A stretch of 64,000 nucleotides of DNA, from assembly GCA_028286685.1 (NCBI GenBank), contig JAQBRA010000002.1, forward strand, positions 1,073-65,072. Reading direction: 5' to 3'. The notes beneath the pieces are model-generated. The model saw only the letters and a program-made list of their open reading frames with translations. It was not told the origin of the DNA and ran no database searches. Made by a program: the position numbers and the translations under genes. Origin of the DNA: Candidatus Adlerbacteria bacterium. GTDB lineage: Bacteria; Patescibacteriota; Minisyncoccia; Phycocordibacterales; SBAW01. Shown one piece after another: positions 1 to 64,000 of the stretch; position 1 is the stretch's first letter; the number at the start of each line of letters is the position of its first letter.

Positions 1-2224
1 ATTGCGCGCCGATGTTGCTGGTCATGATAATGATCGTATTGCGGAAGTTGACCCGGCGGCCCTTGGAGTCGGTCAGCGTACCGGCATCAAGCACCTGCAA
101 GAGGATATTGAATACTTCCGGGTGCGCTTTCTCGATCTCGTCAAAGAGCAGCACCGAATACGGCCGGTGGCGCACCAGCTCGGTAAGCGATCCGCCTTCG
201 TCGTGACCCACGTAGCCCGGAGGCGCGCCGATAATCTTGGAGACGCTATGCTTCTCCATGTACTCGGACATGTCGACGCGTATGAGCGAGCGGTCGTCGT
301 CGAACATAAACTCCGCCAAGGCGCGCGTCAGTTCGGTCTTGCCGACACCAGTCGGTCCCAGGAACATAAACGAGGCGATCGGCCGGTTCGGGTCGGAGAT
401 GCCCGCGCGCGAGCGCTTGACCGAGTCGGCAATCTTTTGCACCGCCTCGGGCTGGCCCACTACTCTGCCCTGCAATACTTCCTCGATGCGCATGAGCTTC
501 TGCGCCTCCTCCTCGAGCATGCGCGAGACCGGGATACTGGTCCACTTGGACACCACCGCGGCAATATCGGCCTCGGTTATCTCTTCTTTGAGTATGCGGC
601 GGGTCGACTGCAGCTTCTTGAGCCGCTTCATCTTCTGCTCCAGCTCGCGCTCCATAGCCGGTATCTCGCCGTAGCGGATCTCCGCGGCGCGCGAGAGCGA
701 AGCGGAGGCCTCGGCGGTCTCAGCCTCTATGCGCAGGCTTTCAAGCTCTTTCTTTATTGATTTTATATCGCCCAGGGTCTGCTTCTCGTTCTTCCAGCGC
801 TGCTCGAGCTCGTGCGTGGCCTCCTTAAGCTCGGCTATGTCGCGCTCGATAACTTTGACGCGCGCGGCGGCTTTGCTGCCGGCAGGCGTGCTCTTGCGTC
901 CTGCCTCACCTTCAAGGTCGGCTTCCTTGCGCAAGGCTTCCTTCTCTACCTCGAGGCGCATAATCTTGCGATGCGCGTCCTCGAGCTGGGGCGGCTTGTT
1001 CTCCAGGGAAATGCGCAGCGCGGATGCCGCCTCGTCTATAAGGTCAATGGCCTTGTCAGGGAGAAAACGGTCCGGAATGTAGCGGGAAGAAAGCTCTACC
1101 GCGGCCACCAAGGAGTCGTCGGTAATATGCACCCCGTGGAAGAGCTCGTACTTTTCCTTAAGTCCGCGGAGTATCGCTATCGCATCCTCAACGGACGGCT
1201 CGAGAACATAGACCGGCTGGAAGCGCCTCTGGAAGGCCGGGTCGCGCTCGATGTGCTTCTGATACTCGCGCAGGGTCGTGGCGCCTATCATGTGAAGCTC
1301 GCCGCGCGCCAAGGCCGGCTTGATCATGTTGGAGGCGTCCATGGCGCCATCTGCGGCACCCGCACCCATCATGGTGTGTATCTCGTCGACAAACAGGAGA
1401 ACCTTCCCTTCCGAGCGCTCTATCTCTTTCATGATGGCCTTGAGCCTTTCTTCGAACTCGCCGCGATATTTGGTGCCGGCAATGAGTGCGCCCAAGTCCA
1501 AAGACACCAGCTCTTTGTCGCGCAGGGAGTCCGGCACGTCGCCCGAGGCGATGCGCGCGGCCAGGCCTTCAGCGATCGCGGTCTTGCCCACGCCGGCCTC
1601 GCCGATGAGTATCGGATTGTTCTTGGTGCGGCGCGAGAGTATCTGGATTACACGCTTGATTTCCTCGTCGCGACCGATGACCGGGTCGATTTTGTTCTGC
1701 GCCGCCATTTGCGTGAGCGAGCGCGTATATTTCTGCAGCGCGCGGAACTTCTTGGGCTGCTCGGTCGAGGCCTGCTTGGTGGAGCGCAAGTCCAGGAGCG
1801 CGCGGGTGATAGCGTCGCGCGTGATGCGGAAGCGCGAAAGGAGCTCGCGCGCAGCGCCCGGCACGTCCAAAAGGGCTATAAAAAGATGCTCGGTCGAGAC
1901 GAACTCGTCGTGGAGCTCGGTCGCGATCTTCGCGGATCGCTCCAGCGCCTGCACCAGCTCGGGGGTCAGGTACAGCTGGTAGCTGGGCGAGAGCGTCGCG
2001 CTCGTCGAGGGGCCCTCCAGGGCCTCAAGGGTCGTATCGGTAAGCAAGACGAGGTCTACTTCGAGCTTTTCGAGCACGGAAGCGACCAGGCTCTCCTCTT
2101 GCAAGAGGAGAGCTGCCAAGAGATGCGTCGGGCCCACCTGGTTCTGGCCCCGCTCGACCGCGAGCTCATGGGCCCGGCGGACGGCCTCTTTTGCTTTAGT
2201 GGTGAAGTGATTGAATGGGGGCAT
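1..2224 (-). CDS. clpB: ATP-dependent chaperone ClpB (3' end outside window)
   Basis: Reverse-strand translation gives [15 protein letters not shown]..., NBD1 Walker A GEAGVGKT, ...[13 protein letters not shown], a coiled-coil M-domain, NBD2 Walker [13 protein letters not shown] and an [14 protein letters not shown] sensor. The plus-strand ORFs at 2..760 and 812..2242 are antisense artefacts. The ATG start was read at about 2224. Confidence 0.9.
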
Positions 2225-2238
2225 AGTTTTTATGGAGG

Positions 2239-3033
2239 TTAGCTGGCTGCAGGAGCGATGAGATTTGGATTGGGGACGGTGTAGAAATAGGCTCCGGTTT
2301 GGCGCGAGCCGCCGGTGGCAATACCCACCACTTCGCCAAAGAGCGTCATGAGGATGGAGCCCGGTGTTGCCGATGATACGCTCGACTCGATGAGCCCTGC
2401 GTGAGAATCCGGCAGCGACGCTACGACGCCGGTACCGACTGTGTCGCCGCCACCGCCGCCGATGCGTATGACGGACTGGCCAAGCTGGACTTTCGCAGCG
2501 TCAGCAATCGAGGCTGGGGCAAACCCGGTCGACGTGCCTATGGCAATATCAAGCACCGCTATTGCCTGCCCTTTTGCGGCGGGCCGGAGCGTGGCCGGGT
2601 AGCGCTTGCCGTCGGCCAGTATGGCCTCAAGCTGCCTTGAGGCGGAGCTGCTCAGCGCCTCGCGGTCTGCAAACGCAGTACCGCTGCCTGACACGATAAC
2701 GCCGCGAGTAAGCAGGAGGTCGCTGCCCTTCTGGGTGATGCGCACCAGCGACTTCTGCATGCGGGCTATAGACTGCGCGGCCAGGTCGTCGTCTTTGACG
2801 ACCACGGTGCGCTCAGTGACGGTAGTGGCGCTTGCCGCTGCGGTCGCGCCCTGGGTCGCCGGGACTACCTTTTCCACCGTATGCTCGACTATCTGATTGA
2901 TGGTGCGGGTGACCGACGGCGGCGCCTGATTGACCAGGGAGACCGTTACGATACCGGTCGCAATGGAGGTAACGAAACTCACCAAAAGAGTGAGGAGAAC
3001 TATCTGATGTTTGGTGAGATGTTCGAGGTCCAC
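2239..3033 (-). CDS. trypsin-like (S1/HtrA-type) serine protease homolog, membrane-anchored, catalytic triad apparently degenerate
   Basis: Has an N-terminal TM helix. SGSGTAF... and AIAVLDI segments align to HtrA, but the catalytic His position reads ADREAL and the Ser box reads TPGSIL instead of GNSGGPL. Confidence 0.5.
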
Positions 3034-3048
3034 AGCAGCCTTATAATA

Positions 3049-4239
3049 CTACTTTCGGTACCTATTGGCAATTTCAAAAAGTGCTTGTGCAATGCGGCGG
3101 GCCTGGCGCCGGGTAGCATCGGGCAAAAGGGTCAGACGGACCGCTTCTTGGGCCGTTTTCTTGTCGGCGCCAAGCGCCTCTATGACATAGGATGGCTCCT
3201 CGTCGTCGGTACTGCAGGCCGAACGGGTAGAGGCCGCAATGCCTGCGGCATCAAGCGCAATAACGGCCATCTGCCCGTCGAGCCCGGGTATGGAAATACT
3301 GAGGTTGTTTGCGGCCCTATGCTCGCCCGCGGGCCCATGCAGCAAAACATTGGGAATGAGGGCTTTGATTTCCTCGAGCAAGTAGTCGCGCACCTGCGCC
3401 GTTTTTGCCGCGCGCTTGCCCGCTCCCTTCTGCGCGTCGGCCAGAGCGGCGGCAAATGCTGCGGCTGCGGCTGCGTTTTCTGTCCCGGCGCGCTTGCCTT
3501 TCTCTTGTCCGCCGCCCCAGATGACCGGGTCGAGCAAAAGCCCCCGCTTAACGTACAAGCAGCCGATGCCTTTGGGGCCCAAAATTTTCTGCGCATCAAG
3601 CGTCACCATATCGACGCCGAGCTTTTCAACTTTTATATCAAGCCATAGCGGCGCCTGCGACGCGTCGACATGGAAGTACACGGGCAGCTCCCCACCCTTC
3701 TCTTGCCGGTGGGCGCGCAGGCGCCTGACCTCTTTGGCAATCTCGCGCACGGGCTCTACGGCGCCCATCTCGCTGTTTATATATTGCACGGACACGAGCG
3801 CCGTGTCGGGACGGGCAGCTTCCGTGACCGCGTTTGGAAATATAAGACCGTCAGGCTGCACGCCGACAAGCGCAAGCTCGAGCCCTTCGCGCTCAAGCGC
3901 CCGTAGAGGCGCCAGCACCGACTGGTGCTCGATAATGCTCGTTACTGCAGATACTTTTTCCCCGAGACGCAGGCGCGGTCCCAGCGTGCCGGAAATTGCC
4001 AGGTTGTTGGCCTCGGTACCTGAGGCGGTAAAGATTATCTCGTCTGGGTGCGCGCCTATCGAATCGGCGATGCTTTTGCGCGCCGCATCCAGCTCCTTCT
4101 TTGCGGCCAAGGCCTCCTGATGCAGGGCGCCCGGGTTGCCATACAACAGAAGTACGCGCAGCATCTCGCGCCTGGCTTTGCTAGACAGCGGAGTAGCCGC
4201 TGCTGCATCCGCGTAAATTCGCTTCCTTCTAAACCACAT
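3049..4239 (-). CDS. cysteine desulfurase (class V aminotransferase, IscS/NifS-like)
   Basis: FTASGTEANNLAI, the PLP-lysine region TLDAQKILGPKGIGCLYV, and ...SACSTDDEEPSYVIEALG. The ORF extends to 4305, and the second Met (4239) was chosen as the likely start. Confidence 0.8.
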   Translation of the reverse strand: MWFRRKRIYADAAAATPLSSKARREMLRVLLLYGNPGALHQEALAAKKELDAARKSIADSIGAHPDEIIFTASGTEANNLAISGTLGPRLRLGEKVSAVTSIIEHQSVLAPLRALEREGLELALVGVQPDGLIFPNAVTEAARPDTALVSVQYINSEMGAVEPVREIAKEVRRLRAHRQEKGGELPVYFHVDASQAPLWLDIKVEKLGVDMVTLDAQKILGPKGIGCLYVKRGLLLDPVIWGGGQEKGKRAGTENAAAAAAFAAALADAQKGAGKRAAKTAQVRDYLLEEIKALIPNVLLHGPAGEHRAANNLSISIPGLDGQMAVIALDAAGIAASTRSACSTDDEEPSYVIEALGADKKTAQEAVRLTLLPDATRRQARRIAQALFEIANRYRK

Positions 4240-4333
4240 GGCTCTACTATGGCCTAGCGAAGCGAGAGAAACAAGCTCGCTTGTTTCCGAGCGAGCGACG
4301 GACATATCAGCCCTGCTGTTATATACTGTGTAT

Positions 4334-4861
4334 ATGTCTGCAGCATCTCTTTACCCGTACCTCCTCGTGGCCAAAACGTACCTGACCTTGGCTGCACCCT
4401 ATCTCGCCCTTGCAGCAGCCGTCATGGCATTAGTGCTCTTGGTCATGCAAATTCGGTTGCGTCGCAGGCTTGCCCGGCTCGCGCTGGGCCGCAACGGCTC
4501 TATCGAGGAGACGATCGCGGTACTCATGCGCGACATGAAGGAATTCAAGGAGTTCCGCACCGAGCTTGAGAAATACCTGAAGCTTGCTGAAGGCCGCCTG
4601 CGCGGCACCGTATCGGGCCTGGGGGTCGTGCGCTTCAATCCGTTTACCGGCGAAGGCCAGGGCGGCAACCAGAGCTTTGCGCTCACTCTCCTAGACGAAG
4701 GGGGCCAAGGAGTGGTATTGTCGACCCTCTACGCCCGTGACCGCGTCGGCGTCTACGCCAAGCCCCTTAAGGCATTCGCCTCTACCTACGAGCTGAGCGA
4801 AGAGGAGAAGGCTTCGGTAGAAAAGGCGCGCGAGCAGATGGCTGCGCACCGCAAGGCATAA
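4334..4861 (+). CDS. DUF4446-family membrane protein
   Basis: N-terminal TM, then GVVRFNPFTGEGQGGNQSFALTLLDEGGQGVVLSTLYARDRVGVYAKPL, which matches DUF4446 architecture. The internal ATG at 4334 was chosen because the ORF-track start at 4238 would overlap the divergent upstream gene. Confidence 0.5.
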   Translation: MSAASLYPYLLVAKTYLTLAAPYLALAAAVMALVLLVMQIRLRRRLARLALGRNGSIEETIAVLMRDMKEFKEFRTELEKYLKLAEGRLRGTVSGLGVVRFNPFTGEGQGGNQSFALTLLDEGGQGVVLSTLYARDRVGVYAKPLKAFASTYELSEEEKASVEKAREQMAAHRKA

Positions 4862-4891
4862 ATCAGGTGGAGAGCTTCAACATAAAACCCC

Positions 4892-6400
4892 ATGACCCAA
4901 CCTTCCGCCACATCGGGCTCGCGCCCTCCCATAGTTGCAATCGTCGGCCACATTGACCACGGCAAGTCGACCCTGCTCGACTATATTCGCAACACGAAGA
5001 TTGTGGAGGGCGAGGCGGGCGGCATCACCCAGCACCTCTCCGCCTACCAGGCCGTGCACGAGAACTCCACGGGCAAGCACGCCATTACCTTTCTGGATAC
5101 GCCGGGACACGCGGCGTTTGTGGGCATGCGCTCGCGCGGGCTCGAGGTAGCCGACGTCGCGATCCTCATAGTTTCGGCCGAAGAGGGCTCCAAGATCCAG
5201 ACTCTGGAGGCGATCGAGCTTATCAAGAGCGCAAAGATCCCCTTCGTCGTCGCTTTTACGAAAATAGACAAGCCGGGCGCCGATCTTGAGCGCGCCAAGA
5301 TGTCGCTCTTGGAGCACCAGGTATTCGTAGAAGGCATGGGCGGCGATGTGCCGTGGGTCGGCGTCTCGGGCAAGACCGGCGAGGGCATTCCCGAGCTTTT
5401 GGACCTCATACTCCTTTCCGCAGAACTTGAAGAAATTACTGCAGACCCCACCCTTCCGGGCCGGGGGCTCGTTATCGAAGCGCATACCGAGTCCAAGCGC
5501 GGCAACACCGCGATGCTCATCGTTTTGGACGGCTCGGTTATAAGCGGCAAATACGTTGTCGCCGGCGAATGCATCGCCCCAGTGCGCATCATGGAGAACT
5601 TTTTGGGCAAGCCTATAAAGGAAGCCGTGCCCTCAGACCCTATCCGCATCGTGGGCTTTACCCCGCTGCCGCCGGTCGGCACCCGCTTTGAGGTAGTTGA
5701 AAATAAAAAGCTCGCTGAAGCTGCCGCGGCAGCAAACAAGAACGCGAAGGCCAAGCCCGAGGCCACCGGACCCGCCGAGGCTACTGAGCGCACCGTGCTC
5801 CCCGTCATCATAAAGACCGACGTTGCCGGCACCGGCGAGGCGGTCGCCCACGAGATACAGAAGCTCCCCCAGCACGAGAAGCTCGAGGTGCGCGTGATAG
5901 CGCGCGCCGTCGGAGCTATCAGCGAGGGCGACGTCAAGATGCTCGCCGGCAGCTCCACCCCGGGCATTATCGCTGGCTTTAATGTAAAAATTGAGCCCGC
6001 CGCCCGCGAGCTGGCCGAGCGCCAGGGCGTTACGGTCAATACTTTCGATATCATCTACAAGCTCACCGAGTGGCTCGAGGCCACTATAGAGGAGCGCCGC
6101 CCGCGCGAGGAAGTCGACGAGGTTAAAGTCCGTGCCGCGGTACTTAAGTGCTTCAGCGTGCAGGGCAACCGCGTAGTCCTCGGCGGCCGCGTTGAAGAAG
6201 GTACCCTTACCGAGGGCCAGGAAGTGCGCTTAGTGCGCCGCGAGGAGGAAATCGGCCGCGGCAAGATTATTTCGCTCCAGACCGGAAAGACCCCGGCCAA
6301 GAAAGTCGAGGCGGGCAGCGAGTTCGGCGCGATGCTCAAGACCGATGCCATTCCCGCCTCCGGCGACAAGATCGAGGTGTACACTACGGTCATCAAATAA
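4892..6400 (+). CDS. infB: translation initiation factor IF-2 (short form, G-domain onward)
   Basis: PIVAIVGHIDHGKSTLLD, DTPGHAAF, TKIDK, and C-terminal beta-barrel domains. At 502 aa it lacks the long N-terminal region. Confidence 0.9.
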   Translation: MTQPSATSGSRPPIVAIVGHIDHGKSTLLDYIRNTKIVEGEAGGITQHLSAYQAVHENSTGKHAITFLDTPGHAAFVGMRSRGLEVADVAILIVSAEEGSKIQTLEAIELIKSAKIPFVVAFTKIDKPGADLERAKMSLLEHQVFVEGMGGDVPWVGVSGKTGEGIPELLDLILLSAELEEITADPTLPGRGLVIEAHTESKRGNTAMLIVLDGSVISGKYVVAGECIAPVRIMENFLGKPIKEAVPSDPIRIVGFTPLPPVGTRFEVVENKKLAEAAAAANKNAKAKPEATGPAEATERTVLPVIIKTDVAGTGEAVAHEIQKLPQHEKLEVRVIARAVGAISEGDVKMLAGSSTPGIIAGFNVKIEPAARELAERQGVTVNTFDIIYKLTEWLEATIEERRPREEVDEVKVRAAVLKCFSVQGNRVVLGGRVEEGTLTEGQEVRLVRREEEIGRGKIISLQTGKTPAKKVEAGSEFGAMLKTDAIPASGDKIEVYTTVIK

Positions 6401-6415
6401 CCCCACCCCTACCCT

Positions 6416-6730
6416 ATGTCCCAACGACACGAACAAATGCAGGAGCGCATGCGCGAAACCGCGGCCGAGTTCTTGGCCCGCGAGTCCAACCGCCAGTCGA
6501 TGGTTACCGTTACTGCTGCTGAAGTGAGCGGCGACGGCAAGCGCGCCCGCATCTACATCACCGTCATGCCCGACGACTACGAGGAGGAGGCGGTCAAGTT
6601 CGCCAACCGCAACAAGCACGAGTTCGGCATGTATCTCCTTAAGAAAGTGCGCGGCATGCGCATCCCGCAGATGGAGTTCGTCATAGACCGCGGCGAGAAG
6701 ATGCGCCAGCGCCTCGACGAGCTTTCGTAA
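6416..6730 (+). CDS. rbfA: ribosome-binding factor A
   Basis: 104 aa immediately downstream of infB, with the RbfA-like ...RIYITVMPDDYEEE...MRIPQMEFVID. Confidence 0.8.
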   Translation: MSQRHEQMQERMRETAAEFLARESNRQSMVTVTAAEVSGDGKRARIYITVMPDDYEEEAVKFANRNKHEFGMYLLKKVRGMRIPQMEFVIDRGEKMRQRLDELS

Positions 6731-6761
6731 GCGCCTCTGGTGCGCTAAAGTGTATAAGGTC

Positions 6762-6833
6762 GGCCACGTAGCCAAGTAGAAAGGCGCGGGACTGCAAATC
6801 CTGTATGCGCGGGTGCGATTCCCGCCGTGGCCT
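6762..6833 (+). tRNA. tRNA-Cys(GCA)
   Basis: Cloverleaf with acceptor GGCCACG/CGTGGCC, anticodon loop CTGCAAA, and T-arm GGGTGCGATTCCC. Confidence 0.8.
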
Positions 6834-7008
6834 CAAGGAGAGTATTCGACGCTGGGGCCACGGAGAGAAGCATGGGATGCTTCTCGTCGGGAATCGCAAG
6901 CCGGAGCGGGCCCCATGCCTCTTGGCATGGGAGCGAGGCAGGGCCGTGCGGCACATGATCCAGTGGTATCATGTGAACGCCTGGCCGATCCGCCGTGGCC
7001 TCAAGTTT
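6834..7008 (+). repeat. tRNA-linked structured repeat element, copy 1 (ends with a 16-nt duplicate of the tRNA-Cys 3' end)
   Basis: Conserved core aagccggagc...gcgaggcagggccgtgcggc...gaacgcctgg plus two hairpins that covary against copies 2 and 3. The terminal ccgccgtggcctcaag repeats 6823-6838. Confidence 0.6.
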
Positions 7009-7012
7009 ATTT

Positions 7013-7096
7013 GCCGGGGTGATGGAATGGTAGACATAGGGGACTTAAAATCCCCAGAGCTAATATCTCGTGTGGGTTCGAGTCCCACCCCCGGCA
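7013..7096 (+). tRNA. tRNA-Leu(TAA)
   Basis: Acceptor GCCGGGG/CCCCGGC, anticodon loop CTTAAAA, long variable arm, and T-arm GTGGGTTCGAGTCCCAC. Confidence 0.85.
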
Positions 7097-7101
7097 CCGG
7101 T

Positions 7102-7980
7102 ATGGATTTTTTATACGGAAAGCTAGAGCAAGCACCTGAGGGTTTTTGTCCACCTGAGATGTGGCCTGAGTACGCGATCGTGTCCCAGCCTACCTGGCCC
7201 TGCACAAGCGAAGGTGTAGGCAAGGACCCCAGCGGCGTACGCTGGGGTCTATGGCCCTTTACCTTTGAAGACTACATAAGCGACAAAGAACCAAACCTGC
7301 AGGAGTCGCGCAAAGGCACACTGGCCCGCAATCGCGTTATTACGTGGGAGCGCGTGCGCAAAACCAACATACCCCGGGGATGGATGCAGTTTAGCAGAGC
7401 ACCCTCGCGCATAGATGGCGTTTTATCCCTAGATCAAGATCAGGATTATACCCTTTCATGGAATAAGAATGCCCGCCGCGATTTGCGAATTTTTAAAGAC
7501 AAAGTGGCAAGCGGGCTCTATGCAGTAGTGCCGATTTCAATGGATGCGTTTGCAGGTGCTTACCGACAAAGCCTGATAGCCCAACGTGTTGATCTCCGCC
7601 GCCTCGAGGATCTTGAGCGCAAGTTTGCACATCCAGCCGCGCAAGGACATATAAAATTATGGGGTGTTCGTAACACTCAAACTGATGCCATAGTAGCGGG
7701 CACTGCTATTAATTATTCTCCTACCTATAAAAACTCGACTCATATTGCGCCCTTTATACTTGAGGAAGGGCGCCACCTCTGCGCCGCAACGGGGCTTATT
7801 GACCATTGGTTTGCAGAATCCATAAAACACGGCTGCACTTTTGCAACCACGCTCAACTTTTGGTTTAAGGGCCAGCCCAAAGAGTGGCGCGGGTTTTCTG
7901 AATTCAAATCGCACTTTGGGTTTCAGTTTGTGGCCTATCCACCTCGGCTCTATAAGTTCGTTTTAGGGAAGATTTTTTAA
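7102..7980 (+). CDS. FemAB-like / GNAT-fold (Acetyltransf_6-type) acyltransferase family protein; low-GC, likely acquired
   Basis: C-terminal GFSEFKSHFGFQFVAYP matches the FemAB/BioF2-like G-x-x-FK-x-x-FG motif. GC is visibly lower than its surroundings. The ORF-track start at 6805 would run across two tRNAs, so the ATG at 7102 was used. Confidence 0.4.
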   Translation: MDFLYGKLEQAPEGFCPPEMWPEYAIVSQPTWPCTSEGVGKDPSGVRWGLWPFTFEDYISDKEPNLQESRKGTLARNRVITWERVRKTNIPRGWMQFSRAPSRIDGVLSLDQDQDYTLSWNKNARRDLRIFKDKVASGLYAVVPISMDAFAGAYRQSLIAQRVDLRRLEDLERKFAHPAAQGHIKLWGVRNTQTDAIVAGTAINYSPTYKNSTHIAPFILEEGRHLCAATGLIDHWFAESIKHGCTFATTLNFWFKGQPKEWRGFSEFKSHFGFQFVAYPPRLYKFVLGKIF

Positions 7981-7989
7981 ATTTTTAGT

Positions 7990-8133
7990 ATTTCGCACTA
8001 GTGGTCAGGCGTTCAACATGCGCCGTCGCACACATTGCCGCACGACCCTGCCTCGCCGTCCTGCAAGCGTAGGACATGGCTCCGGCTCGCACACAAGCAG
8101 AAAGCCTCCCGCAGGGGAGGCTTTCTGCTTGTG
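7990..8133 (-). repeat. tRNA-linked structured repeat element, copy 3 (downstream of tRNA-Lys)
   Basis: On the minus strand: a long hairpin with a GCAG loop (8092-8133), then the conserved gagccggag...cgaggcagggtcgtgcggc...gaacgcctga core. The terminal repeat of the tRNA-Lys 3' end is degenerate. Confidence 0.55.
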
Positions 8134-8206
8134 TGCGCCTACCTGGATTCGAACCAGGGACAATCTCCTTAAGAGGGAGCTGCTCTACCAACTGAGCTAT
8201 AGGCGC
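8134..8206 (-). tRNA. tRNA-Lys(CTT)
   Basis: The reverse complement reads GCGCCTATAGCTCAGTTGGTAGAGC...anticodon loop CTCTTAA...GTCCCTGGTTCGAATCCAGGTAGGCGCA. Confidence 0.8.
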
Positions 8207-8335
8207 GAGTGAGGCTGGCACCAGGAATTCGTTCCTGATTGCCCGAACGAGCGGCCTATATGATTTCTCATATAGGCGCATCCGAACAGGAAAAATATAG
8301 CATAAAAATGGCTTTGCGCATAGAATGGCGATATC

Positions 8336-8417
8336 GCTGGAGTGGCGGAATTGGTATACGCGCCAGTCTTAGGAACTGGTCCCGCAAGGGTTGGAGGTTC
8401 AAGTCCTCTCTCCAGCA
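8336..8417 (+). tRNA. tRNA-Leu(TAG)
   Basis: Acceptor GCTGGAG/CTCCAGC, anticodon stem-loop CCAGT-CTTAGGA-ACTGG, long variable arm, and a TTCAAGT T-loop. Confidence 0.8.
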
Positions 8418-8429
8418 CAATTTTGAAAA

Positions 8430-8463
8430 GCTAAAATCCCCTTTATTTTAAGGGGATTTTAGC
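8430..8463 (+). terminator. hairpin terminator after tRNA-Leu(TAG)
   Basis: gctaaaatcccctt-tatttt-aaggggattttagc, a 14-bp stem. Confidence 0.5.
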
Positions 8464-8491
8464 TTGACAAACCCATACAATATGATATAAT
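8464..8491 (+). promoter_or_regulatory. sigma70-type promoter for the SPFH operon
   Basis: TTGACA, a 16-nt spacer, then TATAAT, about 80 nt upstream of the 8574 start. Confidence 0.6.
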
Positions 8492-8573
8492 AGATAGCGG
8501 ACGGTATGGTCTGCCCTAAGGCGACTCGTATCAAAAATTCATCGCACTTCGACAACAGAATAGGGGTCTTAAA

Positions 8574-9734
8574 ATGACACACATGGACGTTGCTCCAGGT
8601 CCGGATATCGTCAGTCGAGATACGGACCGAGTCGACACTTATCCCGCCTACTACTTCCTCGCACTCATTGTGCTTGCGGCGGCCTGGTTTCTGACAGGTC
8701 TCGTATTTTACGGGATACCCGTCGGATACGGCAGCTTAACGATCTACATGAGCACCGTCATCTGGGCTTTGGGAGCCGCGCACTTTGCGACCAGCTTCAG
8801 GATTGTAGAGCCTGACTACTTCGCTGGCGTCCTGGTGTTCGGAACGCCGACCGTTGTCGTGACTGGCAAACCGCTCTTGGTGCCCATGGGAATCTTTAAA
8901 GTCATAGAGATCTCCCGGGGCATCATCCAAATGGAGCTGCCCAACGAGCCGAATCTCATCTTCCGCAAAGAGGATGTAGAGATTGTTCCTCCTGGCATGT
9001 CACCCCCAATCCGGGTGACCTTCAAGAAGGGAGTGGCAGGCGACGATGGCTTTGATCCAAACGATCCGTTTGATGACAGGTCGACTCAAGAAGTGACTCC
9101 TATCATTCGCTTCAGGATTCAAGACGAAGAAGGGTTCTGGACGTTCTTCGTAAGGCTCGGAGGATTCGACGAAGCGCGCAAGCAAGCCGAAGACATGAGC
9201 ATCGCCGTTCTCCAGCAGTGGCTGACAGCACTCACTCTTCGGCAAGCTTTCGCGGGTATCGGAACAATCAACCGACATTACGACGATTACATCCGAGCGC
9301 AGACTAAAGGATGGGGCATCGAGATCGACAGTGCACACATCAAACTTATTGGCCTGTCGCACTCCTTCAATACAGCCATCCAGGATATCCCGCGCGCCAA
9401 AGCCGAAAAACTTGCTCGAACTTCTCGGGCAGAAGCTAAGCAGATTGAGCTCACGCGCGAAGGACTCGGCGAGGCTAATGCCAGAAAAGCACTTCTTTTT
9501 GCTGAAGCCTCTGGTCTTGAAGAGAAAGCGAAGTCACTTGGCGTAACCGGACACGACATGCTCGGTGCCGATACGGCCCGAGCGATCGGAGAGTCCGGCA
9601 ATATGATTATTGTCGGCGCTCAAGGCCTTACGGAAGCCGTTACCGCCGCGTTTGCGGCGGGAAAAGGCATGCAAGGAAAACCCAAACCCACACCCCCTGC
9701 CACTGAACCAGGCACACCACCCACTGGAGCATAG
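8574..9734 (+). CDS. SPFH/Band-7 (stomatin/flotillin-like) domain membrane protein
   Basis: N-terminal TM helices, then an SPFH-like core (...IRFRIQDEEGFWTFFVRLGGFDEARKQAEDMSIAVLQQWL...), then an Ala/Glu-rich coiled coil and a Pro-rich tail. Confidence 0.6.
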   Translation: MTHMDVAPGPDIVSRDTDRVDTYPAYYFLALIVLAAAWFLTGLVFYGIPVGYGSLTIYMSTVIWALGAAHFATSFRIVEPDYFAGVLVFGTPTVVVTGKPLLVPMGIFKVIEISRGIIQMELPNEPNLIFRKEDVEIVPPGMSPPIRVTFKKGVAGDDGFDPNDPFDDRSTQEVTPIIRFRIQDEEGFWTFFVRLGGFDEARKQAEDMSIAVLQQWLTALTLRQAFAGIGTINRHYDDYIRAQTKGWGIEIDSAHIKLIGLSHSFNTAIQDIPRAKAEKLARTSRAEAKQIELTREGLGEANARKALLFAEASGLEEKAKSLGVTGHDMLGADTARAIGESGNMIIVGAQGLTEAVTAAFAAGKGMQGKPKPTPPATEPGTPPTGA

Positions 9735-9736
9735 AA

Positions 9737-10642
9737 ATGGAACTGACTTACGGAATCGCTATCTTTGTCCTCGTGGTGTTTTCCGTTTATTTTGGAAGAC
9801 ACTGGGAAAAGAAAGGCTCTACACGTATCAGCAGACCATCCCCCGTAACCCCTTCTACCAGAACACCGGAAGATACCGCAAACGAAGACAAAACTCCTCC
9901 TGCGGCTTCTGGCTGGTGGAAAGCGATAGGGGGCGTATCTGGTCGGTTTGTAACCTATTGGTCGACAAACTGGGCGTATGTTCTTCTGCCGCCCGCAGCG
10001 GTAGCACTGTCCCTTGTCCTGTTTGCATACTCCTTCCCTGAATGGTGGTGGTCATACAAACAATGGAATGGACCGACCTGGCAACTTGTGGTTGCCACGC
10101 TCGCACTCGGACTTATCAAGGTCTCTCCTCTCGCGCCCTCTTGGCGCGGGAGACTTACGGCATTAGTGCTCGTATTCGCGGTCGGAGCCTTTGTGTGGAC
10201 ACTTCTTGTCCGGGCTCCGTTCTTCTGCGCTCCTGGCGACACCGCGTGTCGCCAGGAGGAAGCCCGGGTGGCGAACGAGAAGCGTCTGGCCGTCCTGCAA
10301 GATCAGGCACGGCGCGCTAAACAAGAGCGGCGTGATGCAGTGGCACGAACGGACTGCACCCATGGCGTGTTGGCGACCATAGAGCTCAACCAAGAGCCGG
10401 TCACATTCCCCAACCGCTGCGTGTTTATCTTCGATATTACGGCCGGACCTGTCTGGTTCAAGGGCAGGGACGGCACTGTTGTCGGAGGCAGCACCGGAGT
10501 TACTGCAGGAGCTCGAGTGCCATGGCCCAGCGGGTTTCGACTCCTGGGCGCATGGTCGCGAGGCAACGGCAAGCTCGAAGGCGTCTTCTGCCCGGAAGAG
10601 CGGCCGGTATGGCGCAGCGGAACTTGCTCGCATACCGGTTAG
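9737..10642 (+). CDS. multi-pass membrane protein, partner of the SPFH gene (NfeD-like role possible)
   Basis: Start is 3 nt after the SPFH stop. It has four predicted TM segments, then a Cys-containing soluble C-terminal domain. No recognisable family. Confidence 0.4.
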   Translation: MELTYGIAIFVLVVFSVYFGRHWEKKGSTRISRPSPVTPSTRTPEDTANEDKTPPAASGWWKAIGGVSGRFVTYWSTNWAYVLLPPAAVALSLVLFAYSFPEWWWSYKQWNGPTWQLVVATLALGLIKVSPLAPSWRGRLTALVLVFAVGAFVWTLLVRAPFFCAPGDTACRQEEARVANEKRLAVLQDQARRAKQERRDAVARTDCTHGVLATIELNQEPVTFPNRCVFIFDITAGPVWFKGRDGTVVGGSTGVTAGARVPWPSGFRLLGAWSRGNGKLEGVFCPEERPVWRSGTCSHTG

Positions 10643-10677
10643 CAAACTTAGTTCTTACTGAAATCCCTTCTGGGGTA

Positions 10678-10709
10678 CGCAGGACCAATTGGTCCTGCGT
10701 TTTTCTTTT
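10678..10709 (+). terminator. rho-independent terminator
   Basis: cgcaggaccaattggtcctgcg followed by tttttctttt. Confidence 0.7.
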
Positions 10710-10792
10710 CCCAAAAACCCTTATAAAAGGCCGTCTTTTGCTCCCCTCTCCCATCACTTGACTTTTATACTCAAGTATGCTACTATTGATAT

Positions 10793-11269
10793 ATGCAAAA
10801 GACCCTTATAACCACTGCCGTGTTGGCCGCGCTTTTTGCTCCTCTATCAGCTATAGCCGCCTCGGTACCCACCGGATACTCTTACGACCCGGGCTATTCC
10901 TACACGCCTGGATACTCATATACCCCTGGCTACTCTATCCCGTCCGGCCACTCTGAAAACTCAGGCACTTCTATATCGTCGGGCCAGTCAATCTCAAGCG
11001 GTTCATCCATACCGTCGGGCCACTCTATACCTTCCGGCTACTCTATCCCCTCCGGACACTCGATACCTTCCGGCCATTCCGTAGAATCGGGACACTCTAT
11101 ATCGTCCGGCCAGTCCATCCAAACCGGCCATTCTATACAGTCGGGTTACTCTATTAGCTCCGGACATTCCATACAGTCGGGCCGCTCTATTCAGACCGGA
11201 TACTCAATACCTTCCGGCCGCTCCATAGAGTCCGGACATTCGATAGAGGGAACAAAGCTCAGCTGGTAA
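10793..11269 (+). CDS. secreted His/Ser/Gly-rich hexapeptide-repeat protein
   Basis: Signal peptide MQKTLITTAVLAALFAPLSAIAAS, then about 20 tandem S-I-x-S-G-H/Y/Q/R hexapeptides (18-bp DNA repeats). Confidence 0.6.
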   Translation: MQKTLITTAVLAALFAPLSAIAASVPTGYSYDPGYSYTPGYSYTPGYSIPSGHSENSGTSISSGQSISSGSSIPSGHSIPSGYSIPSGHSIPSGHSVESGHSISSGQSIQTGHSIQSGYSISSGHSIQSGRSIQTGYSIPSGRSIESGHSIEGTKLSW

Positions 11270-11282
11270 TACCCCGAAAGCC

Positions 11283-11325
11283 AAAACAAAACTCCCGGAC
11301 TTACGTCCGGGAGTTTTGTTTCTGC
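11283..11325 (+). terminator. rho-independent terminator (bidirectional hairpin)
   Basis: aaaacaaaactcccggac-ttac-gtccgggagttttgtttt. Confidence 0.7.
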
Positions 11326-11335
11326 ACTTACTACA

Positions 11336-11617
11336 TTAGCAAGGCAAATTGCCGCCAACCATAGTAGAGATAAGTTTTATGATTGCAATGGCGGAGACCA
11401 TGATAAACATGCCTCCCAGGCCCCACAGCATATGCTGTTTGCCCTCTTCTTTCTTGCCGGCCTCATTGCTTAGGCCCCACAGAAATTCCACAAGCCCCCA
11501 GACGAACACCAAAAGCCCTGCCGCGAATATGAGTGCGAGTAGCGGGTTTATAAACGCCTCGGTCAGCTTGCCGACGATGGTGCAGGTAGCGCTATTTGTA
11601 ACGGCAGCAGATAGCAT
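11336..11617 (-). CDS. VirB2/TrbC-like (T4SS-pilin-like) small membrane protein, paralog 1
   Basis: Two hydrophobic helices with the shared F-x-W-G-L-V-x-F/Y-L-x-G ... K ... L-x-W-G-L ... motif. Confidence 0.5.
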   Translation of the reverse strand: MLSAAVTNSATCTIVGKLTEAFINPLLALIFAAGLLVFVWGLVEFLWGLSNEAGKKEEGKQHMLWGLGGMFIMVSAIAIIKLISTMVGGNLPC

Positions 11618-11622
11618 GATTA

Positions 11623-12018
11623 TTATGGGGTATACCCGTCTTTACCGAAGAGAGGGCCGCTGCTATTGCCATACTGTATCTGCGGGGCTTTTCCTCGGGC
11701 ATTTTCATCGATACCGAGCGCTTCTTGCATAAGGGCAACAATACCCCAAACCGACACCATAACAAACAAGGTTATAAGGCCCCACTTCATCAGGTCCTTG
11801 CCCTTCTCGTGCCCGCTCTTGCTCGATGCCCCCCACAGGTAGCGCACCAAGCCCCAGAAGAACACGACCAGCGCTAGGGTAATGAGTATCGGTATGAGCG
11901 CTCCTATAAGACTCCCAAAAGCCCCTAAGAGGCTTTCAATAGGCGACAGGTTAAGTCCTTGGGCAGAGGCCCATGCGGGCAAAGCGAACAGGAGCAAAGC
12001 TGCAGACCTTTTTATCAT
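11623..12018 (-). CDS. VirB2/TrbC-like (T4SS-pilin-like) small membrane protein, paralog 2
   Basis: Signal peptide, then ILITLALVVFFWGLVRYLWGA...KDLMKWGLITLFVMVSVWGIV. Confidence 0.5.
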   Translation of the reverse strand: MIKRSAALLLFALPAWASAQGLNLSPIESLLGAFGSLIGALIPILITLALVVFFWGLVRYLWGASSKSGHEKGKDLMKWGLITLFVMVSVWGIVALMQEALGIDENARGKAPQIQYGNSSGPLFGKDGYTP

Positions 12019-12372
12019 TTACGGTACGAGTGCTTTAGGAGAGAGGACATCTGCATTGCGCTGGACACCCAAAGCATCCTGGGCCAGGCGGACAATGCCC
12101 CAGACCGACACCATGACAAACAAAGTTACGAGACCCCACTTCATCAGGTCCTTAGCACCGGCGGTGTTTGACTTGCCGCCAGCGCCGTACAAGTAGCGCA
12201 CCAAGCCCCAGAAAAAGACAACGAGTGCCAAGGTGATGAGTATCGGAACCAAGGCGGCAACGAGGCGGCCTACGGCGCCAATAAGATTGGCCAAAGGCTG
12301 TAGGCTCTGAGCCGAAGCCGCAAGCGGCAGTGCTAAAGAAAGGGCTGATAGTGCGGCGAAGGTCTTTTTCAT
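12019..12372 (-). CDS. VirB2/TrbC-like (T4SS-pilin-like) small membrane protein, paralog 3
   Basis: Core is near-identical to paralog 2 (ILITLALVVFFWGLVRYLYGA...KDLMKWGLVTLFVMVSVWGIV). The tail differs. Confidence 0.5.
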   Translation of the reverse strand: MKKTFAALSALSLALPLAASAQSLQPLANLIGAVGRLVAALVPILITLALVVFFWGLVRYLYGAGGKSNTAGAKDLMKWGLVTLFVMVSVWGIVRLAQDALGVQRNADVLSPKALVP

Positions 12373-12455
12373 TAAAATAACTTAAACGGGTATGGCTCTA
12401 TTCTAGCAGGCCCCTGCTCTCTTTTGCTTTGCCGTGTGGATAACAAAGGGCCAGG

Positions 12456-12698
12456 TTAGGCCGGCAGGAATATCCCCTGTAGCAATTGCAGTATGCCAAA
12501 TATGGATACCAGCACAAACAGCGCCACCAGGCCCCAGCCCAACAGCTCTTTTTGGCCCTGCTTGTCATGCGAGTCGCCGGACAGGTACAAGAACCGTACT
12601 GCGCCCCATAAAAATATGGCCAGCGCTACCGAGCCCAAGAGAGCCACCAGGACGTTTATAACGCTAATTATCTGGCCAACGAGGACGGAAAAAGTCAT
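12456..12698 (-). CDS. VirB2/TrbC-like (T4SS-pilin-like) small membrane protein, paralog 4
   Basis: LAIFLWGAVRFLYLSG...KELLGWGLVALFVLVSIFGIL. Confidence 0.45.
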   Translation of the reverse strand: MTFSVLVGQIISVINVLVALLGSVALAIFLWGAVRFLYLSGDSHDKQGQKELLGWGLVALFVLVSIFGILQLLQGIFLPA

Positions 12699-12701
12699 AT
12701 A

Positions 12702-13148
12702 TTAGCGGCCACAGAACTGTATCGTACCGCTGGTATCGAGCGTTTGGATAGTTGCCGAAATGATGCTGGCCAAGGTCCAAGCGCCCAGGAATATGGCAAT
12801 GCCTAAAATGACAAACTTAAAGTTCCTTTTAGCGTCGTCGAGCCCTGTCGCGCTGCCACGGGCCAATATAAACCTGAAACCCGACCATACTAAGAACAAG
12901 ACCGCGATCGGCATGCCTATCGCCATAATAATGTTGAGCAGGGCCTTGACCAGGTTGCAGAAATCATCAACGCCCAGCGGGTTACACAACTTAAAAGTAC
13001 CTCCTTGTGATCCGCAATCAGAGCCTGTGGGAACGGAATTTTGATATGTCCCTGTCTGGACAGAGTTTGCCTGCGCCAAAGCAAATTGTGGAATAAGTAT
13101 TATTCCACAAAGGATGAGCGAGGTTGAGATAAATTTATAAAATTTCAT
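12702..13148 (-). CDS. VirB2/TrbC-like small membrane protein, divergent Cys-containing paralog 5
   Basis: Signal peptide, a Cys-rich N-terminal part, then AVLFLVWSGFRFILARG...KRNFKFVILGIAIFLGAW. Lower GC than the others. Confidence 0.4.
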   Translation of the reverse strand: MKFYKFISTSLILCGIILIPQFALAQANSVQTGTYQNSVPTGSDCGSQGGTFKLCNPLGVDDFCNLVKALLNIIMAIGMPIAVLFLVWSGFRFILARGSATGLDDAKRNFKFVILGIAIFLGAWTLASIISATIQTLDTSGTIQFCGR

Positions 13149-14440
13149 TGATTTGGCAAAAGCTGGCGCATAGCCTGGGCGGCATCAAAAACGGCCTGCT
13201 CGGGGTCGGTGCGCCCCGATGAGACAGATTCTATCATTGTTTTAAAGATGTTATTGGTCGCCGAGGCGTTCGGGTCATTCCACGAGCGCGAGATAAGCGC
13301 TGACTGTACGAACACCTCTCCGGCGGCAGAAGCCGAGGTGTCTATGGGCACATCGCGGCGCACCGGCGGCAAGGTGGTCTGCCCCGATACGGCAGCAATG
13401 CCTGCGGCCGAGGTAAGCTTTTGGGCCACCGCCAAAGCTCCGGCCGGGTTCTGCGCCCCGCGAGCAATGGAGAGCCCCGCGATATTGCCGGAGGTAATGC
13501 GGGATGAAGCGCCCATAAGCTGGGGCAGCACCGCAACGCCAAAGCGCAGGTTGGGATTGCGCTCCGCTATGGAGCGGTACTCGCTGGCAAAGCCGAAGTA
13601 AACTGCAACGTCGCCCGAAGCAAATGCGTTGTACGAGTTGGGCAGCGAGCGGTTCCACGAGTAGGTGGTTTTAGAAGGGTTGGCAAAATCGGTATAAAAC
13701 CGCAAGGCTCCGGCAGCCGGCGTGTCGCTCTGGTTTTCAGGCTTGGAACCTAAGACAGTGGTAAGCGCGCCCGCAGCATTGCGACTCGTGACAAAGTCTC
13801 CGGTCTGCATGAACAGGGCCGACAGGACCGCCTTGCCGTTGTTTATGTTGTCCCAGGTGCCCAGCGCCACCGCCGACTTGCGGACCGAGCCGGCAGAGAG
13901 CGAGGTTATCTTGGGCGCCAAGGTAATGAGATCATTCCAATACTGGGGCGGCTGGGCGATGCCAACCCCGGTAAAGGTGTCGCGGTTCCAGTACATGACC
14001 AAGGGGTCTATGGTAAACGGCAAGGCCAAGATGCCTCCCGGGGTCAAAAACAGCTGGCCCTCGTCAACAAAGGACGACATGAACGTGCTTTGCGTCACGG
14101 CGCTGTACGGGATAGGCACTATCTTGTCGGAAAGCCCGCCCATGCTGCTCTGCGAGAGGAAGACCAGGTCCGGACCGGTGCCTGCTGCAATGGCATTTAC
14201 CAGGTCAGACTCGTACGTGGCCGGGCTGTGATAGTAATACTGCACATCCGAGAGGCTCTTATCCGCGCTAGACACCTCGCCTAGGACCGAGTCCATGGTC
14301 GACTGGTCGATAGTGCCCCAGACAATAACCGTGCCTATTCCCCCTTGGCCGCCCACACCCCCAAAAAGAGCGAAGACGCCGATACCGATGACGACAAGGG
14401 CTACGAAAATGCCGGTAACTATGGTTTGGAAGCTGGACAT
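13145..14440 (-). CDS. membrane-anchored extracellular solute-binding protein (ABC-transporter SBP family 1-like)
   Basis: N-terminal TM anchor, then a periplasmic-binding-protein-like sequence (...DLVFLSQSSMGGLSDKIVPIPY...WNDLITLAPKI...). Confidence 0.5.
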   Translation of the reverse strand: MSSFQTIVTGIFVALVVIGIGVFALFGGVGGQGGIGTVIVWGTIDQSTMDSVLGEVSSADKSLSDVQYYYHSPATYESDLVNAIAAGTGPDLVFLSQSSMGGLSDKIVPIPYSAVTQSTFMSSFVDEGQLFLTPGGILALPFTIDPLVMYWNRDTFTGVGIAQPPQYWNDLITLAPKITSLSAGSVRKSAVALGTWDNINNGKAVLSALFMQTGDFVTSRNAAGALTTVLGSKPENQSDTPAAGALRFYTDFANPSKTTYSWNRSLPNSYNAFASGDVAVYFGFASEYRSIAERNPNLRFGVAVLPQLMGASSRITSGNIAGLSIARGAQNPAGALAVAQKLTSAAGIAAVSGQTTLPPVRRDVPIDTSASAAGEVFVQSALISRSWNDPNASATNNIFKTMIESVSSGRTDPEQAVFDAAQAMRQLLPNQ

Positions 14441-14446
14441 GCGGTA

Positions 14447-14983
14447 TTACTTTTTCCTTAGTATAAGCCCCCAATGGTAGGCGCCTGCGGGGATATCCTC
14501 TGCCTGACTGAATCCGGCGACCTCGAATATTTTCTTAGCCTCCACAGCGGACACTATCTGGTCGGGATGCGGCCCCAAGCCGCCGTGCGAGTCGCCCCAG
14601 TCGATAAGCATGAGGCGGCCGGCACGGCGCAGCACGCGGGCAGCTTCTGCGGCTGCAGCAGCCTTGTCCTCGGTCGAAAAGAGCCCGTTGGCCAAAATGC
14701 AAAAATCCATGGTGCCTTCGGGCAAATGCGTGCCGTTAAGCTTTTCTATCGTGCCGCGCACAACCTCTATGTTGCGCAAGCCCTCGGCCTCGGCCAGATT
14801 CTTAAGCCGCGGGAGCATGTCCTGATGGGCATCTACGGCCCACACCTGGCCCTGGGCCCCTACCGCGCGGGCAGCCGCGCGGGCAAAAAAGCCCGAGCCA
14901 GCGGCCAAGTCGGCCACGCGCGAGCCTTCGCTTATGTGGCACGCCGCCACTGCTGCCTGCGGATTAAGAAACGAACTCTCCAT
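14447..14983 (-). CDS. class I SAM-dependent methyltransferase
   Basis: Motif I VADLAAGSGFFARAAA, and ...LRRAGRLMLIDW. Start taken at the second Met (MESSFLN). Confidence 0.6.
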   Translation of the reverse strand: MESSFLNPQAAVAACHISEGSRVADLAAGSGFFARAAARAVGAQGQVWAVDAHQDMLPRLKNLAEAEGLRNIEVVRGTIEKLNGTHLPEGTMDFCILANGLFSTEDKAAAAAEAARVLRRAGRLMLIDWGDSHGGLGPHPDQIVSAVEAKKIFEVAGFSQAEDIPAGAYHWGLILRKK

Positions 14984-15032
14984 TGCGTTCAGTATATATC
15001 CAAAAAAGCGCCGCCCAGAAAGTCTGGGCGGG

Positions 15033-15383
15033 CTAGGCGGCTTGCACTGAAACGATCCGGGCAAGTTTGGGTTTCAATTCCGTTTCTTCCACCCATCTAC
15101 CGCCTAAAGTTTCAGCAACGGGAATGCTGTAAAAACGCATATGGGCTACCGGCAGGATAAAAGAGTCGCCGAGCTCATACTCAATATCCTGGTAATAAAC
15201 CCACCCCTTAAGCAGCGGGCTTATCGCAATTGCAGCGCAACTGAGAGCCTCGGCCTCCGTATCAAAGAGGCTTTTGCATGTAGCGCAAGCGTATTGGACA
15301 TGGGCCTTCCAGACCGCGCAGCACCGGAGAGCCCTGGGCTGCTCGATATAGGCTGTTTCGCACCTCTCGCATTGAAATAACAT
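15033..15383 (-). CDS. hypothetical protein with an N-terminal Cys-rich (zinc-ribbon-like) segment
   Basis: CERCETAY...CC...CATC. Confidence 0.3.
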   Translation of the reverse strand: MLFQCERCETAYIEQPRALRCCAVWKAHVQYACATCKSLFDTEAEALSCAAIAISPLLKGWVYYQDIEYELGDSFILPVAHMRFYSIPVAETLGGRWVEETELKPKLARIVSVQAA

Positions 15384-15430
15384 CGCTACCTACCCCGCGC
15401 TAGAGCTTGTCTGCTTCAACTCTACACCCG

Positions 15431-15456
15431 CAAAAAAGCCCCGCTTGAGCGGGGGT
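15431..15456 (-). terminator. rho-independent terminator (minus strand)
   Basis: The minus-strand transcript ends ccccgctcaagcgggg followed by cttttttg. Confidence 0.6.
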
Positions 15457-15487
15457 GGATAAGTCAGAGGCCGCGCGGGCAGTACCG

Positions 15488-15648
15488 CTACCGGCCAACC
15501 GCCACGGCCTCGGACGGAGTGCCGGAGATGGCAGCCTGGCGTTCTGCAGAGAGCACCGATGCGCCCCACAGCGAGTATGCAACCGTGCAGACCATCGCTA
15601 GGGCGACCACTCCTGCCGTGCCCATTTTATTAGAAACTTTCTCGCTCA
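15488..15648 (-). CDS. small predicted single-TM peptide (52 aa), not in the ORF track
   Basis: MSEKVSNKMGTAGVVALAMVCTVAYSLWGASVLSAERQAAISGTPSEAVAVGR, directly followed by a canonical terminator. Confidence 0.3.
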
Positions 15649-15917
15649 TATATACATAAACGCACAACCTGCCTGTTTCTTACATGAATTACCCGCCGCA
15701 CGTATGTGCGGCGGGTAATAAAACAGCTTCTTGTCTTTAAAAATTACAGAAGGAACGGCGCACAATACAAAGAAACGCCCACCAATCCCGCAGCCCACAA
15801 CCCCGCCTTGCGACACGCTTCTTTGTTTCTGAAAAACGACACGACCCGCTTCGCCATGACGACCTCCCAAGATCCAGCCTCTGCCACAAAGGTACTCCAC
15901 CCCGCAGCGCGGTCAAC

Positions 15918-16178
15918 TTACTTATCCCCTTCGACTTTAGAAAATCGCTGCATCTGACTGTCCTCCCACTGCAGGGATTCGCTCCACTCGGCAAGCGGGC
16001 GGGTAAACAGCGGCGCGGCCGCATTGTCATACATCGGCTCGTACACCACCGCCCATTGATCAGTCGAGTCGAGCGCAACGCCGATAATTTTATATAAATC
16101 GCCCTTGTAGTGCTTATATACCTCCCCTGCCTCAGGGGCGTCTGCAGGCAACATTGGTACCGGATCTCCTTTTGACAT
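15918..16178 (-). CDS. DUF1653-family protein
   Basis: EVYKHYKGDLYKIIGVALDSTDQWAVVYEPMY is a typical DUF1653 core. Start taken at the second Met. Confidence 0.5.
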   Translation of the reverse strand: MSKGDPVPMLPADAPEAGEVYKHYKGDLYKIIGVALDSTDQWAVVYEPMYDNAAAPLFTRPLAEWSESLQWEDSQMQRFSKVEGDK

Positions 16179-16199
16179 ATCCCTAGTATACAAACAAAA

Positions 16200-16229
16200 C
16201 GCCCGCGGCACCCAATGGGGCCGCGGGCT
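16200..16229 (-). terminator. palindromic terminator (copy A of a repeated palindrome)
   Basis: gcccgcggc-acccaatgg-ggccgcgggc, followed by a T-run on the minus strand. Confidence 0.5.
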
Positions 16230-16234
16230 CTCAA

Positions 16235-16396
16235 TCAATTCCTATAGCGATAACCGCTGTGGGGGTTCGCGCTGGCAAACTTATTCATCGCCTCTCTGTA
16301 GCTTTTGCCATCTCCGCTCTTGGGAGGAGACGGCGGGGTCCTGACCCCCTTTTTGCGAGCCTTGATCCGCTCACTCTGCCGTTTGGACTTTGCCAT
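16235..16396 (-). CDS. small basic protein (53 aa), not in the ORF track
   Basis: GGAGG sits 7 nt upstream of the ATG. The product is MAKSKRQSERIKARKKGVRTPPSPPKSGDGKSYREAMNKFASANPHSGYRYRN, flanked by two similar terminator palindromes. Confidence 0.35.
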   Translation of the reverse strand: MAKSKRQSERIKARKKGVRTPPSPPKSGDGKSYREAMNKFASANPHSGYRYRN

Positions 16397-16483
16397 TTCG
16401 ATACCTCCGTATCATTTCCGGGCTGGAACTGCGCCGCTGCCGACACCTTACTATGCCACCCTGTCAAAATCAACAAAATAAAA

Positions 16484-16520
16484 GCCCGCGGCACCCATAG
16501 GGCCGCGGGCTATTCTTTTC
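16484..16520 (-). terminator. palindromic terminator (copy B), bidirectional
   Basis: gcccgcggc-acccatagg-gccgcgggc with T-runs on both sides. Confidence 0.55.
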
Positions 16521-16522
16521 GC

Positions 16523-16843
16523 TTATTTTTTTGTCTTGCGCCTGAGTTTGGTCTTGAGCTTGAGCTTTTTTATCTCACTCAAGACTTTGCGCGGAAGACC
16601 GGAGCTATTGCCTTTCTTGCGGCGCTTATTGTCTTCGGACAGGATTTTTTGGACCCGACGGATCTTCTTTGCATCCTGCGCTTCGATCTTTTCTCGAGCC
16701 ACTATCTCTTCCCGGCGCCGGGTATCGGCCTCGAAGAAAGTCTCCTGATTGGGGCCATAGACCACCTGGGACATCGAAGTTATTCCTGCCGTACCCAGGC
16801 CCCTAAACTTCGCATTAACGTTGCTGTACAGGCGTACTGCCAT
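16523..16843 (-). CDS. hypothetical protein with a highly basic Lys/Arg-rich C-terminus
   Basis: MAVRLYSNVNAKFRGLGTAGITSM...KKLKLKTKLRRKTKK. Confidence 0.3.
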   Translation of the reverse strand: MAVRLYSNVNAKFRGLGTAGITSMSQVVYGPNQETFFEADTRRREEIVAREKIEAQDAKKIRRVQKILSEDNKRRKKGNSSGLPRKVLSEIKKLKLKTKLRRKTKK

Positions 16844-16926
16844 CTTCTCCAATCCTCTAGAGCTGCTTGTCTGCTCCTATTTTACCAAATTTGACGTTTT
16901 AGTAAATAAATACTCTTATTCTGCCG

Positions 16927-17436
16927 CTAGTTTATCTTGTCGCCGTAATCGAGGTCGTGCTGGGCGTAGCGATGGCGCAGCATGGCCTCGTCGCCGTACT
17001 TGGCAAACGACTGCTCGAAGGGCGACGGCATAAAGCCGCGTTCCTCCAGGTGCGCGATGGCGCAGAAGTAGTTTTGCGTGCGCCCGGCCACGACCGAGGC
17101 GTAGTGCAGCCAGCCGTTTACGTAGCCGCAGTACATGCAGCCGATCTTCTCGTACCAGGTCAGATACGGCAGCCTGGCGCGATCGACAATGCGTATATAG
17201 TGGCTGCGCTTAACCTTGCGGATGCCAAACAGCGGGAAAGCAATTTGATGATAGAGCTCCAAGAAAATGTCTGAGATGACGACCGGCACGAGCATGAGCC
17301 AAACCAGGGGCGCGCCCACCAGGTAGCGCAAAAACTGCGGATATTTGGACTTTGTGTGGGTAATTATCGGTTTAGTCATACTTAAGTTATCCCCAGCGTT
17401 ATCCCCTTTTATGCCATTTTGGGGTGAATTGGTCAA
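16927..17436 (-). CDS. hypothetical membrane protein
   Basis: 169-aa ORF with one TM segment (LVGAPLVWLMLVPVVISDIFL). No recognisable family. Confidence 0.3.
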   Translation of the reverse strand: MTNSPQNGIKGDNAGDNLSMTKPIITHTKSKYPQFLRYLVGAPLVWLMLVPVVISDIFLELYHQIAFPLFGIRKVKRSHYIRIVDRARLPYLTWYEKIGCMYCGYVNGWLHYASVVAGRTQNYFCAIAHLEERGFMPSPFEQSFAKYGDEAMLRHRYAQHDLDYGDKIN

Positions 17437-17695
17437 AATGCTATACTGGTGGAAGTAGGTAGGTCAGGAAGCATAGAGGCTTCTACTGATCCTAAAGCGA
17501 CATTGGTTGATCCATTTGATCGCATATTGTGTGGGGCGACCCACTTACCGGGCATGGGCTTACGCCGAGCGATTTCGGATCGAGGGCTGAGGAGTTGCTG
17601 GAGAGTACGCAACATTCTCCACTCAGGCACCAACATTCACTTACCGTTCGGACCCGCCTCCCAAACTCCAGCTTCGGCTCGGAGTTTTTGTATTT

Positions 17696-20167
17696 TTACA
17701 AGCAAACGAAGGAGGCAATTGCGTCGCCTTCGCGGAGTTTCATCACGCGGACGCCTTGGGTGCTGCGGGAGAGGGACGGGATTTCTTTAAGCGCGGTGCG
17801 AATGACCTGACCCTTCTTGGAGACGACAACGATCTCGTCCTCGCCTACGCCTTCTTCTTTTGAAATTACTTTAGACGCAATCAGCGAGCCGGTCTTGGGG
17901 GTCGTATTCATGGTCTTGATGCCCGAGCCGCCGCGGTTCTGGTTCTTGTACTCGTCCACCGAGGTGGTCTTGCCGTAGCCGTTCTTGGACAACACCAGAA
18001 CCTCGAGGTTCTTCATCCCCTTCTTGATAACGTCGGCACCCACGATAATGTCGCCGGCCCCCAGCTTCATACCGCGCACGCCGCCGGCACCGCGGCCCAT
18101 GGCGCGGATGTCGCCCTCCTTAAAGCGGATCGATTGGCCCTTGGCGGTCGAGAGGAAGATCTCGTCGCCCTTCTCTACCAGGAGCGCGGCAATAAGCTCG
18201 TCGCCCTTCTGGAGCTTGATAGCAATAAGGCCCGAGCGGCGCACGTCATGGAAGGCGGTGGCGTCTACCTTCTTGGCAACGCCTTCTTTGGTGATCATGT
18301 ACAAAAACTTCTCGCCCTCCTTCTGGTTCTTGCGCATCGGCAGCACGCTCGATACTTTTTCTGAGTCGGTAAGCTGCAGGAAGTTGACCAGGGCCTTGCC
18401 CTTGGTCGAGCGCTTGCCTTCAGGAATTTCGTAGAACTTGAGCTGGAAGGCGCGGCCTGCGTCGGTAAAGAACAAAAGGTCGCTATGGGTCGAGGTGGTC
18501 AGGAAGGTAGTAACGAAGTCCTCCTCTTTAGTATCAAGGTCGATAACGCCAACGCCGCCGCGCTTCTGCTGCTTGTATTCGTCGGGGTTGGTGCGCTTAA
18601 CGTAGCCGCCTGCAGTCAATACCAAAACCTGCTCCTCGTCGGGCACGAGATCCTCGACATTGATAACGCCGGCGGCGCCTTTCATCACCTTGGTGTTGCG
18701 GTCGTCGCTAAAGCGGCGGGTAAGCTCCTCGATCTCATGCTTAATAAGCGCGAGCATCTTCTTGTCGCTGCCCAAGAGCGCGGTCAGCTCGGCAATAAGC
18801 GCCTGGACCTCTGCAAGCTCGTCCATGACCTTCTGGCGCTCGAGGTTAGCAAGGCGCGAAAGACGCATCTCCAAAATGGCAGTGGCCTGCAAGTCGCTGA
18901 ACTTGTACTTCTTAACGATGTTGGCATGCGCCTCCGGCACATCTTTGGAGGCGCGGATGGTCTTGATGAGCTCATCAATTATGTCGAGCGCCTTGGCGAG
19001 GCCGAGCAAGATGTGCTCGCGGTCCTGCGCCTTGGTGAGATCAAACAGCGTGCGGCGGCGCACGACCTCGCGGCGGTGCTTAATAAACTCCTCGAGGATG
19101 CCTTTGAGTGAAATGGTCTGCGGCACGCCGTCGACAAGCACAACCATGTTGAAATGGAACGTGTCCTCAAGCGCGGTGTGCTTGTAGAGGAAGTTGAGGA
19201 CCTTCTGCGGATGCGCGCCCTGTTTGAGGTCGATAACGACGCGGATGTCCTTGGACGATTCGTCGCGCAGGCCGCGCACGCCCTCAAGCTTCTTGTCGCG
19301 GACCAGGTCGGCGATGCGCATGATGAGGTCGGCCTTGTTGACGCGGTACGGAATGGAGGTAATGACGATCTGGAAGTCGCCCTTCTTGCCTTCTACAATT
19401 TCTGCCACGCCGCGCACGACTACGCCGCCCTTGCCGGTGCTGTAGGCATGCAAAAGCGCTTTCTTATCAAATGCCACGGCGCCCGTCGGGAAGTCCGGGC
19501 CGGTAATAAACTCCATGAGGTCCTCGACGGTTGCGTCCGGGTTTTCTATCAAATGCGTCAAAGCGCCGGAGACCTCGCCCAAGTTGTGCGGCGGAATAGA
19601 GGTTGCCATACCGACGGCGATACCGAGCGTGCCGTTAAGCAGAATGTTGGGCATGCCGGCAGGCAGCACCGTCGGCTCCTTGATAGTGCCATCGTAGTTG
19701 GGGCGCCACTCCACAGTGTCTTTATCAAGGTCGTTTAAGAGCGCCTCGGCTACGCGCGACATTTTCGCCTCGGTGTAGCGGTAGGCGGCGGCCGAGTCGC
19801 CGTCGATGGAGCCGAAGTTACCCTGGCCCAAAATGAGCGGGTAGCGCATAGAGAAGTCTTGCGTCATCTTGACCATCGCGTCGTACACCGACTGGTCGCC
19901 GTGCGGGTGGTATTTACCCAGTACGTCTCCCACGATAGTTGCCGACTTGCGGAAGCGCGCGCCCGGGGTAAGCCCCTGGCGATGCATGGTGTAGAGAATG
20001 CGGCGGTGCACCGGCTTGAGACCGTCGCGCACATCGGGCAGGGCGCGGTCGGTAATGACCGACATGGCGTAGTCGATAAAGCTCTCGCGCATTTCAGCGG
20101 AGATGCTGCGGCCGACGATGCCCGTGCCGCCCTGTTCTTTTGTCTTGTTTTCTTCCTTGTCTGCCAT
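17696..20167 (-). CDS. gyrA: DNA gyrase subunit A
   Basis: 823 aa, [23 protein letters not shown] (active-site Tyr region), and the C-terminal beta-pinwheel GyrA-box region. Confidence 0.95.
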
Positions 20168-20168
20168 A

Positions 20169-20420
20169 CTAGAATCCTGAAGTCGGGGCCGGTATTAACT
20201 GGTTGGGCCCATTGTAGCCGCTTTGCGCCGCCGCCGCAGTAAGCGACGTCTGGTTAGTATCGTCTTGCGCCAGCTGCGTCTCGTCGGAGGAAAGGCGGAA
20301 GCCCAGCGTCGTAATCCAGATAGCAAAGACCCCCGCCGTAACGACGCCCGCGATCTGCATCGCATGCTGGCGGCGCTCGTGGGGCTCTTTGGTCTTTATG
20401 TGATCGAGATACTTCTTCAT
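20169..20420 (-). CDS. hypothetical small membrane protein
   Basis: Single TM ([18 protein letters not shown]). Start taken at the internal Met to avoid overlap with the upstream gene. Confidence 0.3.
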
Positions 20421-20427
20421 ATCTATA

Positions 20428-21048
20428 TTATGCGCCCAAAACGACGACTTCGGCCTCTTTGCCCTCAAGGTCCTTGCGCTTGACGGTCAGTTTTTCCTCG
20501 GCCTTTGTGCCCTCGGCACCCGCCTCCTTAAGGAATGATTTGAGCGCGGCCGCATCGTAGTGCATGGGCACGATTACCTTGGGGCCGAGCTGCACGGCCA
20601 GCTTATAGGCCGCCGCATGATCAAGCACTTCGCCGCCGCCGACCGGTATAAACAGTATATCGACTTCATCAACTTCTTGCTTGGCAGCCGCGGGCAGCTC
20701 GGCCGAGCCCATGGCGCCCAAAAAGCACAGGTTCATGCCCTCGAGCGATATAGAGTAGATAGTATTGATAGTCGCCTGCTTGTCGTAGGTCGTAGGCGCA
20801 CCAAAGCCACGCACTGCTACGCCCTTAACCTCATACTCGCCCGCGCCGCTTATAACGAACGGCTGGCGCTCGCCGAAGGAGGCGTTTTCGGTGCCATTGA
20901 AGTCTTCATGCGGCAAAGAGACAAGGGCGATGTCAGCGCCAAACTTAGAGGTGGCAAGCTTGGAGGATTTGCCGGGCGGGTTGATAGCGATAGTCAGATC
21001 GCCAAAGGTAACCTTAAAGCACTCGCCGCCCAGGTAGCTGATAACCAT
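20428..21048 (-). CDS. MBL-fold metallo-hydrolase
   Basis: Beta-lactamase-fold-like ...DIALVSLPHEDFNG...VIVPMHYD. Confidence 0.5.
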   Translation of the reverse strand: MVISYLGGECFKVTFGDLTIAINPPGKSSKLATSKFGADIALVSLPHEDFNGTENASFGERQPFVISGAGEYEVKGVAVRGFGAPTTYDKQATINTIYSISLEGMNLCFLGAMGSAELPAAAKQEVDEVDILFIPVGGGEVLDHAAAYKLAVQLGPKVIVPMHYDAAALKSFLKEAGAEGTKAEEKLTVKRKDLEGKEAEVVVLGA

Positions 21049-21102
21049 GCCTCCATTTTAACATATTTATGAACGCTTTTCCATAAATCGGCTTCTATCT
21101 AC

Positions 21103-21131
21103 TTGACATCTTCATATCGGAAGTTTATATT
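21103..21131 (+). promoter_or_regulatory. sigma70-type promoter
   Basis: TTGACA, a 17-nt spacer, then TATATT, about 100 nt upstream of the Gln/Gly-rich ORF. Confidence 0.55.
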
Positions 21132-21233
21132 GCCTATACATGTTCGCCTGACGCGGACGCCCTCAAAAGGCGCCCTTTTTGTTCCCCAGGGGGCAGAGTC
21201 AGGATGAGGACGTGCAGCACACAGGAGACGACA

Positions 21234-21401
21234 ATGGGTCAAAACAACAAGCCGGGTCAGGGTCAGAAGGATCAGGACCAGCAGGGCGGCCAAAGCGGCC
21301 AGAAGCCCGGCCAGCAGAGCCAGCAGCCCGGCCAAGGCGGCCAGCAGCAGGGCGGCGCCCACAAGCCCGGCACCCAGCCCGGCAAGGGCTCGCAGCGCTA
21401 A
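21234..21401 (+). CDS. small Gln/Gly-rich low-complexity protein (KGG/QGG stress-protein-like)
   Basis: AGGAGAcgacaATG. The product is MGQNNKPGQGQKDQDQQGGQSGQKPGQQSQQPGQGGQQQGGAHKPGTQPGKGSQR. Confidence 0.4.
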   Translation: MGQNNKPGQGQKDQDQQGGQSGQKPGQQSQQPGQGGQQQGGAHKPGTQPGKGSQR

Positions 21402-21668
21402 CGCGCGATCGGCCCACATCCTCGGCGGCGCCGGCGCGCCGTCGAGGACAACCCGGAGGAGTTCCATGAGCATCAAACCAATGCATGGCTTGGGAATTCC
21501 TCAAGCCTTGCAGCAACACGGTGCGGGACCTAAATCCCCGCCTGAACCAAGCGTACTTGGAGTAGTCGGATTCGGGCAACCGATTCCGCCGCTTCAAGGC
21601 GTCACGCCGTCTCTAAAGATCCAAGTCTCTGGGAGGAGAACGCAGAAGCGCCTTTAAGGCGCTCGCAG

Positions 21669-21718
21669 AAGCCCGGTTCGCGCAGCACCATTCAGGTGTT
21701 GAGCGAACCGGCTTTTTT
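21669..21718 (+). terminator. rho-independent terminator
   Basis: aagcccggttcgc...gcgaaccggc followed by ttttttatt. Confidence 0.7.
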
Positions 21719-21849
21719 ATTGCCCTAATTTGCAAAAAGGCCCCTTTCGGGCTATAGTCTGAGCCAATAGAGGGAGTCTCTATTATTAGAAACAGCGCGT
21801 AGGAGTAAAGCCAGATCTTGGCCCCCTACCGTACAAATCAATAAATATT

Positions 21850-22944
21850 ATGGAATCTAACCTTACCGAGGAGAACTTGCCCGCATCCGTGATGGCCATG
21901 TTTGCCGAGCAGGCACACATGCCGCCCAAGGCTGGCGATATTATCGAGGGCACCGTGCTCTCTTTGGACCGCGCCCGCCTCTACGTCGACCTGCCGCCTT
22001 TCGGCACCGGCGTTATTTACGGCCGCGAGTACATGAACGCGCGCGAGGTCATCAAGCGCACCAACGTCGGCGACAAGATCAGCGCCAAAGTCATTTCCAC
22101 CAACACCAAGGACGGCTACATCGAGCTTTCCCTTAAGGAGGCGCGCCAGGCCGCTGCCTGGGCCGAGGCCGAGGATATGGTCAAGAACAAGACCATGCTC
22201 GAGCTTACCGTTAAGGAGGCCAACAAGGGCGGACTCATCATGGAGTGGCAGGGTATTGCCGGATTCCTCCCCGCATCCCAGCTCAAGGCAGAACACTACC
22301 CGCGCGTCAGCGACGGCGACAAGGACCGCATTCTTGATGAGCTGCGCAAGCTCGTGGGCACCAAGCTCCCGGTCTCGATAATCGGCGCACAGCCGAAGGA
22401 GGGCAAGCTCATCTTCAGCGAGAAGGGCGCAGACGATAAGGAGAAGAAGGAGCTCATCGCCAACTACGCCGTGGGCGACGCCGTTAACGGCGAGGTTACC
22501 GGCATGGTGGACTTCGGCGTCTTCGTGAAGCTCGAGGAGGGCCTCGAGGGCCTGGTCCATATTTCCGAGATCGACTGGGGCCTGGTAGACGATCCGCGCC
22601 ACTTCTTCAAGGTCGGCGACAAGGTCCGCGTGAAGATCATCGATATCAAGGACGGCAAAGTGTCCCTCTCAGTGAAGGCGCTCAAGGAGAACCCTTGGGA
22701 GGCTGCCAAGGGCCGCTACAACAAGGGCGACAAGGTTGAGGGCGTGGTCATCAAGTTCAACAAGCACGGCGCACTCGCCTCTATCGAGGAAGGCATTGCC
22801 GGCCTGGTGCACGTCTCCGAGTTCGGCACCGAGGAGAAGCTCCGCGGTAGCTTGGAGCTCGGCAAGCGCTACCCCTTCACCATTTCCCTCTTCGAGCCGA
22901 AGGATATGCGCATGGCATTGAATTTCGCAGGGGATAAGAAGTAA
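21850..22944 (+). CDS. rpsA: 30S ribosomal protein S1 (short, four S1 domains)
   Basis: Repeated S1 motifs (GDIIEGTVLSL, GDAVNGEVTGMVDFGVFVKL, GDKVEGVVIKF...). 364 aa. Confidence 0.85.
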   Translation: MESNLTEENLPASVMAMFAEQAHMPPKAGDIIEGTVLSLDRARLYVDLPPFGTGVIYGREYMNAREVIKRTNVGDKISAKVISTNTKDGYIELSLKEARQAAAWAEAEDMVKNKTMLELTVKEANKGGLIMEWQGIAGFLPASQLKAEHYPRVSDGDKDRILDELRKLVGTKLPVSIIGAQPKEGKLIFSEKGADDKEKKELIANYAVGDAVNGEVTGMVDFGVFVKLEEGLEGLVHISEIDWGLVDDPRHFFKVGDKVRVKIIDIKDGKVSLSVKALKENPWEAAKGRYNKGDKVEGVVIKFNKHGALASIEEGIAGLVHVSEFGTEEKLRGSLELGKRYPFTISLFEPKDMRMALNFAGDKK

Positions 22945-22970
22945 ATCCTGCCGATATCCGCGCAAACAAG

Positions 22971-23002
22971 AAACCGCCTCTCAATTAAGAGAGGCGGTTT
23001 TG
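22971..23002 (+). terminator. bidirectional rho-independent terminator
   Basis: aaaccgcctctc-aattaa-gagaggcggttt. Confidence 0.7.
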
Positions 23003-23353
23003 CATCAGATTCTTAAGCAGGGCATTGAACTGCTCCCTTGAAATGAACTTGCCCAAAAATAAGTGCGCCCCGCGCTCTTTTGCCTCCTGCTGCACGGCAG
23101 GTATGCCATGTCGCGATATGACAACGATTGCGGGTGTGCCGCAGCGCTTGCGGATAGTGTCGATGAGCACGAAGCCCTCCTCTGCCTGGCTGCTTAGGCC
23201 CAAGAGCAGCACCAAGTCGAACTCCTCGGCTACCTCGACAAGACCCGAAGCACTAACAGTCGAGACAGAGATACATCCGGTCGTAACCAGCTTGCTTTCC
23301 CAGTCCACAGCCTCGATAGAGGTTGCCGTGTGGTTTACGACGAGCGCTCGCAT
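22985..23353 (-). CDS. stand-alone receiver-like (CheY-fold) domain protein lacking the phospho-acceptor acidic pocket
   Basis: REC-like layout with the conserved Ser (VVIS) and Lys (LGKF). The DD pair reads NH and the Asp57-equivalent reads L (DLVLLLGLS). Confidence 0.45.
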   Translation of the reverse strand: MRALVVNHTATSIEAVDWESKLVTTGCISVSTVSASGLVEVAEEFDLVLLLGLSSQAEEGFVLIDTIRKRCGTPAIVVISRHGIPAVQQEAKERGAHLFLGKFISREQFNALLKNLMQNRLS

Positions 23354-23414
23354 GGGACGCCTCCTTTGTACTTTGCCCCACTATACGGCATGAGCACCCC
23401 TTGCGCAAAAATTA

Positions 23415-23945
23415 CTACCGCGCATTTATTGCGGTCATTGCGGCTTGGACGCCGTCTTCCAAAACTATTTCCAGCGCCTCCTGCACTATCTTTTTAACTT
23501 TTTTGAGCTTCTCCGCATCGAGAGGCTTGAATTTGCCCAAGACAAAGTCGGTAATCTTCTCGGGCGCGGGCCGCTTGAGCAATCCCTTTGGGGTGGCGCC
23601 CGATATGCCGATGCGGATGCGCACGTAGTCTTTGGTCTTAAGGGCCTTTTCTATCGACTTAACCCCGTTGTGGCCGCCGGCGCTCGAGCCGAAGGAGACT
23701 TTGACGCGGCCCAAGGGCAGATCGAGCTCGTCATGGAGCACGATAAGCTTTTCTGCAGCTTTTTTGCTCGCAATCAGCTTCTTTATGGGGCCGCCCGAGT
23801 TGTTCATATACACGTTAAGCTCGGCGACCTTCGCTTTTTTGGGCAGCTTGTCCTTAAGCGCAGCCAGAAGGTCCTTGCCGACGTTGTGCCGGGTGCCAAT
23901 GTATTCCTTATCAGGGTTCCCGAGCCCCACTACTATCCAAGACAT
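23415..23945 (-). CDS. pth: peptidyl-tRNA hydrolase
   Basis: MSWIVVGLGNPDKEYIGTRHNVG... Confidence 0.85.
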   Translation of the reverse strand: MSWIVVGLGNPDKEYIGTRHNVGKDLLAALKDKLPKKAKVAELNVYMNNSGGPIKKLIASKKAAEKLIVLHDELDLPLGRVKVSFGSSAGGHNGVKSIEKALKTKDYVRIRIGISGATPKGLLKRPAPEKITDFVLGKFKPLDAEKLKKVKKIVQEALEIVLEDGVQAAMTAINAR

Positions 23946-24105
23946 GCAGGCACTATACCACGCAGGCAAAAAACAATAGAAAAATAGTCTGGCCCGAGAG
24001 GGCTCAGAGCCCGATACGGGAGACCCGAGGACTTTTTTCTATTGTTTTTCTGCCGGAGATGTTAAAAAAGCTTGCACTGTTTGCAAAGAGGTATAAACTA
24101 ATGCC

Positions 24106-24663
24106 ATGCCACAGGAGAACAGTGATTCTTTTTTCACCGAACTCCTCAAATTCGTAGTAGTCGCGGCCGTCATCGTGCTCCCGGTGCGCCTTTTTGTCGC
24201 GCAACCGTTCATTGTCTCCGGCGAGAGCATGGATCCGACGTTTAAGAACGGGCAATACCTCATTGTCGACGAGCTTACCTACCGCCTGGAGGACCCCAAG
24301 CGCGGCGACGTGGTTATTTTCCGCTACCCGCGCAACCCTTCCGAGTTCTTTATCAAGCGCATTATCGGACTCCCGGGCGAAACCGTTACGATCCAGGACG
24401 GCACCGTATCGGTAATGGGCGCGGACGGCAGCGCGGTCGCACTCAACGAGCCGTACGTAAAAAACATCGGCAACGGCCGCGACTCATCGTATCCGCTCGG
24501 CGCAGACGAATACTTTGTTATGGGCGACAATCGTCCCGAAAGCTCCGACTCCCGCATTTGGGGCGTACTTCCCCGCGAAAATATGATAGGACGCGCCCTG
24601 GTACGGCTTTTGCCCGTCGGGGACGCAGGCGTCTTCCCCGGCTCGGCTACGTACTCTCAGTAA
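24106..24663 (+). CDS. lepB: signal peptidase I
   Basis: GESMDPTF (Ser box), KRIIGLPGE (Lys box), and GDNRPESSDSR. Confidence 0.85.
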   Translation: MPQENSDSFFTELLKFVVVAAVIVLPVRLFVAQPFIVSGESMDPTFKNGQYLIVDELTYRLEDPKRGDVVIFRYPRNPSEFFIKRIIGLPGETVTIQDGTVSVMGADGSAVALNEPYVKNIGNGRDSSYPLGADEYFVMGDNRPESSDSRIWGVLPRENMIGRALVRLLPVGDAGVFPGSATYSQ

Positions 24664-24664
24664 T

Positions 24665-25807
24665 ATGAGCGCCCCCCAGAAATCCTCCCCGGCCAGCTTC
24701 CTTAAATTGTCCCAGGACGTTGCCTCCTTTTACGGCTTCCGGCCGCTGCGCGAGATAGAAAAGAGCCTTGCCCCCGGCATCTACAAGCGCGGGGCGCACA
24801 ACTTTTCCTCCGCCTCGACCGCGCTGGCGCACAGCTCCGGCGGCGTGCTCCCGGAGCCGGTCATGGCCTACTATGCCAGCGCCTCCCCCTTGCATGTGCC
24901 CGGGGGTTGGCCCGCGCGCGAGGTGGGCGAGTTCGGCTTGCAGGTGGCGGGCGCCAAAGAGAGCGTCGGCGAAGTGTTCCTGCTCAAGACGGTCGCCACT
25001 ATTTTAAGCGAGTGGGGCGGCACCATGACCCGGGTGCGCATCAATGCGCTCGGCGACCGGGACTCCCGGCAACGCTTTGCGCGCGAACTTTCAAGCTACC
25101 TGCGCCGCCAGTCGCACAACCTGTCGCCCGAGTGCCGCGACAAGGCGCCTGAAGACCCTATGGCAGTGTTTGCCTGCGCCGACGAGGCATGCCGCGCGGC
25201 GCTCGAGTCCGGTCCACGCGCGATGAACTTCTTATCGGAGAAGAGCCGCGCCCATTTCCGCGAGGTCTTGGAGCACTTGGAGCACTTGGGGCTCCCCTAC
25301 GAGCTTGATGACATGCTGATGGGCGACGAGCGCGAGCCGCGCGTGGCGTTTGCTATCGACCTCAATGAAGACGCCACGGTCCTGGGCTCTATCGGCGGAC
25401 GCTTTGATGACCATGTCCGCCGGCTCACCGGCCACAAGGAGGCTACGGCAGTCCACGCCAGCCTGTTTTTCCGCAAGAAAGGCCTTACCGCTTCAAACTT
25501 CCAGCTCGAGAGCCCCACAGGGCGGCCCCGCATCTACTTTGTCCAGCTGGGCATGCGCGCCAAGCTGCGTTCGCTCGAGGTAAGCGACATATTGCGCGTA
25601 GCCCGCATCCCGGTCCTGCAATCCTTCGACTCGTCCCGCCTTTCCCCGCAGCTCTTGGCCGCAACTGCGGCAGGAGTCTCCCACCTTATTATTATGGGCC
25701 AGCGCGAGGCTCTGGACGGCACGGTTATCGTCCGCGCGGCCGACAATAGTGCCCAGACGACGCTCGGCCTCTCCCAGCTCCCCCGCTATTTAAAGGCCCT
25801 GCACTAG
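24665..25807 (+). CDS. histidyl-tRNA synthetase-like class II paralog (HisZ-like; catalytic motif 2 degenerate)
   Basis: The C-terminal two-thirds align to HisRS (GGRFDD matches GGRYD; anticodon-binding-like HLIIMGQREALDGTVIVR). The N-terminal region lacks the motif-2 arginines. Confidence 0.45.
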   Translation: MSAPQKSSPASFLKLSQDVASFYGFRPLREIEKSLAPGIYKRGAHNFSSASTALAHSSGGVLPEPVMAYYASASPLHVPGGWPAREVGEFGLQVAGAKESVGEVFLLKTVATILSEWGGTMTRVRINALGDRDSRQRFARELSSYLRRQSHNLSPECRDKAPEDPMAVFACADEACRAALESGPRAMNFLSEKSRAHFREVLEHLEHLGLPYELDDMLMGDEREPRVAFAIDLNEDATVLGSIGGRFDDHVRRLTGHKEATAVHASLFFRKKGLTASNFQLESPTGRPRIYFVQLGMRAKLRSLEVSDILRVARIPVLQSFDSSRLSPQLLAATAAGVSHLIIMGQREALDGTVIVRAADNSAQTTLGLSQLPRYLKALH

Positions 25808-25859
25808 GGCCCAGGGGCAGTTGCAGCCCGTCCTTACCCGTGTTATATTTTCCCCACAC

Positions 25860-26117
25860 ATGGCAACCAACGCAGAGGTAAAAAAGAACGACAACGAGAA
25901 CGCGATAAACCTTATCCGCCGCTTTAGTAAGCGCGTCCAGGGAACGGGCCTTATCCAGGCTACCCGCAAGCGCCGCTACTTTGCCCGCGCAAAGTCCAAG
26001 CTGGTTACCCGCAAGGGCGCCCTTAAGCGCATGGCCCGCCGCGAGGAGGTAACCGAGCTCATCAAGCTCGGCAAGATGGAGGCCCGCGTCCCGGGCCAGC
26101 GCTTCCGCCGCAAGTAA
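25860..26117 (+). CDS. rpsU: 30S ribosomal protein S21 (probable)
   Basis: Small basic protein NAINLIRRFSKRVQGTGLIQATRKRRYFARAKSKLVTRKGALKRMARRE, placed ahead of ybeY. Confidence 0.5.
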   Translation: MATNAEVKKNDNENAINLIRRFSKRVQGTGLIQATRKRRYFARAKSKLVTRKGALKRMARREEVTELIKLGKMEARVPGQRFRRK

Positions 26118-26125
26118 ATCTCCGC

Positions 26126-26464
26126 GTGGTACGCATCCCCGCAGTATTTAAGAAGATCCAGGCCGAGATACTCGGCCCCAGCTACGACCTTTCGGTCGTT
26201 TTTTTGGTTGAGAAGGAGATGCGAAAAGCGATGAAGTACCGGTACGAGAAAATAGCCGGAAAGAAGACGTCCAACGTGCTGTCGTTCCCGCTTTCCAAAA
26301 CGTCCGGCGAAATCCTCATCTGCCCCGATGCCGCAAAGCCCTACACCCTTGCCTACCTTTTTATCCACGGATGCCTGCACCTTAAAGGGTCCAAGCATAG
26401 TGATACAATGGAGCGTGAAGAGAACCGGATTTTAAAAAAATTCGGCCTTCGCGCGCATGAATAA
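26126..26464 (+). CDS. ybeY: rRNA maturation RNase YbeY
   Basis: H-x-x-x-H-x-x-x-x-x-H triad in IHGCLHLKGSKHSD. Confidence 0.7.
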   Translation: MVRIPAVFKKIQAEILGPSYDLSVVFLVEKEMRKAMKYRYEKIAGKKTSNVLSFPLSKTSGEILICPDAAKPYTLAYLFIHGCLHLKGSKHSDTMEREENRILKKFGLRAHE

Positions 26465-27635
26465 TATTGTCACCGGCATAGACATCGGCACTTACCACGT
26501 CAAAGTGGTAATTGCTGAGCGCGCGGACGACCCCCGAGTACCGCCCCGCATTCTGGGCACCGGCTACGCCGAGTCCCGCGGCCTGCGCCAGGGCTACATC
26601 GTCTCCATACCCGAAGTCTCTCGCTCGGTCGCCGCAGCGGTGGCCCAGGCAAGCAAGGCCGCGCGGGTAAAAGTTAAGCGCGCCTATCTGGCGGTTGGCG
26701 GCGTGGGGCTCGACGAGGCCTTCTCGCGCGGAGAGACGGTTGTTGAGCGCGGCGACAGCGAGATTACTGACCGCGACCTGCCGCGCGCCATAAAGGCCAG
26801 CGAAGCGGCGCTTCCGCCATCCGCGACCCTTAACCGCAAGATACTGCACACCATACCGCTCAAGCTCTCCGTCGACGGCACGCGCGTCATGGGCCGTACG
26901 CCCGCCGGCATGAAGGGCGTGCGCCTTTCGGTCGAGACCCTTTTTATCACCTGCCTGGAGCGCCACGTGCATGACCTGGTTGCCGCCGTAGAGGACGCAG
27001 GGCTTGAGGTTGAAGATGTCGTAGCGGCTCCCCTGGCTGCATCGTTTATCGCGCTTACCAAGATGCAGAAGCGCGTGGGCTGCGTCCTCGCCAACATCGG
27101 CGCCGAAACCCTTTCCATTATCGTATTTGAGGACAATGCGCCCACCTCGCTTAAAGTATTTCCCGTAGGCGCATCCGACATCACCAACGACCTGGCGCTC
27201 GGTCTGCGCATCAGCCCCGAAGAGGCGGAAGGATTGAAGTCCGGCGCCGTGCTCGGATCGACTTATCCTAAGAAAAAAGTCGACGACCTCATTGCCCGGC
27301 GTGTCGGGGACATGTTCCGGCTCGTCGAGGCGCACCTGAAAAAGATCGGCAAAGACGAGCTCTTGCCCGCGGGCATCATACTCACCGGAGGCGGCTCGGC
27401 CGTGCAGTCGGTCGCAGACCTCGCCAAAGCAGTGCTGCGGCTCCCTTCGCGCACGGCGGCGCTTGCGGAAGGCACTGCGGCAAAGATGCAGCTGCGCGAC
27501 TCATCGTGGGCAGTAGCCTACGGCCTTACCGTCTGGGGCTTCAGCGAGGGCGGCGAACTGGAGATCCACGAGCCGAGCACCGTTTCTGAAACCCTCAGGT
27601 CGCTGTGGCGCTGGTTTAAGAAATTCTTGCCCTAG
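26457..27635 (+). CDS. ftsA: cell division protein FtsA
   Basis: Actin-like ATPase MNNIVTGIDIGTYHVKVV...GGGSAV, immediately upstream of ftsZ. Confidence 0.85.
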   Translation: MNNIVTGIDIGTYHVKVVIAERADDPRVPPRILGTGYAESRGLRQGYIVSIPEVSRSVAAAVAQASKAARVKVKRAYLAVGGVGLDEAFSRGETVVERGDSEITDRDLPRAIKASEAALPPSATLNRKILHTIPLKLSVDGTRVMGRTPAGMKGVRLSVETLFITCLERHVHDLVAAVEDAGLEVEDVVAAPLAASFIALTKMQKRVGCVLANIGAETLSIIVFEDNAPTSLKVFPVGASDITNDLALGLRISPEEAEGLKSGAVLGSTYPKKKVDDLIARRVGDMFRLVEAHLKKIGKDELLPAGIILTGGGSAVQSVADLAKAVLRLPSRTAALAEGTAAKMQLRDSSWAVAYGLTVWGFSEGGELEIHEPSTVSETLRSLWRWFKKFLP

Positions 27636-27762
27636 GCAAGCGCCGCCATAGGGCGGCTTTTTCGATACAAAAGCCAGGTTTGTCAAAATTGCCAAAGGTT
27701 TTAGGAACAAGTAGAGTTGTAGGGCTACACGGCACGCACACCTAAACAACCAACCAATCCTT

Positions 27763-28986
27763 ATGGCACAAGTACATCCTGAAATCGAGGCATTCGCGCG
27801 CATTCGCGTCATTGGCGTGGGCGGTTCGGGCAAGAATGCCGTCAACCACATGGTCGAGGAGAAGGTGCGTGGTGTCGACTTCATCACGATAAACACCGAC
27901 GCGCAGGACCTCCACCACTCCCTCGCCAAGAAGAAAATCCATATCGGCAAGAACCTCACGCGCGGCCTCGGCGCCGGCATGAACCCGGAGCTCGGCAAGC
28001 GCGCTTCCGAGGAAACCAAGGAAGAGATACAGCAGGCCATCAAGGGCTCTGACATGGTCTTTATCGCGGGCGGCATGGGCGGCGGCACCGGCACGGGTGC
28101 AGCGCCCGTCGTTGCGCGCACCGCAAAGGAAATGGGCGCGCTTACCGTCGCGGTCGTTACCAAGCCGTTTGCCTTCGAGGGCCAGGCCCGCATGCGCTTG
28201 GCCGAGGCCGGGCTTGACGACCTGCGCAAGGAAGTAGACGCGCTCATCATCATCCCCAACGACCGCCTCCTCGCTACCGTCGCCAAGGACACTACGCTCA
28301 AGCAGGCCTTCGCCCAGTGCGACGACGTCTTGAAGCAGGCTGTGGAGGGCATCTCCGACCTCATCACCAATCCGGGCATCATCAACGTCGACTTCGCCGA
28401 CGTCCGCGCGGTCATGGAAAACTCCGGCTCGGCCCTTATGGGCATCGGTATCGCCTCGGGCGAAAACCGCTCCGCCATCGCCGCCAAGGCCGCCGTCTCC
28501 TCGCCGCTCCTCGAGCTCTCCATCAACGGCGCCAAGGGCGTCCTGTTCGCCATCGCGGGTGGCGATGACCTGGGCATGCTCGAGGTCCACGAGGCCGCTA
28601 AAATAATCACCGAGTCCGTCGACCCGAACGCCAAGATCATCTTCGGCGCAGTCAAGGACGACAAGCTCAAGAAGGGCGAGGTTCGCGTGACCGTTATTGC
28701 GACCGGCTTCCCCGCCCCGGGTATGGCCGCTCCCCGCGGCACGCCTTTGTTTACGGCATTCGGCCGCGAGACCACCAAAGAAAAGGAGAAGGAGGAGGAT
28801 GTGCCGCCCTTGGGCCAGGCAGGACGCATCTTTAATGCGCCCCAGGCCCCCGCTCCCCGCGAGGAAAAGGAAGAACCTAAAGTAGCGGCACCTTCCTCTC
28901 AGGAGCCCATCAAGATCAAAGTAGACGAGGATGACGACGAGTGGGGCGCGGTACCGAGCTTCCTGCGCCGCCCCAAGATTAAGTAG
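27763..28986 (+). CDS. ftsZ: cell division protein FtsZ
   Basis: GVGGSGKNAV, the tubulin signature GGGTGTG, a T7-loop region, and the C-terminal peptide. Confidence 0.95.
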   Translation: MAQVHPEIEAFARIRVIGVGGSGKNAVNHMVEEKVRGVDFITINTDAQDLHHSLAKKKIHIGKNLTRGLGAGMNPELGKRASEETKEEIQQAIKGSDMVFIAGGMGGGTGTGAAPVVARTAKEMGALTVAVVTKPFAFEGQARMRLAEAGLDDLRKEVDALIIIPNDRLLATVAKDTTLKQAFAQCDDVLKQAVEGISDLITNPGIINVDFADVRAVMENSGSALMGIGIASGENRSAIAAKAAVSSPLLELSINGAKGVLFAIAGGDDLGMLEVHEAAKIITESVDPNAKIIFGAVKDDKLKKGEVRVTVIATGFPAPGMAAPRGTPLFTAFGRETTKEKEKEEDVPPLGQAGRIFNAPQAPAPREEKEEPKVAAPSSQEPIKIKVDEDDDEWGAVPSFLRRPKIK

Positions 28987-29016
28987 TTTACAAAAGGCGC
29001 ATAGAGTTGTATCTTA

Positions 29017-29042
29017 GCGGCGGACCCAATCCGCCGCTTTTG
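29017..29042 (+). terminator. rho-independent terminator after ftsZ
   Basis: agcggcgg-acccaat-ccgccgct followed by tttt. Confidence 0.65.
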
Positions 29043-29068
29043 GCGCACAAACGCACATAAAGGATGCC

Positions 29069-29662
29069 ATGTCTGAACAAGAGGCAGAACTGATCCGGAA
29101 TTCTCTCAGAAAAAAGCCAGGCACCTTTACCGGCAGAGAGATCGAGGGAATTTGCATCCATCGGGCCGCTAGTTCCGACCAGATCTGGCGGCAGATAGCT
29201 GAGCCGAGCCCCAAACTCTACTTGCACCAGCTAAAAGGCCATGCCCGAGCAATGATTCCCCAGAGTATCGAATACCTCAGGTCAGACGAGCCGGTAGCCG
29301 CTGTCGATAGCATAATCATATTTATGGTAAAGGCATGCCAGCGAACCGGACTGATTCTGGGGGACTTTATTCCCCCTAAGGAACTTGCCGGCGTCAGACG
29401 GGCGGCACTACTGCGAGGAGGACGGCTGCCGCTCGATAACCCAAGCCACCCGCTGATAAGGAGCGGCAACGGCAAGGAGATGTTCCGAGCACACGCGGTC
29501 ATCGCCGGAATAAGCCCTCAGGACCTCGGCATCAACAAAAATGAAGCCGAGCGCTGCCTTCGGGCATACTTCTACAAAGGCAGGCCGCGCATGAAAGAGC
29601 ATTGGAAGGCCGCTCAAAAACAGGCTGAGTTCGTCAATAACCTCTTCCCTGCCACCGCTTAG
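29069..29662 (+). CDS. hypothetical protein
   Basis: 197-aa ORF with lower GC and no recognisable motif. Confidence 0.3.
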   Translation: MSEQEAELIRNSLRKKPGTFTGREIEGICIHRAASSDQIWRQIAEPSPKLYLHQLKGHARAMIPQSIEYLRSDEPVAAVDSIIIFMVKACQRTGLILGDFIPPKELAGVRRAALLRGGRLPLDNPSHPLIRSGNGKEMFRAHAVIAGISPQDLGINKNEAERCLRAYFYKGRPRMKEHWKAAQKQAEFVNNLFPATA

Positions 29663-29692
29663 CGCGCCAGCAGGCGCTCAGTTTCTCAATAC

Positions 29693-29722
29693 GCCACCGC
29701 CAAAAGCGGTGGCTTCTTCTTT
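29693..29722 (+). terminator. rho-independent terminator
   Basis: gccaccgc-caaaa-gcggtggc followed by ttcttcttt. Confidence 0.6.
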
Positions 29723-29750
29723 GGGCCCTTACGCGGTAAAATAGATTTCT

Positions 29751-30677
29751 ATGTACGACCTTGCGATTATCGGCGGCGGCCCTGCGGGGGTTGCCGCCGG
29801 CGTGTATGCGGCCCGCAAACGACTTAAGACAGTTTTTATTGCAGAGACCTTCGGCGGGCAGTCGACCGACTCCCTCGATATCCAGAACTGGATAGGCATC
29901 CCGCATATCCCCGGCCCCGCGCTTGCTAAAGCCCTGGAGGCCCACCTGCGCGAGTATGCGAGCGATATCGTCGACCTTAAGGCTGGCGAGCGCGCCGCAA
30001 CTGTAGAGAAGAGTGCGACAGGATTTGCCATAACGACTCAGAAGGGCTCATACGAGGCCAAGACGGTCCTTATCGCCACCGGCGGCTCGCGACGCAAGCT
30101 CGGCATTCCGGGAGCCGAACAATACGAGAACAAGGGCATTGTCTACTGCGCCTCCTGCGACGGCCCGCTGTTTGCCGGACAAGACACGGTGGTTATCGGC
30201 GCGGGCAATGCCGGGTTTGAGACCGCAGCGCAGCTCTTGGCCTATGCAAAATCGGTTACGCTCCTTAACCGCAGCAGCGCATTTGACAAGGCCGACGCCA
30301 AGACCGTCGAAGCCGTGCGCAATCACCCGAACATGACCATACTTGCCGACACGGAGCCCGTAGAGGTTAAGGGCACGATGTTCGTAAATGCGCTTACGGT
30401 TAAAAACACCAAGACCGGAGAGACTAAAGATCTCCCTGCCGGAGGCATCTTTGTTGAAATCGGTGCCCTGCCCGCCACTGGCCTGGTCAAAGATCTCGTG
30501 GAATTCGACCCTTTCAATCACATAAAGGTCGACCCGCGCACGCAGCGCGCCTCAGTTGCGGGCGTATGGGCTGCGGGCGACTGCACGGACGGCTTGTACC
30601 ACCAAAACAATATTGCCGCGGGAGACGCGGTCAAAGCGCTCGAGGATATCTACTTGTATATAAAGTCGGGCAGCTAG
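29751..30677 (+). CDS. trxB: thioredoxin-disulfide reductase
   Basis: GGGPAG FAD site, redox CASCDG, and GAGNAG NADPH site. Confidence 0.9.
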   Translation: MYDLAIIGGGPAGVAAGVYAARKRLKTVFIAETFGGQSTDSLDIQNWIGIPHIPGPALAKALEAHLREYASDIVDLKAGERAATVEKSATGFAITTQKGSYEAKTVLIATGGSRRKLGIPGAEQYENKGIVYCASCDGPLFAGQDTVVIGAGNAGFETAAQLLAYAKSVTLLNRSSAFDKADAKTVEAVRNHPNMTILADTEPVEVKGTMFVNALTVKNTKTGETKDLPAGGIFVEIGALPATGLVKDLVEFDPFNHIKVDPRTQRASVAGVWAAGDCTDGLYHQNNIAAGDAVKALEDIYLYIKSGS

Positions 30678-32038
30678 CCTTTTTTAGGGACGTCGAATAT
30701 AGAAGGCTCGACCTTCTCCCCTGCCAAATGGCGGGCAATGATGCGTCCGCCGCAGGCCGAAGGCAGTATGCCTATGCCATTGCAGCCCAGGTTGTATAAA
30801 AGCACCGGGTTTTGCGGCTCGGGCCCGACCATGCGCACGCCGTTTTTGGTGTAGCCCATGAGCCCGTGCCAGGTAAAGATGTATTCTATTTTTTTGTTCG
30901 GATCCGAATCATACGTCTTGCGCAAAAAGTCATCGATCGCCTGCACATACTCCTCCGGAAACTCCTGCTCGTAGGAATACGCGCCTCGCTCCGGGAGCGC
31001 CGCCTCGGGCCCACCTATCGATATAAGGTTGTGGCCCGGGTGAGCTTCGTACTCATACGGGCGGCGAGTCAGGTAAAAGTAAACTTCTCCTGCGCTCGCT
31101 CCGGATTGCGGGAAGTAGCTAATAGCTACGGGAGGCTTATTGAGCTTCTCGAGATAGCCGGACATGTAGCCGATGTGGCCGCTAAGGCCGGCATGAAAGC
31201 GCCCGTTTACCTCAAGCCCGTGCTCGTTGATGATCGTAAAATCCTCGAATCCGTTGGTGCACAAGACGACCCTGTCTGCCGTTACAGTGTGCGTTCCCGC
31301 ATCCAAGAGCGCGTCGGCGTCGCGCAGGATCAGCTTATGGACCGGCGCATGCTCGTACAAGGCCAGGCGGTCGGGATACGTCTTGAGGAGATACGCAAAT
31401 ACCTCCTGGCACAAAAGCGCGCTATTGATGCAGCCTTTTTGATAGGAAAGCGCGGCCACGTACTCCGGCGCCTCGGACTCCAAAAGCGCCAGGACTTTCT
31501 GGTGCGGCACGACTTCGTAGAGCCCCTTGTACTCGGCCGGTATGGCGCTTAAGAAAGCAGCAGTCTCGCTTATTCGCATGCGCTCGAGCGGCAGGCCGGC
31601 CTCCTGGCGCCGGTGATTATTTTTCAAATGGAGCAGGACCTGGGTCTCGCTGGTAAAGCCCGCATGGCCCTCGAAACGTGAGAATGGGATATCGAGCCCG
31701 GCATCAGTGTACATCTCGTCTAAAAGCGCCCAGGCATCCTCGACGGCCCGCTGGCCGCGCGCCGCCATGTCCAGGCCGAACTCCTCTGCCAGGCTCGCAA
31801 AACCGCGCTCAAAGTAGCTCGTAACCTGCCCGGCATTGTGGCCCGTAGCGCCATGCGCCATCTTAAAGCGCTCGAGCACTACAACCCGCTTATCGGTGTA
31901 TTTAAGGGTGAAATACGCCGTGGCCGTGCCCGCGATGCCCGCGCCAATAATGGCCACGTCGGCTGCAAGGTCGCCCGGGAGAGTCTTTGACACCCGGGCT
32001 TGGTCGAGCTGGTAGAGCCAGGGCGAGCGGTTCTTCAT
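30674..32038 (-). CDS. FAD-dependent oxidoreductase (DAO family)
   Basis: VAIIGAGIAGTATAY dinucleotide fold, 454 aa. Confidence 0.6.
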   Translation of the reverse strand: MKNRSPWLYQLDQARVSKTLPGDLAADVAIIGAGIAGTATAYFTLKYTDKRVVVLERFKMAHGATGHNAGQVTSYFERGFASLAEEFGLDMAARGQRAVEDAWALLDEMYTDAGLDIPFSRFEGHAGFTSETQVLLHLKNNHRRQEAGLPLERMRISETAAFLSAIPAEYKGLYEVVPHQKVLALLESEAPEYVAALSYQKGCINSALLCQEVFAYLLKTYPDRLALYEHAPVHKLILRDADALLDAGTHTVTADRVVLCTNGFEDFTIINEHGLEVNGRFHAGLSGHIGYMSGYLEKLNKPPVAISYFPQSGASAGEVYFYLTRRPYEYEAHPGHNLISIGGPEAALPERGAYSYEQEFPEEYVQAIDDFLRKTYDSDPNKKIEYIFTWHGLMGYTKNGVRMVGPEPQNPVLLYNLGCNGIGILPSACGGRIIARHLAGEKVEPSIFDVPKKG

Positions 32039-32111
32039 GACTTAGTGAGTGAGAGAATAAAAATTTGTTTTTAATTCCGAGCGAGTGACAGCCATGCAAG
32101 ACGGAGTTCTT

Positions 32112-32522
32112 TTATCGTATGGTTTTGACGAGCGTAAAGTTGCCGCGGAAACCAGGGTTTCCCGAAGCGCCTTCGTCGACATCGCCGACGCGCACGACAA
32201 CCTGCCCGGGCTCCTCAAAGACGCCTATCTCGTGGCCGCCGCCAGCAAACCAGCAGATGACCTTGGATTTCTCATACTCCAAAAAGTCGGAGTCCATCTC
32301 GGCGCAGCTGCCCTCGTGCGTACCGATGTCGAAGCTCTCGCCGCCTGCCATGAGGGTTACTTGCGTCTGCGGTATGCCATCCTTTTCGCCCCGCTCGGAA
32401 AACTCCCACGAGTAGACAAGGGGCCCGGCCGGGGCTTTTGTGTCGTGCCTAAAGACCGTAAACGCCACGCCGCCCAAAATGATGATGATAAGGCCGAGAA
32501 TTCCCCATGATTTAGGTGTCAT
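32112..32522 (-). CDS. hypothetical membrane-anchored protein
   Basis: N-terminal TM (GILGLIIIILGGVAF). Confidence 0.3.
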   Translation of the reverse strand: MTPKSWGILGLIIIILGGVAFTVFRHDTKAPAGPLVYSWEFSERGEKDGIPQTQVTLMAGGESFDIGTHEGSCAEMDSDFLEYEKSKVICWFAGGGHEIGVFEEPGQVVVRVGDVDEGASGNPGFRGNFTLVKTIR

Positions 32523-32551
32523 GCGAATAAGTATAACGTCCTCGCCAGCTC

Positions 32552-33322
32552 TTACAAACGCTCTATAGTGGTCGCCCAGATAACGCCGTCTATGTCGTAG
32601 GGAGTGTTTGCCTCGGCCGGATGCAGCGGGCCCTCAACCTTGACCTTGGCGCCGGTTGGGAAATCGACCGGCGATGCGGACATAAGCGAGGTGTTTATGG
32701 CGTAGTGGCCGTCGCTCTGGTCTATTGCGATGCCGAAGGCGCATTCCATAGTATGTGGGCCGTCACCCTTGTGCGGCAGGCACTCCCAGACGCCCGTAAC
32801 GCTTACCCGCTCAGGCGGTGGCTCTGTGGCGCCCTTTTGCCAGCTGGAGATAAGCCATTGCTCCGCCCGTTTTTCGAGCGCAATAGTTACCGGATACGTG
32901 GCGGCATAGCCTTCTGGATCATCATTCGTTACCTCAACTACCGTGCCCTGCGCGGTCGCGGTCGCATCCTTGTAGCTAACCTCGGCAATCTCGACGCGGT
33001 CGGGCCACGGACTCGAGGTTTGGCGGCCAGGGGCGCTCTTAGGGTCAGCCTGCCATGCCGCAAAAAGTTCCGGGGTTATATAGAGGCCGTACTGCGCGCC
33101 CACTTGCGCCGCAGCATCCGGAGCCAGGAGCGAGACATTCTTCATGTTCGAGCCCAGGCCCTCGATAGCGGCCCGAATAGCTGAGTCCTCGGTATTGGAG
33201 ACCGAACCCTGATCCGGAGCCTTCTGCCCGCCGAACAGCACCAGCATCAGCGCGACCCCAAGTGCCACCGCCGCCCCTATCCCCATGATTGCCTCTTTTT
33301 TCATAAACACATTGTAACGCAT
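32552..33322 (-). CDS. hypothetical secreted/membrane-anchored protein
   Basis: N-terminal TM or signal sequence (IMGIGAAVALGVALMLVLFGG). Confidence 0.3.
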   Translation of the reverse strand: MRYNVFMKKEAIMGIGAAVALGVALMLVLFGGQKAPDQGSVSNTEDSAIRAAIEGLGSNMKNVSLLAPDAAAQVGAQYGLYITPELFAAWQADPKSAPGRQTSSPWPDRVEIAEVSYKDATATAQGTVVEVTNDDPEGYAATYPVTIALEKRAEQWLISSWQKGATEPPPERVSVTGVWECLPHKGDGPHTMECAFGIAIDQSDGHYAINTSLMSASPVDFPTGAKVKVEGPLHPAEANTPYDIDGVIWATTIERL

Positions 33323-33524
33323 TTGCGAGTGGCTACTTATTAAGCCGGGCCTAGCCAGAATTTTTCTTCTTGCTCATAATCGTGCCTACGATGCCGGCAA
33401 TGACCGCCAAGAGCCCGAGCAGCTGCGCTCCGCGGTTTAGGAGAAGCCTAGATAGTCTTATGTAGACTTTTTCTGCGTGTCATAGTGCCAGTATGCCAGC
33501 TCCCTACAAATAGGCGCGGAAAAA

Positions 33525-35423
33525 TTACGGCAACGACTGGCGGCCCTGTGTGGCCCCTACGACGGGTATCCCCTTCTGTTTTATATAATTGACTATGCTC
33601 TGGAACATGCTGGGCGTTACGGAGTAGAGACTGTTGTTAGTGTCAATATCGTGGAACGCGAGTATGAGCCACGTACGCGTCTGCGCCGCAGTATCGACCC
33701 ACTGCTTGACCTGGTCGAGCGTCACGGTATTACGCAGCTCCTGGTACTCGAGCTGGTACGGGTCGGAGTTGGTGGACACGTAGCCGCTTATGGTCGCGGC
33801 CGCACTGGTAAAGCCTGCGTCTCGCACGACCTGGAGCGTCGTCGCGTCGTACTCGCCGTACGGGTACGCGAACGAAAGCACCGACCCCACGCTCCACCCC
33901 AAAAGATCCTGCCGCGACCCGGCTATCTCGTCCTGCTCCTGCTGGGGTGTGAGCGCGGTCAAGTGCGCATGCGTGCGGGTGTGCGCGCCTATCTCGTGCC
34001 CGCGAGCCGCCAGGTCCTGCACTTGCGCCTTGGACACAAAGCCCGGAAAGCCATTGTCGGCCGTCTCGCGCGAGATAATATAGAACATCCCCTTGAATCC
34101 GGCCGTATCGAGCATGGGCGCGGCCGCGGAGTACTGGCTGCTTAAGCCGTCATCGAAGCGGAAGGTCACCGCCCCGGTCAAGAATATGCCGCTCGAGGCC
34201 GAAGAGGCGGTTATGGCTACGTTGTCGAGCGATAGCGTACCGTTGCCTTTGATAAGGTGGAAGACTCTCGTCTTGGCCGCAGCAGATGGCACCGAAAGAG
34301 CGGCCGTGGCAGTAGTCCACGACGAGGCGGCAGGCAAGGTCTTGAGGTCCGCGTAGAAAAAGCTGCCGTCGGCGCGCTGGAATTCTGCGGTCAAGATTGT
34401 CGGCACGTTCGCCATATAGCTGTCCGAGTAGGTATACGCGCCCGGTGAGAGCGCCACCTGCTCGTGCACCCACTTGGCGTCGCCGCTTGCGTAGCCCGAC
34501 ATAGCTATCTGCGCGCCATTGCCGCTCTGTCCCGAGACGGGATATGTAAACACGCGCGTATTGCTGCCATAGCCGCCGCGGGCCCAACGCGCTGGGAGCC
34601 CCCCGGAGCCCGCGGTCTCGAAGTCGCCGTTTAGCACCGAGTTCTGGGCGGACGGAGGCGGCGGGGACGGCGGCATGACCTCGCGCAGGACGTAGTCGTC
34701 GGTATCGAGCGTGCCGTTGCTTTTAATAAGATGGAAGATCGTCGCTGACACCGTGCCCGCGGGCGCCGCAAATTGCACCGTGATGTTCGTGTATGCGGCG
34801 CTCGCGGGCAAGGTGGCAACGTCCTTATAAACGAACGTGCCGCCCGAGAGCGCAAAGCGGATAGTGACTATGCTTGCGGCCGTGCTTTTGTAGGTGTCCG
34901 AAAATTCGTAGGTCTTGCCGCCTGTTACGGGCATGTCGTCCGGGTACCACTTGGCGTCGCCGCTTGCGTAATTGGATAGTGCGACCTCAACGCCACTGCC
35001 ACTTTTGCCCGGCACGGGGTACGTAAGCGCTCGCGTGCTGCTGCCGTAGCCGCCCTTGTGCCAGCTGGCTGGCAGGCCGGGCTGACCGGCAGTCTCAAGC
35101 CCGGGATTAGGCACCAGATTGGGGCCAAAGCTGGAAGCTGCCGGAGCGAGCGCGGCGGGAGCCGCCGCGGGCGCTGTCTTGTTGCCGCTCGGCAGCGTAG
35201 GACTCGGTATAGGCGCCTTTCTGTCTATGTTGGGCTCTTGCGCGGTTTCGCGGTGCGGTATGAGTATGGGCCCGGCGCGCTGCAGGTTAGGGTCCGCGGC
35301 GCTTTCTTGGTTTGGGACCGGAGCGCCGAAGGAGACCCCGAGCGGCGCCACCAGCGCCACCATGACAATAAGCGTCGCTATTTTCTTTCGCCCGCGCCAC
35401 CAATTGTTTACATTGTCTTTCAT
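33525..35423 (-). CDS. secreted polysaccharide deacetylase (NodB domain) with two tandem CBM4/9-like carbohydrate-binding modules
   Basis: NodB motifs FRFDDG...HTRTHAHL. Two about 130-aa repeats (NPGLETAG...SNYASGDAKW and NGDFETAG...SGYASGDAKW). Confidence 0.65.
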   Translation of the reverse strand: MKDNVNNWWRGRKKIATLIVMVALVAPLGVSFGAPVPNQESAADPNLQRAGPILIPHRETAQEPNIDRKAPIPSPTLPSGNKTAPAAAPAALAPAASSFGPNLVPNPGLETAGQPGLPASWHKGGYGSSTRALTYPVPGKSGSGVEVALSNYASGDAKWYPDDMPVTGGKTYEFSDTYKSTAASIVTIRFALSGGTFVYKDVATLPASAAYTNITVQFAAPAGTVSATIFHLIKSNGTLDTDDYVLREVMPPSPPPPSAQNSVLNGDFETAGSGGLPARWARGGYGSNTRVFTYPVSGQSGNGAQIAMSGYASGDAKWVHEQVALSPGAYTYSDSYMANVPTILTAEFQRADGSFFYADLKTLPAASSWTTATAALSVPSAAAKTRVFHLIKGNGTLSLDNVAITASSASSGIFLTGAVTFRFDDGLSSQYSAAAPMLDTAGFKGMFYIISRETADNGFPGFVSKAQVQDLAARGHEIGAHTRTHAHLTALTPQQEQDEIAGSRQDLLGWSVGSVLSFAYPYGEYDATTLQVVRDAGFTSAAATISGYVSTNSDPYQLEYQELRNTVTLDQVKQWVDTAAQTRTWLILAFHDIDTNNSLYSVTPSMFQSIVNYIKQKGIPVVGATQGRQSLP

Positions 35424-35677
35424 ACCTACATATCGTCTTTAACATACGGACGCGATTTCGCGTAAGTGTAGTGCGTATGCCGTGATAGGACTGTGAACAA
35501 AGGCTATGGACAAAGCACGCATGCCGTAGCACAGCGCAATAATCTGAAGATGAAATATGGCGCAACCGTGCGATATACGATTCTTCATTAAGTTTCATCG
35601 TCCTTTCACTATTGACCATATTCACCGAGTCTTAAAGAATATGCAGGTGCGAAGCTTACCCGTTATGAATTCCAAGA

Positions 35678-37438
35678 TTGCAACCCATGCGTATTACAAA
35701 AGCCGCGCTCGTCGCGACTCTATCCCTCAGTGTGCTACTGCCGACGTTCGCGTCGGCGCAGACAGCTTCGGTCTATTACCCGTTCAACAGTGCGGGCACG
35801 CTCTATCAAGCGAGCTCTGCCGAAAAAAGCCCCAGTTCCTACTTCTGGCTTAAAAGCGGCGCCAAACTCGTCATCAAAGATGGTGTGGGCAACACGATAC
35901 AAGGCGCCCTTCCCGCCGACGATCCGTGGAGAAAGACCTATGCATCGACCCTCGCCACGGCCTCCGACAATGGCGCGCACCCGCAGAACACCTTCCTCCT
36001 GCTAACCCGGGCCGCATACAAGAACACCTCCGCACAGATATATGTGCGCCGTACGGCCGACAACCTTACAAACCCGGCCAATCGACAGCCCTACAACGGC
36101 GAGTCGATCCTCGCGCGGTACCAGAGTGACGGAACCTTCTACTATGCCGGCATCCGAGCCGATGGCACGGTCGTCATCAAAAAGAAATTGAACGGCGCAT
36201 ACCAAACGCTCTCGCAGAAGAAGGTGCTCTCTGGCACGTATAACGCAAGTTCAAATCCTAACCTCATCCCTAAAAACACCTGGATAGGACTTAAGCTCAC
36301 GATTGAAGACACCAGCGCAGGCCCGCAACTTACCCTCTTTACCGATGTGAGTAAGACCGGCGCGTGGAGCAAGGCGCTCAGCGTTATCGACGACAAGGCG
36401 AAATTCGGCAGCCCTATCACGGGCGCGGGTGTCGTCGGCATCCAAACCGATTACGCGGACGCGCAGTTCGACGACTTCCTCTTCTCGGAGATAGCGGCAA
36501 CATCGACCCCAGCCCCGACGCCAGCACCCACACCTACCCCTACTCCCACCCCCACTCCGACCCCGACGCCAGCACCCACACCTACGCCGACGCCTACCCC
36601 CGCACAGGGATATGACGCTACCGTGCTCGGCGGCAAGCCAGTCATGTACCTTGCAATGAACTCGTTCAGCACGGGCAAAGAGTCGGACCTAAGCGGCCAT
36701 AACAACGCCGGCGCCTACAAAGGCGGCACGCCCACGACGGCCGCGCTCCCTAACGGGGAGACGGCAGCCAACTTCAACGGCTCGAGCCAGTACCTGACCG
36801 TGCCGTCGAACGCCTCGCTCTCGATCCCGACTACCGGCAAATTGACGTGGGAGGCGTGGATCCGGCCCGATACGTTCCAGTTTTCCAACGCCAGCAGCGA
36901 TGGCTATGTCGACTGGATGGGCAAATGCGCAAACTACTCGCCGACGTGCGAGTGGGAGGCGCGCATCTACGGCGCATCGACCGCACAAGGCCGCCCCAAC
37001 CGACTCTCAGCCTACGCGTTCAACCCATCGGCCGGTCTCGGGAGCGCGGCCGACTGGCAGCCGCAGGCGGGCCTCCTGCAGGCGGGCAAGTGGCTCCACG
37101 TGGTCGCAGAATACGACCTATCGACGACGCCATCTGGGTGCTCCTCCGCTTACCCCGGATCGATCAACATCTGGGTCAACGGCATCAAGCAGAACTTCGC
37201 CGCACATGCACCGACCGGATGCATGAGCCAGTACAAAATATCCCCCAAAGCCGGCAGTTCGCCGCTTACTATCGGGACGATGGCGCTCGACACCTGGTTT
37301 AAGGGTGCGGTCGGCAAGGTCGCCGTGTACAACCGACTGCTGACGCAGACTGAAATCAATGCGCACTTCACTGCAATGACAGGCGCCAATCCTTCCGGCT
37401 CGTGCGCATCCACCTGTACCGCCGCGCTCGTGCAGTAA
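35678..37438 (+). CDS. secreted protein with a novel N-terminal domain, (TP)n linker and C-terminal LamG/concanavalin-A-like lectin domain
   Basis: Signal peptide. An N-terminal domain of about 250 aa paralogous to 41769..42605, then TPAPTPAPTPTPTPTPTPTPTPAPTPTPTPTPA, then a LamG_3-like domain (WEAWIRPD...WLHVVAEYD...IWVNG). Confidence 0.5.
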   Translation: MQPMRITKAALVATLSLSVLLPTFASAQTASVYYPFNSAGTLYQASSAEKSPSSYFWLKSGAKLVIKDGVGNTIQGALPADDPWRKTYASTLATASDNGAHPQNTFLLLTRAAYKNTSAQIYVRRTADNLTNPANRQPYNGESILARYQSDGTFYYAGIRADGTVVIKKKLNGAYQTLSQKKVLSGTYNASSNPNLIPKNTWIGLKLTIEDTSAGPQLTLFTDVSKTGAWSKALSVIDDKAKFGSPITGAGVVGIQTDYADAQFDDFLFSEIAATSTPAPTPAPTPTPTPTPTPTPTPAPTPTPTPTPAQGYDATVLGGKPVMYLAMNSFSTGKESDLSGHNNAGAYKGGTPTTAALPNGETAANFNGSSQYLTVPSNASLSIPTTGKLTWEAWIRPDTFQFSNASSDGYVDWMGKCANYSPTCEWEARIYGASTAQGRPNRLSAYAFNPSAGLGSAADWQPQAGLLQAGKWLHVVAEYDLSTTPSGCSSAYPGSINIWVNGIKQNFAAHAPTGCMSQYKISPKAGSSPLTIGTMALDTWFKGAVGKVAVYNRLLTQTEINAHFTAMTGANPSGSCASTCTAALVQ

Positions 37439-37537
37439 GGTTACCGACCTAAAAATCGACTCATCCCCCGTTCAGCGCAGTGCAACAGGCCATGGTTCAC
37501 TATCAGTTCAGCGTACTACGGTACAGTACGCCGTGAT

Positions 37538-38923
37538 ATGGAAGCTCAATCTGCGACAGAGAGAATAGCGGGAAAGGACGACAAGAAAGGACCGAAATCC
37601 CGCATCGACAAGCCGCGGAACGGGCAGGAAGATGAGCACCCACCCCCTCGCCTACTGAACGTAGCAGTGGTCGGCGTCGGCTATGTCGGCCTACCGCTCG
37701 CGCTCCTGGCCCGCGCAAAGGGCTACCGGGTGCGGGGCATCGACATCGACGAGCGCAAGCGCGCAGCTGTGCGTGACGCAGCCGTGGCCGACCTGGACGC
37801 CTCCTTTACGGAGGCGTTGCGCGTGCAGCCCTTAGAGGTCTCAGGCCATTTCGGCCCGGTGCGCAGCGCGAACATTGTCATCGTATGCGTGCCGACCCCG
37901 GTCGACGACGAGCATAACCCGGACCTCTCCTTGATCGAGGGAGCTGCACGCCGCGTCGGGCGCAACCTGCACCAAGGCGCACTCGTCATACTGGAGTCGA
38001 CCGTGCATCCCGGCACCTGCGACGAGATCTTTATCCCCATTTTAGAGAAAGCGTCGGGCCTGCGCGCCGGAAAGGATTTCGGCGTAGCCCATTGCCCGGA
38101 ACGCATCAACCCGGGAGACAAGGTTTGGACGATAGAACGCATCCCCCGCGTCGTGGGCGCCACGACCGAAAAGGCGCTTAGCTTGGCGGCCAGCTTCTAC
38201 CGCTCGATACTCAGCGCGTCGGTCCATGAGATGGAGAGCATTAAAGAGGCCGAGGCGGTCAAGGTGGTTGAGAATTCCTTTAGGGACATTAACATTGCCT
38301 TCGTCAACGAGCTCGCGATGTCCTTCAGCAAGCTTGGCATCGACGTCAGCCACGTGCTGAGCGGCGCCGCGACGAAGCCTTTCGGCTTCCTGCTCCATCA
38401 GCCGGGGTGCGGTGTTGGAGGGCATTGCATACCGGTCGACCCGTACTACCTTATACGGTACGCCAAGCGCAACGGATTTTCGCACCGCTTCCTGTCGCTC
38501 GCACGCACGATAAACGAAGGCATGCCCGCATATACAGTCTCGCTCGTCGAGACAGGCCTGCACTCGCTCGGACGCACGTTGAGCAACTCGAGCGTGGCGC
38601 TCTTGGGCCTCTCTTATAAAGCCAACGTAAGCGACCTGCGCGAGAGCCCGTCGTTCGAGATTAAGGAACTGCTTGAGAGTAAGGGGGCACGGGTGCGCAC
38701 CTTCGACGAGCATGCGCCCGACCGATCGACGACGCACTCGCTCGCCGAGGCGCTCGACGGGGCCGATGCCGCAATAGTCGCGACCGCCCATGCGGAGTTC
38801 GCTGGACTGCCCCCCTCGGTGTTCGCCTCGCGCGGCGTGCGCGTGGTGGTCGACGGACGCAACTGCCTCCAAAAGGAGCAGTACCTGCGGGCGGGCATCC
38901 TTTACCGCGGCATAGGCCGCTAA
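37538..38923 (+). CDS. nucleotide-sugar (UDP-glucose/UDP-ManNAc-type) 6-dehydrogenase
   Basis: VAVVGVGYVGLPLA Rossmann, catalytic Cys in GFLLHQPGCGVGGHCIPVDP, and a C-terminal UDP-binding domain. Confidence 0.75.
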   Translation: MEAQSATERIAGKDDKKGPKSRIDKPRNGQEDEHPPPRLLNVAVVGVGYVGLPLALLARAKGYRVRGIDIDERKRAAVRDAAVADLDASFTEALRVQPLEVSGHFGPVRSANIVIVCVPTPVDDEHNPDLSLIEGAARRVGRNLHQGALVILESTVHPGTCDEIFIPILEKASGLRAGKDFGVAHCPERINPGDKVWTIERIPRVVGATTEKALSLAASFYRSILSASVHEMESIKEAEAVKVVENSFRDINIAFVNELAMSFSKLGIDVSHVLSGAATKPFGFLLHQPGCGVGGHCIPVDPYYLIRYAKRNGFSHRFLSLARTINEGMPAYTVSLVETGLHSLGRTLSNSSVALLGLSYKANVSDLRESPSFEIKELLESKGARVRTFDEHAPDRSTTHSLAEALDGADAAIVATAHAEFAGLPPSVFASRGVRVVVDGRNCLQKEQYLRAGILYRGIGR

Positions 38924-38927
38924 GGCA

Positions 38928-40211
38928 ATGGAACCACTACCCACGCAGCGACGGCTCGCATTCCTGCAGGACGCAGGGCCCCTGTTTATGTTCTTCCTCG
39001 TGGTTTACTTCATCATCATTCTGAAGACCGCGACTGTCTCCTCCATCGTCGACCACTGGTTCTTTGGCTTATACAGTCTGCTCATCACGACCTACATCCT
39101 CTCACGCTTCCTGCTGTCGCATTTCCATGTAGTGCCCCGCGCGGACCCCGCCTACCGCCCGACCGTCACTTTCGTGGTGCCGGCCAAGAACGAGGAGGAC
39201 AACATACGCGAGACTATGCGCAAGTTCAGCGAGGTCGACTACCCGCCCGAACTTATCGAGGTGATAGCTATCAACGACGGCTCCACCGACCGGACGCTTG
39301 AGGAGATGCGCGCAGCTGCGCTTGAGATACGTGCGCGCATCGCGCGCGTCGAGGTTATCCACTGGGGCCACAATCGCGGCAAGCGCCACGGCATGGCGGA
39401 AGGAGTACAGCGCGCGCGGCACGAAATCATCATCTTCATCGACTCCGACAGCTTCATCGAGCCCGACTGCGTCACCCACCTGGTAAAGTACTTCGCCGAC
39501 CCGGCAGTCGGCGCGGTCTCGGGGCATACCGACGTCCACAACGACCAGGCAAACTTCCTCACCCGCATGCAGGCCATACGCTACTACCTGGCGTTCCGAG
39601 TCTACAAGGCGGCGGAGTCGGTATTCGGCGCGGTAACCTGCTGCCCAGGCTGCTGCAGTGCATACAAGCGCGCCTACCTTATACCCATACTCGACGAGTG
39701 GCTTACCCAGCGCTTTTTGGGCGGCCAGTGCACCTTTGGCGACGACCGCTCGCTCACCAACTTTATCCTGCGGAAATTCGAGGCGGTCTATGCGCCCGAG
39801 GCGCGAGCGCGCACCGTCGTGCCCGAGAAGTTCGCCACGTACGTGCGCCAGCAACAGCGCTGGAAAAAGTCGTGGATACGCGAGACTTTTATCGCATGCG
39901 GATTTATGTGGCGCAAGCATCCGCTCGCGGCGATATCCTTCTATACGTACGTTTTTTTGGCGTTCGCCTCTCCTATCGTGTTTGCCCGCGCGATGATCTG
40001 GCATCCGCTTACGACCGCAAGCGTGCCGCTTGTGTACCTCGCGGGACTCTTCCTCATGCTCATGCTGCACGGGCTCTACTACCGCCTGTACATGGGCCCG
40101 CGAGCGTGGCTCACGGGGATAATGAGCTTTTGGTTTAATTCCGTGGTGCTTATGTGGCAGCTCCCTTGGGCACTCATCACGCTCAAGGACTCCCGCTGGG
40201 GCACCCGTTAA
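38928..40211 (+). CDS. processive family-2 glycosyltransferase (PgaC/HasA/NodC-like polysaccharide synthase)
   Basis: N- and C-terminal TM bundles, D-x-D and DGSTD motifs, and QQRW (Q-x-x-R-W) in VRQQQRWKKSW. Confidence 0.7.
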   Translation: MEPLPTQRRLAFLQDAGPLFMFFLVVYFIIILKTATVSSIVDHWFFGLYSLLITTYILSRFLLSHFHVVPRADPAYRPTVTFVVPAKNEEDNIRETMRKFSEVDYPPELIEVIAINDGSTDRTLEEMRAAALEIRARIARVEVIHWGHNRGKRHGMAEGVQRARHEIIIFIDSDSFIEPDCVTHLVKYFADPAVGAVSGHTDVHNDQANFLTRMQAIRYYLAFRVYKAAESVFGAVTCCPGCCSAYKRAYLIPILDEWLTQRFLGGQCTFGDDRSLTNFILRKFEAVYAPEARARTVVPEKFATYVRQQQRWKKSWIRETFIACGFMWRKHPLAAISFYTYVFLAFASPIVFARAMIWHPLTTASVPLVYLAGLFLMLMLHGLYYRLYMGPRAWLTGIMSFWFNSVVLMWQLPWALITLKDSRWGTR

Positions 40212-40216
40212 CTCCC

Positions 40217-41767
40217 ATGAGATTCGCACGATTTTCACTGCAAAGGCTCGGCCCGATAGTTTTTGCGGGAGTACTGCTCATGGTCGCGACTGTCTCGACG
40301 TTCACCTGGAAGAGCGCCCACTACGGGCAGACGCCGTTCTTCAACTGGCTGGTCCTCATGGTCGAAGAACGCACGGTAGCGGCGGCGTTCAATGGGTGGC
40401 ACTCCCTCGGCGATCTGTCAGCGCTCCTGGCGCCAAAAAAGACACAGGCGCAGCTCGCGAGAGCTGTCCCCGTGCTGGCCTATCACCGCCTGACGCTCAC
40501 CGAGGAGGCCGGCCAGCTTCCGGTGGCGCGCTTCATGGACCAGATGGAGACGCTGCACCGCGCCGGCTGGCACACCGCCACACTCGAGGAGTACCGGCAG
40601 TTCGTGCAGGGCACGCGCACGCTCCCCGAGCGCACCTTTCTCCTGACGTTCGACGACGGGGCGCAGCAGAGCTACTACCCCGTCGACCCCATACTCAAGA
40701 CGCTCGGTTACAGCGCGGTACAGTACGTCATCGTATCCGCCAGCGAAACGCCCAAAAGCATCTACTACCTATCGCCCGAGCAGATAAGCGCCATGCTCTC
40801 AACCGGGCGCTGGGAGATAGGCTCGCACTCCTTTGACGCACACCACACCTACCCCACCGACCCCGCAGGCGGGACCGGCATCTTTTATACCGACAAACTC
40901 TGGATGCCCACGCAAGGGCGCCTGGAGACCGACGCGGAGTTCCTCGCGCGCGTGCACGACGATCTCTTGCGCGCGCGCCAGGCGCTCGAAGCGCGCTACG
41001 GCGTAACAGTCGACACGTTTGCCGTCCCCTTTGGCGGAGAGACCGGACACCGCGCGGCGGACAACTACGCCGGTGGCAGCGATATAACGCTCGCGGAAGC
41101 GCGCAGGCTCTACGACTTCGTGTGGCTGCAGACCGACCGGCGCGACTTTACCTTCAATTACCCCAGCTACCCCTCTATACTCGGCAGGCGCATACACGTC
41201 GACTACGACTGGGAAGGCGAGACGCTCAAGACATTTATGGAGGGTGGAGTCCCCAAGGCGCTGCCATATAGGGATAACTTTGCCGTCGACAGCGGCTGGC
41301 GGCACTCCTGGGGCAGCGTCCAGCCCATCGGGTCGCTCGAGCTCGGTGCGGGCCCGCAGGATACCAGCGCGGGGAGCGTGCTGGACGGGAGTCTCTTGTG
41401 GAGCGCGTACCAAGCGGAGGCGACGGTCAATTGGGAACACGGGTACGCGGTGATCATGGGCGCGGTGCGCGACGCCCACACATACCGGTCGTGCTCGTTC
41501 TCTCCCGGCGAGGTCGAAATACACGACACCAGCGGCACCAGCATCATCCCGCTTGCCAAGCGCGCGGAGTCTGAGATCCAATACGGACAGGGGGTCAAGC
41601 TGGGTATCCGCGTGGAAGATGCCGCTATCTCCTGCTTGTACAACGGCCATGTCCTGCTCTCCGCGCCGACTGGCCGCAACGAGGGCGGCGTCGGCATACA
41701 GACTTGGGCGCCTGAACCAGGCACGGCGAGCCTCCTGGTGACCAATTTTCTCGCAGACCCGCTGTAA
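40217..41767 (+). CDS. two-domain polysaccharide deacetylase (PgaB-like: NodB domain plus C-terminal domain)
   Basis: N-terminal TM, then the NodB motif FLLTFDDGAQQSY...GSHSFDAHH, then a C-terminal domain of about 250 aa. Confidence 0.6.
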   Translation: MRFARFSLQRLGPIVFAGVLLMVATVSTFTWKSAHYGQTPFFNWLVLMVEERTVAAAFNGWHSLGDLSALLAPKKTQAQLARAVPVLAYHRLTLTEEAGQLPVARFMDQMETLHRAGWHTATLEEYRQFVQGTRTLPERTFLLTFDDGAQQSYYPVDPILKTLGYSAVQYVIVSASETPKSIYYLSPEQISAMLSTGRWEIGSHSFDAHHTYPTDPAGGTGIFYTDKLWMPTQGRLETDAEFLARVHDDLLRARQALEARYGVTVDTFAVPFGGETGHRAADNYAGGSDITLAEARRLYDFVWLQTDRRDFTFNYPSYPSILGRRIHVDYDWEGETLKTFMEGGVPKALPYRDNFAVDSGWRHSWGSVQPIGSLELGAGPQDTSAGSVLDGSLLWSAYQAEATVNWEHGYAVIMGAVRDAHTYRSCSFSPGEVEIHDTSGTSIIPLAKRAESEIQYGQGVKLGIRVEDAAISCLYNGHVLLSAPTGRNEGGVGIQTWAPEPGTASLLVTNFLADPL

Positions 41768-41768
41768 C

Positions 41769-42605
41769 ATGCTTATGCAGTTCTATGGCGTACTATCGGC
41801 GATGATCCTTTTAGCCGCAGTGGCGCTCCTTTTTGGCGCGGATCGAGTCGGCACGCCCGTGGCTACGGTCGCCTCGCCGTATGTCTACTTGTTCGGAGGG
41901 AACGGCGCACTGGAAGAGGCCAGGAATACGTCCAGGACCGCGAGCCCCTACTGGTGGCTAAACTCCGGCGGCAGAATCGAGATTGCCGGCTCCCTGGGCA
42001 GCACGATGCAGGGCGACGCGCCGCAAGGTGACCGATGGCGCACGGCCTACGCCGCCTCCAACCCGACCGATACCGACCAGGGTCTCCATCCGCAGAACAT
42101 CTTCCGTCTCGTGACGCGCAGCCTGTGGGGAGACGCGAGCCAGGAGGTCGAGCTGCGCCTGGTTGCCGACCAGAAGAGCCAAAGCCCTAATCGCAACGCG
42201 TCGAACGGGCTCTTTCTTATGAGCCGGTACGTGGACGGCGATACGCTTTACTACGCGGGCCTGCGCGTCGACGGCATGGCCGTGATAAAGAAAAAATACA
42301 ACGGCGCGTATTATACGCTTGCCGAGGCGCCGGCCTTCCCCGGCGCCTACGACCGCGACAAAAACCCCAATCTCCTGCCGCACGGGGAATGGCTCTCGAT
42401 ACGGTCCGAGACCGCGCATACTGACGGCGGCATCGCCATACGCCTATACCTGAAGCGGGAGTCGGACACCAATTGGCTGAAGCTCCTCGAGGCGATTGAC
42501 CGCGGCCAGAGCGGGACGCCCGCCATCAGGGGCCGCGGGCGCGGCGGCATCCGCACCGACTTTATGGACGTGCAGTTCCGCTCGTACCGGATGGAAAATT
42601 TGTGA
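41769..42605 (+). CDS. secreted protein, paralog of the novel N-terminal domain of 35678..37438
   Basis: Signal sequence. HPQNIFRLVTRS...YYAGLRVDGMAVIKKKYNGAYYTL...PNLLPHGEWLSIR...DFMDVQF aligns to the N-terminal domain of the LamG protein. Confidence 0.5.
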   Translation: MLMQFYGVLSAMILLAAVALLFGADRVGTPVATVASPYVYLFGGNGALEEARNTSRTASPYWWLNSGGRIEIAGSLGSTMQGDAPQGDRWRTAYAASNPTDTDQGLHPQNIFRLVTRSLWGDASQEVELRLVADQKSQSPNRNASNGLFLMSRYVDGDTLYYAGLRVDGMAVIKKKYNGAYYTLAEAPAFPGAYDRDKNPNLLPHGEWLSIRSETAHTDGGIAIRLYLKRESDTNWLKLLEAIDRGQSGTPAIRGRGRGGIRTDFMDVQFRSYRMENL

Positions 42606-42718
42606 CCCAAGTGGGAGAAAACTGGAACAACTTCTTTTAGAGCTAGGGGCTTGGTATGCCTTTGGGCGGGCTCTAGAGGCCGAGCGGGTCTAGTACTGAT
42701 ATTGGGGATTAGAAATGA

Positions 42719-42760
42719 AGAAGTCCCGTGAGAAGTGCGTGACTTCTCCGGGACTTTATC
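42719..42760 (-). terminator. hairpin terminator
   Basis: Nested inverted repeat gtcccg...gagaagt-gcgtg-acttctc...cgggac, downstream of the minus-strand gene. Confidence 0.45.
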
Positions 42761-42762
42761 TC

Positions 42763-43200
42763 TTACTCCTTCTTCGGGTATGTTTTGTGTATTTCAAGAT
42801 ACTTCTCTTCCGTTGACGGCAAACCAGCGCAAGTAAAAGCATCTGTGATACTTATCCGGCTCTCAAACAGAAAGCCGAGTTCTGCCATTTCAAACAAGGT
42901 TTGTAGGTCGATGCCCTTGCCGCTCCATTCCTCCGTCTTAATGTAGACAGTCACGTCTTCCTTGTGATAGTAATACTCGATTTCAGTGACTTTCGCCTCT
43001 GAGAAACGAGCAATTGAGTTGAAGGCAATTTCCTTCCCTTCAGCAGGAATAGCATTCACTGGCCAAGGAAGATAGAAAAGCGATGGGTGCGACGGGGAGT
43101 GCAGCCGCACTGCAGTCGCATACTCTTCAGGTAGATCCCAGTCATCCGCAGCAGTAGGAATTTCTACTAAGGCGACGGCTGGCGGTGCCAAGTAGTTCAT
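42763..43200 (-). CDS. hypothetical protein (low-GC islet next to a tRNA cluster)
   Basis: 145-aa ORF with no motif. GC is clearly lower than the genome backbone. Confidence 0.35.
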   Translation of the reverse strand: MNYLAPPAVALVEIPTAADDWDLPEEYATAVRLHSPSHPSLFYLPWPVNAIPAEGKEIAFNSIARFSEAKVTEIEYYYHKEDVTVYIKTEEWSGKGIDLQTLFEMAELGFLFESRISITDAFTCAGLPSTEEKYLEIHKTYPKKE

Positions 43201-43291
43201 ACGACCCTCCTCTTAGATGTTTTTCATCGACGAAAAACTATCGATGTATCCGCAGGCAAAATAACACACTATTTTATTTAAATCAACTCTG

Positions 43292-43363
43292 TGACCCCAC
43301 CGGGAATCGAACCCGGATTAACGGCTTGAAAAGCCGGCGTCCTAACCGTTAGACGATGGGGCC
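43292..43363 (-). tRNA. tRNA-Glu(TTC)
   Basis: The reverse complement reads GGCCCCATCGTCTAACGGTTAGGACGCCGGCTTTTCAAGCCG...GGTTCGATTCCCGGTGGGGTCA. Confidence 0.75.
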
Positions 43364-43393
43364 GCATGCCCGGGGCTTTAACCCTGGGCTTGG

Positions 43394-43480
43394 CGGAGGA
43401 GGTGAGATTCGAACTCACGGTGGAGTTTCCCCCACGCCACATTTCGAGTGTGGTGCCTTCGACCACTCAGCCACTCCTCC
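43394..43480 (-). tRNA. tRNA-Ser(CGA)
   Basis: The reverse complement reads GGAGGAGTGGCTGAGTGGTCGAAGGC...anticodon loop CTCGAAA...long variable arm...GTTCGAATCTCACCTCCTCCG, then CCA. Confidence 0.8.
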
Positions 43481-43551
43481 GTACCACGCAAAATAACACT
43501 TTTTTAACCTCTTTGCTATACTGGCTGCATTAGCCGCTTACCTGCATATAT

Positions 43552-43974
43552 ATGAACCGAGTAGTACATTTTGAGATACAGGCAGACGATCTGGACCGTG
43601 CGCAGAAGTTTTATGAGACAGCATTCGGCTGGACCTTCCAGCAGATGGGTCCCGAATACGGCAATTACCGAGTTATTACGACCGGCCCTGGCCCGGACGA
43701 AATGGCCGAAGGGGTCAAGATGGAAGACCTGGGCATTAACGGCGGAATGATGAAGCGCAACGCTCCGCTGCCCGCGGACGGCATGTCTCCCAACGCATTT
43801 ACCAGTGTTATGGGCGTGGGCGATATTGAGTCGATAATGCCTAAGATAGAGGCGGCAGGAGGCAAACCCCAGACCGACCTTATGGATGTGCCGAATGTCG
43901 GAAAGATCCGCTACTACAAGGATACCGAGGGCAATCTTTTTGGGATCATACAGCCGACAATGCGGGCGGCATAA
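43552..43974 (+). CDS. VOC-family (glyoxalase/bleomycin-resistance fold) protein
   Basis: VVHFEIQADDLDRAQKFYETAFGW, 140 aa. Confidence 0.6.
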   Translation: MNRVVHFEIQADDLDRAQKFYETAFGWTFQQMGPEYGNYRVITTGPGPDEMAEGVKMEDLGINGGMMKRNAPLPADGMSPNAFTSVMGVGDIESIMPKIEAAGGKPQTDLMDVPNVGKIRYYKDTEGNLFGIIQPTMRAA

Positions 43975-44015
43975 TAATTGAAAAAAGCTCCAAAATGCGC
44001 TAAGGTTTTGGAGAT

Positions 44016-44088
44016 GCGCGGTTAGCTCAGTTGGTAGAGCATCCCCTTGACGTGGGGAGGGTCGCAGGTTCAAGTCCTGCACCGCGCA
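44016..44088 (+). tRNA. tRNA-Val(GAC)
   Basis: GCGCGGTTAGCTCAGTTGGTAGAGC...anticodon loop CTTGACG...GGTTCAAGTCCTGCACCGCGCA. Confidence 0.8.
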
Positions 44089-44091
44089 CAA

Positions 44092-44934
44092 ATGAAAGAC
44101 ATAGTCGTTTTATATCATCGCAACTGCCCGGACGGGTTTACGAGCGCCTATTGCGCTTGGAAAAAGTTTGGCGACCAGGCTGACTATATTGCCATGTCTC
44201 ATGGCCAAGAGCCGCCCCAAGGGCTTGAAGGCAAGGAAGTGTACTGCATCGACTACAGCTTTAAGAAAGACATCCTTCTTGATCTGGAGAAAAAGGTTAA
44301 GCGCCTGATAGTGCTCGATCACCACATGGGCGCCCGCGAGGCCGTCGAGGCCGTGCACGAGCACGTGTTTGATAACGACCGCTCCGGTGCCGGCATTGCA
44401 TGGCGATACTTCCATCCGGACGCGAGCGTGCCCCGGCTTGTCGACTACGTCGAGGATAACGATATAAATAAAAACAGCCTGACAAACATACGGGAAATAA
44501 CCACATTTATAAGCATCCAACCTTTCGACTTTAGCCACTTCGACAAGCTTGCGCAGAACATAGAGACCGAAGACGGCTTTAAAAATATTGTCGCGCAAGG
44601 CGGCGCCTATCTCGCCTACCTCGCAAGCCTGTGCGACTACTTGGCAACCAAGGCAGAGGAGGTAGAAATTGACGGACATCGCGTATTTGCCGTAAACGTC
44701 CAGGGCTCGCAGCTGGTGCGCGATGAGATCGGCCACAGGCTCTCGGCGCAAAAAGGCAGGCCGTTCGCCATCATCTGGTGCGAGGACTCGAAAGGCCGGG
44801 GCTTTTCCCTGCGCGGCGACGGCAGCGTAGACCTGTCCCTGCTGGCGCAAAAATACGGCGGCAACGGCCACAAAGGCGCCGCAAGCTTCAGGCTGCCGCA
44901 CGGCAACTCCCTCCCTTTTACGTACCTTGAATAA
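44092..44934 (+). CDS. DHH-family phosphoesterase (NrnA-like)
   Basis: DHH motif LIVLDHH and a DHHA1-like C-terminal part with GGNGHKGAA. The ORF-track start at 44047 lies inside tRNA-Val, so the Met at 44092 was used. Confidence 0.65.
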   Translation: MKDIVVLYHRNCPDGFTSAYCAWKKFGDQADYIAMSHGQEPPQGLEGKEVYCIDYSFKKDILLDLEKKVKRLIVLDHHMGAREAVEAVHEHVFDNDRSGAGIAWRYFHPDASVPRLVDYVEDNDINKNSLTNIREITTFISIQPFDFSHFDKLAQNIETEDGFKNIVAQGGAYLAYLASLCDYLATKAEEVEIDGHRVFAVNVQGSQLVRDEIGHRLSAQKGRPFAIIWCEDSKGRGFSLRGDGSVDLSLLAQKYGGNGHKGAASFRLPHGNSLPFTYLE

Positions 44935-44971
44935 AGAAAGAGCGCCGACCCGAAGGTCGGCGCATTTTTTG

Positions 44972-46180
44972 TTATAGGAACTCCTTAAGGAACGCGTGCA
45001 CAGAACCCGGAGGAGTCATGCCGGAGTATCGCTCATCACCAATAACGATGCGATTGGGCTTCTTGTAGTAACTCGATTGGAGGTTGAAGGTGTAAACACC
45101 TTCTTCATCCGTACGCTGCAACCGGTCTTCCGGACGCTTGAGGCTCGACCAGAGAAAGTCGAGCGATTCGCTCCCGAAAGACGGCTCCCTATTTTGTATA
45201 TAGGGCGCCACCCGCGAGCCAGTAGCCAGCAGGAAGGTCGTCTGAGCATCGCCGCCGCCCCATAATCCGGCCCGAAGGTCGGTAAGGGTATCTCCGGCAT
45301 AGAAGAGGCGCAGGTCTTTTGTCGGTCGGCCGGCTGCTTTCGCAGACTCCGAAAACAGCCGGTTGATCATCTTCTCCTTTCTTGCTCCCCAAGGAATGAG
45401 GTAGAGCGTGTATTTGCTGTTTTCAGGATTATTCCGGTCGGGCCTGCTTTCATCTACAAGCGCAATACGAAGGGCGACCGAATGCCCTTCGGACTTCTTA
45501 CGTTCAATAGCGGAAACGAGCGCATTCATCTGGGCCAATCCGCTACTTCCTTTGAAGTCGAGCTGGAATCTGTATTCCAGCGGAGCGACGTCAGTCAGGT
45601 CTTGCTCGTAGTTACTCCTATTTTCTAAGGGAGACATGTACTCTCCCGCTTCAGGAAAGGTGTCCGCCAAGAAAGCCAGCATCGACAGGCGCCACGGCTC
45701 AGGCTTCGATGCTCCTTTCTTGGCAGCGTCGTGCTTGAGCAGATCGAAGTAGTTATGATCAACCATGTACCCGTGCCCGTTACGCAGGCAGATGCCGCTC
45801 CCGAAGCCGGCGGAAACATCCCAATCGAGAGAGTGGTCAAAAAACGAAACCCCCTCGAGCGGAACAGGCACGCGCCTGCCCGTTACCTGCTCAACGCCCC
45901 ACTTGGGCTCAGGTTCGAGGAAGCCGAGTTTTTTCGACGCTTGATAGACCGAGCTCGACATAGTGAGCGCAGGCGTACGGGCCGTTACAGCACCCGCCAC
46001 CAACCCTCTGTCCAAAAGCAGCTGGCGAACAGCCGCTCTGTCATTCAACTCATTCGAAGACGGAATCTTATCTCCCGTTGTAAATGTCCCATCAAGGTCG
46101 GTAAGCACCATGATGCCGCTTTCTTTTAACTTGGGGATATAGGAAGCTTTCCCATAAGGATCCCCCACCACGTCCGTCAT
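44972..46180 (-). CDS. HAD-superfamily hydrolase-like protein (low-GC)
   Basis: HAD motif I VLTDLDGTF, 402 aa, and lower GC than the backbone. Confidence 0.45.
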   Translation of the reverse strand: MTDVVGDPYGKASYIPKLKESGIMVLTDLDGTFTTGDKIPSSNELNDRAAVRQLLLDRGLVAGAVTARTPALTMSSSVYQASKKLGFLEPEPKWGVEQVTGRRVPVPLEGVSFFDHSLDWDVSAGFGSGICLRNGHGYMVDHNYFDLLKHDAAKKGASKPEPWRLSMLAFLADTFPEAGEYMSPLENRSNYEQDLTDVAPLEYRFQLDFKGSSGLAQMNALVSAIERKKSEGHSVALRIALVDESRPDRNNPENSKYTLYLIPWGARKEKMINRLFSESAKAAGRPTKDLRLFYAGDTLTDLRAGLWGGGDAQTTFLLATGSRVAPYIQNREPSFGSESLDFLWSSLKRPEDRLQRTDEEGVYTFNLQSSYYKKPNRIVIGDERYSGMTPPGSVHAFLKEFL

Positions 46181-46347
46181 TTAACCCCTCCCAAAGAGCA
46201 AGCTGGAATACGGCTACACTCTACCCATTACTTGATACACAACAATATCCGCTTTCAAGCTTACTGGATAGAACCTGTGATCTACATGAAGCCGTTAGAA
46301 TAAGCAAAAACCCTTGAAATAAGTGATTTTTGTGGTATTTTGGTGTT

Positions 46348-47460
46348 ATGAAAGTGCTCGCCATAGAGACCTCCTGCGACGAGACCGGCATTGCCCTGGT
46401 GGAAGGCCGCCGCACTCCGGCAGGCATGGAATTTAGCACCCTCAAGGCGGCATTGGTCAGCCAGGCCGCTCTGCATGCACCGTACGGAGGAGTCTTCCCC
46501 ACTTTGGCCAAGCGCGAACACACAGCAAGTCTGCCAGTACTGTTTGAGCAGTTTAAAGATGAAGATTTTGACGCCATTGCGGTCACCCAAGGACCGGGAC
46601 TCGAGCCGGCGCTCTGGACCGGCATCGAGTTTGCAAAAAAAATTGCAAGCGACTTTAAGAAGCCCCTCTTGCCCGTCAATCATATGGAGGGCCATATTAT
46701 TTCCTCGCTCGCACGGCCGGTTACCAGCCCCGATACTCATTCTAGTATTCTGCAGAACACTAGGGTACTAAGCGATGCGCAGTTTCCAATACTCGCCCTG
46801 CTCGTCTCCGGCGGACACACCGAATTTGTCCTGATGCGCGACTGGTTTCAATACGAGCTTATCGGCCGCACGCTCGACGATGCCGTGGGCGAAGCGTTCG
46901 ACAAGGTGGCCCGCATGATCGGAGTCCCCTACCCGGGCGGGCCGCAAATCTCCAAGCTCGCGCAGGGCGCCCGTGTCCGGTCCTTAAAGTCCGACATCAA
47001 GCTTCCACGCCCTATGCTCCATGCCGACTCCTGCGACGTATCCTTCTCGGGCCTTAAGACCGCGGCACTCTACGCTTTGCGCGACCGCGGCGGCGTACAA
47101 AAACTCTCAGGCGACGAAATATCGGCCTTTGCCGCCGAGCTTGAGGATGCCATTGTCGAAGTCTTGTGCGCCAAGACGCGCCGCGCGCTGGAGCAAACCG
47201 GCGCCAAGACCTTGGTCATAGGCGGGGGTGTGGCAGCCAACCGCTACTTGCGCGAGGAACTGCAGAAAATGGTGCTTGAGGATTTTAACGATGTCGAATT
47301 CCGCCTCCCGGAGCTTTCCATCACCGGGGACAACGCCATTATGATTGCCGAGGCGGCCCTCGCCCACCTCCTTATGGGCGACTGGCAGCTCGACCAGTCC
47401 GGCACAGATCTGGATTTTAAGGCTCAGGGCAACCTTTCTCTAGCCCAAAAAGTGTTGTAA
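46348..47460 (+). CDS. tsaD: tRNA N6-adenosine threonylcarbamoyltransferase
   Basis: MKVLAIETSCDETGIALV..., Kae1/TsaD family. Confidence 0.85.
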   Translation: MKVLAIETSCDETGIALVEGRRTPAGMEFSTLKAALVSQAALHAPYGGVFPTLAKREHTASLPVLFEQFKDEDFDAIAVTQGPGLEPALWTGIEFAKKIASDFKKPLLPVNHMEGHIISSLARPVTSPDTHSSILQNTRVLSDAQFPILALLVSGGHTEFVLMRDWFQYELIGRTLDDAVGEAFDKVARMIGVPYPGGPQISKLAQGARVRSLKSDIKLPRPMLHADSCDVSFSGLKTAALYALRDRGGVQKLSGDEISAFAAELEDAIVEVLCAKTRRALEQTGAKTLVIGGGVAANRYLREELQKMVLEDFNDVEFRLPELSITGDNAIMIAEAALAHLLMGDWQLDQSGTDLDFKAQGNLSLAQKVL

Positions 47461-47469
47461 ATTAAGCCC

Positions 47470-49626
47470 ATGCCGGAGAAATTCCTCAAGCCCTACGACG
47501 CCCAGGCCTCAGAGGCCTCTATATATAAGACATGGGAGGAGTCGGGCTACTTTAACCCCGACAACTTGCCGCCGCTCCAAGACGGCTCTGCGCGCACCGA
47601 GCCTTTTTCCATAGTATTGCCGCCACCTAACGTTACCGGCACGCTCCACCTGGGCCACGCCTCCATGCTGGCAGTCGAAGACATTTTAGTGCGCTACAAC
47701 CGCATGAAGGGCAAGAAGGCGCTTTGGATACCGGGCACCGATTCGGCGGCAATCGCCACCCAGAGCAAGGTTGAAAAGGAAATCCAAAAGAGCGAGGGCA
47801 AATCCCGCCACGATCTGGGGAGAGACGAGCTCCTCAAACGCGTGGACGCCTTTGCCGAAGAGAGCAAAACAACTATCGTCAACCAAGTTAAGCGTATGGG
47901 CTCCTCCCTGGACTGGAGCCGCTATGCCTACACGCTCGACGATAAGCGCTATAAGGCGGTCATGGAGGCGTTCGTGCGCATGTACGACGCTGGGCTCATT
48001 TATCGCGGCAATCGCATAGTTAACTGGGACCCCAAGGGCCAGACGACTATTTCCGATGACGAGATAGTGCACGAGGAGCGCACGGCAAAACTGGTCACGT
48101 TTAAATACTCCAAAGACTTCCCCATCGCCGTCTCTACCACTCGACTTGAGACCAAAGTGGGCGACACGGCGGTCGCGGTGCATCCGGACGATGCTCGCTA
48201 CCAGGAATTTGTAGGAAAAGAATACGACGCGACCTTTTGCGGCGTGCCTTTGCATATAAAAATTATCGCCGACAAGGAAGTCGATCCGGAATTCGGCACC
48301 GGCGCCTTGGGCGTTACTCCCGCGCATTCCCAAACCGACTGGGAGATAGCCGACCGGCATAATATTGCCGCGCGCCCCCAAGTAATAAACGAGTACGCAA
48401 AGATGACCGTCGAGGGACCGCTCAGCGGCAAAAAAGTTCTTGAGGCCCGCGAAACAGTCTTGGAATGGCTCAAGACTGAAGGTCTTTTTATTGAAGAGAA
48501 GGATATCCAGCAAAACGTCTCGACTGCGGAGCGCACCGGCGGCATTATCGAGCCCTTGCCGAAGCTGCAGTGGTTCATAGACGTCAACAAGCCTATAGCC
48601 GAGCGCGGCGACAAATCACTTAAAGAGCTTATGCGCGAGGCGGTAGCATCCGGCGGAGTCATGATCACTCCTAGCCACTTTGAAAAGATTTATTTCCATT
48701 GGATAGAGAATCTGCGCGACTGGTGCATTAGCCGCCAGATCTGGTTCGGGCACCGCATACCCGTCTGGTATAAGGGTACTGAGACCTACGTAGGCATAGA
48801 GGCGCCCGAGGGTGAAGGATGGGGTCAGGATCAAGACACGCTCGACACGTGGTTTAGCTCGGGTCTGTGGACCTTCTCCACCTTGGGCTGGCCGGAGGAG
48901 ACGGAGGACCTAAAAACCTTCCACCCTACCTCAGTCCTTGAGACCGGCTACGACATCCTCTTCTTCTGGGTAGCGCGCATGATACTCATGAGCAGCTTTT
49001 TGATGAAAGAAGTGCCGTTTAAGAACGTATACCTCCACGGCCTCGTGCGCGACGGCCAAGGCCGCAAGATGAGCAAGTCTTTGGGCAACATTATCGACCC
49101 GTTGGATATGATAAATAAGTACGGCGCCGATGCCGTACGCCTTTCGCTTATCGTGGGCGCTGCCCCAGGCAACGATATCCGTCTCGATGAGAACCGCATA
49201 CGCGCCTACAAGAACTTTGCCAACAAGGTATGGAACATTACCCGCTTCGTGCTCGAGAGCGCACAGGAAGCAGATGCCATCGTTGATTCCCCCATCAATC
49301 CCGCAGACGAGAGCCTTATAGCCGAAGCAAAAGTCATGGCCCAAGAAGTTGCCAAGCATATAGACACCTTCCGCCTCGATTTGGCTGCCGATGCCGCCTA
49401 CCAGTTTATCTGGCACCGCTTTGCCGACGAAGTGCTGGAGGAGAGCAAACCGCTCTTGCGCGGGGACGACAAGGTCCGCGCGGCCTCCCGCGCTGCAGCG
49501 CTTCTGCAGTCGCTCGATATACTCCTAAAGGCGCTTCACCCGTTTATGCCGTTTGTAACCGAGGAAATCTGGAAGGACATGCCTTCTCGTAAAGATTTGC
49601 TTATGGTCGAAGCGTGGCCTTCCTAA
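47470..49626 (+). CDS. valS: valine--tRNA ligase (short form)
   Basis: PPPNVTGTLHLGHA (HIGH) and KMSKSLGN (KMSKS). 718 aa, lacking the long C-terminal coiled coil. Confidence 0.8.
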   Translation: MPEKFLKPYDAQASEASIYKTWEESGYFNPDNLPPLQDGSARTEPFSIVLPPPNVTGTLHLGHASMLAVEDILVRYNRMKGKKALWIPGTDSAAIATQSKVEKEIQKSEGKSRHDLGRDELLKRVDAFAEESKTTIVNQVKRMGSSLDWSRYAYTLDDKRYKAVMEAFVRMYDAGLIYRGNRIVNWDPKGQTTISDDEIVHEERTAKLVTFKYSKDFPIAVSTTRLETKVGDTAVAVHPDDARYQEFVGKEYDATFCGVPLHIKIIADKEVDPEFGTGALGVTPAHSQTDWEIADRHNIAARPQVINEYAKMTVEGPLSGKKVLEARETVLEWLKTEGLFIEEKDIQQNVSTAERTGGIIEPLPKLQWFIDVNKPIAERGDKSLKELMREAVASGGVMITPSHFEKIYFHWIENLRDWCISRQIWFGHRIPVWYKGTETYVGIEAPEGEGWGQDQDTLDTWFSSGLWTFSTLGWPEETEDLKTFHPTSVLETGYDILFFWVARMILMSSFLMKEVPFKNVYLHGLVRDGQGRKMSKSLGNIIDPLDMINKYGADAVRLSLIVGAAPGNDIRLDENRIRAYKNFANKVWNITRFVLESAQEADAIVDSPINPADESLIAEAKVMAQEVAKHIDTFRLDLAADAAYQFIWHRFADEVLEESKPLLRGDDKVRAASRAAALLQSLDILLKALHPFMPFVTEEIWKDMPSRKDLLMVEAWPS

Positions 49627-49659
49627 ATTGCCCCAAAGGGGCTGTGCTATACTTTTTTT

Positions 49660-50346
49660 ATGTCCGGTGTGGCTCTTCTTATCGCCGTTGTGGGCGGGAT
49701 ACTGCCCGCGCTGCTGTGGCTCACGTTCTGGCTCATGGAGGACCGCTGCGACCCCGAGCCCAAGCGCTACATATTCTTCTGCTTTATCGGCGGCATGGTA
49801 GCGGTCCCGCTTATACTCCCTATCGAGCAGTATGTGGCGCATTACCTGGCGGGGACGCAGCTTTTGCTGGCCTGGGCAACGCTTGAGGAGTTGTTTAAAT
49901 TCGCTGCGGCGTACGCGGCCGCACTGCGCTTCAGGGTCTTTGACGAGCCTCTGGACGGCGTTATATACCTGGTTACGGCGGCGCTCGGATTCTCCGCGCT
50001 TGAAAACGTATTCTTCCTCCTCTCACCAGTCGGCGACGGCGATCTTTTGCGCACCATAGTCACGGGTGACTTGCGCTTTATCGGCGCAACGCTCTTGCAC
50101 ACGCTTTCATCTGCAACTATCGGCGTTGCGCTGGCGCTTTCGTTCTACAAGAGCGTGGCGCTGCGGAAATTCGCCGCATTCGCGGGAGTTATCCTTGCGG
50201 TCGCATTGCATACGCTCTTTAATTTTTTTATACTTACAAGCGGCAAGGGGTCGACCTTTATGGTCTTCCTCGCCATCTGGCTTGGCATCGTAGTACTCCT
50301 CTTTACCATAGAGCAGGTCAAGCAGCCGGCGCGCGACTACTGTTAG
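49660..50346 (+). CDS. PrsW-family intramembrane metalloprotease
   Basis: Multi-TM, with EELFK (E-E-x-x-K), FSALENVFF and TLLHTLSSA motifs. Confidence 0.65.
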   Translation: MSGVALLIAVVGGILPALLWLTFWLMEDRCDPEPKRYIFFCFIGGMVAVPLILPIEQYVAHYLAGTQLLLAWATLEELFKFAAAYAAALRFRVFDEPLDGVIYLVTAALGFSALENVFFLLSPVGDGDLLRTIVTGDLRFIGATLLHTLSSATIGVALALSFYKSVALRKFAAFAGVILAVALHTLFNFFILTSGKGSTFMVFLAIWLGIVVLLFTIEQVKQPARDYC

Positions 50347-50367
50347 CTAACTATCCCTATATTATTT

Positions 50368-50880
50368 ATGGCACGAGAAAGGCGATCATTGTTTGAGTGG
50401 CTTACGGGGAGCCAAGGCGAAGCGGACTACTCTTTTGACGAACTCGAGCAAGGCGGCGCCTCTTTTGCCGCAACCCCGGCCCGCGGAGGCCGCGTCCCGG
50501 TCCATTCACCAAGCGCTCCCATGCCCCTGCAGGAGCCCGAGGAGGAACCAGCGGGAGAATTGGCCGTCGATGTCTACCAGACCCCGACCCATATCGTCAT
50601 TAAAGCCATGATAGCTGGCGTTAAGCCTGATGATCTCGACGTTTCCATAACCCGCGATATGGTTACTATCCGCGGCAAGCGCGAGCGCCATACCGAGGGT
50701 ACTGCAGGCGACTTTTTCTTCCAGGAACTCTACTGGGGCGCTTTTAGCCGCACCATCGTCCTGCCCCAGGAGGTGGAGATAGAAGAGGCTGAGGCTTCCG
50801 AGAAGCACGGCCTCCTCATTGTGCGCCTCCCCAAGCTCGACAAGGGCCGCCAGGCAAAACTCAAGGTCAAATCGAATTAG
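50368..50880 (+). CDS. Hsp20/alpha-crystallin family small heat-shock protein
   Basis: ACD core LAVDVYQTPTHIVIKAMIAGVKPDDLDVSITRDMVTIRGKRE...GLLIVRLPK. Confidence 0.8.
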   Translation: MARERRSLFEWLTGSQGEADYSFDELEQGGASFAATPARGGRVPVHSPSAPMPLQEPEEEPAGELAVDVYQTPTHIVIKAMIAGVKPDDLDVSITRDMVTIRGKRERHTEGTAGDFFFQELYWGAFSRTIVLPQEVEIEEAEASEKHGLLIVRLPKLDKGRQAKLKVKSN

Positions 50881-50888
50881 GTTCTAGC

Positions 50889-50931
50889 CATAAAGTAAAA
50901 GACCTGCCGCAGGGCAGGTCTTTTACTTTAT
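50889..50931 (+). terminator. bidirectional hairpin terminator (19-bp stem, GCAG loop) between hsp20 and tRNA-Phe
   Basis: ataaagtaaaagacctgcc-gcag-ggcaggtcttttactttat. Confidence 0.65.
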
Positions 50932-50933
50932 GG

Positions 50934-51006
50934 TGCTTGGGGCCGGGCTCGAACCGGCGACATCTTCCTCTTCAGGGAAGCGCTCTACCAACTGAGCTAC
51001 CCAAGC
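50934..51006 (-). tRNA. tRNA-Phe(GAA)
   Basis: The reverse complement reads GCTTGGGTAGCTCAGTTGGTAGAGC...anticodon loop CTGAAGA...GGTTCGAGCCCGGCCCCAAGCA. Confidence 0.85.
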
Positions 51007-51049
51007 AATAAGACCAGCTTATCAAAAAGCGGGACTTTAGGCCACTGGC

Positions 51050-51334
51050 CTAGCGGCTAGTCGAAGTCCCGAAATACTGGCCGAAAAAGCTCCGTGCCTG
51101 CTGCTCAAAACCCTGTGCCGAGTCGTACAAGCCTAATACCTGATGAACGTAGGGCTGCACATAGGCGTAATAGGTGTACGCCGAGACGCTGAATATAAGC
51201 ACCCACCATATGACGGCCACAAACGTATGCCAGCGCTGGTTGCGGCGCATGGCATGGACCACCTTGTTGGTGTCCTGGCTTAAGAGCGTATTGCGGCGCA
51301 CCAGCTCTTTAAGCTCCTCTATCTCCGTATCCAT
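51050..51334 (-). CDS. hypothetical small membrane protein
   Basis: One TM (FVAVIWWVLIFSVSAYTYYAY). Confidence 0.3.
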   Translation of the reverse strand: MDTEIEELKELVRRNTLLSQDTNKVVHAMRRNQRWHTFVAVIWWVLIFSVSAYTYYAYVQPYVHQVLGLYDSAQGFEQQARSFFGQYFGTSTSR

Positions 51335-51357
51335 GCCCTAAATTGTATCACGCACAG

Positions 51358-52245
51358 CTACTTGTCCTTAAAAAAATCCTCGAGCCCCAGCTGCGTCGCC
51401 TCGGCCATGGCATTGAGTGTGCTCTCGCGCAGGAGCGGGTCTTGGATGCGGCGCTCGTATATGTAGGAATATTCCACCAACACACTTGCGGCCTCCAGCG
51501 TATTGTATGCGCCTATGGCGATAAGCTCTTGGTCTTCCACCAGACCCGCGCTTTCGCCCGGCAAGGTGCTCGGGTAGGTTACATCCATAAGGCGGTCCCG
51601 CAGGGCCTCTCCGACCGCCCAGGAGCCCCGCGCGTTGCCAAACTGATTCTCGGGCGTGTAGATAGTAAAGCCGGTGTACGGAGCCGGGTAGTTAAGATCG
51701 TAGCGCGCCGTATCGTTGAAATGCACATGCAAGACGAGATCGAACTCCTCGTCATTGGACCACTTATTGATGCCGTAGAGCCTGAGCGCCGCTTCGCTGG
51801 CGGCGGTCCCATGCGGCACGCCGCTCGCAGATTCAAGATTCCCCGACTCCAAATGACGCTCCATGCGGTCCTTGTAGCGCGCGATGAAATCCTCGGTCTG
51901 CTCCCGTCGATCGGTAAAATATTCAAGGAGGTCGGGGTCGTACCCCTCTTCGGTACGCGCCATGCGCACCTCCAAGTTCTTATTATCCCCCAAGAGGTCC
52001 TTAATTTTTTCTGCAAGTTCAAGATTTAGGTCAGCCTCGCGCAGGCCGGCAAAGGAGGTGCCACTAAACTGATCGTCATGCCCGGCAACAATGAGCACCT
52101 TAAAATCGCCCTTGCCCTTCTGTGCATCCTTATATGCCTTATGGAGGATTGCCGGCGTCGAAGTGTCCTTGTAGGCGGCGGCAAAGGCCTGGCCTGCAGG
52201 CAAAATAAGCAGGGCCGCGGCGACCAACACTAACAAGCGCTTCAT
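51358..52245 (-). CDS. N-acetylmuramoyl-L-alanine amidase (Amidase_3 family), secreted
   Basis: Signal peptide, VLIVAGHDDQ, ...DLVLHVHFND. Confidence 0.55.
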   Translation of the reverse strand: MKRLLVLVAAALLILPAGQAFAAAYKDTSTPAILHKAYKDAQKGKGDFKVLIVAGHDDQFSGTSFAGLREADLNLELAEKIKDLLGDNKNLEVRMARTEEGYDPDLLEYFTDRREQTEDFIARYKDRMERHLESGNLESASGVPHGTAASEAALRLYGINKWSNDEEFDLVLHVHFNDTARYDLNYPAPYTGFTIYTPENQFGNARGSWAVGEALRDRLMDVTYPSTLPGESAGLVEDQELIAIGAYNTLEAASVLVEYSYIYERRIQDPLLRESTLNAMAEATQLGLEDFFKDK

Positions 52246-52282
52246 AAAGCCAGTATAGCAGGTGCCTACCTGAAGATTTTAT

Positions 52283-52354
52283 GTGCCCTTAGCAGGAATT
52301 GAACCTACATCTTCTCCTTAGGACGGAGTTGCTCTATCCGTTGAGCTATAAGGG
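52283..52354 (-). tRNA. tRNA-Arg(CCT)
   Basis: The reverse complement reads GCCCTTATAGCTCAACGGATAGAGC...loop with the CCT anticodon...GTAGGTTCAATTCCTGCTAAGGGCA. The anticodon-stem register is slightly ambiguous. Confidence 0.65.
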
Positions 52355-52371
52355 CTTTCTGTTTTTACGAC

Positions 52372-52393
52372 AAAACCGGCTTTCGCCGGTTTT
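52372..52393 (-). terminator. bidirectional rho-independent terminator
   Basis: aaaaccggc-tttc-gccggtttt. Confidence 0.65.
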
Positions 52394-52420
52394 GAGTATG
52401 CTACAGATTCGCCTTTTGGG

Positions 52421-52663
52421 CTACGCCTCGATCCCGAGCTTGCCAGCCACCTTGGCGCGGTCAAAGCCCACCATCATCTCATCGCCGATAACGATAACCG
52501 GGACGCCTAGCTGGCCGGTCATCTGGATCATCTCCTCGCGCTTTGCGGCGTCGGTTGAGACGTCGTAGCCGGTGTACTCAATGCCCTTTTCGGCAAAGAA
52601 ATCCTTGGCCATCTCGCAGAAGTGGCAGGTCGGCGTGCTGTAGATAGTAACGGTCTTTTGCAT
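52421..52663 (-). CDS. glutaredoxin-like protein (NrdH/Grx family)
   Basis: IYSTPTCHFCEMAKDF (C-x-x-C), 80 aa. Confidence 0.75.
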   Translation of the reverse strand: MQKTVTIYSTPTCHFCEMAKDFFAEKGIEYTGYDVSTDAAKREEMIQMTGQLGVPVIVIGDEMMVGFDRAKVAGKLGIEA

Positions 52664-52714
52664 AAATCCTTGGTTATTTGCTAGTAACTCCAGTATATCA
52701 CGCAGGCTCTTAGG

Positions 52715-53341
52715 CTAGAATCCGAGCTTTTCCTTAACTAAGATCACGTGGATCTTCCGGCCAGTAAAGCCGACATTCTCCTTGTGGAACACGAACACTT
52801 TGTTAACCGCAGTACCTGCCTCGGGGCCGTATACTTTCTTCATGCGCGCATCCTCCAGGGGCACCACATGGTCTAGGAGGCGCTTGTAGGTATCAGCCAG
52901 GGTCGGCACGATCTTTTGGGCACCCACTACGAAGACGACATTGGGCGAGCTATACACGATGTGCGGCAGCTGGCTTCCGGTGTTAGAGGCAATAAGCATC
53001 TCGCCGGTCTCCGAAAGCGCGTGCACCGAGCCTGCGTAATATTCGGAAGTGAGAGCTTGGCGGCGCAACTCCTTCTGCTTTTCAGCATCCGCCTCGGAAA
53101 CAATGCCCGCATGGAGATTGTCCCAGCCATGACCCTCGGCCTTAAGGTGATCGATAAAGCCGATCTCTTCAAGGGTTGCAGACGCGCCGTTCATGACTGA
53201 AGCGCCCTGAGGAATAAGCTCCTTAACCTTTGCCAAAGCCTCTTCCTTGGTAGCCACGACTACCGGCTCGAAGCCGCGCTCCTTAAGCCCTGCGACTGTC
53301 TTAGTAATCGACTCTTCTGATGCCAATTGTGTGTAATCCAT
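52715..53341 (-). CDS. LUD-domain (LutC-like, DUF162) protein
   Basis: 208 aa, LUD-type ...VFVVGAQKIVPTL... Confidence 0.5.
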   Translation of the reverse strand: MDYTQLASEESITKTVAGLKERGFEPVVVATKEEALAKVKELIPQGASVMNGASATLEEIGFIDHLKAEGHGWDNLHAGIVSEADAEKQKELRRQALTSEYYAGSVHALSETGEMLIASNTGSQLPHIVYSSPNVVFVVGAQKIVPTLADTYKRLLDHVVPLEDARMKKVYGPEAGTAVNKVFVFHKENVGFTGRKIHVILVKEKLGF

Positions 53342-53403
53342 AGATTCAGTATATACCGATACTTTACATTGTAAAGTAGTAGGCGCTGTGATACGATTAT
53401 TTT

Positions 53404-53712
53404 ATGGCTTTGGCTACCCCTCTGGCACACAAAAAAGGCGGCTGTCCCGTACAAAAAACGGCCACTTTGCTGAGCGATACATGGACCATGCTTATCATCC
53501 GGGACCTCCTTGAGGGCCCTAGGCGCTTTTGCGACCTCGAACGCTCGCTTGAGGGCATATCGACCCGCACCCTGACCTTGAAGCTCAAAATCCTCGAGTC
53601 CGAACGGCTTATTAAGAAGCTCAAAGACGGCAGCTACTCGGCGACTCCCCGGGGCAAGGGCCTGCGGGTAGTCGAAAGCGCCATGCGCCGGTATGGAGAG
53701 AAATTTTTATAA
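53404..53712 (+). CDS. HxlR-family transcriptional regulator
   Basis: CPVQKTATLLSDTWTMLIIRDLLEGPRRFCDLERSLEGISTRTLTLKLKILE. Confidence 0.75.
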   Translation: MALATPLAHKKGGCPVQKTATLLSDTWTMLIIRDLLEGPRRFCDLERSLEGISTRTLTLKLKILESERLIKKLKDGSYSATPRGKGLRVVESAMRRYGEKFL

Positions 53713-53788
53713 ACTGTGCGGAATAGAAGCTGGGACTTATATTCCTTCCCTCGCTCGCAAATAATAGCGGGCTTTATTTGTCTCACTC

Positions 53789-53961
53789 GGGTGCGGAATG
53801 GGAATCGGTCAGGCGTTCGTATAATGCCGTCGCATTATACGCCGCACGACCCTGCCTCGCTCCCGTGCCCGCTGGCACGGGGCCCGCTCCGGCTTTCGAT
53901 TCTCCACACAACCCGCCCCGCGGGTCGTTCATTCCGCACTCTTGTCACTATAGTTCCTCGG
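53789..53961 (-). repeat. tRNA-linked structured repeat element, copy 2 (ends with a 20-nt duplicate of the tRNA-Gly 3' end)
   Basis: In tRNA orientation: hairpin, then gaatcgaaagccggagc, covarying hairpin 1 (cgtgccagcgggcacg), gcgaggcagggtcgtgcggc, covarying hairpin 2 (gtataatgcgacggcattatac), gaacgcctga, and ccgattcccattccgcacc, which repeats the tRNA 3' end. Confidence 0.6.
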
Positions 53962-54032
53962 TGCGGAATGGGAGAATCGAACTCCCGCCCGTTGCTTGGG
54001 AAGCAACTGTTCTACCACTAAACCAATTCCGC
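53962..54032 (-). tRNA. tRNA-Gly(CCC)
   Basis: The reverse complement reads GCGGAATTGGTTTAGTGGTAGAAC...anticodon stem-loop GTTGC-TTCCCAA-GCAAC...GGGAGTTCGATTCTCCCATTCCGCA. Confidence 0.8.
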
Positions 54033-54045
54033 GTACGGGCCTAAT

Positions 54046-54477
54046 TTACCACACGAAGAGCGCCCTGAATATCCTTACGAAAAAGTTGGGCGAGTCGGCC
54101 GACTCGGAGCTTGTGGTGGCCTGCCGCCGCACAATATCTATCTGGCCCTCGCCCGGCCGGGCTACCCCGTAGCGCTCGCGCACGCCCGCCTCCACCCCCC
54201 TATCCGACGACAAAGCGGCTACGGCGGCCCCTACGTGCTTGTGCTGGGACCGGAGCTCTTCCAGCTCGGCGCGAGCGCTCGCATCGGCACCTGAAGCAGC
54301 CACAAACTTGCCGTACATGCCCCAAGTGCCCCGCACCGCTATAAAAGCCACAAATACCAGGAACGCCACGCCGGCCAGGCCGAAACCCGTCTGCATCAAA
54401 TCCTGCCGGCCCGCTCGGCGCTTGCGATAGTCCTGCATGCTCTCATTGTACCCTCTTCCGGGGACCCCTTTATCCAC
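54046..54477 (-). CDS. FtsB/DivIC-like septum-formation-initiator-type membrane protein (tentative)
   Basis: Basic N-terminus, one TM, then a coiled-coil-prone segment (ARAELEELRSQHKHV). The start may be the internal Met. Confidence 0.3.
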   Translation of the reverse strand: MDKGVPGRGYNESMQDYRKRRAGRQDLMQTGFGLAGVAFLVFVAFIAVRGTWGMYGKFVAASGADASARAELEELRSQHKHVGAAVAALSSDRGVEAGVRERYGVARPGEGQIDIVRRQATTSSESADSPNFFVRIFRALFVW

Positions 54478-54503
54478 CGCCCTATATGCGCTAGACTAGT
54501 GCT

Positions 54504-54608
54504 ATGTACGGAAAACACCACAGTCGCGTCGTCAAAATCGGCGGATACGTCCTGGCAGTAGTCGTTATTGCCTCGATGGTTATCGCCTACTTCGCTCCGG
54601 CAGTCTAA
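54504..54608 (+). CDS. small hydrophobic peptide (34 aa), not in the ORF track
   Basis: MYGKHHSRVVKIGGYVLAVVVIASMVIAYFAPAV. Confidence 0.2.
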   Translation: MYGKHHSRVVKIGGYVLAVVVIASMVIAYFAPAV

Positions 54609-56392
54609 TCGCCTGACTTCACCATCTTAAGGAAGACATCTTCCGGGATGTTTACCTTGCCGCGGCCGAGCATCTTCTTCTTGCCCTTTTTCTGCTTGTC
54701 GCGCAGCTTCATTTTGCGGGTAATGTCGCCGCCGTACATGTGCTGGGTAACATCCTTGGCCATGGCGGACAAGGTTTTGGAAGAAAGTATGCGGCCGGTA
54801 GCCACGCCCTGGATTTTGGTCGTAAACATCTGGCGCGGCAGGATTTTATATAATTTCTCCACAGCAGCAACTGCTTCCTCGTAGGCGCGATGGCTCGCCA
54901 CAATGCGCGTAAACGCGGGAACCGGCTCGTCGGCTACCAAAATATCGAGCCTGGTTACCTCCGCAGGGCGCAGCTCCCCTATCTCATAAGAAATAGAGGC
55001 GTAGCCCGAGGAGGCCGACTTTACCTTGTCAAAGAAGTTGCGCATGAGCTCGCGCAGCGGCATCGACACCTTGAGCATCATGCGCTCCTCGGAAAAGCGG
55101 TCGGTCGAGAGCGTGGTGGCCTCGTGCTCGTACAAAAGCGGCAGGAGATTGCCCAAGTACTCGCCCGGTATCAGAATCTCGGCCTCGACATACGGCTCCC
55201 ATACGTGTGCCACTTCGCCATGGTCCGGAAACAACGGCGGAGAATAGACAATGATGCGCTCGCCTGATTTGGTTTCAACCTCGTAGGTAATGGTCGGCGT
55301 CGTGACAATAAGAGAGATATCGGACTCGCGGCGCAGGCGCTCGGTGATAATTTCCAAGTGGAGCATGCCCAAAAGCCCGCAGCGGAATCCGCGACCCAAG
55401 ACGCCGGACGATTCTTCTTCGTACGAAAGCGACGAATCGGACAAGCGGAGCCGGGAGAGCGCCTGCCGCAGGCCGACAAAGTCGTCCTGGCTCTCGGGAT
55501 AGACGGATGCCCACACGACCGGCCGAGGCTCGGCGTAGCCCGACAGCGGCACGGTCTTAGTACCCTTCGCGCGTACGGTATCGCCGACGCGCGCAAAGCC
55601 CGACTCCTTGATGCCGGTTACGACATAGCCTATCGAGCCCGCGCCCAATTCCGGCACCGGGGTCGGCTGCGGCGAGAATACGCCGACCTCGAGAGCATTG
55701 AAGGTGCGGCCGCTGGCGGAAAACTCCAGAGCATCGCCCTTTTTTATGGCTCCGGCGAAGTTGCGCAAAAAGACGATGATGCCCTGGTGATCCGAGTACT
55801 GGAAGTCGAAGATGAGCGCCTTGGGTTCTTTTTCTTCCGCCTCTTTGGGCGGGGGCACCTTGGCAATGACCGCCTTCAAGAGCTCCTCAACTCCCTCGCC
55901 GGTCTTGCCCGAGCAATGGTAAATTTCGTGCGCCTCGACGCCCAGGAGCCTCATGACCTGTCCCTCTACATCCTCCACGCGCGCCAAGGGAGAGTCTATT
56001 TTGGATAGCGCCGGAACTATCACGAGCCCGAGCTGCTGGGCGCTGCGCAGCACGGTCAGCGTCTGCGCCTGCACGCCCTGGGTCGCATCGACCAGGAGTA
56101 TCGCGCCCTCCACAGCCGTCAGCGCGCGCGACACCTCGTAGCTAAAGTCGATATGGCCGGGAGTATCGATAAGGTTGAGCATGTATTCCTCTCCTTCGAG
56201 GGCGTACTTCATGCGCACCGGCTGCATTTTTATAGTGATGCCGCGCTCGCGCTCAAGGTCCATGGAATCGAGCACCTGCTCGCGCATGCGGCGAGGTTCG
56301 ATAGTCTTGGTGACCTCTAAAAAGCGATCGGCCAGGGTCGATTTACCATGGTCGATGTGGGCGATGATGGAGAAATTGCGTATGCGCTGCAC
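54605..56392 (-). CDS. lepA: elongation factor 4
   Basis: IIAHIDHGKSTLADR, DTPGHIDF, and a LepA-specific C-terminal domain. 595 aa. Confidence 0.9.
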   Translation of the reverse strand: MQRIRNFSIIAHIDHGKSTLADRFLEVTKTIEPRRMREQVLDSMDLERERGITIKMQPVRMKYALEGEEYMLNLIDTPGHIDFSYEVSRALTAVEGAILLVDATQGVQAQTLTVLRSAQQLGLVIVPALSKIDSPLARVEDVEGQVMRLLGVEAHEIYHCSGKTGEGVEELLKAVIAKVPPPKEAEEKEPKALIFDFQYSDHQGIIVFLRNFAGAIKKGDALEFSASGRTFNALEVGVFSPQPTPVPELGAGSIGYVVTGIKESGFARVGDTVRAKGTKTVPLSGYAEPRPVVWASVYPESQDDFVGLRQALSRLRLSDSSLSYEEESSGVLGRGFRCGLLGMLHLEIITERLRRESDISLIVTTPTITYEVETKSGERIIVYSPPLFPDHGEVAHVWEPYVEAEILIPGEYLGNLLPLLYEHEATTLSTDRFSEERMMLKVSMPLRELMRNFFDKVKSASSGYASISYEIGELRPAEVTRLDILVADEPVPAFTRIVASHRAYEEAVAAVEKLYKILPRQMFTTKIQGVATGRILSSKTLSAMAKDVTQHMYGGDITRKMKLRDKQKKGKKKMLGRGKVNIPEDVFLKMVKSGD

Positions 56393-56424
56393 TGCACTAA
56401 ACTACCATTTTTAAGGCCTAAAAA

Positions 56425-58095
56425 CTAGCTCGATACATCAGTCGGCTCCAAAATAACCTTAGGCGGCATAAAGCGGTTTTTAAGCGCCAGGTACGTCTCC
56501 GCAATCTCCTTGTTTTTAAGCAGGTAAAGTACCACGGCCGTCACCATAAGCCCCACTGCGCCGCCCACAAAGCCTTGGGTCAAAATGCCGGCAGTAGTAT
56601 TTATATCGACCAAGAGGCCCATGACGGTAAGCGCGACATAAGCCGCGCCGCCGCCCACTATCGAGGCGCCCAGGCTTTCAAACGAGAGCCTCCATAGCGG
56701 CCCCAGGGTCAGCTTGAAGTCGCGGCGCAAGTGCCAGAAGCCGGCCGCAAACCCCGCCAAAGAGCCCAGGGTCATCGCTAGCGCAAGCATGAGGACCGTC
56801 GTGCCCGTGAGGTCGGAAACGCGCAGCATGGCCTCGAGCATGTCGCGCCAGAGGTAATTGCCGTGGAACACCGCAATGAATAGCAGCGCCGAGAGCACCG
56901 AGACGCACACAGTCGTTAATCCGAAATAAAAAGGCTTGGACGTATTGCCTGCCGCATAATACGCGCGGGCAATGAGCATCGATACCGACTGCGCGAGCAG
57001 GGACACGACAAACAGCGCCAGCGCAGCGGCGGTGAGCTTGGTCGCCCCCCAATCGAACGCGCCGGAGCCGAGTATTGCGCGCACCAGCTGCGCGCGCAAA
57101 ACGATTATGAGCACCGTTGCAGGTATGGTCCAGAAGAATATGTGGCGCAGCGCCACCTCAACGTGCCGCGCAAATTCCGAGAGTTCCCCGCCCGCATGGA
57201 GCTTGGAGAGCGTCGGGAATGCCGCGACCGAGTACGACACGCCGATAATAGTCAGCGGCACGGCCTGCAGGTTCCAGCCGAACATGAATACTGCAATGGA
57301 GCCCGGCGCCATAAACGACGCCAGCGCAGTGAGGATGATGAGCGATATCTGCCCGGCGCCCAAGGAAAGCGTGCGCGGCACCGAGAGGCTCAGCACTTTC
57401 CACAGCTCGCGGCGCGACTCGCGCCACGGCATGTGCGTCTGCGGGCGCTCGACCGCAAAGAACGGGAGCTGGACGAGCATATGGAGCGCCGCGCCTATAA
57501 CCACGCCCCACGCGAGGCCCGCAAGCCCCATGCGCGGATACAAAAATACGATACCCGATATGATGCCTAGGTTATATAAAAGCGGCGATATGGAATAGAG
57601 GAAGAACCGGTGCCGCATCTGGGTCAAGTTAGCGAGGATGTTTGAGGCGCCCAAGAATATCGGCTGCAGGAGCAGTATGCGCGCGAGCAGTACCAAGTCG
57701 GGATTTGCAATGCCCGGTGCGATAAGCTGCAGGAGCCAGGGCGCGAGCATGAACACTACCAGCGATATGGCTCCCATTGCCGCAAAGAAAAATAAGAGCA
57801 TCTGCCGCAGGAAGGAAATCATGTGCCCCTCGTCGGTCTCGGCAAGCCTCGAGAGCACCGGCAAGAGCGCATACAGCGACAGGAGCGAAGCGACGGTAGC
57901 AAACAGCAAGTCCGGAATGCGGAATGCCGCATAGTACACGTCGAGTGTATGCGACGCGCCGAACTCCGCCGCCAAGAGCCGGTCGCGCACCAAGGCCAGA
58001 AGCTGGCTGCCCAAGGCAAAAGCCGCCAGCAAGTAGGCGGCCTGATGCATCCCGCGGACCTCGCGCCCTATGACGCTTAAAAAAGCTCGTACCAC
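56425..58095 (-). CDS. murJ: lipid II flippase MurJ
   Basis: 14-TM MviN/MurJ family, 556 aa. Confidence 0.8.
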   Translation of the reverse strand: MVRAFLSVIGREVRGMHQAAYLLAAFALGSQLLALVRDRLLAAEFGASHTLDVYYAAFRIPDLLFATVASLLSLYALLPVLSRLAETDEGHMISFLRQMLLFFFAAMGAISLVVFMLAPWLLQLIAPGIANPDLVLLARILLLQPIFLGASNILANLTQMRHRFFLYSISPLLYNLGIISGIVFLYPRMGLAGLAWGVVIGAALHMLVQLPFFAVERPQTHMPWRESRRELWKVLSLSVPRTLSLGAGQISLIILTALASFMAPGSIAVFMFGWNLQAVPLTIIGVSYSVAAFPTLSKLHAGGELSEFARHVEVALRHIFFWTIPATVLIIVLRAQLVRAILGSGAFDWGATKLTAAALALFVVSLLAQSVSMLIARAYYAAGNTSKPFYFGLTTVCVSVLSALLFIAVFHGNYLWRDMLEAMLRVSDLTGTTVLMLALAMTLGSLAGFAAGFWHLRRDFKLTLGPLWRLSFESLGASIVGGGAAYVALTVMGLLVDINTTAGILTQGFVGGAVGLMVTAVVLYLLKNKEIAETYLALKNRFMPPKVILEPTDVSS

Positions 58096-58181
58096 TCCCC
58101 CATTTTACCTTGGAATATAAGGAAAAGACACAAAACCGCCGCCCGTGATGGGCGGCGGTTTTAGTTAGAGCAAGGTCGCGC

Positions 58182-60512
58182 TTATTCCTGCACCGGAGCG
58201 GTGGTGGATTGGGTCGGGGTGGTCGTCGCTCCCTCGAGCGCCGGCTTGCCCGCCTGCATGTTGCTTATGACCAGCTTGATTTCCTGATTGTCCGGATTGG
58301 TGCGAACCAAGTCCTGGAACAACTGCAGCGCTTCTACCTGGCGGCTCTGCGTGTAGTAGCTGAGACCCAGGAAGTACTTGGCGTTCGCATAATCGGCCTG
58401 GATCTTGAGCGCCTGCTCAAGCGGCGCGATAGCCTCCTTCGGGGCTCCGCCTGCGTAGTACAGCAAGCCGAGCTGGAACCACAGGGGCGCTACGCCCGGC
58501 GCCGACTGCACCGCAGCCTGTGCGGCCTGGACCGCCGAGTTAAGGTCGTTGTTGGCGACATTGAGCTGTACCAGGAACAGGATCGCGTCAGTGTAGTTGG
58601 GCTTCTGGGTCAGCGAAGCGCGCAGGTACTCGATAGTGCCCGCCTGATCGCCGTTCATAGCCGAGAGGCGCGACAGCGCGAGCGTAATGGTCGGATTCTG
58701 CGGATTGCGGCTCAGTGCGGCCAGATACGTAGAGCTTGCCTGGGCATACGCGCCCTCTACCTTAAGCGAGGAGAGCAGGTCGTATACGCGCGCCATGGAG
58801 AGGAGCGGCCGGTAATCATCCGGATTTGCGGCGATGGCTTTCTGGCCGGCAGCAATAGTCGACTGCAGAGCGGCGGCAAACTGGGTCTGCAGGTCCGCAG
58901 CAGGAGTGTTTGTATTCTGCGCGAGGCCTGCCAATTTGGTGCCGCCTGCATCTACCTGGAGGCGCAAGGCGTCGCCGATAGACTCAATGCCCTCGGCTTT
59001 GACTGCCAGTGCGAGCGCCTCGTCTGCATTGCCGTTTGCCAAGGCAACGCTTGCCTTGCCGACATACACCTCGGCCAAAGCGCGCTGCGAAGTCTTAGCG
59101 GATGCCACGAGCGCAGCGATAATGATGAGCATGCCGAGCGCCAGCGCGTAGAGCTGCACGGGGCGGCTCGGAGCCTCTTCCGTAACTGCAGGACGCCCCT
59201 GGCGCCACAAGAAGCCGAAGGATGCTCCGGCCAAAGTAAGAGCCAAGAGGATAAGGTTTTGGCTCGGGACATAGAAGATCATGGATGCCAAAAGCAGGAA
59301 GCTGCCTGCGGCGAGCGCCATGGCAAGGCCCTTGTCCTCGCGGTTGAGCACCGATACGCGCCAAGCGCGTGCCAAAGCGGCAAGCACCAGGAGGAACGGC
59401 AGTATCCAAGCCAAGACGCCGAGCACGCCTACGGTGCCGAGCGCAGTCGTGAGCGTCGAGAAGCCGACGTTAAAGTCGAGATTCCAGAACGCGGACTGGT
59501 TAACCTCAGCCGGCTTGTGGGCCAGCCACAACTCGCCAAAGGTGTTAGGGCCCGTGCCGGTAAGTGTGCGACCAAACGAGCCGTCGCGGCCTGCCGAGAG
59601 TACGGCCTGAGTAGACTGGTAGGAAGGGCGGACCTCCAAGGAAGATACGGGGAAGATCGACGTGAGGCCGGTATTGAACAGCGGGCCCCAGAAGATGAAG
59701 GCGATCGAAACCATGGCGGAGCCGATGGCGATCCACGGCATGCGGCCCATAAGGCCGCGGGGCACATGCTGGACTTCGCCCTCCTCGCCGCGATGCGAGA
59801 TAAACGAGTAGAGACCGACGCACAGCGAGGCGACCAGGACCAAGGCCCATGCCAAGCTAAAGTTGACGAACGCCAAGAGGAGTACTAGCGCGACGCCCAA
59901 TACCATAGAGCCGATGCGCATCAGGTTGGACGAGCGGCGCAGCTCTATTTGTACGAGAACAAAGAGGAACGCGAGCGAAGCCAAGAGGCCAAGATCGTTC
60001 CACTTGCCCACGAGGTTGACCGAGCGGTCGGCAAACGTCTGGAACGGTATGACCGAGGTGCCAAAGAGTATGGCGATGAACTGGAATACGACTGCGGCGA
60101 CCAGCGCCCACAGGACCGTCGTGTAGAGCAGGCGTGCGGTGCGCTGAGTGCGGAAGAGCGCCGACGAGAAGACGAAGGCGAGCGCGGCGAGCGTCGTAAA
60201 GAGGACTGTGTCCCACTCTACGCTAAAGCCGCTCCATGAAACGGTGGAGTCGAGCGATAGGAAGGCCGATAATGTATAAGCGGCCGGCAGCAAGAACACG
60301 GCGAGCGTCGCCCAAGCCCCATGCGAACGGACGAACTCGCGCATGCCGCCCCCGGCGACAAACAGCACCGCCGCTCCAAGAAGGAGTGCGGCAAACACGG
60401 CTACCTTTGCTAATTGAAACGGGAACCACGCGGTCGGGATGACCAGCACCAAGGCAAGAACGATACCTGCCAGGTACAGGCCCCGAGACCACGCCTGTAG
60501 TCTTGAGTACAT
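58182..60512 (-). CDS. O-antigen-ligase-like (Wzy_C) membrane protein fused to C-terminal TPR repeats
   Basis: N-terminal polytopic domain of about 450 aa, then a TPR-like region (ALRLQVDAGG..., LGLLYYAGGAPKEAIAPLEQAL...). Confidence 0.6.
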   Translation of the reverse strand: MYSRLQAWSRGLYLAGIVLALVLVIPTAWFPFQLAKVAVFAALLLGAAVLFVAGGGMREFVRSHGAWATLAVFLLPAAYTLSAFLSLDSTVSWSGFSVEWDTVLFTTLAALAFVFSSALFRTQRTARLLYTTVLWALVAAVVFQFIAILFGTSVIPFQTFADRSVNLVGKWNDLGLLASLAFLFVLVQIELRRSSNLMRIGSMVLGVALVLLLAFVNFSLAWALVLVASLCVGLYSFISHRGEEGEVQHVPRGLMGRMPWIAIGSAMVSIAFIFWGPLFNTGLTSIFPVSSLEVRPSYQSTQAVLSAGRDGSFGRTLTGTGPNTFGELWLAHKPAEVNQSAFWNLDFNVGFSTLTTALGTVGVLGVLAWILPFLLVLAALARAWRVSVLNREDKGLAMALAAGSFLLLASMIFYVPSQNLILLALTLAGASFGFLWRQGRPAVTEEAPSRPVQLYALALGMLIIIAALVASAKTSQRALAEVYVGKASVALANGNADEALALAVKAEGIESIGDALRLQVDAGGTKLAGLAQNTNTPAADLQTQFAAALQSTIAAGQKAIAANPDDYRPLLSMARVYDLLSSLKVEGAYAQASSTYLAALSRNPQNPTITLALSRLSAMNGDQAGTIEYLRASLTQKPNYTDAILFLVQLNVANNDLNSAVQAAQAAVQSAPGVAPLWFQLGLLYYAGGAPKEAIAPLEQALKIQADYANAKYFLGLSYYTQSRQVEALQLFQDLVRTNPDNQEIKLVISNMQAGKPALEGATTTPTQSTTAPVQE

Positions 60513-60649
60513 ATACGATTATGCTTAAGAAGGGCACGATGCCCTCCCCTATTAATACGAACCTCTATCAGTATAAACCCAAGTTTAAAGAAAATATGGA
60601 AAGATGGGGACAGCAAGGCGAAACCCCGGCAGTTAGCCGGGGTCCTCGC

Positions 60650-60942
60650 ATTTAGCGCGCGCGTCTGTAAGCCGAGTTCTGTCGTGGGCTGCAATTTATC
60701 TGGGCCCAGAGTCGCCCCTGGGCTCGAGCGGCACTCCGCAGTTGCCTGCGGCACGGCCTTGCACCCGGGTAGGGATTTTGCCGTTTCACCCGAACTAAAT
60801 CGGTTCGTCACTGTTCGCACCCCTTACGACCGCTAATATCGTACGGCAGGCGTTACCTGCTACCTTGCTACTGCAGTTGCCCGCAGTGGGAGCTCGGACT
60901 TTCCTCTCCGTCTTGCGACAGAGCTGCAACCAAACGCGCTTT
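60650..60942 (-). ncRNA. rnpB: RNase P RNA (bacterial type A, compact)
   Basis: The minus-strand transcript contains AGGAAAGUCCGAGCUCC (P4 5' strand), GGUAACGCCUGCC, GGGUGAAACGGC and ACAGAACUCGGCUUA (P4 3' strand). P1 pairs GCGCGUUUG with CAGACGCGC, and a hairpin follows. Confidence 0.75.
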
Positions 60943-60944
60943 TA

Positions 60945-61424
60945 CTATTGTACCACGATTTTCTGTCCTTCGGCAATGCCGTGCTTTGCGGCAAAGCCGG
61001 CCGGAACTTCAAGCACATAGCGAGCAGGCTGTGTCGGCCTGAACACCTCAGGGAAGCTTTCAGGGGCGACTAGAGGCGCAATGGTGACTATAGTGCCGTC
61101 TGCGGCAACCCAGATGATATCGAGCGGAATGAGCGTATCTTTCATCCAAAAAGCCCACAACTCGTCGGTATCAAATACGAACCACATGCCCCGGCCTTCT
61201 TCCAGACGGTTGCGGCCGCCTAAGCCCCGCTCGCGCAAAGGGTCAGTATCGGCGACCTCGGCCACTACCTCAGTTGAGCCCAGGGAAAGAGTGACGGTTG
61301 AATGCGTGGTCATGGGAGTAGGTACCAGAGCGGGGCGCTGCCCATAAAGCACGAAAGCCGCCCCCAGGGCGGCCGCCAGTGCTAAAAGTATGAGCGGCAG
61401 TTGTAGTGCGGCCCTCACAGGCAA
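60945..61424 (-). CDS. DUF192-family protein
   Basis: GMWFVFDTDELWAFWMKDTLIPLDIIWVAADGTIV is a typical DUF192 core. Signal anchor. Confidence 0.6.
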   Translation of the reverse strand: MPVRAALQLPLILLALAAALGAAFVLYGQRPALVPTPMTTHSTVTLSLGSTEVVAEVADTDPLRERGLGGRNRLEEGRGMWFVFDTDELWAFWMKDTLIPLDIIWVAADGTIVTIAPLVAPESFPEVFRPTQPARYVLEVPAGFAAKHGIAEGQKIVVQ

Positions 61425-61685
61425 TTAGGAGAGGTGCTTGGAGACAAGCTTGGTCATCTCGAACATGTTTACCATGTCCTTGCCGCCGAAGACCTTCTTG
61501 AGGTTCTCGTCAGCGTTGATGTTGCGCTTGTTGGTAGGGTCCTGGAGATCGTGCTTCTTGATGTATACCCAGAGAGCCTTAACGACCTCGGAGCGGGGCA
61601 TAGGGCCCTTGCCCACTACCTCGGCGAGATCATCGCTGATCTGCATCGGCTTCATAAATGCGGAATTTGCTTTTGCGGGTGCCAT
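61425..61685 (-). CDS. SWIB/MDM2-domain protein
   Basis: MQISDDLAEVVGKGPMPRSEVVKALWVYIKKHDLQDPTNKRNINADENLKKVFG. Confidence 0.7.
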   Translation of the reverse strand: MAPAKANSAFMKPMQISDDLAEVVGKGPMPRSEVVKALWVYIKKHDLQDPTNKRNINADENLKKVFGGKDMVNMFEMTKLVSKHLS

Positions 61686-61783
61686 AAGATTTGTATGTAA
61701 ACTAACTATTTCTAAACGGTTAATAAGACCTGTCTATAGTATACCAGCCCTGCTTAGGCGCAAGGGGGCCTGTTTTACAACTG

Positions 61784-61868
61784 CGGAGGCGGTGAGATTC
61801 GAACTCACGGTGGGTTGCCCCACGCCGCCTTTCCAAGGCGGTGCACTAGACCGCTATGCGACGCCTCC
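61784..61868 (-). tRNA. tRNA-Ser(GGA)
   Basis: The reverse complement reads GGAGGCGTCGCATAGCGGTCTAGTGCACCGCCTTGGAAAGGCGG...long variable arm...GTTCGAATCTCACCGCCTCCG. Confidence 0.8.
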
Positions 61869-61907
61869 AGTGCTCATACAAAATACCCTTATTTCGGCCA
61901 AAGATAA

Positions 61908-61945
61908 AGGCCGGATTTCTCCTTCGAGGAATCCGGCCTGCCGCG
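61908..61945 (-). terminator. rho-independent terminator
   Basis: aaggccggatt...aatccggcct hairpin. Confidence 0.55.
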
Positions 61946-61951
61946 TAGCAG

Positions 61952-62275
61952 CTATTTGTGGCGTTTGCCGAAGGTGGTCCGATTCTTCTGGCCGCCCGCT
62001 GACGTCTGATAGATTGTCCGTTTCGGCCTGTCGTCCACCCGAGCCTTCGGCTGCTGGGTCGGCGCCGGGCGCTCATACAGCTTGGCGAAGTCCGACATTG
62101 TCGGGCTTTGTCGAGCCGTAGTTTCGTGCGCGGGCAGAAGCTGCTCGCCTTCCATCCGACCAGAAGGCTCAAACGCCTTCGAAGGCCGCGGTATAAAACC
62201 GGCGTTTCGCGTATTGATGATCGATTTTTCGGTCACGCGGCCGCCGCTGCGCCGTTCAAAAACCACCTGCACCAT
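61952..62275 (-). CDS. hypothetical basic protein
   Basis: 107-aa ORF ending ...GGQKNRTTFGKRHK, with a terminator downstream. Confidence 0.3.
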   Translation of the reverse strand: MVQVVFERRSGGRVTEKSIINTRNAGFIPRPSKAFEPSGRMEGEQLLPAHETTARQSPTMSDFAKLYERPAPTQQPKARVDDRPKRTIYQTSAGGQKNRTTFGKRHK

Positions 62276-62377
62276 AGTAAGGTCCCCGCTTTAGCCTCTC
62301 CCCCACGGAGAGGCTTACTTCATTAATAGTAGCATATTTGACCCAAAAAGTCAAGCACTACTATAACAGCCTTTCAA

Positions 62378-63268
62378 TTACTGGCTTAGCAGCGCCTTAA
62401 TCCGCTGCTCTACCGGCGGATGGGTCAAAAATAGCCGGGCTAGGCCGCTCATGGCCGCCTTGGGGCCGAATGGGTTTGAGATATACAGGTGCGCTGTGGC
62501 GTTATTGGCGCGGCGCATGGGTGCCTGGTAGCCGCCGATTTTGCGCAGCGCGTTTGCCAGACCCTCCGGGTAGCGGGTTAGCAGTGCGCCCGATGCGTCT
62601 GCCAGAAACTCGCGCTTGCGCGATATCGCAAGCTGAATGAGCGTGGCGACTATGGGAGAAAGAACGATGAGCACCACCGCAACAATCATGAGTATCGGGT
62701 TTTTGTTATCGCGATCGTTGTTCCCTCCCCCAAATAGGGTCGAGCGCAAGAAAAAGTCAGAGGCCAAGGTAACAAAGCCCACCAAGACCACTGCCACGGT
62801 CGACACTAGCATGTCGCGGTTGCCGATATGCGAAAGTTCGTGCGCGATAACCCCTTCAAGCTCCGTGCGTTCCATCATGCCTAAAAGACCTGTGGTAACC
62901 GCGACAGCCGCATGCTCCTTGTTGCGGCCGGTGGCAAAAGCGTTGGGTGCCGGGTCATCAATCACATACACCTTCGGCTTGGGCAGGCCCGCCGTAATAG
63001 CCAGGTTTTCGACAATATTATTGAGCTCGGGATACTGCGCGTCGCTTGCCGGCTTGGCGCCACTCATGGCAATGACCACCTTGTCGGAGCTCCAGTAGGC
63101 CCATACGTTGGTAACAATGGAGAATACAACCGCGATAAGCAGGATCGAGGGATTATTAAAATAGTACGACAGCGCCCAGCCGATAAGCACGACCACGCCC
63201 AAGAACCCGGCCATAAGTATCCAAGTCTTGGCGATGTTTGACTCTTGATGCGTGTATAGCGTTGCCAT
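62378..63268 (-). CDS. htpX: zinc metalloprotease HtpX (M48)
   Basis: HELSHIGNRD (HEXXH) and four TM segments. Confidence 0.85.
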   Translation of the reverse strand: MATLYTHQESNIAKTWILMAGFLGVVVLIGWALSYYFNNPSILLIAVVFSIVTNVWAYWSSDKVVIAMSGAKPASDAQYPELNNIVENLAITAGLPKPKVYVIDDPAPNAFATGRNKEHAAVAVTTGLLGMMERTELEGVIAHELSHIGNRDMLVSTVAVVLVGFVTLASDFFLRSTLFGGGNNDRDNKNPILMIVAVVLIVLSPIVATLIQLAISRKREFLADASGALLTRYPEGLANALRKIGGYQAPMRRANNATAHLYISNPFGPKAAMSGLARLFLTHPPVEQRIKALLSQ

Positions 63269-63771
63269 TAGTTTGTTTTATTGAGACGCTCCTCGACCAT
63301 CTCTATTTCATGGTCGATGCCCTGGATAAGCTCGTAGTTTTTAACCTCGCTTGCAAGCACCCAGGCAAACTCGGTTGCATCCTCGTCCAGAACAACCTCG
63401 CCACCCTCGTACTTGCAGTAAAAGCTCAGGACGATTGCCGGAACGCCGTCGGGGCGGATAAAGGTCAGGTCCAAGAGGTACTGCGCATCGGACACCTCAA
63501 TCCCCACCTCTTCCTTAATCTCGCGCTTAAGGGTGTTTTCGACCGCGCCGTACCACTGCGGACTCTCGGAGTTGGCATAGGTAGCCTCCCCGTCCATGTA
63601 GTCCTTGGTCTCAAGACCGCCGCCCGGCACCGTCCACATGTTGGGCCACGCCTTTTTAGTCGGTGCTCTCTTGGTTATAAGGTAGCGGTAGCCGTCCACG
63701 TCTTTGCGCCAAATGATACCGGTTATAGCGATCCGATGAAGATCGGAGTAGATGGGAGTGGGTACCTCCAT
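63268..63771 (-). CDS. NUDIX hydrolase
   Basis: Nudix box GGLETKDYMDGE...REIKEEVGIE. Start taken at the internal Met (MEVPTPIY). Confidence 0.7.
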   Translation of the reverse strand: MEVPTPIYSDLHRIAITGIIWRKDVDGYRYLITKRAPTKKAWPNMWTVPGGGLETKDYMDGEATYANSESPQWYGAVENTLKREIKEEVGIEVSDAQYLLDLTFIRPDGVPAIVLSFYCKYEGGEVVLDEDATEFAWVLASEVKNYELIQGIDHEIEMVEERLNKTN

Positions 63772-63775
63772 AGAG

Positions 63776-64000
63776 TTAGAACTTAACTGCGACCGGCTGG
63801 CGGGCAGCCGCATCAATCTCGCCCAACTCGAAGAACTCGCGCGGCTCGAAGCGGAACGTGCTGGCAATGACATTGCCCGGGAAGCTTTCTACCGAAGTGT
63901 TGAGGTCGCGCACATTGGTGTTGTAGAAACGGCGCGCAGCTTGAATTTTATTTTCCGTATCCGAAAGTTCGCGCTGGAGCTCCAGGAAGTTGGTGTTGGC
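63776..64000 (-). CDS. lemA: LemA-family protein (5' end outside window)
   Basis: Reverse translation gives ...ENKIQAARRFYNTNVRDLNTSVESFPGNVIASTFRFEPREFFELGE... Confidence 0.7.
   Translation of the reverse strand, partial: ANTNFLELQRELSDTENKIQAARRFYNTNVRDLNTSVESFPGNVIASTFRFEPREFFELGEIDAAARQPVAVKF

What the first reader, a model, noticed from the sequence alone, without database searches (positions are those of the whole stretch)
11336..13148. Tandem array of five divergent VirB2/TrbC-like (T4SS-pilin-like) paralogs next to a solute-binding protein
Five consecutive minus-strand genes encode 80-148-aa proteins with a signal peptide and two hydrophobic helices. All carry F-x-W-G-L-V-x-(F/Y)-L-x-G ... 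K ... L-x-W-G-L-x-x-L-F. Paralogs 2 and 3 have near-identical cores but different tails, which suggests recent duplication. Paralog 5 is Cys-rich and lower in GC. Arrays like this are a hallmark of CPR/Patescibacteria cell-surface and episymbiosis machinery. No VirB4, VirB6 or VirD4 gene lies within the window, so the genes are orphaned from a complete T4SS here.
Basis: partly seen in the sequence, partly recalled or inferred. Interest (0 to 1): 0.6.

Follow-up and report, generated by a model that had tools for sequence, protein, structure and literature searches.

The report
Sugar-binding protein plus pilin-like gene array
Five small membrane proteins related to conjugation-type (VirB2) pilins sit in a row behind a membrane-anchored sugar-binding protein in a tiny symbiotic (CPR) bacterium. 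Such pilin arrays are already known in this group, but the fixed pairing with the binding protein, seen in about 60 related genomes, does not appear in the papers I could search.

Summary
Five consecutive minus-strand genes at 11336-13148 encode 80-148-aa proteins with two hydrophobic helices. Four pass Pfam's threshold for T4SS_pilin (PF18895). The first also reaches TrbC/VirB2, and its subfamily aligns with authentic VirB2 (hhalign 85%).

Three details are overstated. Only three of the five have a signal peptide. The shared motif fails in paralog 5. The 66%-identical pair is an old duplication, present in related genomes.

The window is chromosomal DNA of a Candidatus Adlerbacteria MAG. No T4SS gene was found in it.

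Tandem VirB2-like arrays in Patescibacteria are published (441 arrays; an essential array in S. epibionticum), so the kind is known.

What the searchable literature does not mention is the context:
- In 79 related Paceibacteria loci the order is gyrA, often a methyltransferase, a MalE-fold solute-binding protein with a conserved N-terminal anchor, then 3-7 pilin-like genes.
- The array is polarised. The A type is first in almost all arrays and the E type last in nearly all.
- No VirB4, VirB6 or ABC permease lies within 10 kb.
- A conserved gap inside the array carries a DnaA-box-like site (TTATCCACA) 26 nt upstream of an extended -10.

Function is inferred, not shown.

The parts
14447..14983 (-). 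Class I SAM methyltransferase (UbiE/Methyltransf_11/25 type). It is probably the first gene of the transcription unit. The likely start is the ATG at 14983 (178 aa), not the TTG at 15064.
   Evidence: Pfam hits. Relatives encode 178-aa orthologues directly upstream of the SBP. The gene is present in about two thirds of related loci. A terminator-like hairpin at 15011-15031 lies inside the longer TTG ORF.
13145..14440 (-). Membrane-anchored extracellular solute-binding protein with a MalE/UgpB-type class I SBP fold. It has a conserved N-terminal 'MS(K/T)FQ(I/T)I' motif plus one TM helix and a Gly-rich linker.
   Evidence: SBP_bac_1 at 66.6 bits and SBP_bac_8 at 64.7 bits. Best PDB sequence hit is 4r9f, a manno-oligosaccharide-binding protein, E 5.5e-11. 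AF2 model has pLDDT 85 and pTM 0.84. Foldseek finds MalE, UgpB and sugar SBPs at E about 1e-22. One TM segment at residues 7-25. N-terminus conserved in 62 orthologues. The protein is 54-75% identical across Paceibacteria.
12702..13148 (-). Pilin-like paralog 5, the 'A type'. It has a signal peptide, a low-complexity spacer, an NPL motif, a Cys before helix 1 and a Cys near the C-terminus. Its start overlaps the SBP stop (ATGA).
   Evidence: PF18895 at 35.1 bits and PF04956 TrbC at 28.0 bits. AF2 helical hairpin at 60-96 and 103-139, core pLDDT 81-88. A-type family against authentic VirB2: hhalign 85%, E 5.8e-6. The A type leads 56 of the 62 related arrays typed; in the other six the leading ORF typed B, D or E.
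12456..12698 (-). Pilin-like paralog 4, the 'B type' (80 aa). It has no signal peptide and starts 3 nt after the stop of paralog 5.
   Evidence: PF18895 at 30.5 bits. Two TM segments. Orthologues of 78-81 aa sit at the same position.
12373..12455 (-). 83-bp intra-array gap with a putative internal promoter. It holds a perfect DnaA-box sequence TTATCCACA (12435-12443), then 26 nt, then TGCTAGAAT (12400-12408, extended -10-like), about 27 nt before the ATG of paralog 3 (the extended -10 starts 36 nt before it).
   Evidence: It is the only perfect TTATCCACA in the 64 kb. In related loci the largest intra-array gap (median 105 bp, against 7 bp for the other gaps) precedes the same gene type. ATCCACA occurs 33 times in such gaps against 1.0 expected; 57 of 78 loci carry a box variant. 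The spacing to TGnTAnnnT is fixed at 25-28 nt. The gap does not fold better than shuffles, z +0.92. No Rfam family matches.
12019..12372 (-). Pilin-like paralog 3, the 'C type' (117 aa), with a signal peptide. It is the first gene after the internal promoter and a candidate major subunit.
   Evidence: PF18895 at 29.3 bits. 74% identical to positional orthologues. The same gene type follows the conserved gap in 49 (plus 13) of 71 arrays.
11623..12018 (-). Pilin-like paralog 2, the 'D type' (131 aa), with a signal peptide and a longer C-terminal tail. Its start abuts the stop of paralog 3.
   Evidence: PF18895 at 27.7 bits. 66% identical to paralog 3 over 91 aa. Orthologues of 132-135 aa have the same tail.
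11336..11617 (-). Pilin-like paralog 1, the 'E type' (93 aa). It has no signal peptide here and carries a Cys near each end. It is the last gene of the array.
   Evidence: PF18895 at 23.7 bits, below the gathering score, E 5e-5; Maff2 E 0.0025. Identical to an NCBI Candidatus Adlerbacteria protein (P0089). The E type is the last gene in nearly all related arrays.
11284..11321 (-). Intrinsic-terminator hairpin (17-bp stem, GTAA loop) between the array and the convergent gene 10793-11269.
   Evidence: Read directly from the sequence. Sub-threshold Rfam matches there only reflect the hairpin. The simple terminator scan did not list it.

Best explanation
**What it is.** The locus is a conserved chromosomal cassette of Paceibacteria (Patescibacteria/CPR). 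It encodes a membrane-anchored sugar-type solute-binding protein followed by a polarised set of VirB2/TrbC-like pilin proteins.

**Transcription, inferred from gene spacing and motifs.**
- One unit runs methyltransferase, SBP, A, B. SBP and A are translationally coupled.
- An internal promoter with a DnaA-box-like operator then drives C, D and E, ending at a strong terminator.

**Mechanism, inferred.**
- The five hairpin proteins insert into the cytoplasmic membrane with the basic loop inside.
- They are taken up by the monoderm-type T4SS encoded elsewhere in the genome to build a cell-surface filament or the channel's pilin-like core.
- C/D/E types would be the abundant structural subunits. 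The A type, whose N-terminal extension is exposed and variable, would be a specialised tip or minor subunit.
- The co-encoded SBP would act at the same surface as a glycan receptor, for host recognition or for capture of host-derived sugars. It is unlikely to be part of a locally encoded ABC importer.

**Shown here:** homology of the small proteins, predicted topology, SBP fold, synteny, spacing and motif enrichment.

**Inferred:** pilus assembly, partnership with a distant T4SS, the role of the SBP, and DnaA control.
For: **Homology of the small proteins**
- PF18895 scores are above the gathering score for 4 of 5, and TrbC reaches its gathering score for paralog 5.
- 54 of 55 family members hit PF18895 and 9 hit TrbC.
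- The A-type profile against authentic VirB2/TrbC gives hhalign 85%, E 5.8e-6, over 56 columns spanning both helices and the pre-helix Cys.
- Four of five give weak matches to the Mycoplasma ICE pilin-like family NF045849.

**Topology**
- All five have two TM segments. All 372 related proteins examined have K/R in the loop.
- The AF2 model of paralog 5 is a helical hairpin.

**Precedent**
- PF18895 proteins SEML1_0014-0019 lie beside VirB6, PrgI and VirB4 genes in S. epibionticum and are essential.
- 441 such arrays are reported in Patescibacteria.
- T4SS pilins are among the most highly expressed secreted genes in cultured Paceibacteria.
- VirB4 is present in 2,417 of 3,035 Patescibacteria assemblies, including the Adlerbacteria assemblies shown in Table S1.

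**Coupling to the SBP**
- In 62 loci with a full SBP, the distance from the SBP stop to the first pilin start is -41 to +39 nt in 48. It is an ATGA overlap in 12.
- The order gyrA, (methyltransferase), SBP, pilins holds in virtually every locus with enough upstream DNA.
- The SBP has a real MalE-type fold, many invariant aromatic residues and a conserved TM anchor.
- No ABC permease or ATPase appears among recurrent neighbours.

**Division of labour**
- The A type leads 56 of 62 typed arrays and the E type closes nearly all of them. The middle types vary from 1 to 4 copies.
- One genome carries a 671-aa protein with a C-terminal PF18895 domain at the A position.

**Internal promoter:**
Against: - No T4SS ATPase, VirB6 or VirB3/PrgI gene lies in the 64-kb window or within 10 kb of the array in any of 79 related loci. 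The link to a T4SS therefore rests on homology and on other lineages.
- I could not examine the rest of this genome.
- The mixed family profile (A3) does not align with authentic VirB2. A family profile against PDB sequences gives only noise, with TraM of pKM101 at E 0.08. Foldseek of the hairpin model finds nothing significant. Direct evidence for VirB2 homology thus rests on the A type plus the Pfam model.
- Two of the five lack a signal peptide, unlike classical VirB2.
- The SBP adjacency could reflect conserved gene order in a very syntenic housekeeping region (gyrA to IF-2) rather than shared function.
- No pilus of this type has been seen in any Patescibacterium, as far as the papers read here report.
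Confidence: 0.55

Rival explanations
1. The small proteins are not pilus subunits. They are integral membrane partners of the anchored SBP and together form a T4SS-independent membrane complex. This would be an SBP-dependent uptake or sensing device built from 2-TM hairpins, descended from VirB2-like proteins but put to a new use.
For: - The strictly conserved partner is the SBP, not any T4SS gene.
- SBP and A are translationally coupled.
- The SBP's TM anchor and N-terminal FQ motif are conserved, which suggests contacts within the membrane.
- The B and E types lack signal peptides.
- No ABC permease lies nearby.
Against: - Homologous PF18895 arrays in Saccharibacteria sit inside the T4SS cluster with no SBP.
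- The A type is detectably homologous to true VirB2.
- An internal promoter separates C-D-E from the SBP, which is not what a fixed-stoichiometry complex would predict.
- No known transporter is built this way.
Confidence: 0.15
2. The adjacency has no functional meaning. The SBP serves an ordinary ABC importer encoded elsewhere. The pilin array merely occupies a stable slot in a highly syntenic housekeeping region.
For: - The whole neighbourhood (Lactamase_B_3, gyrA, methyltransferase ... Band_7, IF-2, RbfA) is syntenic across these genomes. An unrelated methyltransferase is conserved there as well.
- C-D-E appear to have their own promoter.
- One locus (L068) has pilins without a detectable upstream SBP.
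Against: - The stop/start overlap or a gap of 39 nt or less between SBP and the first pilin is kept in 48 of 62 genomes, although the proteins have diverged to 54-57% (SBP) and 20-50% (pilins) identity.
- The methyltransferase is lost in about a third of loci, while SBP plus pilins stay together.
- SBP genes normally sit beside their permeases, and none is here.
Confidence: 0.2
3. The array is a variation cassette. Multiple interchangeable VirB2 paralogs would broaden host range or evade host defences, as proposed for the VirB2 paralog arrays of Bartonella and Anaplasma and suggested for Patescibacteria.
For: - Paralogs are divergent, 13-47% identical apart from the C/D pair.
- The number of middle (B/C/D-type) genes varies from 1 to 4 between genomes.
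- This reading is offered in PMC12102498.
- The five pilin genes have lower GC3 (0.55-0.68) than the SBP (0.72) and gyrA (0.79).
Against: - Each position has its own orthologue, conserved at 63-74% between species-level genomes. That is the same range as the SBP at 72-75%.
- The order from A to E is essentially fixed.
- The types differ in architecture: signal peptide or not, spacer, tails. This points to distinct roles rather than interchangeable variants.
- No repeats or recombination signals were seen in the array.
Confidence: 0.1

Closest known systems
T4SS pilin array of Candidatus Southlakia epibionticum ML1 (SEML1_0014-0019; Wang et al. 2023, PMC10633639)
   Same: Both are tandem sets of five or six small, sequence-divergent PF18895 (some also PF04956) proteins in a Patescibacterium. 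Both have the signal-peptide plus two-helix architecture.
   Different: There the array lies inside the T4SS cluster, beside VirB6-like, PrgI and VirB4 genes and a lysozyme, and was shown essential by Tn-seq. No SBP is adjacent. Here the array is next to gyrA and an SBP, no T4SS gene lies within the window, and nothing has been tested experimentally.
VirB2-like pilin arrays across Patescibacteria (Quinonero-Coronel et al. 2025, PMC12102498)
   Same: This locus fits their definition: 2-11 tandem genes hitting PF18895/PF04956, with low identity within the array. They report an average of 25% and a maximum of 54%.
   Different: [quoted passage not shown]
- The SBP-coupled, gyrA-linked, polarised Paceibacteria cassette and its internal box/promoter are not described. 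The terms solute, substrate-binding and ABC are absent from the text.
- The C/D pair here is 66% identical, above their stated maximum.
Classical VirB2/TrbC pilins (A. tumefaciens VirB2, RP4 TrbC; Pfam PF04956)
   Same: Both have a long signal peptide, two hydrophobic helices joined by a short basic loop, and a Cys just before helix 1. The A-type family aligns with them across both helices.
   Different: - Classical pilins are single-copy and sit in the virB operon next to virB1 and virB3 in diderm bacteria. Some are cyclised.
- Here there are five paralogs, two without a signal peptide, in a monoderm, away from the machinery.
- The non-A types show no direct profile match to VirB2.
Small pilin-like proteins of monoderm conjugative elements (Maff2 PF12750; Mbov_0395 family NF045849 of Mycoplasma ICEs)
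   Same: Both are 70-80-residue two-helix proteins linked to monoderm MPF_FATA-type systems. Weak matches were found: Maff2 E 0.0025 for paralog 1, and NF045849 E 2.5e-4 to 3.4e-3 for four of five.
   Different: All matches are far below the curated cut-offs (17-21 bits against 40; 18 against 27). Those proteins are single genes on mobile elements.
SBPs attached to surface or transfer machineries: PrgZ of pCF10 (pheromone-binding SBP encoded with a conjugation system) and the archaeal 'bindosome' (sugar-binding proteins with pilin-like signal peptides)
   Same: In both, a solute-binding protein is encoded or assembled together with a conjugation or pilus-type apparatus rather than with its own permease. 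This comparison rests on my own knowledge and was not tested here.
   Different: PrgZ is a family-5 peptide binder, whereas this is a family-1 sugar-type binder. The N-terminus here (MS-K/T-FQ-I-I...) has no G/A before the hydrophobic stretch and no prepilin-peptidase-type motif, so it is not a class III signal peptide.

Membership tests
Pfam PF18895 T4SS_pilin | Whole-protein score at or above the curated gathering score (26.6 bits) | tested here: met
   Scores are 35.1, 30.5, 29.3 and 27.7 bits for paralogs 5, 4, 3 and 2. Paralog 1 is below at 23.7 bits (E 5e-5). 54 of 55 relatives hit at E of 0.01 or less.
Pfam PF04956 TrbC/VirB2 pilin | Score at or above the gathering score (27.9 bits) | tested here: inconclusive
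   Only paralog 5 reaches it, and marginally (28.0 bits, E 2.6e-6). Paralog 2 scores 13.7 bits and the others show no hit. 9 of 55 relatives hit at E of 0.01 or less.
VirB2/TrbC pilins (classical) | Profile-level sequence homology to experimentally studied VirB2 | tested here: inconclusive
   The A-type subfamily against 7 authentic MPF_T VirB2/TrbC sequences gives hhalign 85.4%, E 5.8e-6, over 56 columns. The mixed family profile gives 0.6%. Against PDB sequences there is nothing significant.
VirB2/TrbC pilins (classical) | Cleavable signal peptide followed by two hydrophobic helices and a short basic loop | tested here: inconclusive
   Two helices and a K/R loop are present in 5 of 5. A signal-peptide-like N-terminus is present in 3 of 5. 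No dedicated signal-peptide or topology predictor was available.
VirB2/TrbC pilins (classical) | Encoded within or beside the T4SS machinery genes (virB1/B3/B4/B6) | tested here: not met
   No such gene lies in the 64-kb window or within 10 kb in 79 related loci. Authentic virB2 genes fetched here sit between virB1 and virB3.
VirB2/TrbC pilins (classical) | Polymerises into an extracellular pilus, with or without bound phospholipid or cyclisation | not testable with these tools
   This needs microscopy or biochemistry. The monomer AF2 model shows only a hairpin, and Foldseek against the PDB is uninformative.
Patescibacterial VirB2-like pilin array (PMC12102498) | 2-11 tandem genes hitting PF18895/PF04956 in a Patescibacteria genome | tested here: met
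   Five tandem genes. The source is a Candidatus Adlerbacteria MAG.
Patescibacterial T4SS | VirB4 (with TrsD, PrgI, VirB6) encoded in the same genome | not tested
   Only 64 kb of a 196-kb contig is visible, and attempts to extend it failed. The Adlerbacteria assemblies shown in Table S1 of PMC12102498 are VirB4-positive.
ABC importer substrate-binding protein (SBP_bac_1) | Class I SBP fold | tested here: met
   PF01547 at 66.6 bits. AF2 pLDDT 85. Foldseek E about 1e-22 to MalE, UgpB and sugar SBPs.
ABC importer substrate-binding protein (SBP_bac_1) | Encoded beside its permease and ATPase genes | tested here: not met
   None was found in the window ORFs scanned or among recurrent neighbours in related loci.
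Archaeal-type bindosome / class III signal-peptide SBP | Prepilin-like signal: basic N-terminus, G/A at -1, then a hydrophobic stretch | tested here: not met
   The consensus N-terminus is M-S-(K/T)-F-Q-(I/T)-I, with no G/A before F.
DnaA box | 9-mer TTATCCACA (TTWTNCACA) at a conserved position | tested here: met
   A perfect 9-mer lies at 12435-12443 and is unique in the window. The core TATCCACA, or its inverted variant GTTATCC(A/C)C, is enriched about 30-fold in the homologous gap of related loci. Binding by DnaA was not tested.

The most novel reading that the evidence does not exclude
In Paceibacteria the VirB2-like proteins and the anchored sugar-binding protein form one dedicated surface organelle. 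It would be a receptor-bearing, T4SS-type filament or conduit used to recognise host glycans or take up host sugars. Its main structural genes would be switched by DnaA through the conserved box at the internal promoter. That would tie building of the host-contact apparatus to the replication cycle of the epibiont.
Probability: 0.12. Interest if true: 0.8.

Novelty: new variant of a known kind. Interest (0 to 1): 0.45.

Why it matters
- **Open question.** VirB2-like pilin arrays are among the few Patescibacteria-specific features shown to be essential for the epibiotic lifestyle, yet their role is unknown.
- **Natural dissection.** This lineage separates the pilin genes from the secretion machinery. 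It keeps them welded to a sugar-binding receptor and gives each array position its own conserved orthologue. That argues for specialised subunits rather than interchangeable variants.
- **Candidate partner.** The SBP can be tested directly.
- **Regulatory handle.** The DnaA-box-like site is a sequence-defined, testable control element in organisms where regulation is almost unexplored.
- **If the pairing is only synteny,** the locus is simply one more member of a published class.

Tried and rejected
- **Foldseek of the paralog 5 model against the PDB.** No hit below E 3. A two-helix hairpin is too simple for fold search.
- **Family profile against PDB sequences.** This gave only GPCR-type noise, with TraM at E 0.08.
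- **hhalign of the mixed family alignment against VirB2.** No match. Only the A-type sub-alignment worked.
- **Genome-contig scan with the five-paralog alignment.** I repeated it with a C/D-type alignment, so the 79 loci are biased towards relatives of those types.
- **Extending beyond the window.** Exact-protein look-up failed four times.
- **Structured RNA or riboswitch in the 83-bp gap.** Rejected: the fold z-score is +0.92 and there is no Rfam hit.
- **Replication origin at the DnaA box.** Rejected: there is a single box, cumulative GC skew shows no turning point there, and 1-mismatch boxes in the window are not above chance (10 against 6.65 expected).
- **Disulfide 'staple' between the pre-helix and C-terminal Cys as a family feature.** Both Cys are present in only 23 of 88 A-type proteins, so it is lineage-specific at best.
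- **Class III (prepilin-like) signal on the SBP.** Rejected.
- **Horizontal transfer as the cause of low GC.** Not supported, because the cassette is syntenic and vertically conserved.
- **Expression data from the mBio 2024 paper.** The supplement did not contain the cited pilin loci, because the files were cut when stored.


Full report
**1. The observation**

A 431-aa ORF at 13145-14440 lies immediately upstream in the direction of transcription.

I name the genes in transcription order:

|---|---|---|
| A | 5 | 148 aa |
| B | 4 | 80 aa |
| C | 3 | 117 aa |
| D | 2 | 131 aa |
| E | 1 | 93 aa |

Spacing is tight within two groups and loose between them:
- The SBP stop overlaps the start of A (ATGA).
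- A and B are 3 nt apart.
- C and D abut.
- D and E are 5 nt apart.
- B and C are separated by 83 bp.
- A 17-bp-stem hairpin at 11284-11321 follows E.

An HMM built from the five finds no further copy in any frame of the window. All five have two strongly hydrophobic 19-residue segments.

- Only A, C and D have a signal-peptide-like N-terminus.
- The quoted motif fits E, D and C, fits B partly, and does not fit A. Across all five only M1, one G, one W and one K are invariant.
- C and D are 66% identical over 91 residues, not near-identical.

A does have 4 Cys and the lowest GC, 0.472 against 0.577 for the window.

**2. What the proteins are**

- Against Pfam, A, B, C and D exceed the gathering score of PF18895 T4SS_pilin (35.1, 30.5, 29.3 and 27.7 bits against 26.6). 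E falls just short at 23.7 bits, E 5e-5.
- A also reaches PF04956 TrbC/VirB2 at 28.0 against 27.9.
- Of 55 family members from public data, 54 hit PF18895 and 9 hit TrbC.
- As an independent test I fetched seven authentic VirB2/TrbC genes, each sitting immediately upstream of virB3 (most also preceded by a virB1-type lytic transglycosylase) on alphaproteobacterial plasmids.
  - A profile of A-type proteins aligns with them at 85% probability, E 5.8e-6. The alignment covers 56 columns, both helices and a Cys just before helix 1.
  - A profile of the mixed family does not align.
- The AlphaFold model of A is a helical hairpin at 60-96 and 103-139, with core pLDDT 81-88, behind a disordered spacer.
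- Fold search and PDB sequence search were uninformative, as expected for so simple a fold.
- NCBIfam gives only sub-threshold matches to a Mycoplasma ICE pilin-like family.

So the proteins are members of PF18895. Through the A type they are remote relatives of VirB2/TrbC. Whether they form a pilus cannot be tested here.

**3. Where the window comes from**

E and the SBP are identical to proteins of a Candidatus Adlerbacteria MAG on a 196,030-bp contig (locus tags JWL87_25 and _26).

The window is ordinary chromosome. It holds gyrA, IF-2, LepA, MurJ, FtsA/FtsZ, aminoacyl-tRNA synthetases and 11 tRNAs.

No ORF of 150 aa or more hits a VirB4, VirB6, VirD4, VirB3/PrgI or VirB8 family. The ORFs without a Pfam hit include no large multi-TM protein (the most is a 301-aa ORF at 9737-10642 with four hydrophobic segments) and have no T4SS NCBIfam hit.

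**4. The locus in other genomes**

- Exact-protein look-ups showed the same seven-gene cassette in related contigs. It runs methyltransferase, SBP, then five pilin-like genes of the same sizes in the same order, with gyrA upstream and Band_7/IF-2 downstream.
- Positional orthologues are 63-74% identical between genomes. Paralogs within a genome are 13-47% identical, except C/D at 56-66%. Both C and D, each with its own tail, exist in all three genomes compared. The array is therefore old, and the C/D duplication is not recent.
- A scan of one genome per species returned 79 loci from Adlerbacteria, Kaiserbacteria, Nomurabacteria, Zambryskibacteria, Campbellbacteria and unnamed Paceibacteria.
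- In virtually every locus with enough upstream DNA the order is gyrA, a methyltransferase (in about two thirds), SBP, then 3-7 pilin-like genes on one strand.
- In 62 loci with a complete SBP, the distance from SBP stop to first pilin start is -41 to +39 nt in 48. It is an ATGA overlap in 12.
- The array is polarised. An A-type gene, or two, comes first in 56 of the 62 typed arrays; an E-type gene comes last in nearly all. Between them lie 1-4 genes of B/C/D type.
- In one genome the A position holds a 671-aa protein with the PF18895 domain at its C-terminus. This suggests the N-terminal part of the A type is an exposed, expandable module.
- Clustering all neighbours found only housekeeping families, a Band_7 protein and unknowns. 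It found no VirB4-sized ATPase, no VirB6-like protein and no ABC permease or ATPase.

**5. The solute-binding protein**

- It hits SBP_bac_1 and SBP_bac_8.
- Its best solved relative by sequence is a manno-oligosaccharide-binding protein, 4r9f, at E 5.5e-11.
- Its model (pLDDT 85) superposes on MalE, UgpB and other sugar binders at E about 1e-22.
- It has one N-terminal TM helix and a Gly-rich linker.
- The extreme N-terminus, M-S-(K/T)-F-Q-(I/T)-I, is conserved across 62 orthologues and does not look like a prepilin signal.
- The protein is 54-75% identical across the class, with many invariant W, Y, D and N residues. It is therefore under strong constraint and probably still binds a carbohydrate.

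**6. A conserved element inside the array**

- In related loci one intra-array gap is large, with a median of 105 bp against 7 bp for all the others. It almost always precedes the C-type gene.
- In the window this 83-bp gap contains TTATCCACA, the canonical DnaA-box 9-mer, at 12435-12443. This is its only perfect occurrence in the 64 kb.
- TGCTAGAAT, an extended -10-like element, follows 26 nt downstream.
- Across 78 loci, ATCCACA occurs 33 times in such gaps against 1.0 expected. The variant GGGGATAA occurs 16 times against 0.5. In all, 57 loci carry one form.
- In Adlerbacteria-like lineages the consensus is G-n-TATCCACA-(C/G), with a nearly fixed spacing of 25-28 nt to TGnTAnnnT. In Zambryskibacteria-like lineages the same core is inverted (GTTATCC(A/C)C) and lies just upstream of a TTGAC-type -35.
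- The gap does not fold better than shuffled sequence and matches no Rfam family.
- I read this as a protein-binding site at an internal promoter for C-D-E. DnaA is the obvious candidate but was not tested.
- It is not an origin. There is a single box, the GC skew does not turn there, and near-matches elsewhere in the window are at chance level.

**7. What is already known**

- Quinonero-Coronel et al. 2025 searched 3,035 Patescibacteria genomes with PF04956 and PF18895.
  - They found VirB2-like genes in 1,948 VirB4-positive assemblies, near virB4 in 1,135 of them.
  - They described 441 arrays of 2-11 genes, with mean identity 25% and maximum 54%.
  - VirB4 is present in 2,417 assemblies, including the Adlerbacteria entries visible in their Table S1.
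- Wang et al. 2023 showed that the six PF18895 genes SEML1_0014-0019 in the T4SS cluster of S. epibionticum are essential.
- A 2025 review calls these the only monoderm T4SSs with potential conjugative pili.
- A metatranscriptome of cultured Paceibacteria lists T4SS pilins among the most highly expressed secreted genes.
- None of the texts I could search mentions the SBP pairing or DnaA boxes in Patescibacteria.
- The library is incomplete, so absence there is not proof of novelty.

**8. Interpretation**

The most likely reading, at about 0.55, is as follows. These are VirB2-type subunits used by the monoderm-type T4SS encoded elsewhere in the genome.
- C/D/E would be expressed from their own promoter as the bulk subunits.
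- A and B would be made with the SBP.
- The SBP would act as a surface glycan receptor working with the filament or channel.

The rivals are:
- a T4SS-independent SBP/hairpin membrane complex (0.15);
- conserved synteny with no functional link (0.2);
- a variation cassette (0.1).

The fixed order and position-specific orthology argue against the variation cassette. The stop/start coupling, retained while the proteins diverged widely, argues against mere synteny. The T4SS context of homologues in Saccharibacteria and the VirB2 homology of the A type argue against the membrane-complex rival.

None of the rivals is excluded. I could not inspect the rest of this genome.

**9. Verdict**

The array itself is a further member of a published class, so the finding as written is not new. 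The Paceibacteria-wide cassette architecture is a new variant and is worth a short follow-up. It comprises:
- SBP coupling;
- detachment from virB4;
- polarised A-to-E order;
- an internal promoter with a DnaA-box-like site.

The main follow-up value is that the cassette names a testable partner and a testable regulatory site.

Noticed in passing
window 12400-12443 (- strand); homologous gaps in L002-L086: A perfect DnaA-box 9-mer, TTATCCACA, lies 26 nt upstream of an extended -10-like TGCTAGAAT in the 83-bp gap before paralog 3. The core, or its inverted variant, is about 30-fold enriched in the equivalent gap of 57 of 78 related loci, at nearly fixed spacing. The binding protein is unknown.
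   Followed up: partly
window 10793-11269 (+): This is a convergent 158-aa secreted protein made of Ser/Gly/His/Pro hexapeptide repeats (SGHSIP-like). It is encoded by an 18-nt-period tandem repeat of about 17 copies. ORFs of 176-189 aa with no Pfam hit occupy the same position in relatives. It may be another cell-surface component of the neighbourhood.
   Followed up: no
window 8574-10642 (+): A Band_7/SPFH protein (386 aa) and a 301-aa multi-TM protein follow the array region. Band_7 proteins recur at this position in many related loci.
   Followed up: no
window 14984-15064 and 15011-15031 (- strand): The longest ORF for the methyltransferase (TTG start at 15064, 205 aa) contains a terminator-like hairpin with a T-tract. 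Relatives have 178-aa proteins that match an ATG start at 14983. The transcription unit therefore probably begins between 14984 and 15010.
   Followed up: partly
window 33525-42605: A cluster that looks like surface-polysaccharide synthesis. It contains two polysaccharide deacetylase proteins (632 and 537 aa), a LamG/concanavalin-like 586-aa protein, a UDP-glucose/GDP-mannose dehydrogenase and a GT2 chitin-synthase-like glycosyltransferase.
   Followed up: no
L050 6775-8790: At the A-type position directly after the SBP, one related genome encodes a 671-aa protein whose only Pfam domain is a C-terminal T4SS_pilin (residues 593-655). The Yanofskyibacterium MAG in PMC10936435 likewise has 410-486-aa PF18895 proteins.
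   Followed up: no
window 17355-17395 and 26361-26369: One-mismatch DnaA-box-like sites lie as an inverted pair 24 bp apart just downstream of gyrA, and about 90 nt upstream of ftsA. The total count of such near-matches in the window is not above chance, at 10 against 6.65 expected.
   Followed up: no
L010, L017, L051 and the window's source contig: In four long contigs (754, 518, 405 and 196 kb) the cassette lies within about 25 kb of a contig end (locus tags JWL87_25/26). This could reflect a nearby assembly-breaking repeat, or genomes rotated to a common start. It was not resolved.
   Followed up: no
window 11336-13148 versus 13145-20167: The five pilin-like genes have lower third-position GC (0.55-0.68) than the SBP (0.72) and gyrA (0.79). 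The cassette is vertically conserved, so this suggests different codon usage or faster evolution rather than recent transfer.
   Followed up: no
record titles of L008-L075: Many TPA_asm records titled 'uncultured Candidatus Saccharibacteria bacterium' carry this Paceibacteria-type cassette with 40-77% identity to the window's proteins. Those organism names are probably generic placeholders and should not be read as Saccharimonadia.
   Followed up: no

Follow-up and report, generated by a model that had tools for sequence, protein, structure and literature searches.

The locus described here raises the question of what a gene that resembles hisS, which encodes histidyl-tRNA synthetase (HisRS), does once its catalytic motifs have degenerated. 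The gene lies at positions 24665-25807 (+ strand) of a stretch of 64,000 nucleotides from a Candidatus Adlerbacteria bacterium; we refer to this whole stretch as the window. A first-pass annotation, made from the sequence alone, described the gene as a HisRS-like paralog with a degenerate motif 2 in an unusual position, and proposed that it was either a HisZ-like regulatory protein or a HisRS that had drifted to a non-catalytic role. In the present study, we examined the genomic slot, the residues and domains, the selection on the gene, and the possible presence of another HisRS. We favor, with moderate confidence, the explanation that the gene encodes a catalytically dead pseudo-HisRS, descended in situ from hisS and retained for binding tRNA(His).

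Genomic slot and homology of the gene

The gene is an intact open reading frame of 380 amino acids plus a stop codon. It occupies the fourth position (X) in a block at 21850-30677 with the order S1(+), pth(-), lepB(+), X(+), rpsU(+), ybeY(+), ftsA(+), ftsZ(+), and trxB(+). The gene order of the slot was common to all 88 loci compared, whether X was canonical or degenerate. The full nine-gene order was found in 55 of the 88; the others end at contig ends, and there are four minor variants. In other Parcubacteria (loci L005, L006, and L009), a canonical hisS lies between lepB and rpsU-ybeY-ftsA-ftsZ-trxB. Thus, the position that had been called unusual is the standard hisS slot in Parcubacteria. 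As sister lineages have canonical hisS in exactly this slot, the degenerate gene of this Adlerbacteria/Kaiserbacteria-type Parcubacterium is an in-situ descendant and positional ortholog of hisS, not the paralog that had been suggested. The insertion of a paralog at this place is ruled out by the canonical hisS at the identical position elsewhere in Parcubacteria. Since the slot was inherited from the ancestral hisS, the neighborhood gives no hint of a new role.

The upstream gene, lepB (signal peptidase I; 24106-24663, + strand; Pfam Peptidase_S26, E = 4e-46), has its TAA stop codon one base before the ATG of the HisRS-like gene (...cagTAAtATGagc). The downstream gene, rpsU (25860-26117, + strand), encodes an S21-like protein of about 85 amino acids from the ATG at 25860 with a weak match to Pfam S21, and the relatives have a gene of 82-85 amino acids at the same position. 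No terminator-like site was found on the + strand from 24188 to 26184, and no leader RNA or T-box was matched by Rfam within 20000-30000 at E <= 0.1. The HisRS-like gene would share a transcript with lepB, probably with translational coupling between the two, and would be expressed with rpsU, ybeY, and ftsA. No tRNA-His gene was found in the 64-kb window or in any of the 88 loci.

The homology to HisRS spans roughly residues 56-378 (phmmer; Staphylococcus aureus HisRS, 1qe0, E = 1e-21). The only Pfam domain detected was HGTP_anticodon (PF03129; residues 302-378, 27.3 bits). These results agree with the HisRS alignment reported in the first pass, including that of the anticodon-binding domain. 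The match to TIGR00442, the hisS equivalog model, covers residues 85-367 of the protein and only positions 118-404 of the profile, and its score (91.7 bits) does not reach the cut-off (286.75). The relatives of the degenerate gene scored 87-99 bits with this model, and the canonical genes in the slot 366-391 bits. With a profile of canonical Parcubacteria HisRS, the degenerate gene scored 217 bits versus 560-884 for the canonical slot genes; full-length identity to canonical Parcubacteria HisRS (P0164, P0328, and P0357) was about 31%. As an internal control, the ValRS of the window was canonical (895 bits; cut-off, 704). The open reading frame and the TIGR00442 score, together with the AlphaFold2 model and the dN/dS values given below, characterize the gene as a degenerate hisS ortholog, or pseudo-HisRS.

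The classic HisRS paralog without catalytic activity is HisZ, which serves the short form of ATP phosphoribosyltransferase as its regulatory subunit. HisZ has no anticodon-binding domain, is found together with hisG, and retains the histidine site. This standing makes HisZ an obvious candidate, and a distant member of the radiation described below (P0143) has been automatically named 'ATP phosphoribosyltransferase regulatory subunit' by NCBI. P0143, however, scored 58 bits against a HisZ cut-off of 271.65. The HisZ models (TIGR00443 and NF0089xx) did not match the present protein even at E <= 10, and they did not match the relatives P0096, P0101, and P0121. Unlike HisZ, the degenerate protein has a full anticodon-binding domain and a deleted histidine-binding loop. 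It is encoded in the hisS slot, and none of hisG, D, C, B, H, and A was found in the window or in the 88 related loci (1.47 Mb in all). We regard the HisZ alternative as effectively refuted and give it only a very slight chance.

Catalytic remnants, insertion domain, and anticodon-binding domain

Residues were mapped with Escherichia coli and Thermus thermophilus (Tth) HisRS as references, and conservation was counted over 71 relatives. In the N-terminal helix and motif 1 remnant (aa 1-60; 24665-24844, + strand; located by alignments; dN/dS 0.121), YGFRP is kept, and the motif 1 strand and the RPEGTA (TXE) histidine loop, both present in canonical HisRS, are deleted. Only 12% of the canonical conserved columns remain in this part. 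The deletion of about 22 of the 59 conserved columns corresponds to the end of motif 1 and the RPEGTA loop, and the histidine-binding residues E83 and T85 of that loop are absent.

The motif 2 arginine of class II synthetases binds the ATP alpha-phosphate. In the motif 2 remnant LHVPGGWPAREVGEF (aa 76-90; 24890-24934, + strand), which aligns to E. coli motif 2, and at the residue just before it, most of the signature is gone: the position of E. coli R113 is P75 (proline in 70 of the 71 relatives), E115 is replaced by H77, the R116 position is hydrophobic, the R121 position is variable, and Q127, one of the histidine-binding residues, is replaced by E89, which is invariant among the relatives. 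E. coli R123 (Tth R122) corresponds to R85, where 64 of the 71 relatives have R or K. Motif 2 is degenerate as first described, and the losses also reach the TXE loop, HisA, and motif 3. The statement that none of the motif 2 arginines is left is correct for R113, R116, and R121, but R85 survives.

Core remnant B (aa 216-285; 25310-25519, + strand; dN/dS 0.095) contains the HisA remnant, identified by alignment as GDEREPR, in which R259 is deleted, Y263 is replaced by R, and Y264 by E. The sequence GGRFDD (residues 244-249; 25394-25411, + strand), which had been assigned to motif 3, aligns to the HisRS-specific motif HisB (E. coli G285-D289, with the histidine-binding Y288); GGR(F/Y)D is invariant among the relatives and is the only histidine-binding element kept. 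The true motif 3 remnant is ASLFFRKKG (25457-25483, + strand; by alignment), where ASLFFRKK corresponds to E. coli GFAMGLER. The glycines (G304 and G308) of the ATP-binding G-x-G-x-G-x-x-R signature of canonical motif 3 are lost, and Arg or Lys stays near the R311 position. As residues for ATP, histidine, and the transition state are lost, the formation of histidyl-adenylate and the charging of tRNA are most likely impossible. The equivalents of the motif 3 arginine and R123 are mostly kept; thus, some nucleotide binding, residual or altered, may persist.

The canonical conserved columns are kept at 12-38% in the catalytic parts versus 49-53% in the insertion domain and the anticodon-binding domain. 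The insertion domain (aa 129-215; 25049-25309, + strand; dN/dS 0.109) retains 49% of them, and 27 of its columns are at least 90% conserved within the family. It carries a block, PRAMNFLSEKSRxHF...LEHLExLGLPYE, that is invariant in and specific to the degenerate family. In contrast to canonical HisRS, it lacks the NPLRxLDxK clamp, with the acceptor-stem clamps Tth R204 and K209, and the cysteine clusters, the canonical CxxC being S191xxS194. The canonical contacts with the acceptor stem and G-1 (Tth R115, R120, R204, K209, and the RGGR loop) are lost, so binding of the acceptor end, if any, would require new residues.

The HGTP-type anticodon-binding domain (aa 286-380; 25520-25804, + strand; PF03129, 27.3 bits; dN/dS 0.077) is the most conserved domain, with 53% of the canonical conserved columns kept. 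In the solved complex of Tth HisRS, the GUG anticodon (G34, U35, and G36) is read by E388, K397, and Q404 (Tian 2015, PMC4357726). By alignment to Tth HisRS, these residues correspond to E348 (25706-25708), R357 (25733-25735), and Q364 (25754-25756; all + strand), each of which is invariant in 71 of 71 relatives. The simplest explanation of this invariance is that the GUG anticodon loop is still recognized, and binding of tRNA(His) is, from these conserved residues, probable. At each of 35 positions, at least 90% of the relatives have Lys or Arg, with a median pI of 9.1. Newly fixed, strongly conserved, and largely basic surfaces are present in the former active-site region and in the insertion domain.

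We also considered that the conserved residues of the anticodon-binding domain serve a ligand other than tRNA(His), such as an mRNA mimic of the anticodon, another RNA, or a protein partner, and that the protein is a regulator or scaffold. A real HisRS, bound in a heterodimer, would be an example of such a partner. The loss of the acceptor-end contacts of HisRS and the new invariant motif PRAMNFLSEKSRxHF in the insertion domain are in line with this possibility. Nevertheless, the readers of all three anticodon bases are unchanged throughout the relatives, and, apart from the ancestral neighbors, no gene for a partner recurs consistently beside this one. We therefore hold another ligand to be possible but rather unlikely, and prefer a tRNA(His)-binding protein.

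Selection on the gene and the source of HisRS activity

The values of dN/dS were 0.08-0.12 in every domain and about 0.10 overall; in close pairs they were 0.014-0.19, comparable to those of lepB. Among the 71 relatives (53-78% identity), 61 columns are invariant, and the open reading frame is uninterrupted in more than 80 species. The AlphaFold2 model was confident (pLDDT 92.2, pTM 0.91), and it best matched the structures of full-length HisRS from bacteria, among them 4rdx, a complex with tRNA. The degenerate gene is under strong purifying selection and is not decaying. A functionless remnant on the way to a pseudogene would account for the loss of all catalytic motifs and for the long branches in the protein tree; against it stand the intact reading frames, a dN/dS equal to that of lepB in every domain, the invariant columns, and the predicted fold. 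The selection analysis rules this reading out, and we give it practically no weight. The proposal in the first pass of a HisRS drifted to a non-catalytic role is supported by the lost residues for ATP, histidine, and the transition state together with this selection.

By tblastn, no second hisS was found in the 64-kb window (queries: the degenerate protein, HisS of E. coli, and two canonical HisRS of Parcubacteria) or within 10 kb on either side of the slot in the GTDB neighborhoods of 80 species. About 240 canonical Parcubacteria HisRS were listed with P0164 and P0253 as queries, in lists of the best 120 hits; among these, none was encoded on a contig where the degenerate gene is known to occur, and none was named Adlerbacteria or Kaiserbacteria. 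Histidine makes up 2.0% of the 6363 residues in 15 proteins of the window; we counted this usage as normal and as reflecting a need for HisRS activity. A separate functional HisRS would be encoded elsewhere in the genome. Mukai 2017 reported only that CPR bacteria acquire archaeal TyrRS and TrpRS. Our full-text search of the literature found nothing on a degenerate HisRS in CPR/Patescibacteria.

These results also bear on whether the protein is still the sole HisRS, with a radically rebuilt active site acting alone or with an adenylate-forming partner, in genomes that have no canonical HisRS. The gene occupies the ancestral hisS slot, neither the window, the 80 neighborhoods, nor the matching contigs showed another hisS, and histidine usage is normal. 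Constraint on the dead core (dN/dS 0.095-0.109) equals that on the remainder of the protein, and the core has new invariant polar residues; the anticodon readers are intact, and counterparts of R123 and R311 mostly persist. On the other hand, the arginine for the ATP alpha-phosphate is replaced by proline almost throughout the relatives, and the TXE loop and the HisRS-specific catalytic R259 are deleted. In the wider radiation, the residues at former active-site positions vary from cluster to cluster, a pattern that does not fit an alternative active site kept by conservation. Our searches for another hisS covered only the window, the slot neighborhoods, and the listed proteins. We thus consider it improbable that this protein is the sole HisRS. 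Equally improbable, in our judgment, is a clade-wide absence of conventional HisRS in the Adlerbacteria and Kaiserbacteria types, perhaps in the wider radiation, with His-tRNA(His) made by a non-canonical route that uses the remodelled protein, which would act by a new active site or with a partner. In a milder version of this reading, the protein would be a tRNA(His)-specific bacterial counterpart of GCN2, the sensor of uncharged tRNA.

For the favored pseudo-HisRS, we propose the following mechanism. ATP binding would be lost with the motif 2 arginine and the motif 3 signature, histidine binding with the TXE loop and the HisA tyrosines, and transition-state stabilization with R259 of HisA. 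The HisRS architecture is kept and is predicted to be well folded, and the anticodon-binding domain with its three invariant GUG readers would let the protein bind tRNA(His) specifically by its anticodon loop, without catalysis. The remodelled core and insertion domain would then act on the rest of the tRNA or on a partner protein, not by aminoacylation. A new role connected with tRNA is probable, and the protein might sense, sequester, chaperone, or hand over tRNA(His).

Distribution and comparison with known systems

The degenerate forms make up a large radiation in Patescibacteria (148 of the best 150 clusters). The protein tree unites all of them, although long-branch attraction is possible. 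The tree of FtsA plus FtsZ includes only three groups, and catalysis may have been lost once or several times. Degenerate proteins are labeled 'histidyl-tRNA synthetase' by JGI, and, given the HisZ name used by NCBI as well, metabolic reconstructions and marker-gene completeness estimates of Patescibacteria may count an enzyme that is absent.

Our finding raises the question of where HisRS activity comes from in this clade, whether from a foreign gene that took over or by some stranger means, and what a stand-alone, anticodon-specific, non-charging HisRS does in a minimal symbiotic cell. With canonical HisRS, the degenerate protein shares the class II core, the helical insertion domain, the HGTP anticodon-binding domain, the genomic slot, the HisB GGR(Y/F)D, and the anticodon readers E, K/R, and Q. 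The PheRS beta catalytic-like domain and the accessory subunit of DNA polymerase gamma are also non-catalytic and derived from class II synthetases, but they have other parent synthetases and other partners.

HisZ and the HisRS-like domain of GCN2 are synthetase-derived pseudoenzymes already known, and the latter was among the structural neighbors of our model. According to PMC11363354, the GCN2 domain senses uncharged tRNA and was repurposed for RNA-linked regulation; it keeps the catalytic and anticodon-binding folds but not the elements needed to form adenylate and to aminoacylate tRNA. The degenerate protein shares with it a HisRS fold without adenylate-forming elements. The GCN2 domain, in contrast, is embedded in a multidomain eIF2-alpha kinase, whereas the degenerate protein is bacterial, stands alone with 380 amino acids, and is encoded at the hisS locus. 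In that source, the anticodon-binding domain of GCN2 is described as lacking the anticodon-decoding side chains, so that it is not specific to tRNA(His) and binds many tRNAs; the degenerate protein keeps these side chains in every relative. The present case differs from the known ones in that a gene both essential and nearly universal has a syntenic ortholog that has probably lost catalysis across a whole bacterial clade, while strong selection persists and the tRNA(His)-specific readers are intact.

Loss of the catalytic residues

The HisRS-like gene of the window (24665-25807, + strand) is an intact ORF of 380 amino acids, whose sole Pfam domain is a C-terminal HGTP anticodon-binding domain (ABD; residues 302-378). 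Against TIGR00442, the NCBIfam equivalog model for hisS, it scored 91.7 bits (residues 85-367, aligned with profile positions 118-404), far under the cut-off of 286.75 bits, and the closest solved structures by sequence were bacterial HisRSs, from S. aureus (1qe0, 1e-21) and T. thermophilus (1adj/4rdx, 1e-18). The Pfam, TIGR00442, and structure-sequence results thus bear out the basic observation of the first-pass annotation: the product is homologous to HisRS, and its catalytic part is damaged. As a control, the ValRS of the window scored over its equivalog cut-off (895 vs 704 bits). This ValRS (47470-49626, + strand) has only 718 residues, matching valS model positions 2-696 of 860; as the match ends at 696, the protein is without the C-terminal coiled-coil region, yet lies above the cut-off.

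E. coli HisS was aligned with the query and its relatives, and 56 relatives were separately compared with 60 canonical HisRSs from Parcubacteria. In the degenerate family, that is, the window protein and its relatives (E. coli numbering), E83 and T85 of the RPEGTA loop lie within a deleted stretch, R113 is replaced by Pro in 70 of 71 relatives, E115 by His, R116 by a hydrophobic residue, Q127 by an invariant Glu, and Y263/Y264 by Arg/Glu; R121 is variable and R259 is deleted. R123 is retained as R or K in 64/71 relatives; thus, the claim that motif 2 has none of its arginines holds for R113, R116, and R121 only. The GGRFDD sequence, formerly taken for the motif 3 region, aligns to the HisB motif (GGRYD, G285-D289), which is retained, and the true motif 3 is degenerate as well (GFAMGLER to ASxFFRKK). 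We then counted the columns at least 90% conserved in the canonical Parcubacteria enzymes that had the same majority residue in the degenerate family. Retention was 12% in the N-terminus, motif 1, and TXE (22 of 59 columns deleted), 38% in the motif 2 region, 21% from HisA to motif 3, 49% in the insertion domain, and 53% in the ABD. The insertion domain of the canonical Parcubacteria enzymes (P0276-P0394) has conserved cysteines, CxxC...C(K)xxxC...CxxC, possibly a zinc site, which E. coli HisRS does not have; in the degenerate family (window protein residues 156-194), SxxS (S191, S194) stands in place of the last CxxC, and a single Cys is left of the first pair.

An AlphaFold2 model of the product was obtained with a pLDDT of 92.2 and a pTM of 0.91. 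In a Foldseek search with the model, full-length bacterial HisRSs, including the tRNA complex 4rdx, were at the top, GCN2 HisRS-like domains were lower, and HisZ entries were absent from the top 50. A HisZ-like regulatory paralog had also been suggested. No HisZ model was listed for the gene even at E <= 10, and hisG, D, C, B, H, and A were found neither in the window nor in 1.47 Mb of related loci. With the ABD present and the position orthologous to that of hisS (see below), we rejected HisZ.

The ancestral hisS slot

The first-pass annotation considered the location between lepB and rpsU-ybeY-ftsA-ftsZ unusual. It is the standard hisS slot in other Parcubacteria, in the order S1(+) pth(-) lepB(+) hisS(+) rpsU(+) ybeY(+) ftsA(+) ftsZ(+) trxB(+), which was common to all 88 loci compared. 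Canonical HisRSs occupy exactly this slot in the case of P0328 (on a 583-kb contig), P0357 (Azambacteria), and P0253, and degenerate relatives with 57%, 55%, 41%, and about 35% identity hold it as well. As canonical and degenerate genes share one slot, the window gene is the positional ortholog of hisS, not a paralog in an unusual position. The neighbourhood is therefore an inheritance from the ancestor and gives no clue to any new function. The locus of P0253 (L009:924-2397, on a 5.9-kb Logan contig) has the canonical hisS in two frames (tblastn HSPs 924-1151 and 1150-2397), by a frameshift or assembly error; thus, P0253 is an N-terminally truncated call.

In the window, one base separates the lepB stop codon from the ATG of the gene. 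On the + strand, no terminator-like site was found before one within ybeY (26184), and the strongest follows ftsA (27642); no known RNA family was found in 20000-30000. The mechanically called rpsU ORF (25821-26117, + strand) starts with TTG and encodes 98 amino acids; the in-frame ATG at 25860 gives 85 amino acids, in agreement with the 82-85 of relatives. Its S21 protein is divergent, as the Pfam score (20.5 bits) is under the cut-off of 27 bits. The 197-residue ORF between ftsZ and trxB (29069-29662, + strand), without a Pfam or NCBIfam match, looks like a lineage-specific insertion, because trxB directly follows ftsZ in the relatives examined. Between S1 and pth, a 122-residue receiver-like protein (22985-23353, - strand; Response_reg 22.5 bits, cut-off 30.2) may be a pseudo-receiver; in relatives, this position is taken by Response_reg or Trans_reg_C genes. 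Three large ORFs elsewhere in the window also lack Pfam and NCBIfam matches: 812-2242 (+, 476 residues), 6805-7980 (+, 391), and 44972-46180 (-, 402). The second overlaps the tRNA-Cys and tRNA-Leu genes (6762-7098), and so may be no real gene.

A constrained family in Patescibacteria

When 1.84 billion cluster representatives were searched exhaustively with phmmer, 277 clusters matched at E <= 1e-30. In the alignment to E. coli HisS, the catalytic signature was missing in 148 of the best 150; only P0164 and P0253 were canonical. P0164 is a cluster-mate of a Minisyncoccota MAG protein annotated as histidine--tRNA ligase by NCBI, and P0328 and P0164 scored 366-391 bits against TIGR00442. When slot genes were scored against a profile of canonical Parcubacteria HisRSs, three tiers appeared: canonical (560-884 bits), a longer 'EEK' flavour (325-356), and the query's flavour (161-244; the window gene, 217). 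All degenerate forms clustered together in the distance tree as a single long-branched group, with the canonical Parcubacteria enzymes as its sister. This fits a single, ancient loss of catalysis, with grouping by long-branch attraction being possible; the FtsA+FtsZ tree would fit one loss or several. When 185,579 GTDB species genomes were scanned for the family motifs FLSEKSRxHF and R[LIV]N[AT][LM]GD[KR]DS, only 89 matches emerged, and the 80 loci kept were mostly from MAGs labelled Adlerbacteria, Kaiserbacteria, Paceibacterota, or Parcubacteria. The degenerate family belongs to a large radiation of pseudo-HisRSs in Patescibacteria, of which no description was found in the literature searched.

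The annotation of these proteins is inconsistent (P0143, P0145, and JGI-named matches): 'histidyl-tRNA synthetase' in JGI and one NCBI MAG, and elsewhere in NCBI 'hypothetical protein', 'His/Gly/Thr/Pro-type tRNA ligase C-terminal domain-containing protein', or 'ATP phosphoribosyltransferase regulatory subunit'. Many MAGs with the Adlerbacteria-type gene and identical synteny (L011-L014 and others) have 'uncultured Candidatus Saccharibacteria' in their record titles; these are probably Parcubacteria genomes that were mislabelled automatically. The Adlerbacteria MAG MFD09222 has a DDE transposase between S1 and pth (L002:7343-7783, L003:1039-1715) and two copies of the entire slot region, one at the end of a 518-kb contig (L035) and the other on a contig of 12.4 kb (L078); this may reflect redundancy in the assembly or a genuine repeat. 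In the Adlerbacteria MAG contig L003 (9157-10546), trxB is closely followed by an RVT_1 reverse transcriptase adjoining a bAvd gene, the signature of a diversity-generating retroelement.

The dN/dS of the family in close pairs was 0.014-0.19, in the same range as lepB and slightly over ftsA and ftsZ. Pooled across 12 pairs, it was 0.121 in the N-terminus, 0.109 in both core remnant A and the insertion domain, 0.095 in core remnant B, and 0.077 in the ABD; the low values in the core remnants indicate that the replaced 'active-site' residues are themselves constrained. There are 61 invariant columns common to the 71 relatives (53-78% identity). The low dN/dS, the invariant columns, and the confident AlphaFold2 model rule out a mere relic. 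With the catalytic residues gone and dN/dS low in every domain, the earlier suggestion of a HisRS that drifted to a non-catalytic role is supported.

HisRS activity and probable reading of tRNA(His)

The His content of the window proteins is 2.0%, a normal value; thus, HisRS activity is needed. No other hisS was found in the 64-kb window or within 10 kb on either side of the slot in 80 species, and none of about 240 canonical Parcubacteria HisRSs listed was on a contig known to have a degenerate gene or had an Adler- or Kaiserbacteria name. If these genomes were without a conventional HisRS altogether, this would be remarkable, and we consider it unlikely. Very probably, a hisS elsewhere in the genome took over catalysis, and the old copy in the slot would have stayed for a second function. 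This replacement is the most economical scenario, because CPR bacteria have been shown to gain synthetases of foreign origin (Mukai 2017).

In the T. thermophilus HisRS-tRNA(His) complex, E386-E388, K397, and Q404 read the anticodon, and R115, R120, and R122 of motif 2 hold G-1 and the acceptor end, together with the RGGR loop of the partner subunit and R197, R204, and K209 of the insertion domain (Tian et al. 2015, PMC4357726). By the structure-sequence search alignment, the query has E348, R357, and Q364 at the positions of E388, K397, and Q404, each invariant in 71/71 relatives, and an invariant Arg at that of D387. Of the acceptor-end contacts, most are gone in the degenerate family. The family has invariant, largely basic blocks of its own, PRAMNFLSEKSRxHF in the insertion domain and FFRKKG in the motif 3 remnant, with at least 90% Lys/Arg at 35 positions and a median pI of 9.1. 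Judged from its sequence, the window gene is a conserved, apparently catalytically dead and putatively anticodon-reading descendant of hisS in the ancestral hisS locus, and its product would most likely act by non-catalytic, tRNA(His)-specific binding.

The best-known HisRS pseudoenzyme is the HisRS-like domain of GCN2. This domain is without the anticodon-decoding side chains (PMC11363354). The degenerate family, unlike the GCN2 domain, has kept them, which argues for specificity for the GUG anticodon loop, that is, for tRNA(His).

Follow-up and report, generated by a model that had tools for sequence, protein, structure and literature searches.

A conserved gene cluster for a putative chitin- or hyaluronan-like surface polysaccharide in Candidatus Adlerbacteria, with an unannotated protein family of predicted CBM66-like fold

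The gene cluster at positions 33525–42605 of the analysed Adlerbacteria DNA (a stretch of 64,000 nucleotides, hereafter the window) is real and is conserved in ultra-small symbiotic bacteria as well as in some archaea. Its most likely role is to make a chitin- or hyaluronan-like surface polymer and to remove part of the acetyl groups from it. The reading favoured here, with reasonable though not high confidence, is that of a synthase-dependent surface-polysaccharide operon typical of CPR (Patescibacteria) and found also in DPANN archaea, in which a domain shared by two of the proteins acts as a non-catalytic binding module for the polymer. The glycosyltransferase, the dehydrogenase and the CE4 deacetylases are themselves ordinary members of known families, and the product of gene F, as judged by its structural model, represents the first member of a ConA-like/CBM66-like family that is so far unannotated.

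All six predicted open reading frames were recovered at their predicted coordinates, with gene A on the minus strand (33525–35423) and genes B (35678–37438), C (37538–38923), D (38928–40211), E (40217–41767) and F (41769–42605) on the plus strand, and the predicted divergent transcription is thus confirmed. Genes C, D, E and F are tightly packed with gaps of 1–6 bp. The most likely start of E is ATG 40217, located 6 bp past the D stop, and not GTG 40154, from which the mechanical ORF runs, while for D an alternative start at 38988 was chosen by a gene caller. The 254 bp between A and B (35424–35677) are presumed to be the divergent promoter region of both genes; a single sigma-70-like match lies there (35612–35640, plus strand), and since the promoter and terminator scan of 33200–43300 gave match counts not above those of shuffled sequence, it carries no evidential weight. 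Small secreted ORFs flank the cluster (32112–32522, 32552–33322, and 42763–43200); as they do not accompany the cassette elsewhere in a conserved way, they are not counted as part of the system. A genomic-island origin, considered because of tRNAs just downstream and a drop in GC, was set aside, as GC ranges between 0.53 and 0.63 throughout the window anyway. In the literature on CPR, Patescibacteria, and Parcubacteria nothing relevant to the operon was found.

The central enzyme is the product of gene D, which matches Glycos_transf_2 and Chitin_synth_2 in Pfam and contains the motif QQQRW. Its best PDB matches are the Chlorella-virus hyaluronan synthase 7sp7 (E 5e-31) and Xenopus HAS1 (2e-29). 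For pairwise comparison the HasA and NodC reference sequences were entered by hand; against this hand-entered HasA of S. pyogenes, which is of about the same length, D aligns throughout (30% identity over 384 aa, E 2e-59), and its W424GTR427 falls on the WGTR of that sequence. Among 31 homologues of D, archaeal ones included, D117, K152, D172xD174 (D172-S-D174 in D), G271DDR274, Q308QxRW312, and W424GTR427 are invariant. The catalytic motifs align with the residues of the Chlorella-virus enzyme, in which GDDR, QxxRW, and the WGTRG gating loop are functional (PMC11750622). The DxD, GDDR, QxxRW, and C-terminal WGTR motifs are thus common to D and class I hyaluronan synthases, while K227 is a Lys at the position where these synthases and NodC have a conserved Arg. 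Hydrophobic segments are found at both ends of the protein (residues 19–37, 333–351, and 361–379), and its homologues are named “hyaluronan synthase” in JGI and “chitin synthase” in NCBI. With the GT-A catalytic motifs, the WGTR motif, and the terminal membrane segments all present, D is classified by its sequence as a membrane-integrated processive GT2 of the class I hyaluronan-synthase/NodC/chitin-synthase clade. The processive character claimed by the original prediction is therefore supported, since proper alignment shows every processive-synthase motif. Its label “PgaC/HasA-like” survives on the HasA side and fails on the PgaC side, as D scores 196.8 bits against the NodC model (TIGR04242; curated cut-off 550) and 127.2 bits against the PgaC/IcaA model (TIGR03937; E 8e-37, curated cut-off 422), below the cut-off in both cases.

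Gene C possesses all three UDPG_MGDP_dh Pfam domains and belongs to TIGR03026 (389 bits, cut-off 190), so that the predicted nucleotide-sugar 6-dehydrogenase is confirmed at the level of the enzyme family. Its relatives are of the UDP-ManNAc/UDP-GlcNAc type and not UDP-glucose dehydrogenases: the best PDB matches are UDP-ManNAcA dehydrogenase 4r16 (E 2e-83) and Cap5O (5e-64), while UDP-glucose dehydrogenases in PDB reach about 1e-41 or weaker. UDP-ManNAc and UDP-GlcNAc 6-dehydrogenases are the nearest families despite scores below the equivalog cut-offs of NF040825 (295 versus 750 bits), NF011729 TviB (230 versus 592), and NF008286 WecC (219 versus 459). We infer that C would make UDP-GlcNAcA or UDP-ManNAcA. 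A nucleotide-sugar dehydrogenase gene likewise lies beside the synthase gene in hasA-hasB, but there it is of the UDP-glucose type, and has operons contain no counterpart of the two CE4 deacetylases and lectin-like proteins found here. Since C looks like a UDP-HexNAc dehydrogenase and deacetylases are encoded beside it, classical hyaluronan (GlcA-GlcNAc) is not indicated as the product.

Both predicted CE4 deacetylases are present and, on sequence, look active: the gathering score of PF01522 is reached, and the catalytic Asp-Asp (TFDDG) and the His...His metal ligands are in place. In A the Polysacc_deac_1 domain (PF01522, E 2e-24) is C-terminal (residues ~418–629), and a hydrophobic segment is N-terminal (residues 15–33), the protein being secreted or anchored; among NCBIfam models that of the holdfast deacetylase HfsH scores highest (103 bits, under the cut-off). 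The two additional modules predicted for A do exist as a true N-terminal tandem repeat of ~145 aa (46% identity over 145 aa, E 1e-46), but their CBM4/9 label is not supported, as neither repeat matched any Pfam family at E<=10, PF02018 included. In E a transmembrane helix and stalk helix (residues 8–69) are followed by the CE4 barrel (residues ~86–345, nt 40472–41251; Polysacc_deac_1, E 4e-14) and a C-terminal domain (residues ~350–515, nt 41264–41761). The latter is all-beta in the AF2 model, with structural matches to CBM66 and lectins. The description of E as a PgaB-like two-domain enzyme is therefore correct for its N-terminal domain only, to which the match with PgaB (TIGR03938; 98.6 bits, under the cut-off of 322) is confined, whereas the second domain of PgaB is a GH153 barrel and that of E is a CBM66-like beta-sandwich.

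These results bear on PNAG as a possible product. PgaABCD/IcaADBC follow the same predicted scheme, in which a processive GT2 works with an extracytoplasmic CE4 enzyme and the GlcNAc polymer loses some of its N-acetyl groups to the latter while still being made; the CE4 domain of E is structurally nearest to the PNAG deacetylases PgaB (N-terminal domain), IcaB, and BpsB, and the PgaC/IcaA model does still match D. However, the higher NodC score together with the C-terminal WGTR, a gating motif of hyaluronan and chitin synthases, makes PNAG less likely, and the closeness of D to hyaluronan synthases in PDB and its end-to-end alignment with the hand-entered HasA point in the same direction. Moreover, E is devoid of the PgaB C-terminal glycosidase domain, neither PgaA nor a small PgaD/IcaD-like partner is found among the called genes, and a dehydrogenase is present, for which we know of no role in PNAG synthesis. 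A beta-1,6-GlcNAc product made by a Pga/Ica analogue is thus considered very improbable. The original reading of a PNAG- or hyaluronan-like polymer of GlcNAc and uronic acid is partly supported, in that a synthase with processive motifs, a uronic-acid-forming dehydrogenase, and two active-looking deacetylases are present.

B and F are true paralogs over the ~250 aa of the shared domain, as was predicted: residues 27–272 of B align with residues 32–278 of F (38% identity over 248 aa, E 3e-51, BLASTP). In B the signal peptide (residues 1–27, ...FASA/Q) is followed by a divergent copy of the domain (residues 27–272, nt 35756–36493), a Pro/Thr linker (residues ~273–312), and the predicted LamG lectin domain, which was identified as Laminin_G_3 (PF13385; residues 367–561, nt 36776–37360, E 2.5e-12, 47.6 bits versus a cut-off of 27.6, full model 1–151). 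A B-like architecture occurs elsewhere, with the shared domain joined to fn3 and LamG (P0379). F consists of a hydrophobic anchor or signal (residues 2–22) and the shared domain alone (residues ~30–278, nt 41856–42602). A hydrophobic segment precedes the domain at the N-terminus in all 43 aligned members of the family, which places the domain outside the cytoplasm.

The predicted uncharacterised nature of this domain was borne out. No match was found in Pfam, in NCBIfam, or in PDB, the latter searched with a single sequence and with a 43-sequence profile. In sequence it shows no significant similarity to CBM66/DUF1080 (PF06439, “3-keto-disaccharide hydrolase”)/YesU, the best value for PF06439 being E 0.061 in one of the 43 members, with no match for F itself. 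The model of F (pLDDT 95.6) is a confident ConA-like jelly roll, a beta-sandwich superimposable on CBM66 as the nearest structure, with the GALC lectin domain, YesU, and phage receptor-binding domains as further neighbours; such a predicted fold would suit a carbohydrate-binding module or a glycanase. As compared with the CBM66/DUF1080/YesU modules, of which CBM66 binds fructans, the domain is about 85 residues larger and has family-specific conserved loops. Because phage receptor-binding proteins were among the structural matches, IMG/VR viral contigs were searched as well, and no relatives of the domain were found in them. The C-terminal domain of E has the same fold and the same structural neighbours, but homology is not demonstrable: BLASTP gave no match to the shared domain, and a cryptic third copy was rejected, as hhalign returned 6% probability for a 40-column match over core strands.

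The family is large, with at least 765 clusters at 50% identity and 1418 at 90%, and well conserved, with ~50% identity across distant lineages and 81 positions conserved at >=90%. Neighbourhoods were counted in 78 loci, each with an F homologue, and the order [C]-D-E-F is repeated in most of these genomes. A GT2 is found in 60 loci, an E-type deacetylase in 61, and both in 54; E lies directly upstream of F on the same strand in 53, and natural E-F fusions exist (P0360 and P0367). The supposed association of the shared domain with synthase and deacetylase is therefore upheld by genomic linkage. In DPANN archaeal loci a DUF2334/CE4-type deacetylase replaces E beside the same GT2, dehydrogenase, and F, which means that the functional trio persists even where the deacetylase is a non-orthologous one. 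In 33 of the 78 loci a dehydrogenase is present, immediately upstream of the GT2, and as it is missing from about 40–55% of related loci, the polymer may not depend on uronic acid as a constituent. The related GT2 proteins form subtypes of about 65% and about 40% identity to D; no rule connects them to the dehydrogenase, since both occur with and without it. Gene A is accessory (11/78 loci).

Whether the shared domain binds or processes glycans, which had been left open at first, can be approached through its fusion partners. It is joined to catalytic domains (GH5, GH6, heparinase-II/III-like lyase with CE4, CE4 with PKD) and to display or binding modules (PG_binding_1, fn3, PKD, BACON, FG-GAP, LamG), and it is also found in tandem copies. 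Such promiscuity is CBM-like behaviour and favours binding over processing; the domain is thus probably lectin-like and binds the polymer of the operon. At the same time its high conservation is unusual for a CBM, and the conserved polar loop residues (DTDxGxHPQN, SPNRNASNG, SPYWWLNSGG, and GIRTDFMD) would suit an active site too. The domain might accordingly be a jelly-roll lyase or hydrolase with the task of trimming or releasing the polymer, the role played in their systems by AlgL, BcsZ, PelA, and the PgaB C-terminal domain, or a Crh/GH16-like transglycosylase that grafts the chain to the wall. A glycanase or lyase is, as far as is known, part of almost every synthase-dependent EPS operon, and none is otherwise visible in this cluster; invariant His, Gln, Asn, Arg, Tyr, Lys, and Asp occur in loops and strands, and in most genomes the domain stands alone as a protein. 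Nevertheless, the top structural neighbours are non-catalytic, the sequence has no GH16 ExDxxE-type motif on one strand, and some fusion partners already contain a lyase or glycosidase (heparinase II/III, GH5, GH6), while pure display-repeat fusions and tandem copies are typical of CBMs. Besides, the copy in B is retained though it departs from the family consensus at 20 of the 81 highly conserved positions, D101, R113, and R262 included. An enzymatic function is for these reasons judged rather unlikely.

Another possibility is that the domain recognises a foreign glycan of the host cell wall or capsule as the head of an episymbiont adhesin, linkage to the operon reflecting co-regulation of attachment. 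The surface arrays with PG_binding_1, GH5/GH6, CAP, FG-GAP, PKD, and fn3, the likeness to phage receptor-binding domains, and the extra paralogues located away from the synthase in some loci agree with this. They have to be weighed against the near-invariant tight adjacency to deacetylase and synthase, the E-F fusions, and the very high conservation across lineages that necessarily differ in hosts, since host-recognition modules usually diversify, and a foreign ligand is therefore regarded as quite improbable.

With binding of the cluster's own polymer as the preferred function, the following mechanism may be proposed. C would oxidise a UDP-N-acetylhexosamine to the uronic acid, the substrate being suggested by its nearest relatives, and D, as its motifs and architecture imply, would polymerise UDP-GlcNAc, possibly in alternation or interspersed with this uronic acid, and thread the chain through its own membrane channel. 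Outside the cell E, anchored by one helix, would partially de-N-acetylate the emerging chain, as its fold and catalytic residues suggest, while its CBM66-like domain may hold the chain. F, anchored beside E, and B, secreted, are both expected to bind the polymer through the shared domain, for which the fold, the operon linkage, the E-F fusions, and the promiscuity of the module speak; they may retain or organise it at the cell surface or pass it to E, and B could cross-link it via its second lectin domain. A would be an optional additional deacetylase whose two repeats are of the binding type. The GlcNAc polymer made in this way, partly deacetylated and possibly acidic, might then form a capsule or adhesive matrix of the episymbiont. 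A functional analogy for E and F is BcsB, which is anchored by a single helix, accompanies a processive GT2 on the extracytoplasmic side, and guides nascent cellulose with its jelly-roll carbohydrate-binding domains; BcsB has no sequence or demonstrated structural relationship to them and differs by its C-terminal anchor and flavodoxin-like domains.

The fungal and chloroviral CHS8-CDA1-UNGD cluster combines the same three enzyme types, namely, a HAS-like chitin synthase (CV class), a polysaccharide deacetylase, and a UDP-GlcNAc 6-dehydrogenase, and its product is likewise uncharacterised (PMC5122149, PMC7053769). The likeness noted here is one of enzyme type: that cluster belongs to eukaryotes or viruses, nothing equivalent to the shared domain has been reported from it, and the deacetylase described here has a CBM66-like domain and a membrane anchor. 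Because of this resemblance, to solve the product of either system would probably be to understand both.

A more far-reaching interpretation, which is considered unlikely, is that CPR and DPANN, the two radiations formed by ultra-small episymbionts, share a horizontally exchanged cassette for an undescribed, zwitterionic, partly de-N-acetylated GlcNAc/HexNAc-uronic-acid polymer that is neither chitin, hyaluronan, nor PNAG, with the shared domain as a dedicated, possibly Ca2+-dependent receptor or anchor, or a new jelly-roll class of grafting or cleaving enzymes, and that together they build a host-attachment adhesive matrix. Organisms of both groups combine very small genomes with a dependence on host-cell contact, and to our knowledge little is known of the surface chemistry that mediates it. 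The retention of the cassette by many of them, together with its expected use of UDP-GlcNAc for an exported polymer, makes it a strong candidate for a capsule or attachment matrix. The shared domain, being a sizeable family, could join the CBM classification and, if catalytic, would represent a new glycan-processing enzyme family.

The cluster at 33525–42605 comprises six long open reading frames (A to F) exactly where the original prediction had placed them, so that its observation of a gene cluster is confirmed. Gene A (33525–35423), which codes for a CE4 deacetylase, is located on the minus strand, while B (35678–37438; a domain of about 250 aa shared with F, followed by LamG), C (37538–38923; nucleotide-sugar 6-dehydrogenase), D (38928–40211; GT2 synthase), E (40217–41767; membrane-anchored CE4 deacetylase), and F (41769–42605; the shared domain alone) are on the plus strand. 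The divergent genes A and B are separated by 254 bp, and the C-D, D-E, and E-F gaps are only 1–6 bp, provided that the ATG at 40217 is the start codon of E; C to F are therefore almost certainly one transcript. The source, Candidatus Adlerbacteria, is a member of the Patescibacteria (CPR), and F and E match the NCBI proteins JWL87_57 and JWL87_56, respectively, at 100% identity. By hydropathy A, B, E, and F each possess a single N-terminal hydrophobic segment, which in B is a canonical signal peptide (…FASA/Q), and D possesses several; that A, B, E, and F are located outside the cytoplasm is taken as established.

Downstream of A on the same (minus) strand, at 32112–33322, two small membrane-anchored or secreted proteins (256 and 136 aa) are encoded, which had no Pfam match, showed only patchy similarity in two other loci, and probably lie outside the conserved cassette. 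Directly 3′ of the cluster the tRNA genes Glu-TTC, Ser-CGA, and Val-GAC are located (43291–44089), and on this side the GC content drops from about 0.63 within the operon to a value of about 0.545; the tRNA genes and the GC drop could mark an insertion boundary, but wide GC variation is seen over the whole window. Elsewhere in the window a bacterial class A RNase P RNA was found on the minus strand (60652–60942; score 104.8, just above the gathering threshold of 100), and its short length of 291 nt versus a 367-position model fits the reduced form of this RNA in CPR bacteria.

The synthase D matches Glycos_transf_2 and Chitin_synth_2 in Pfam, and its closest PDB relatives are the hyaluronan synthases of Chlorella virus (E 5e-31) and Xenopus (E 2e-29), with cellulose synthase and fungal chitin synthase far behind. 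The NodC and PgaC/IcaA models gave 197 and 127 bits, both under cut-off, and the alignment with NodC covers 302 residues at 35% identity. A match to S. pyogenes HasA (384 residues, 30% identity, E 2e-59), extending from the first transmembrane pair to the last residue, serves as a lead only. In an alignment of 31 family members, archaeal ones included, D117, K152, D172xD174, C238/C239, G271DDR274, Q308QxRW312, and the terminal W424GTR427 are invariant. According to structural work on the Chlorella-virus enzyme CvHAS, GDDR belongs to the catalytic base helix, QxxRW forms the acceptor and donor platform, and WGTRG is the gating loop (PMC11750622). The invariant motifs of D correspond to these residues, and the proposed identity of D as a processive GT2 is thus not refuted. 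Relatives of D are automatically annotated as either "hyaluronan synthase" (JGI) or "chitin synthase" (NCBI). K227 of D is a lysine throughout the whole GT2 family and an arginine in CvHAS (R256, near the acceptor C1 hydroxyl), HasA, and NodC, which may be a specificity-related substitution.

The dehydrogenase C contains all three UDPG_MGDP_dh domains (Pfam) and passes the nucleotide-sugar dehydrogenase model TIGR03026 with 389 bits (cut-off 190). Among families and solved structures, the UDP-ManNAc and UDP-GlcNAc-type dehydrogenases come closest to C (P. horikoshii 4r16, E 2e-83; Cap5O, E 5e-64), followed by the TviB and WecC models of NCBIfam, and UDP-glucose dehydrogenases matched about 40 orders of magnitude more weakly, which speaks against a UDP-glucose-type precursor. 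Since C falls below every equivalog cut-off, its family is firm and its substrate only presumed.

The structural model of deacetylase E, built with 44 homologues (pLDDT 93.7), starts with a transmembrane helix and a stalk helix, continues with a CE4 barrel, and closes with a C-terminal domain that is all-beta; the Asp-Asp and His…His residues typical of CE4 show no variation. Of the PgaB-like two-domain architecture suggested for E, the first domain holds and the second does not, being all-beta in the model. Protein A is a second CE4 deacetylase (Pfam E 2e-24), whose nearest NCBIfam family, under cut-off, is the holdfast deacetylase HfsH. Its deacetylase domain is preceded by two tandem modules of about 145 aa (residues ~100–410; 46% mutual identity), each opening with an N-x-x-F/L-E-T-A-G…LPA-W motif. 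These modules matched no Pfam family, which leaves their CBM4/9 label unsupported; the pair may represent a further binding module that databases do not annotate. In three other loci (L039, L053, and L057) modules of this kind also stand in front of CE4 domains.

The domain shared by B (residues 27–272) and F (residues 32–278) is 38% identical between them (E 3e-51) and belongs to a family of at least 1418 clusters at 90% identity, or at least 765 at 50% identity, 361 of the latter with E≤1e-30. No relative was found by sequence in Pfam, NCBIfam, or PDB, profile search included. The AF2 model of F (pLDDT 95.6, pTM 0.88) shows an N-terminal helix and then a beta-sandwich, for which Foldseek placed CBM66 at the top (E 2e-8) and after it legume lectins, GH43 C-terminal domains, lichenase, and an ulvan lyase, with TM scores of only about 0.45. 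On this ranking the predicted fold is a ConA-like jelly roll; the CBM66/DUF1080 group comes closest, and the shared domain is larger by about 85 residues. An N-terminal hydrophobic segment is present in all 43 aligned members, and conservation reaches ≥90% at 81 positions, which gather in the loops SPYWWLNSGG, DTDxGxHPQN, and SPNRNASNG and also in the strands LYYAGxRVDG, VIKKK, and GIRTDFMD; the copy in B is altered at 20 of the 81. This extreme conservation, the polar loop residues, and an operon devoid of any other glycanase speak for the shared domain being itself a lyase, hydrolase, or transglycosylase, a reading which we consider unlikely.

The domain also occurs in numerous fusions: with GH5 (P0242), with GH6 and PG_binding_1 (P0263, P0299), with CAP and GH6 (P0292), with CE4 and PKD (P0258), with arrays of PKD, fn3, BACON, and FG-GAP, and with fn3 and LamG in P0379, which resembles gene B. 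Two proteins, P0360 and P0367, combine it with a full E-type deacetylase; in P0360 residues 62–520 match E over its full length (32% identity, E 5e-68) and residues 520–771 are the shared domain. In many members the domain stands two or three times in tandem. Such promiscuous, appended, and repeated usage is, on domain architecture, the behaviour of a carbohydrate-binding module. As the bound ligand a host glycan is quite improbable. In P0298 and P0301 (~1200–1400 aa) the shared domain is C-terminal to a heparinase-II/III-like lyase and CE4, and these fusions point to a putative ligand with both uronic acid and N-acetyl groups; the two proteins may be the counterpart that degrades this uronic-acid/HexNAc polymer.

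Taking as established the families of C, D, E, and A, the catalytic motifs, the folds of F and of the E C-terminal domain, the operon conservation, and the fusions, we regard the following picture as fairly probable. C would make a UDP-HexNAc uronic acid, and D would polymerise and export a GlcNAc-based chain, perhaps including this uronic acid. The membrane-held E would partly de-N-acetylate the chain, gripped by its CBM66-like domain, with A as an optional extra deacetylase. The anchored F and the secreted B, bivalent via LamG, would bind the polymer and either retain or arrange it on the cell surface or pass it on to E, a role that would be comparable to that of the BcsB jelly-roll domains beside cellulose synthase. 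The original prediction was right in outline, its errors being the PgaB-type architecture, the CBM4/9 modules, the UDP-glucose-type precursor, and PNAG, which as the product is very improbable.

By gene content the closest described system comes from fungi and chloroviruses, where the genes for a HAS-like chitin synthase (CHS8, CV class), a chitin deacetylase (CDA1), and a UDP-GlcNAc 6-dehydrogenase (UNGD) are clustered (PMC5122149, PMC7053769). The has operon has the synthase-dehydrogenase pair in common with the window cluster, and the pga and ica operons its synthase-CE4 logic, but all four systems lack the shared domain. A literature search over part of the journals turned up no description of the operon from either CPR or DPANN organisms.

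When one genome per species was scanned, a homologue of F was found in 78 loci, which were searched by tblastn with the six window proteins. The D-type GT2 was present in 60 loci (in 45 of the 52 whose upstream sequence extends to 5.5 kb or more), the E-type deacetylase in 61, and both together in 54, with E directly upstream of F on the same strand in 53. The dehydrogenase, always just upstream of the GT2, was found in 33 loci, a second F paralogue in 16, and an A-like protein in 11. A complete Kaiserbacteria chromosome carries the same four genes with their order unchanged; about 3 kb upstream of the cassette (L001:1–2580) it encodes a 2540-aa SpvB/RHS-repeat/FG-GAP protein with an Ntox44 domain, a putative contact-dependent toxin near surface-polymer genes.

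Several loci are labelled as DPANN archaea (L031, L022, L047, and L013, from MAGs), and for L031 the label is credible owing to its neighbours, an archaeal-type ribosomal protein L10/P0 and a Hef-associated nuclease. In this locus (L031:5192–13184) another kind of deacetylase, of about 300 aa (DUF2334/Polysacc_deac_1 type), comes after the dehydrogenase and GT2, and F is divergently placed, with a LamG_3 protein and GlmS beside it; synthase, deacetylase, and F thus stay together even where a non-orthologous deacetylase has taken over. The enzymes of the cluster are ordinary; what is new is the ConA-like family, which no database annotates, and the cassette conserved across domains, whose distribution suggests movement between domains, linking both episymbiont radiations.
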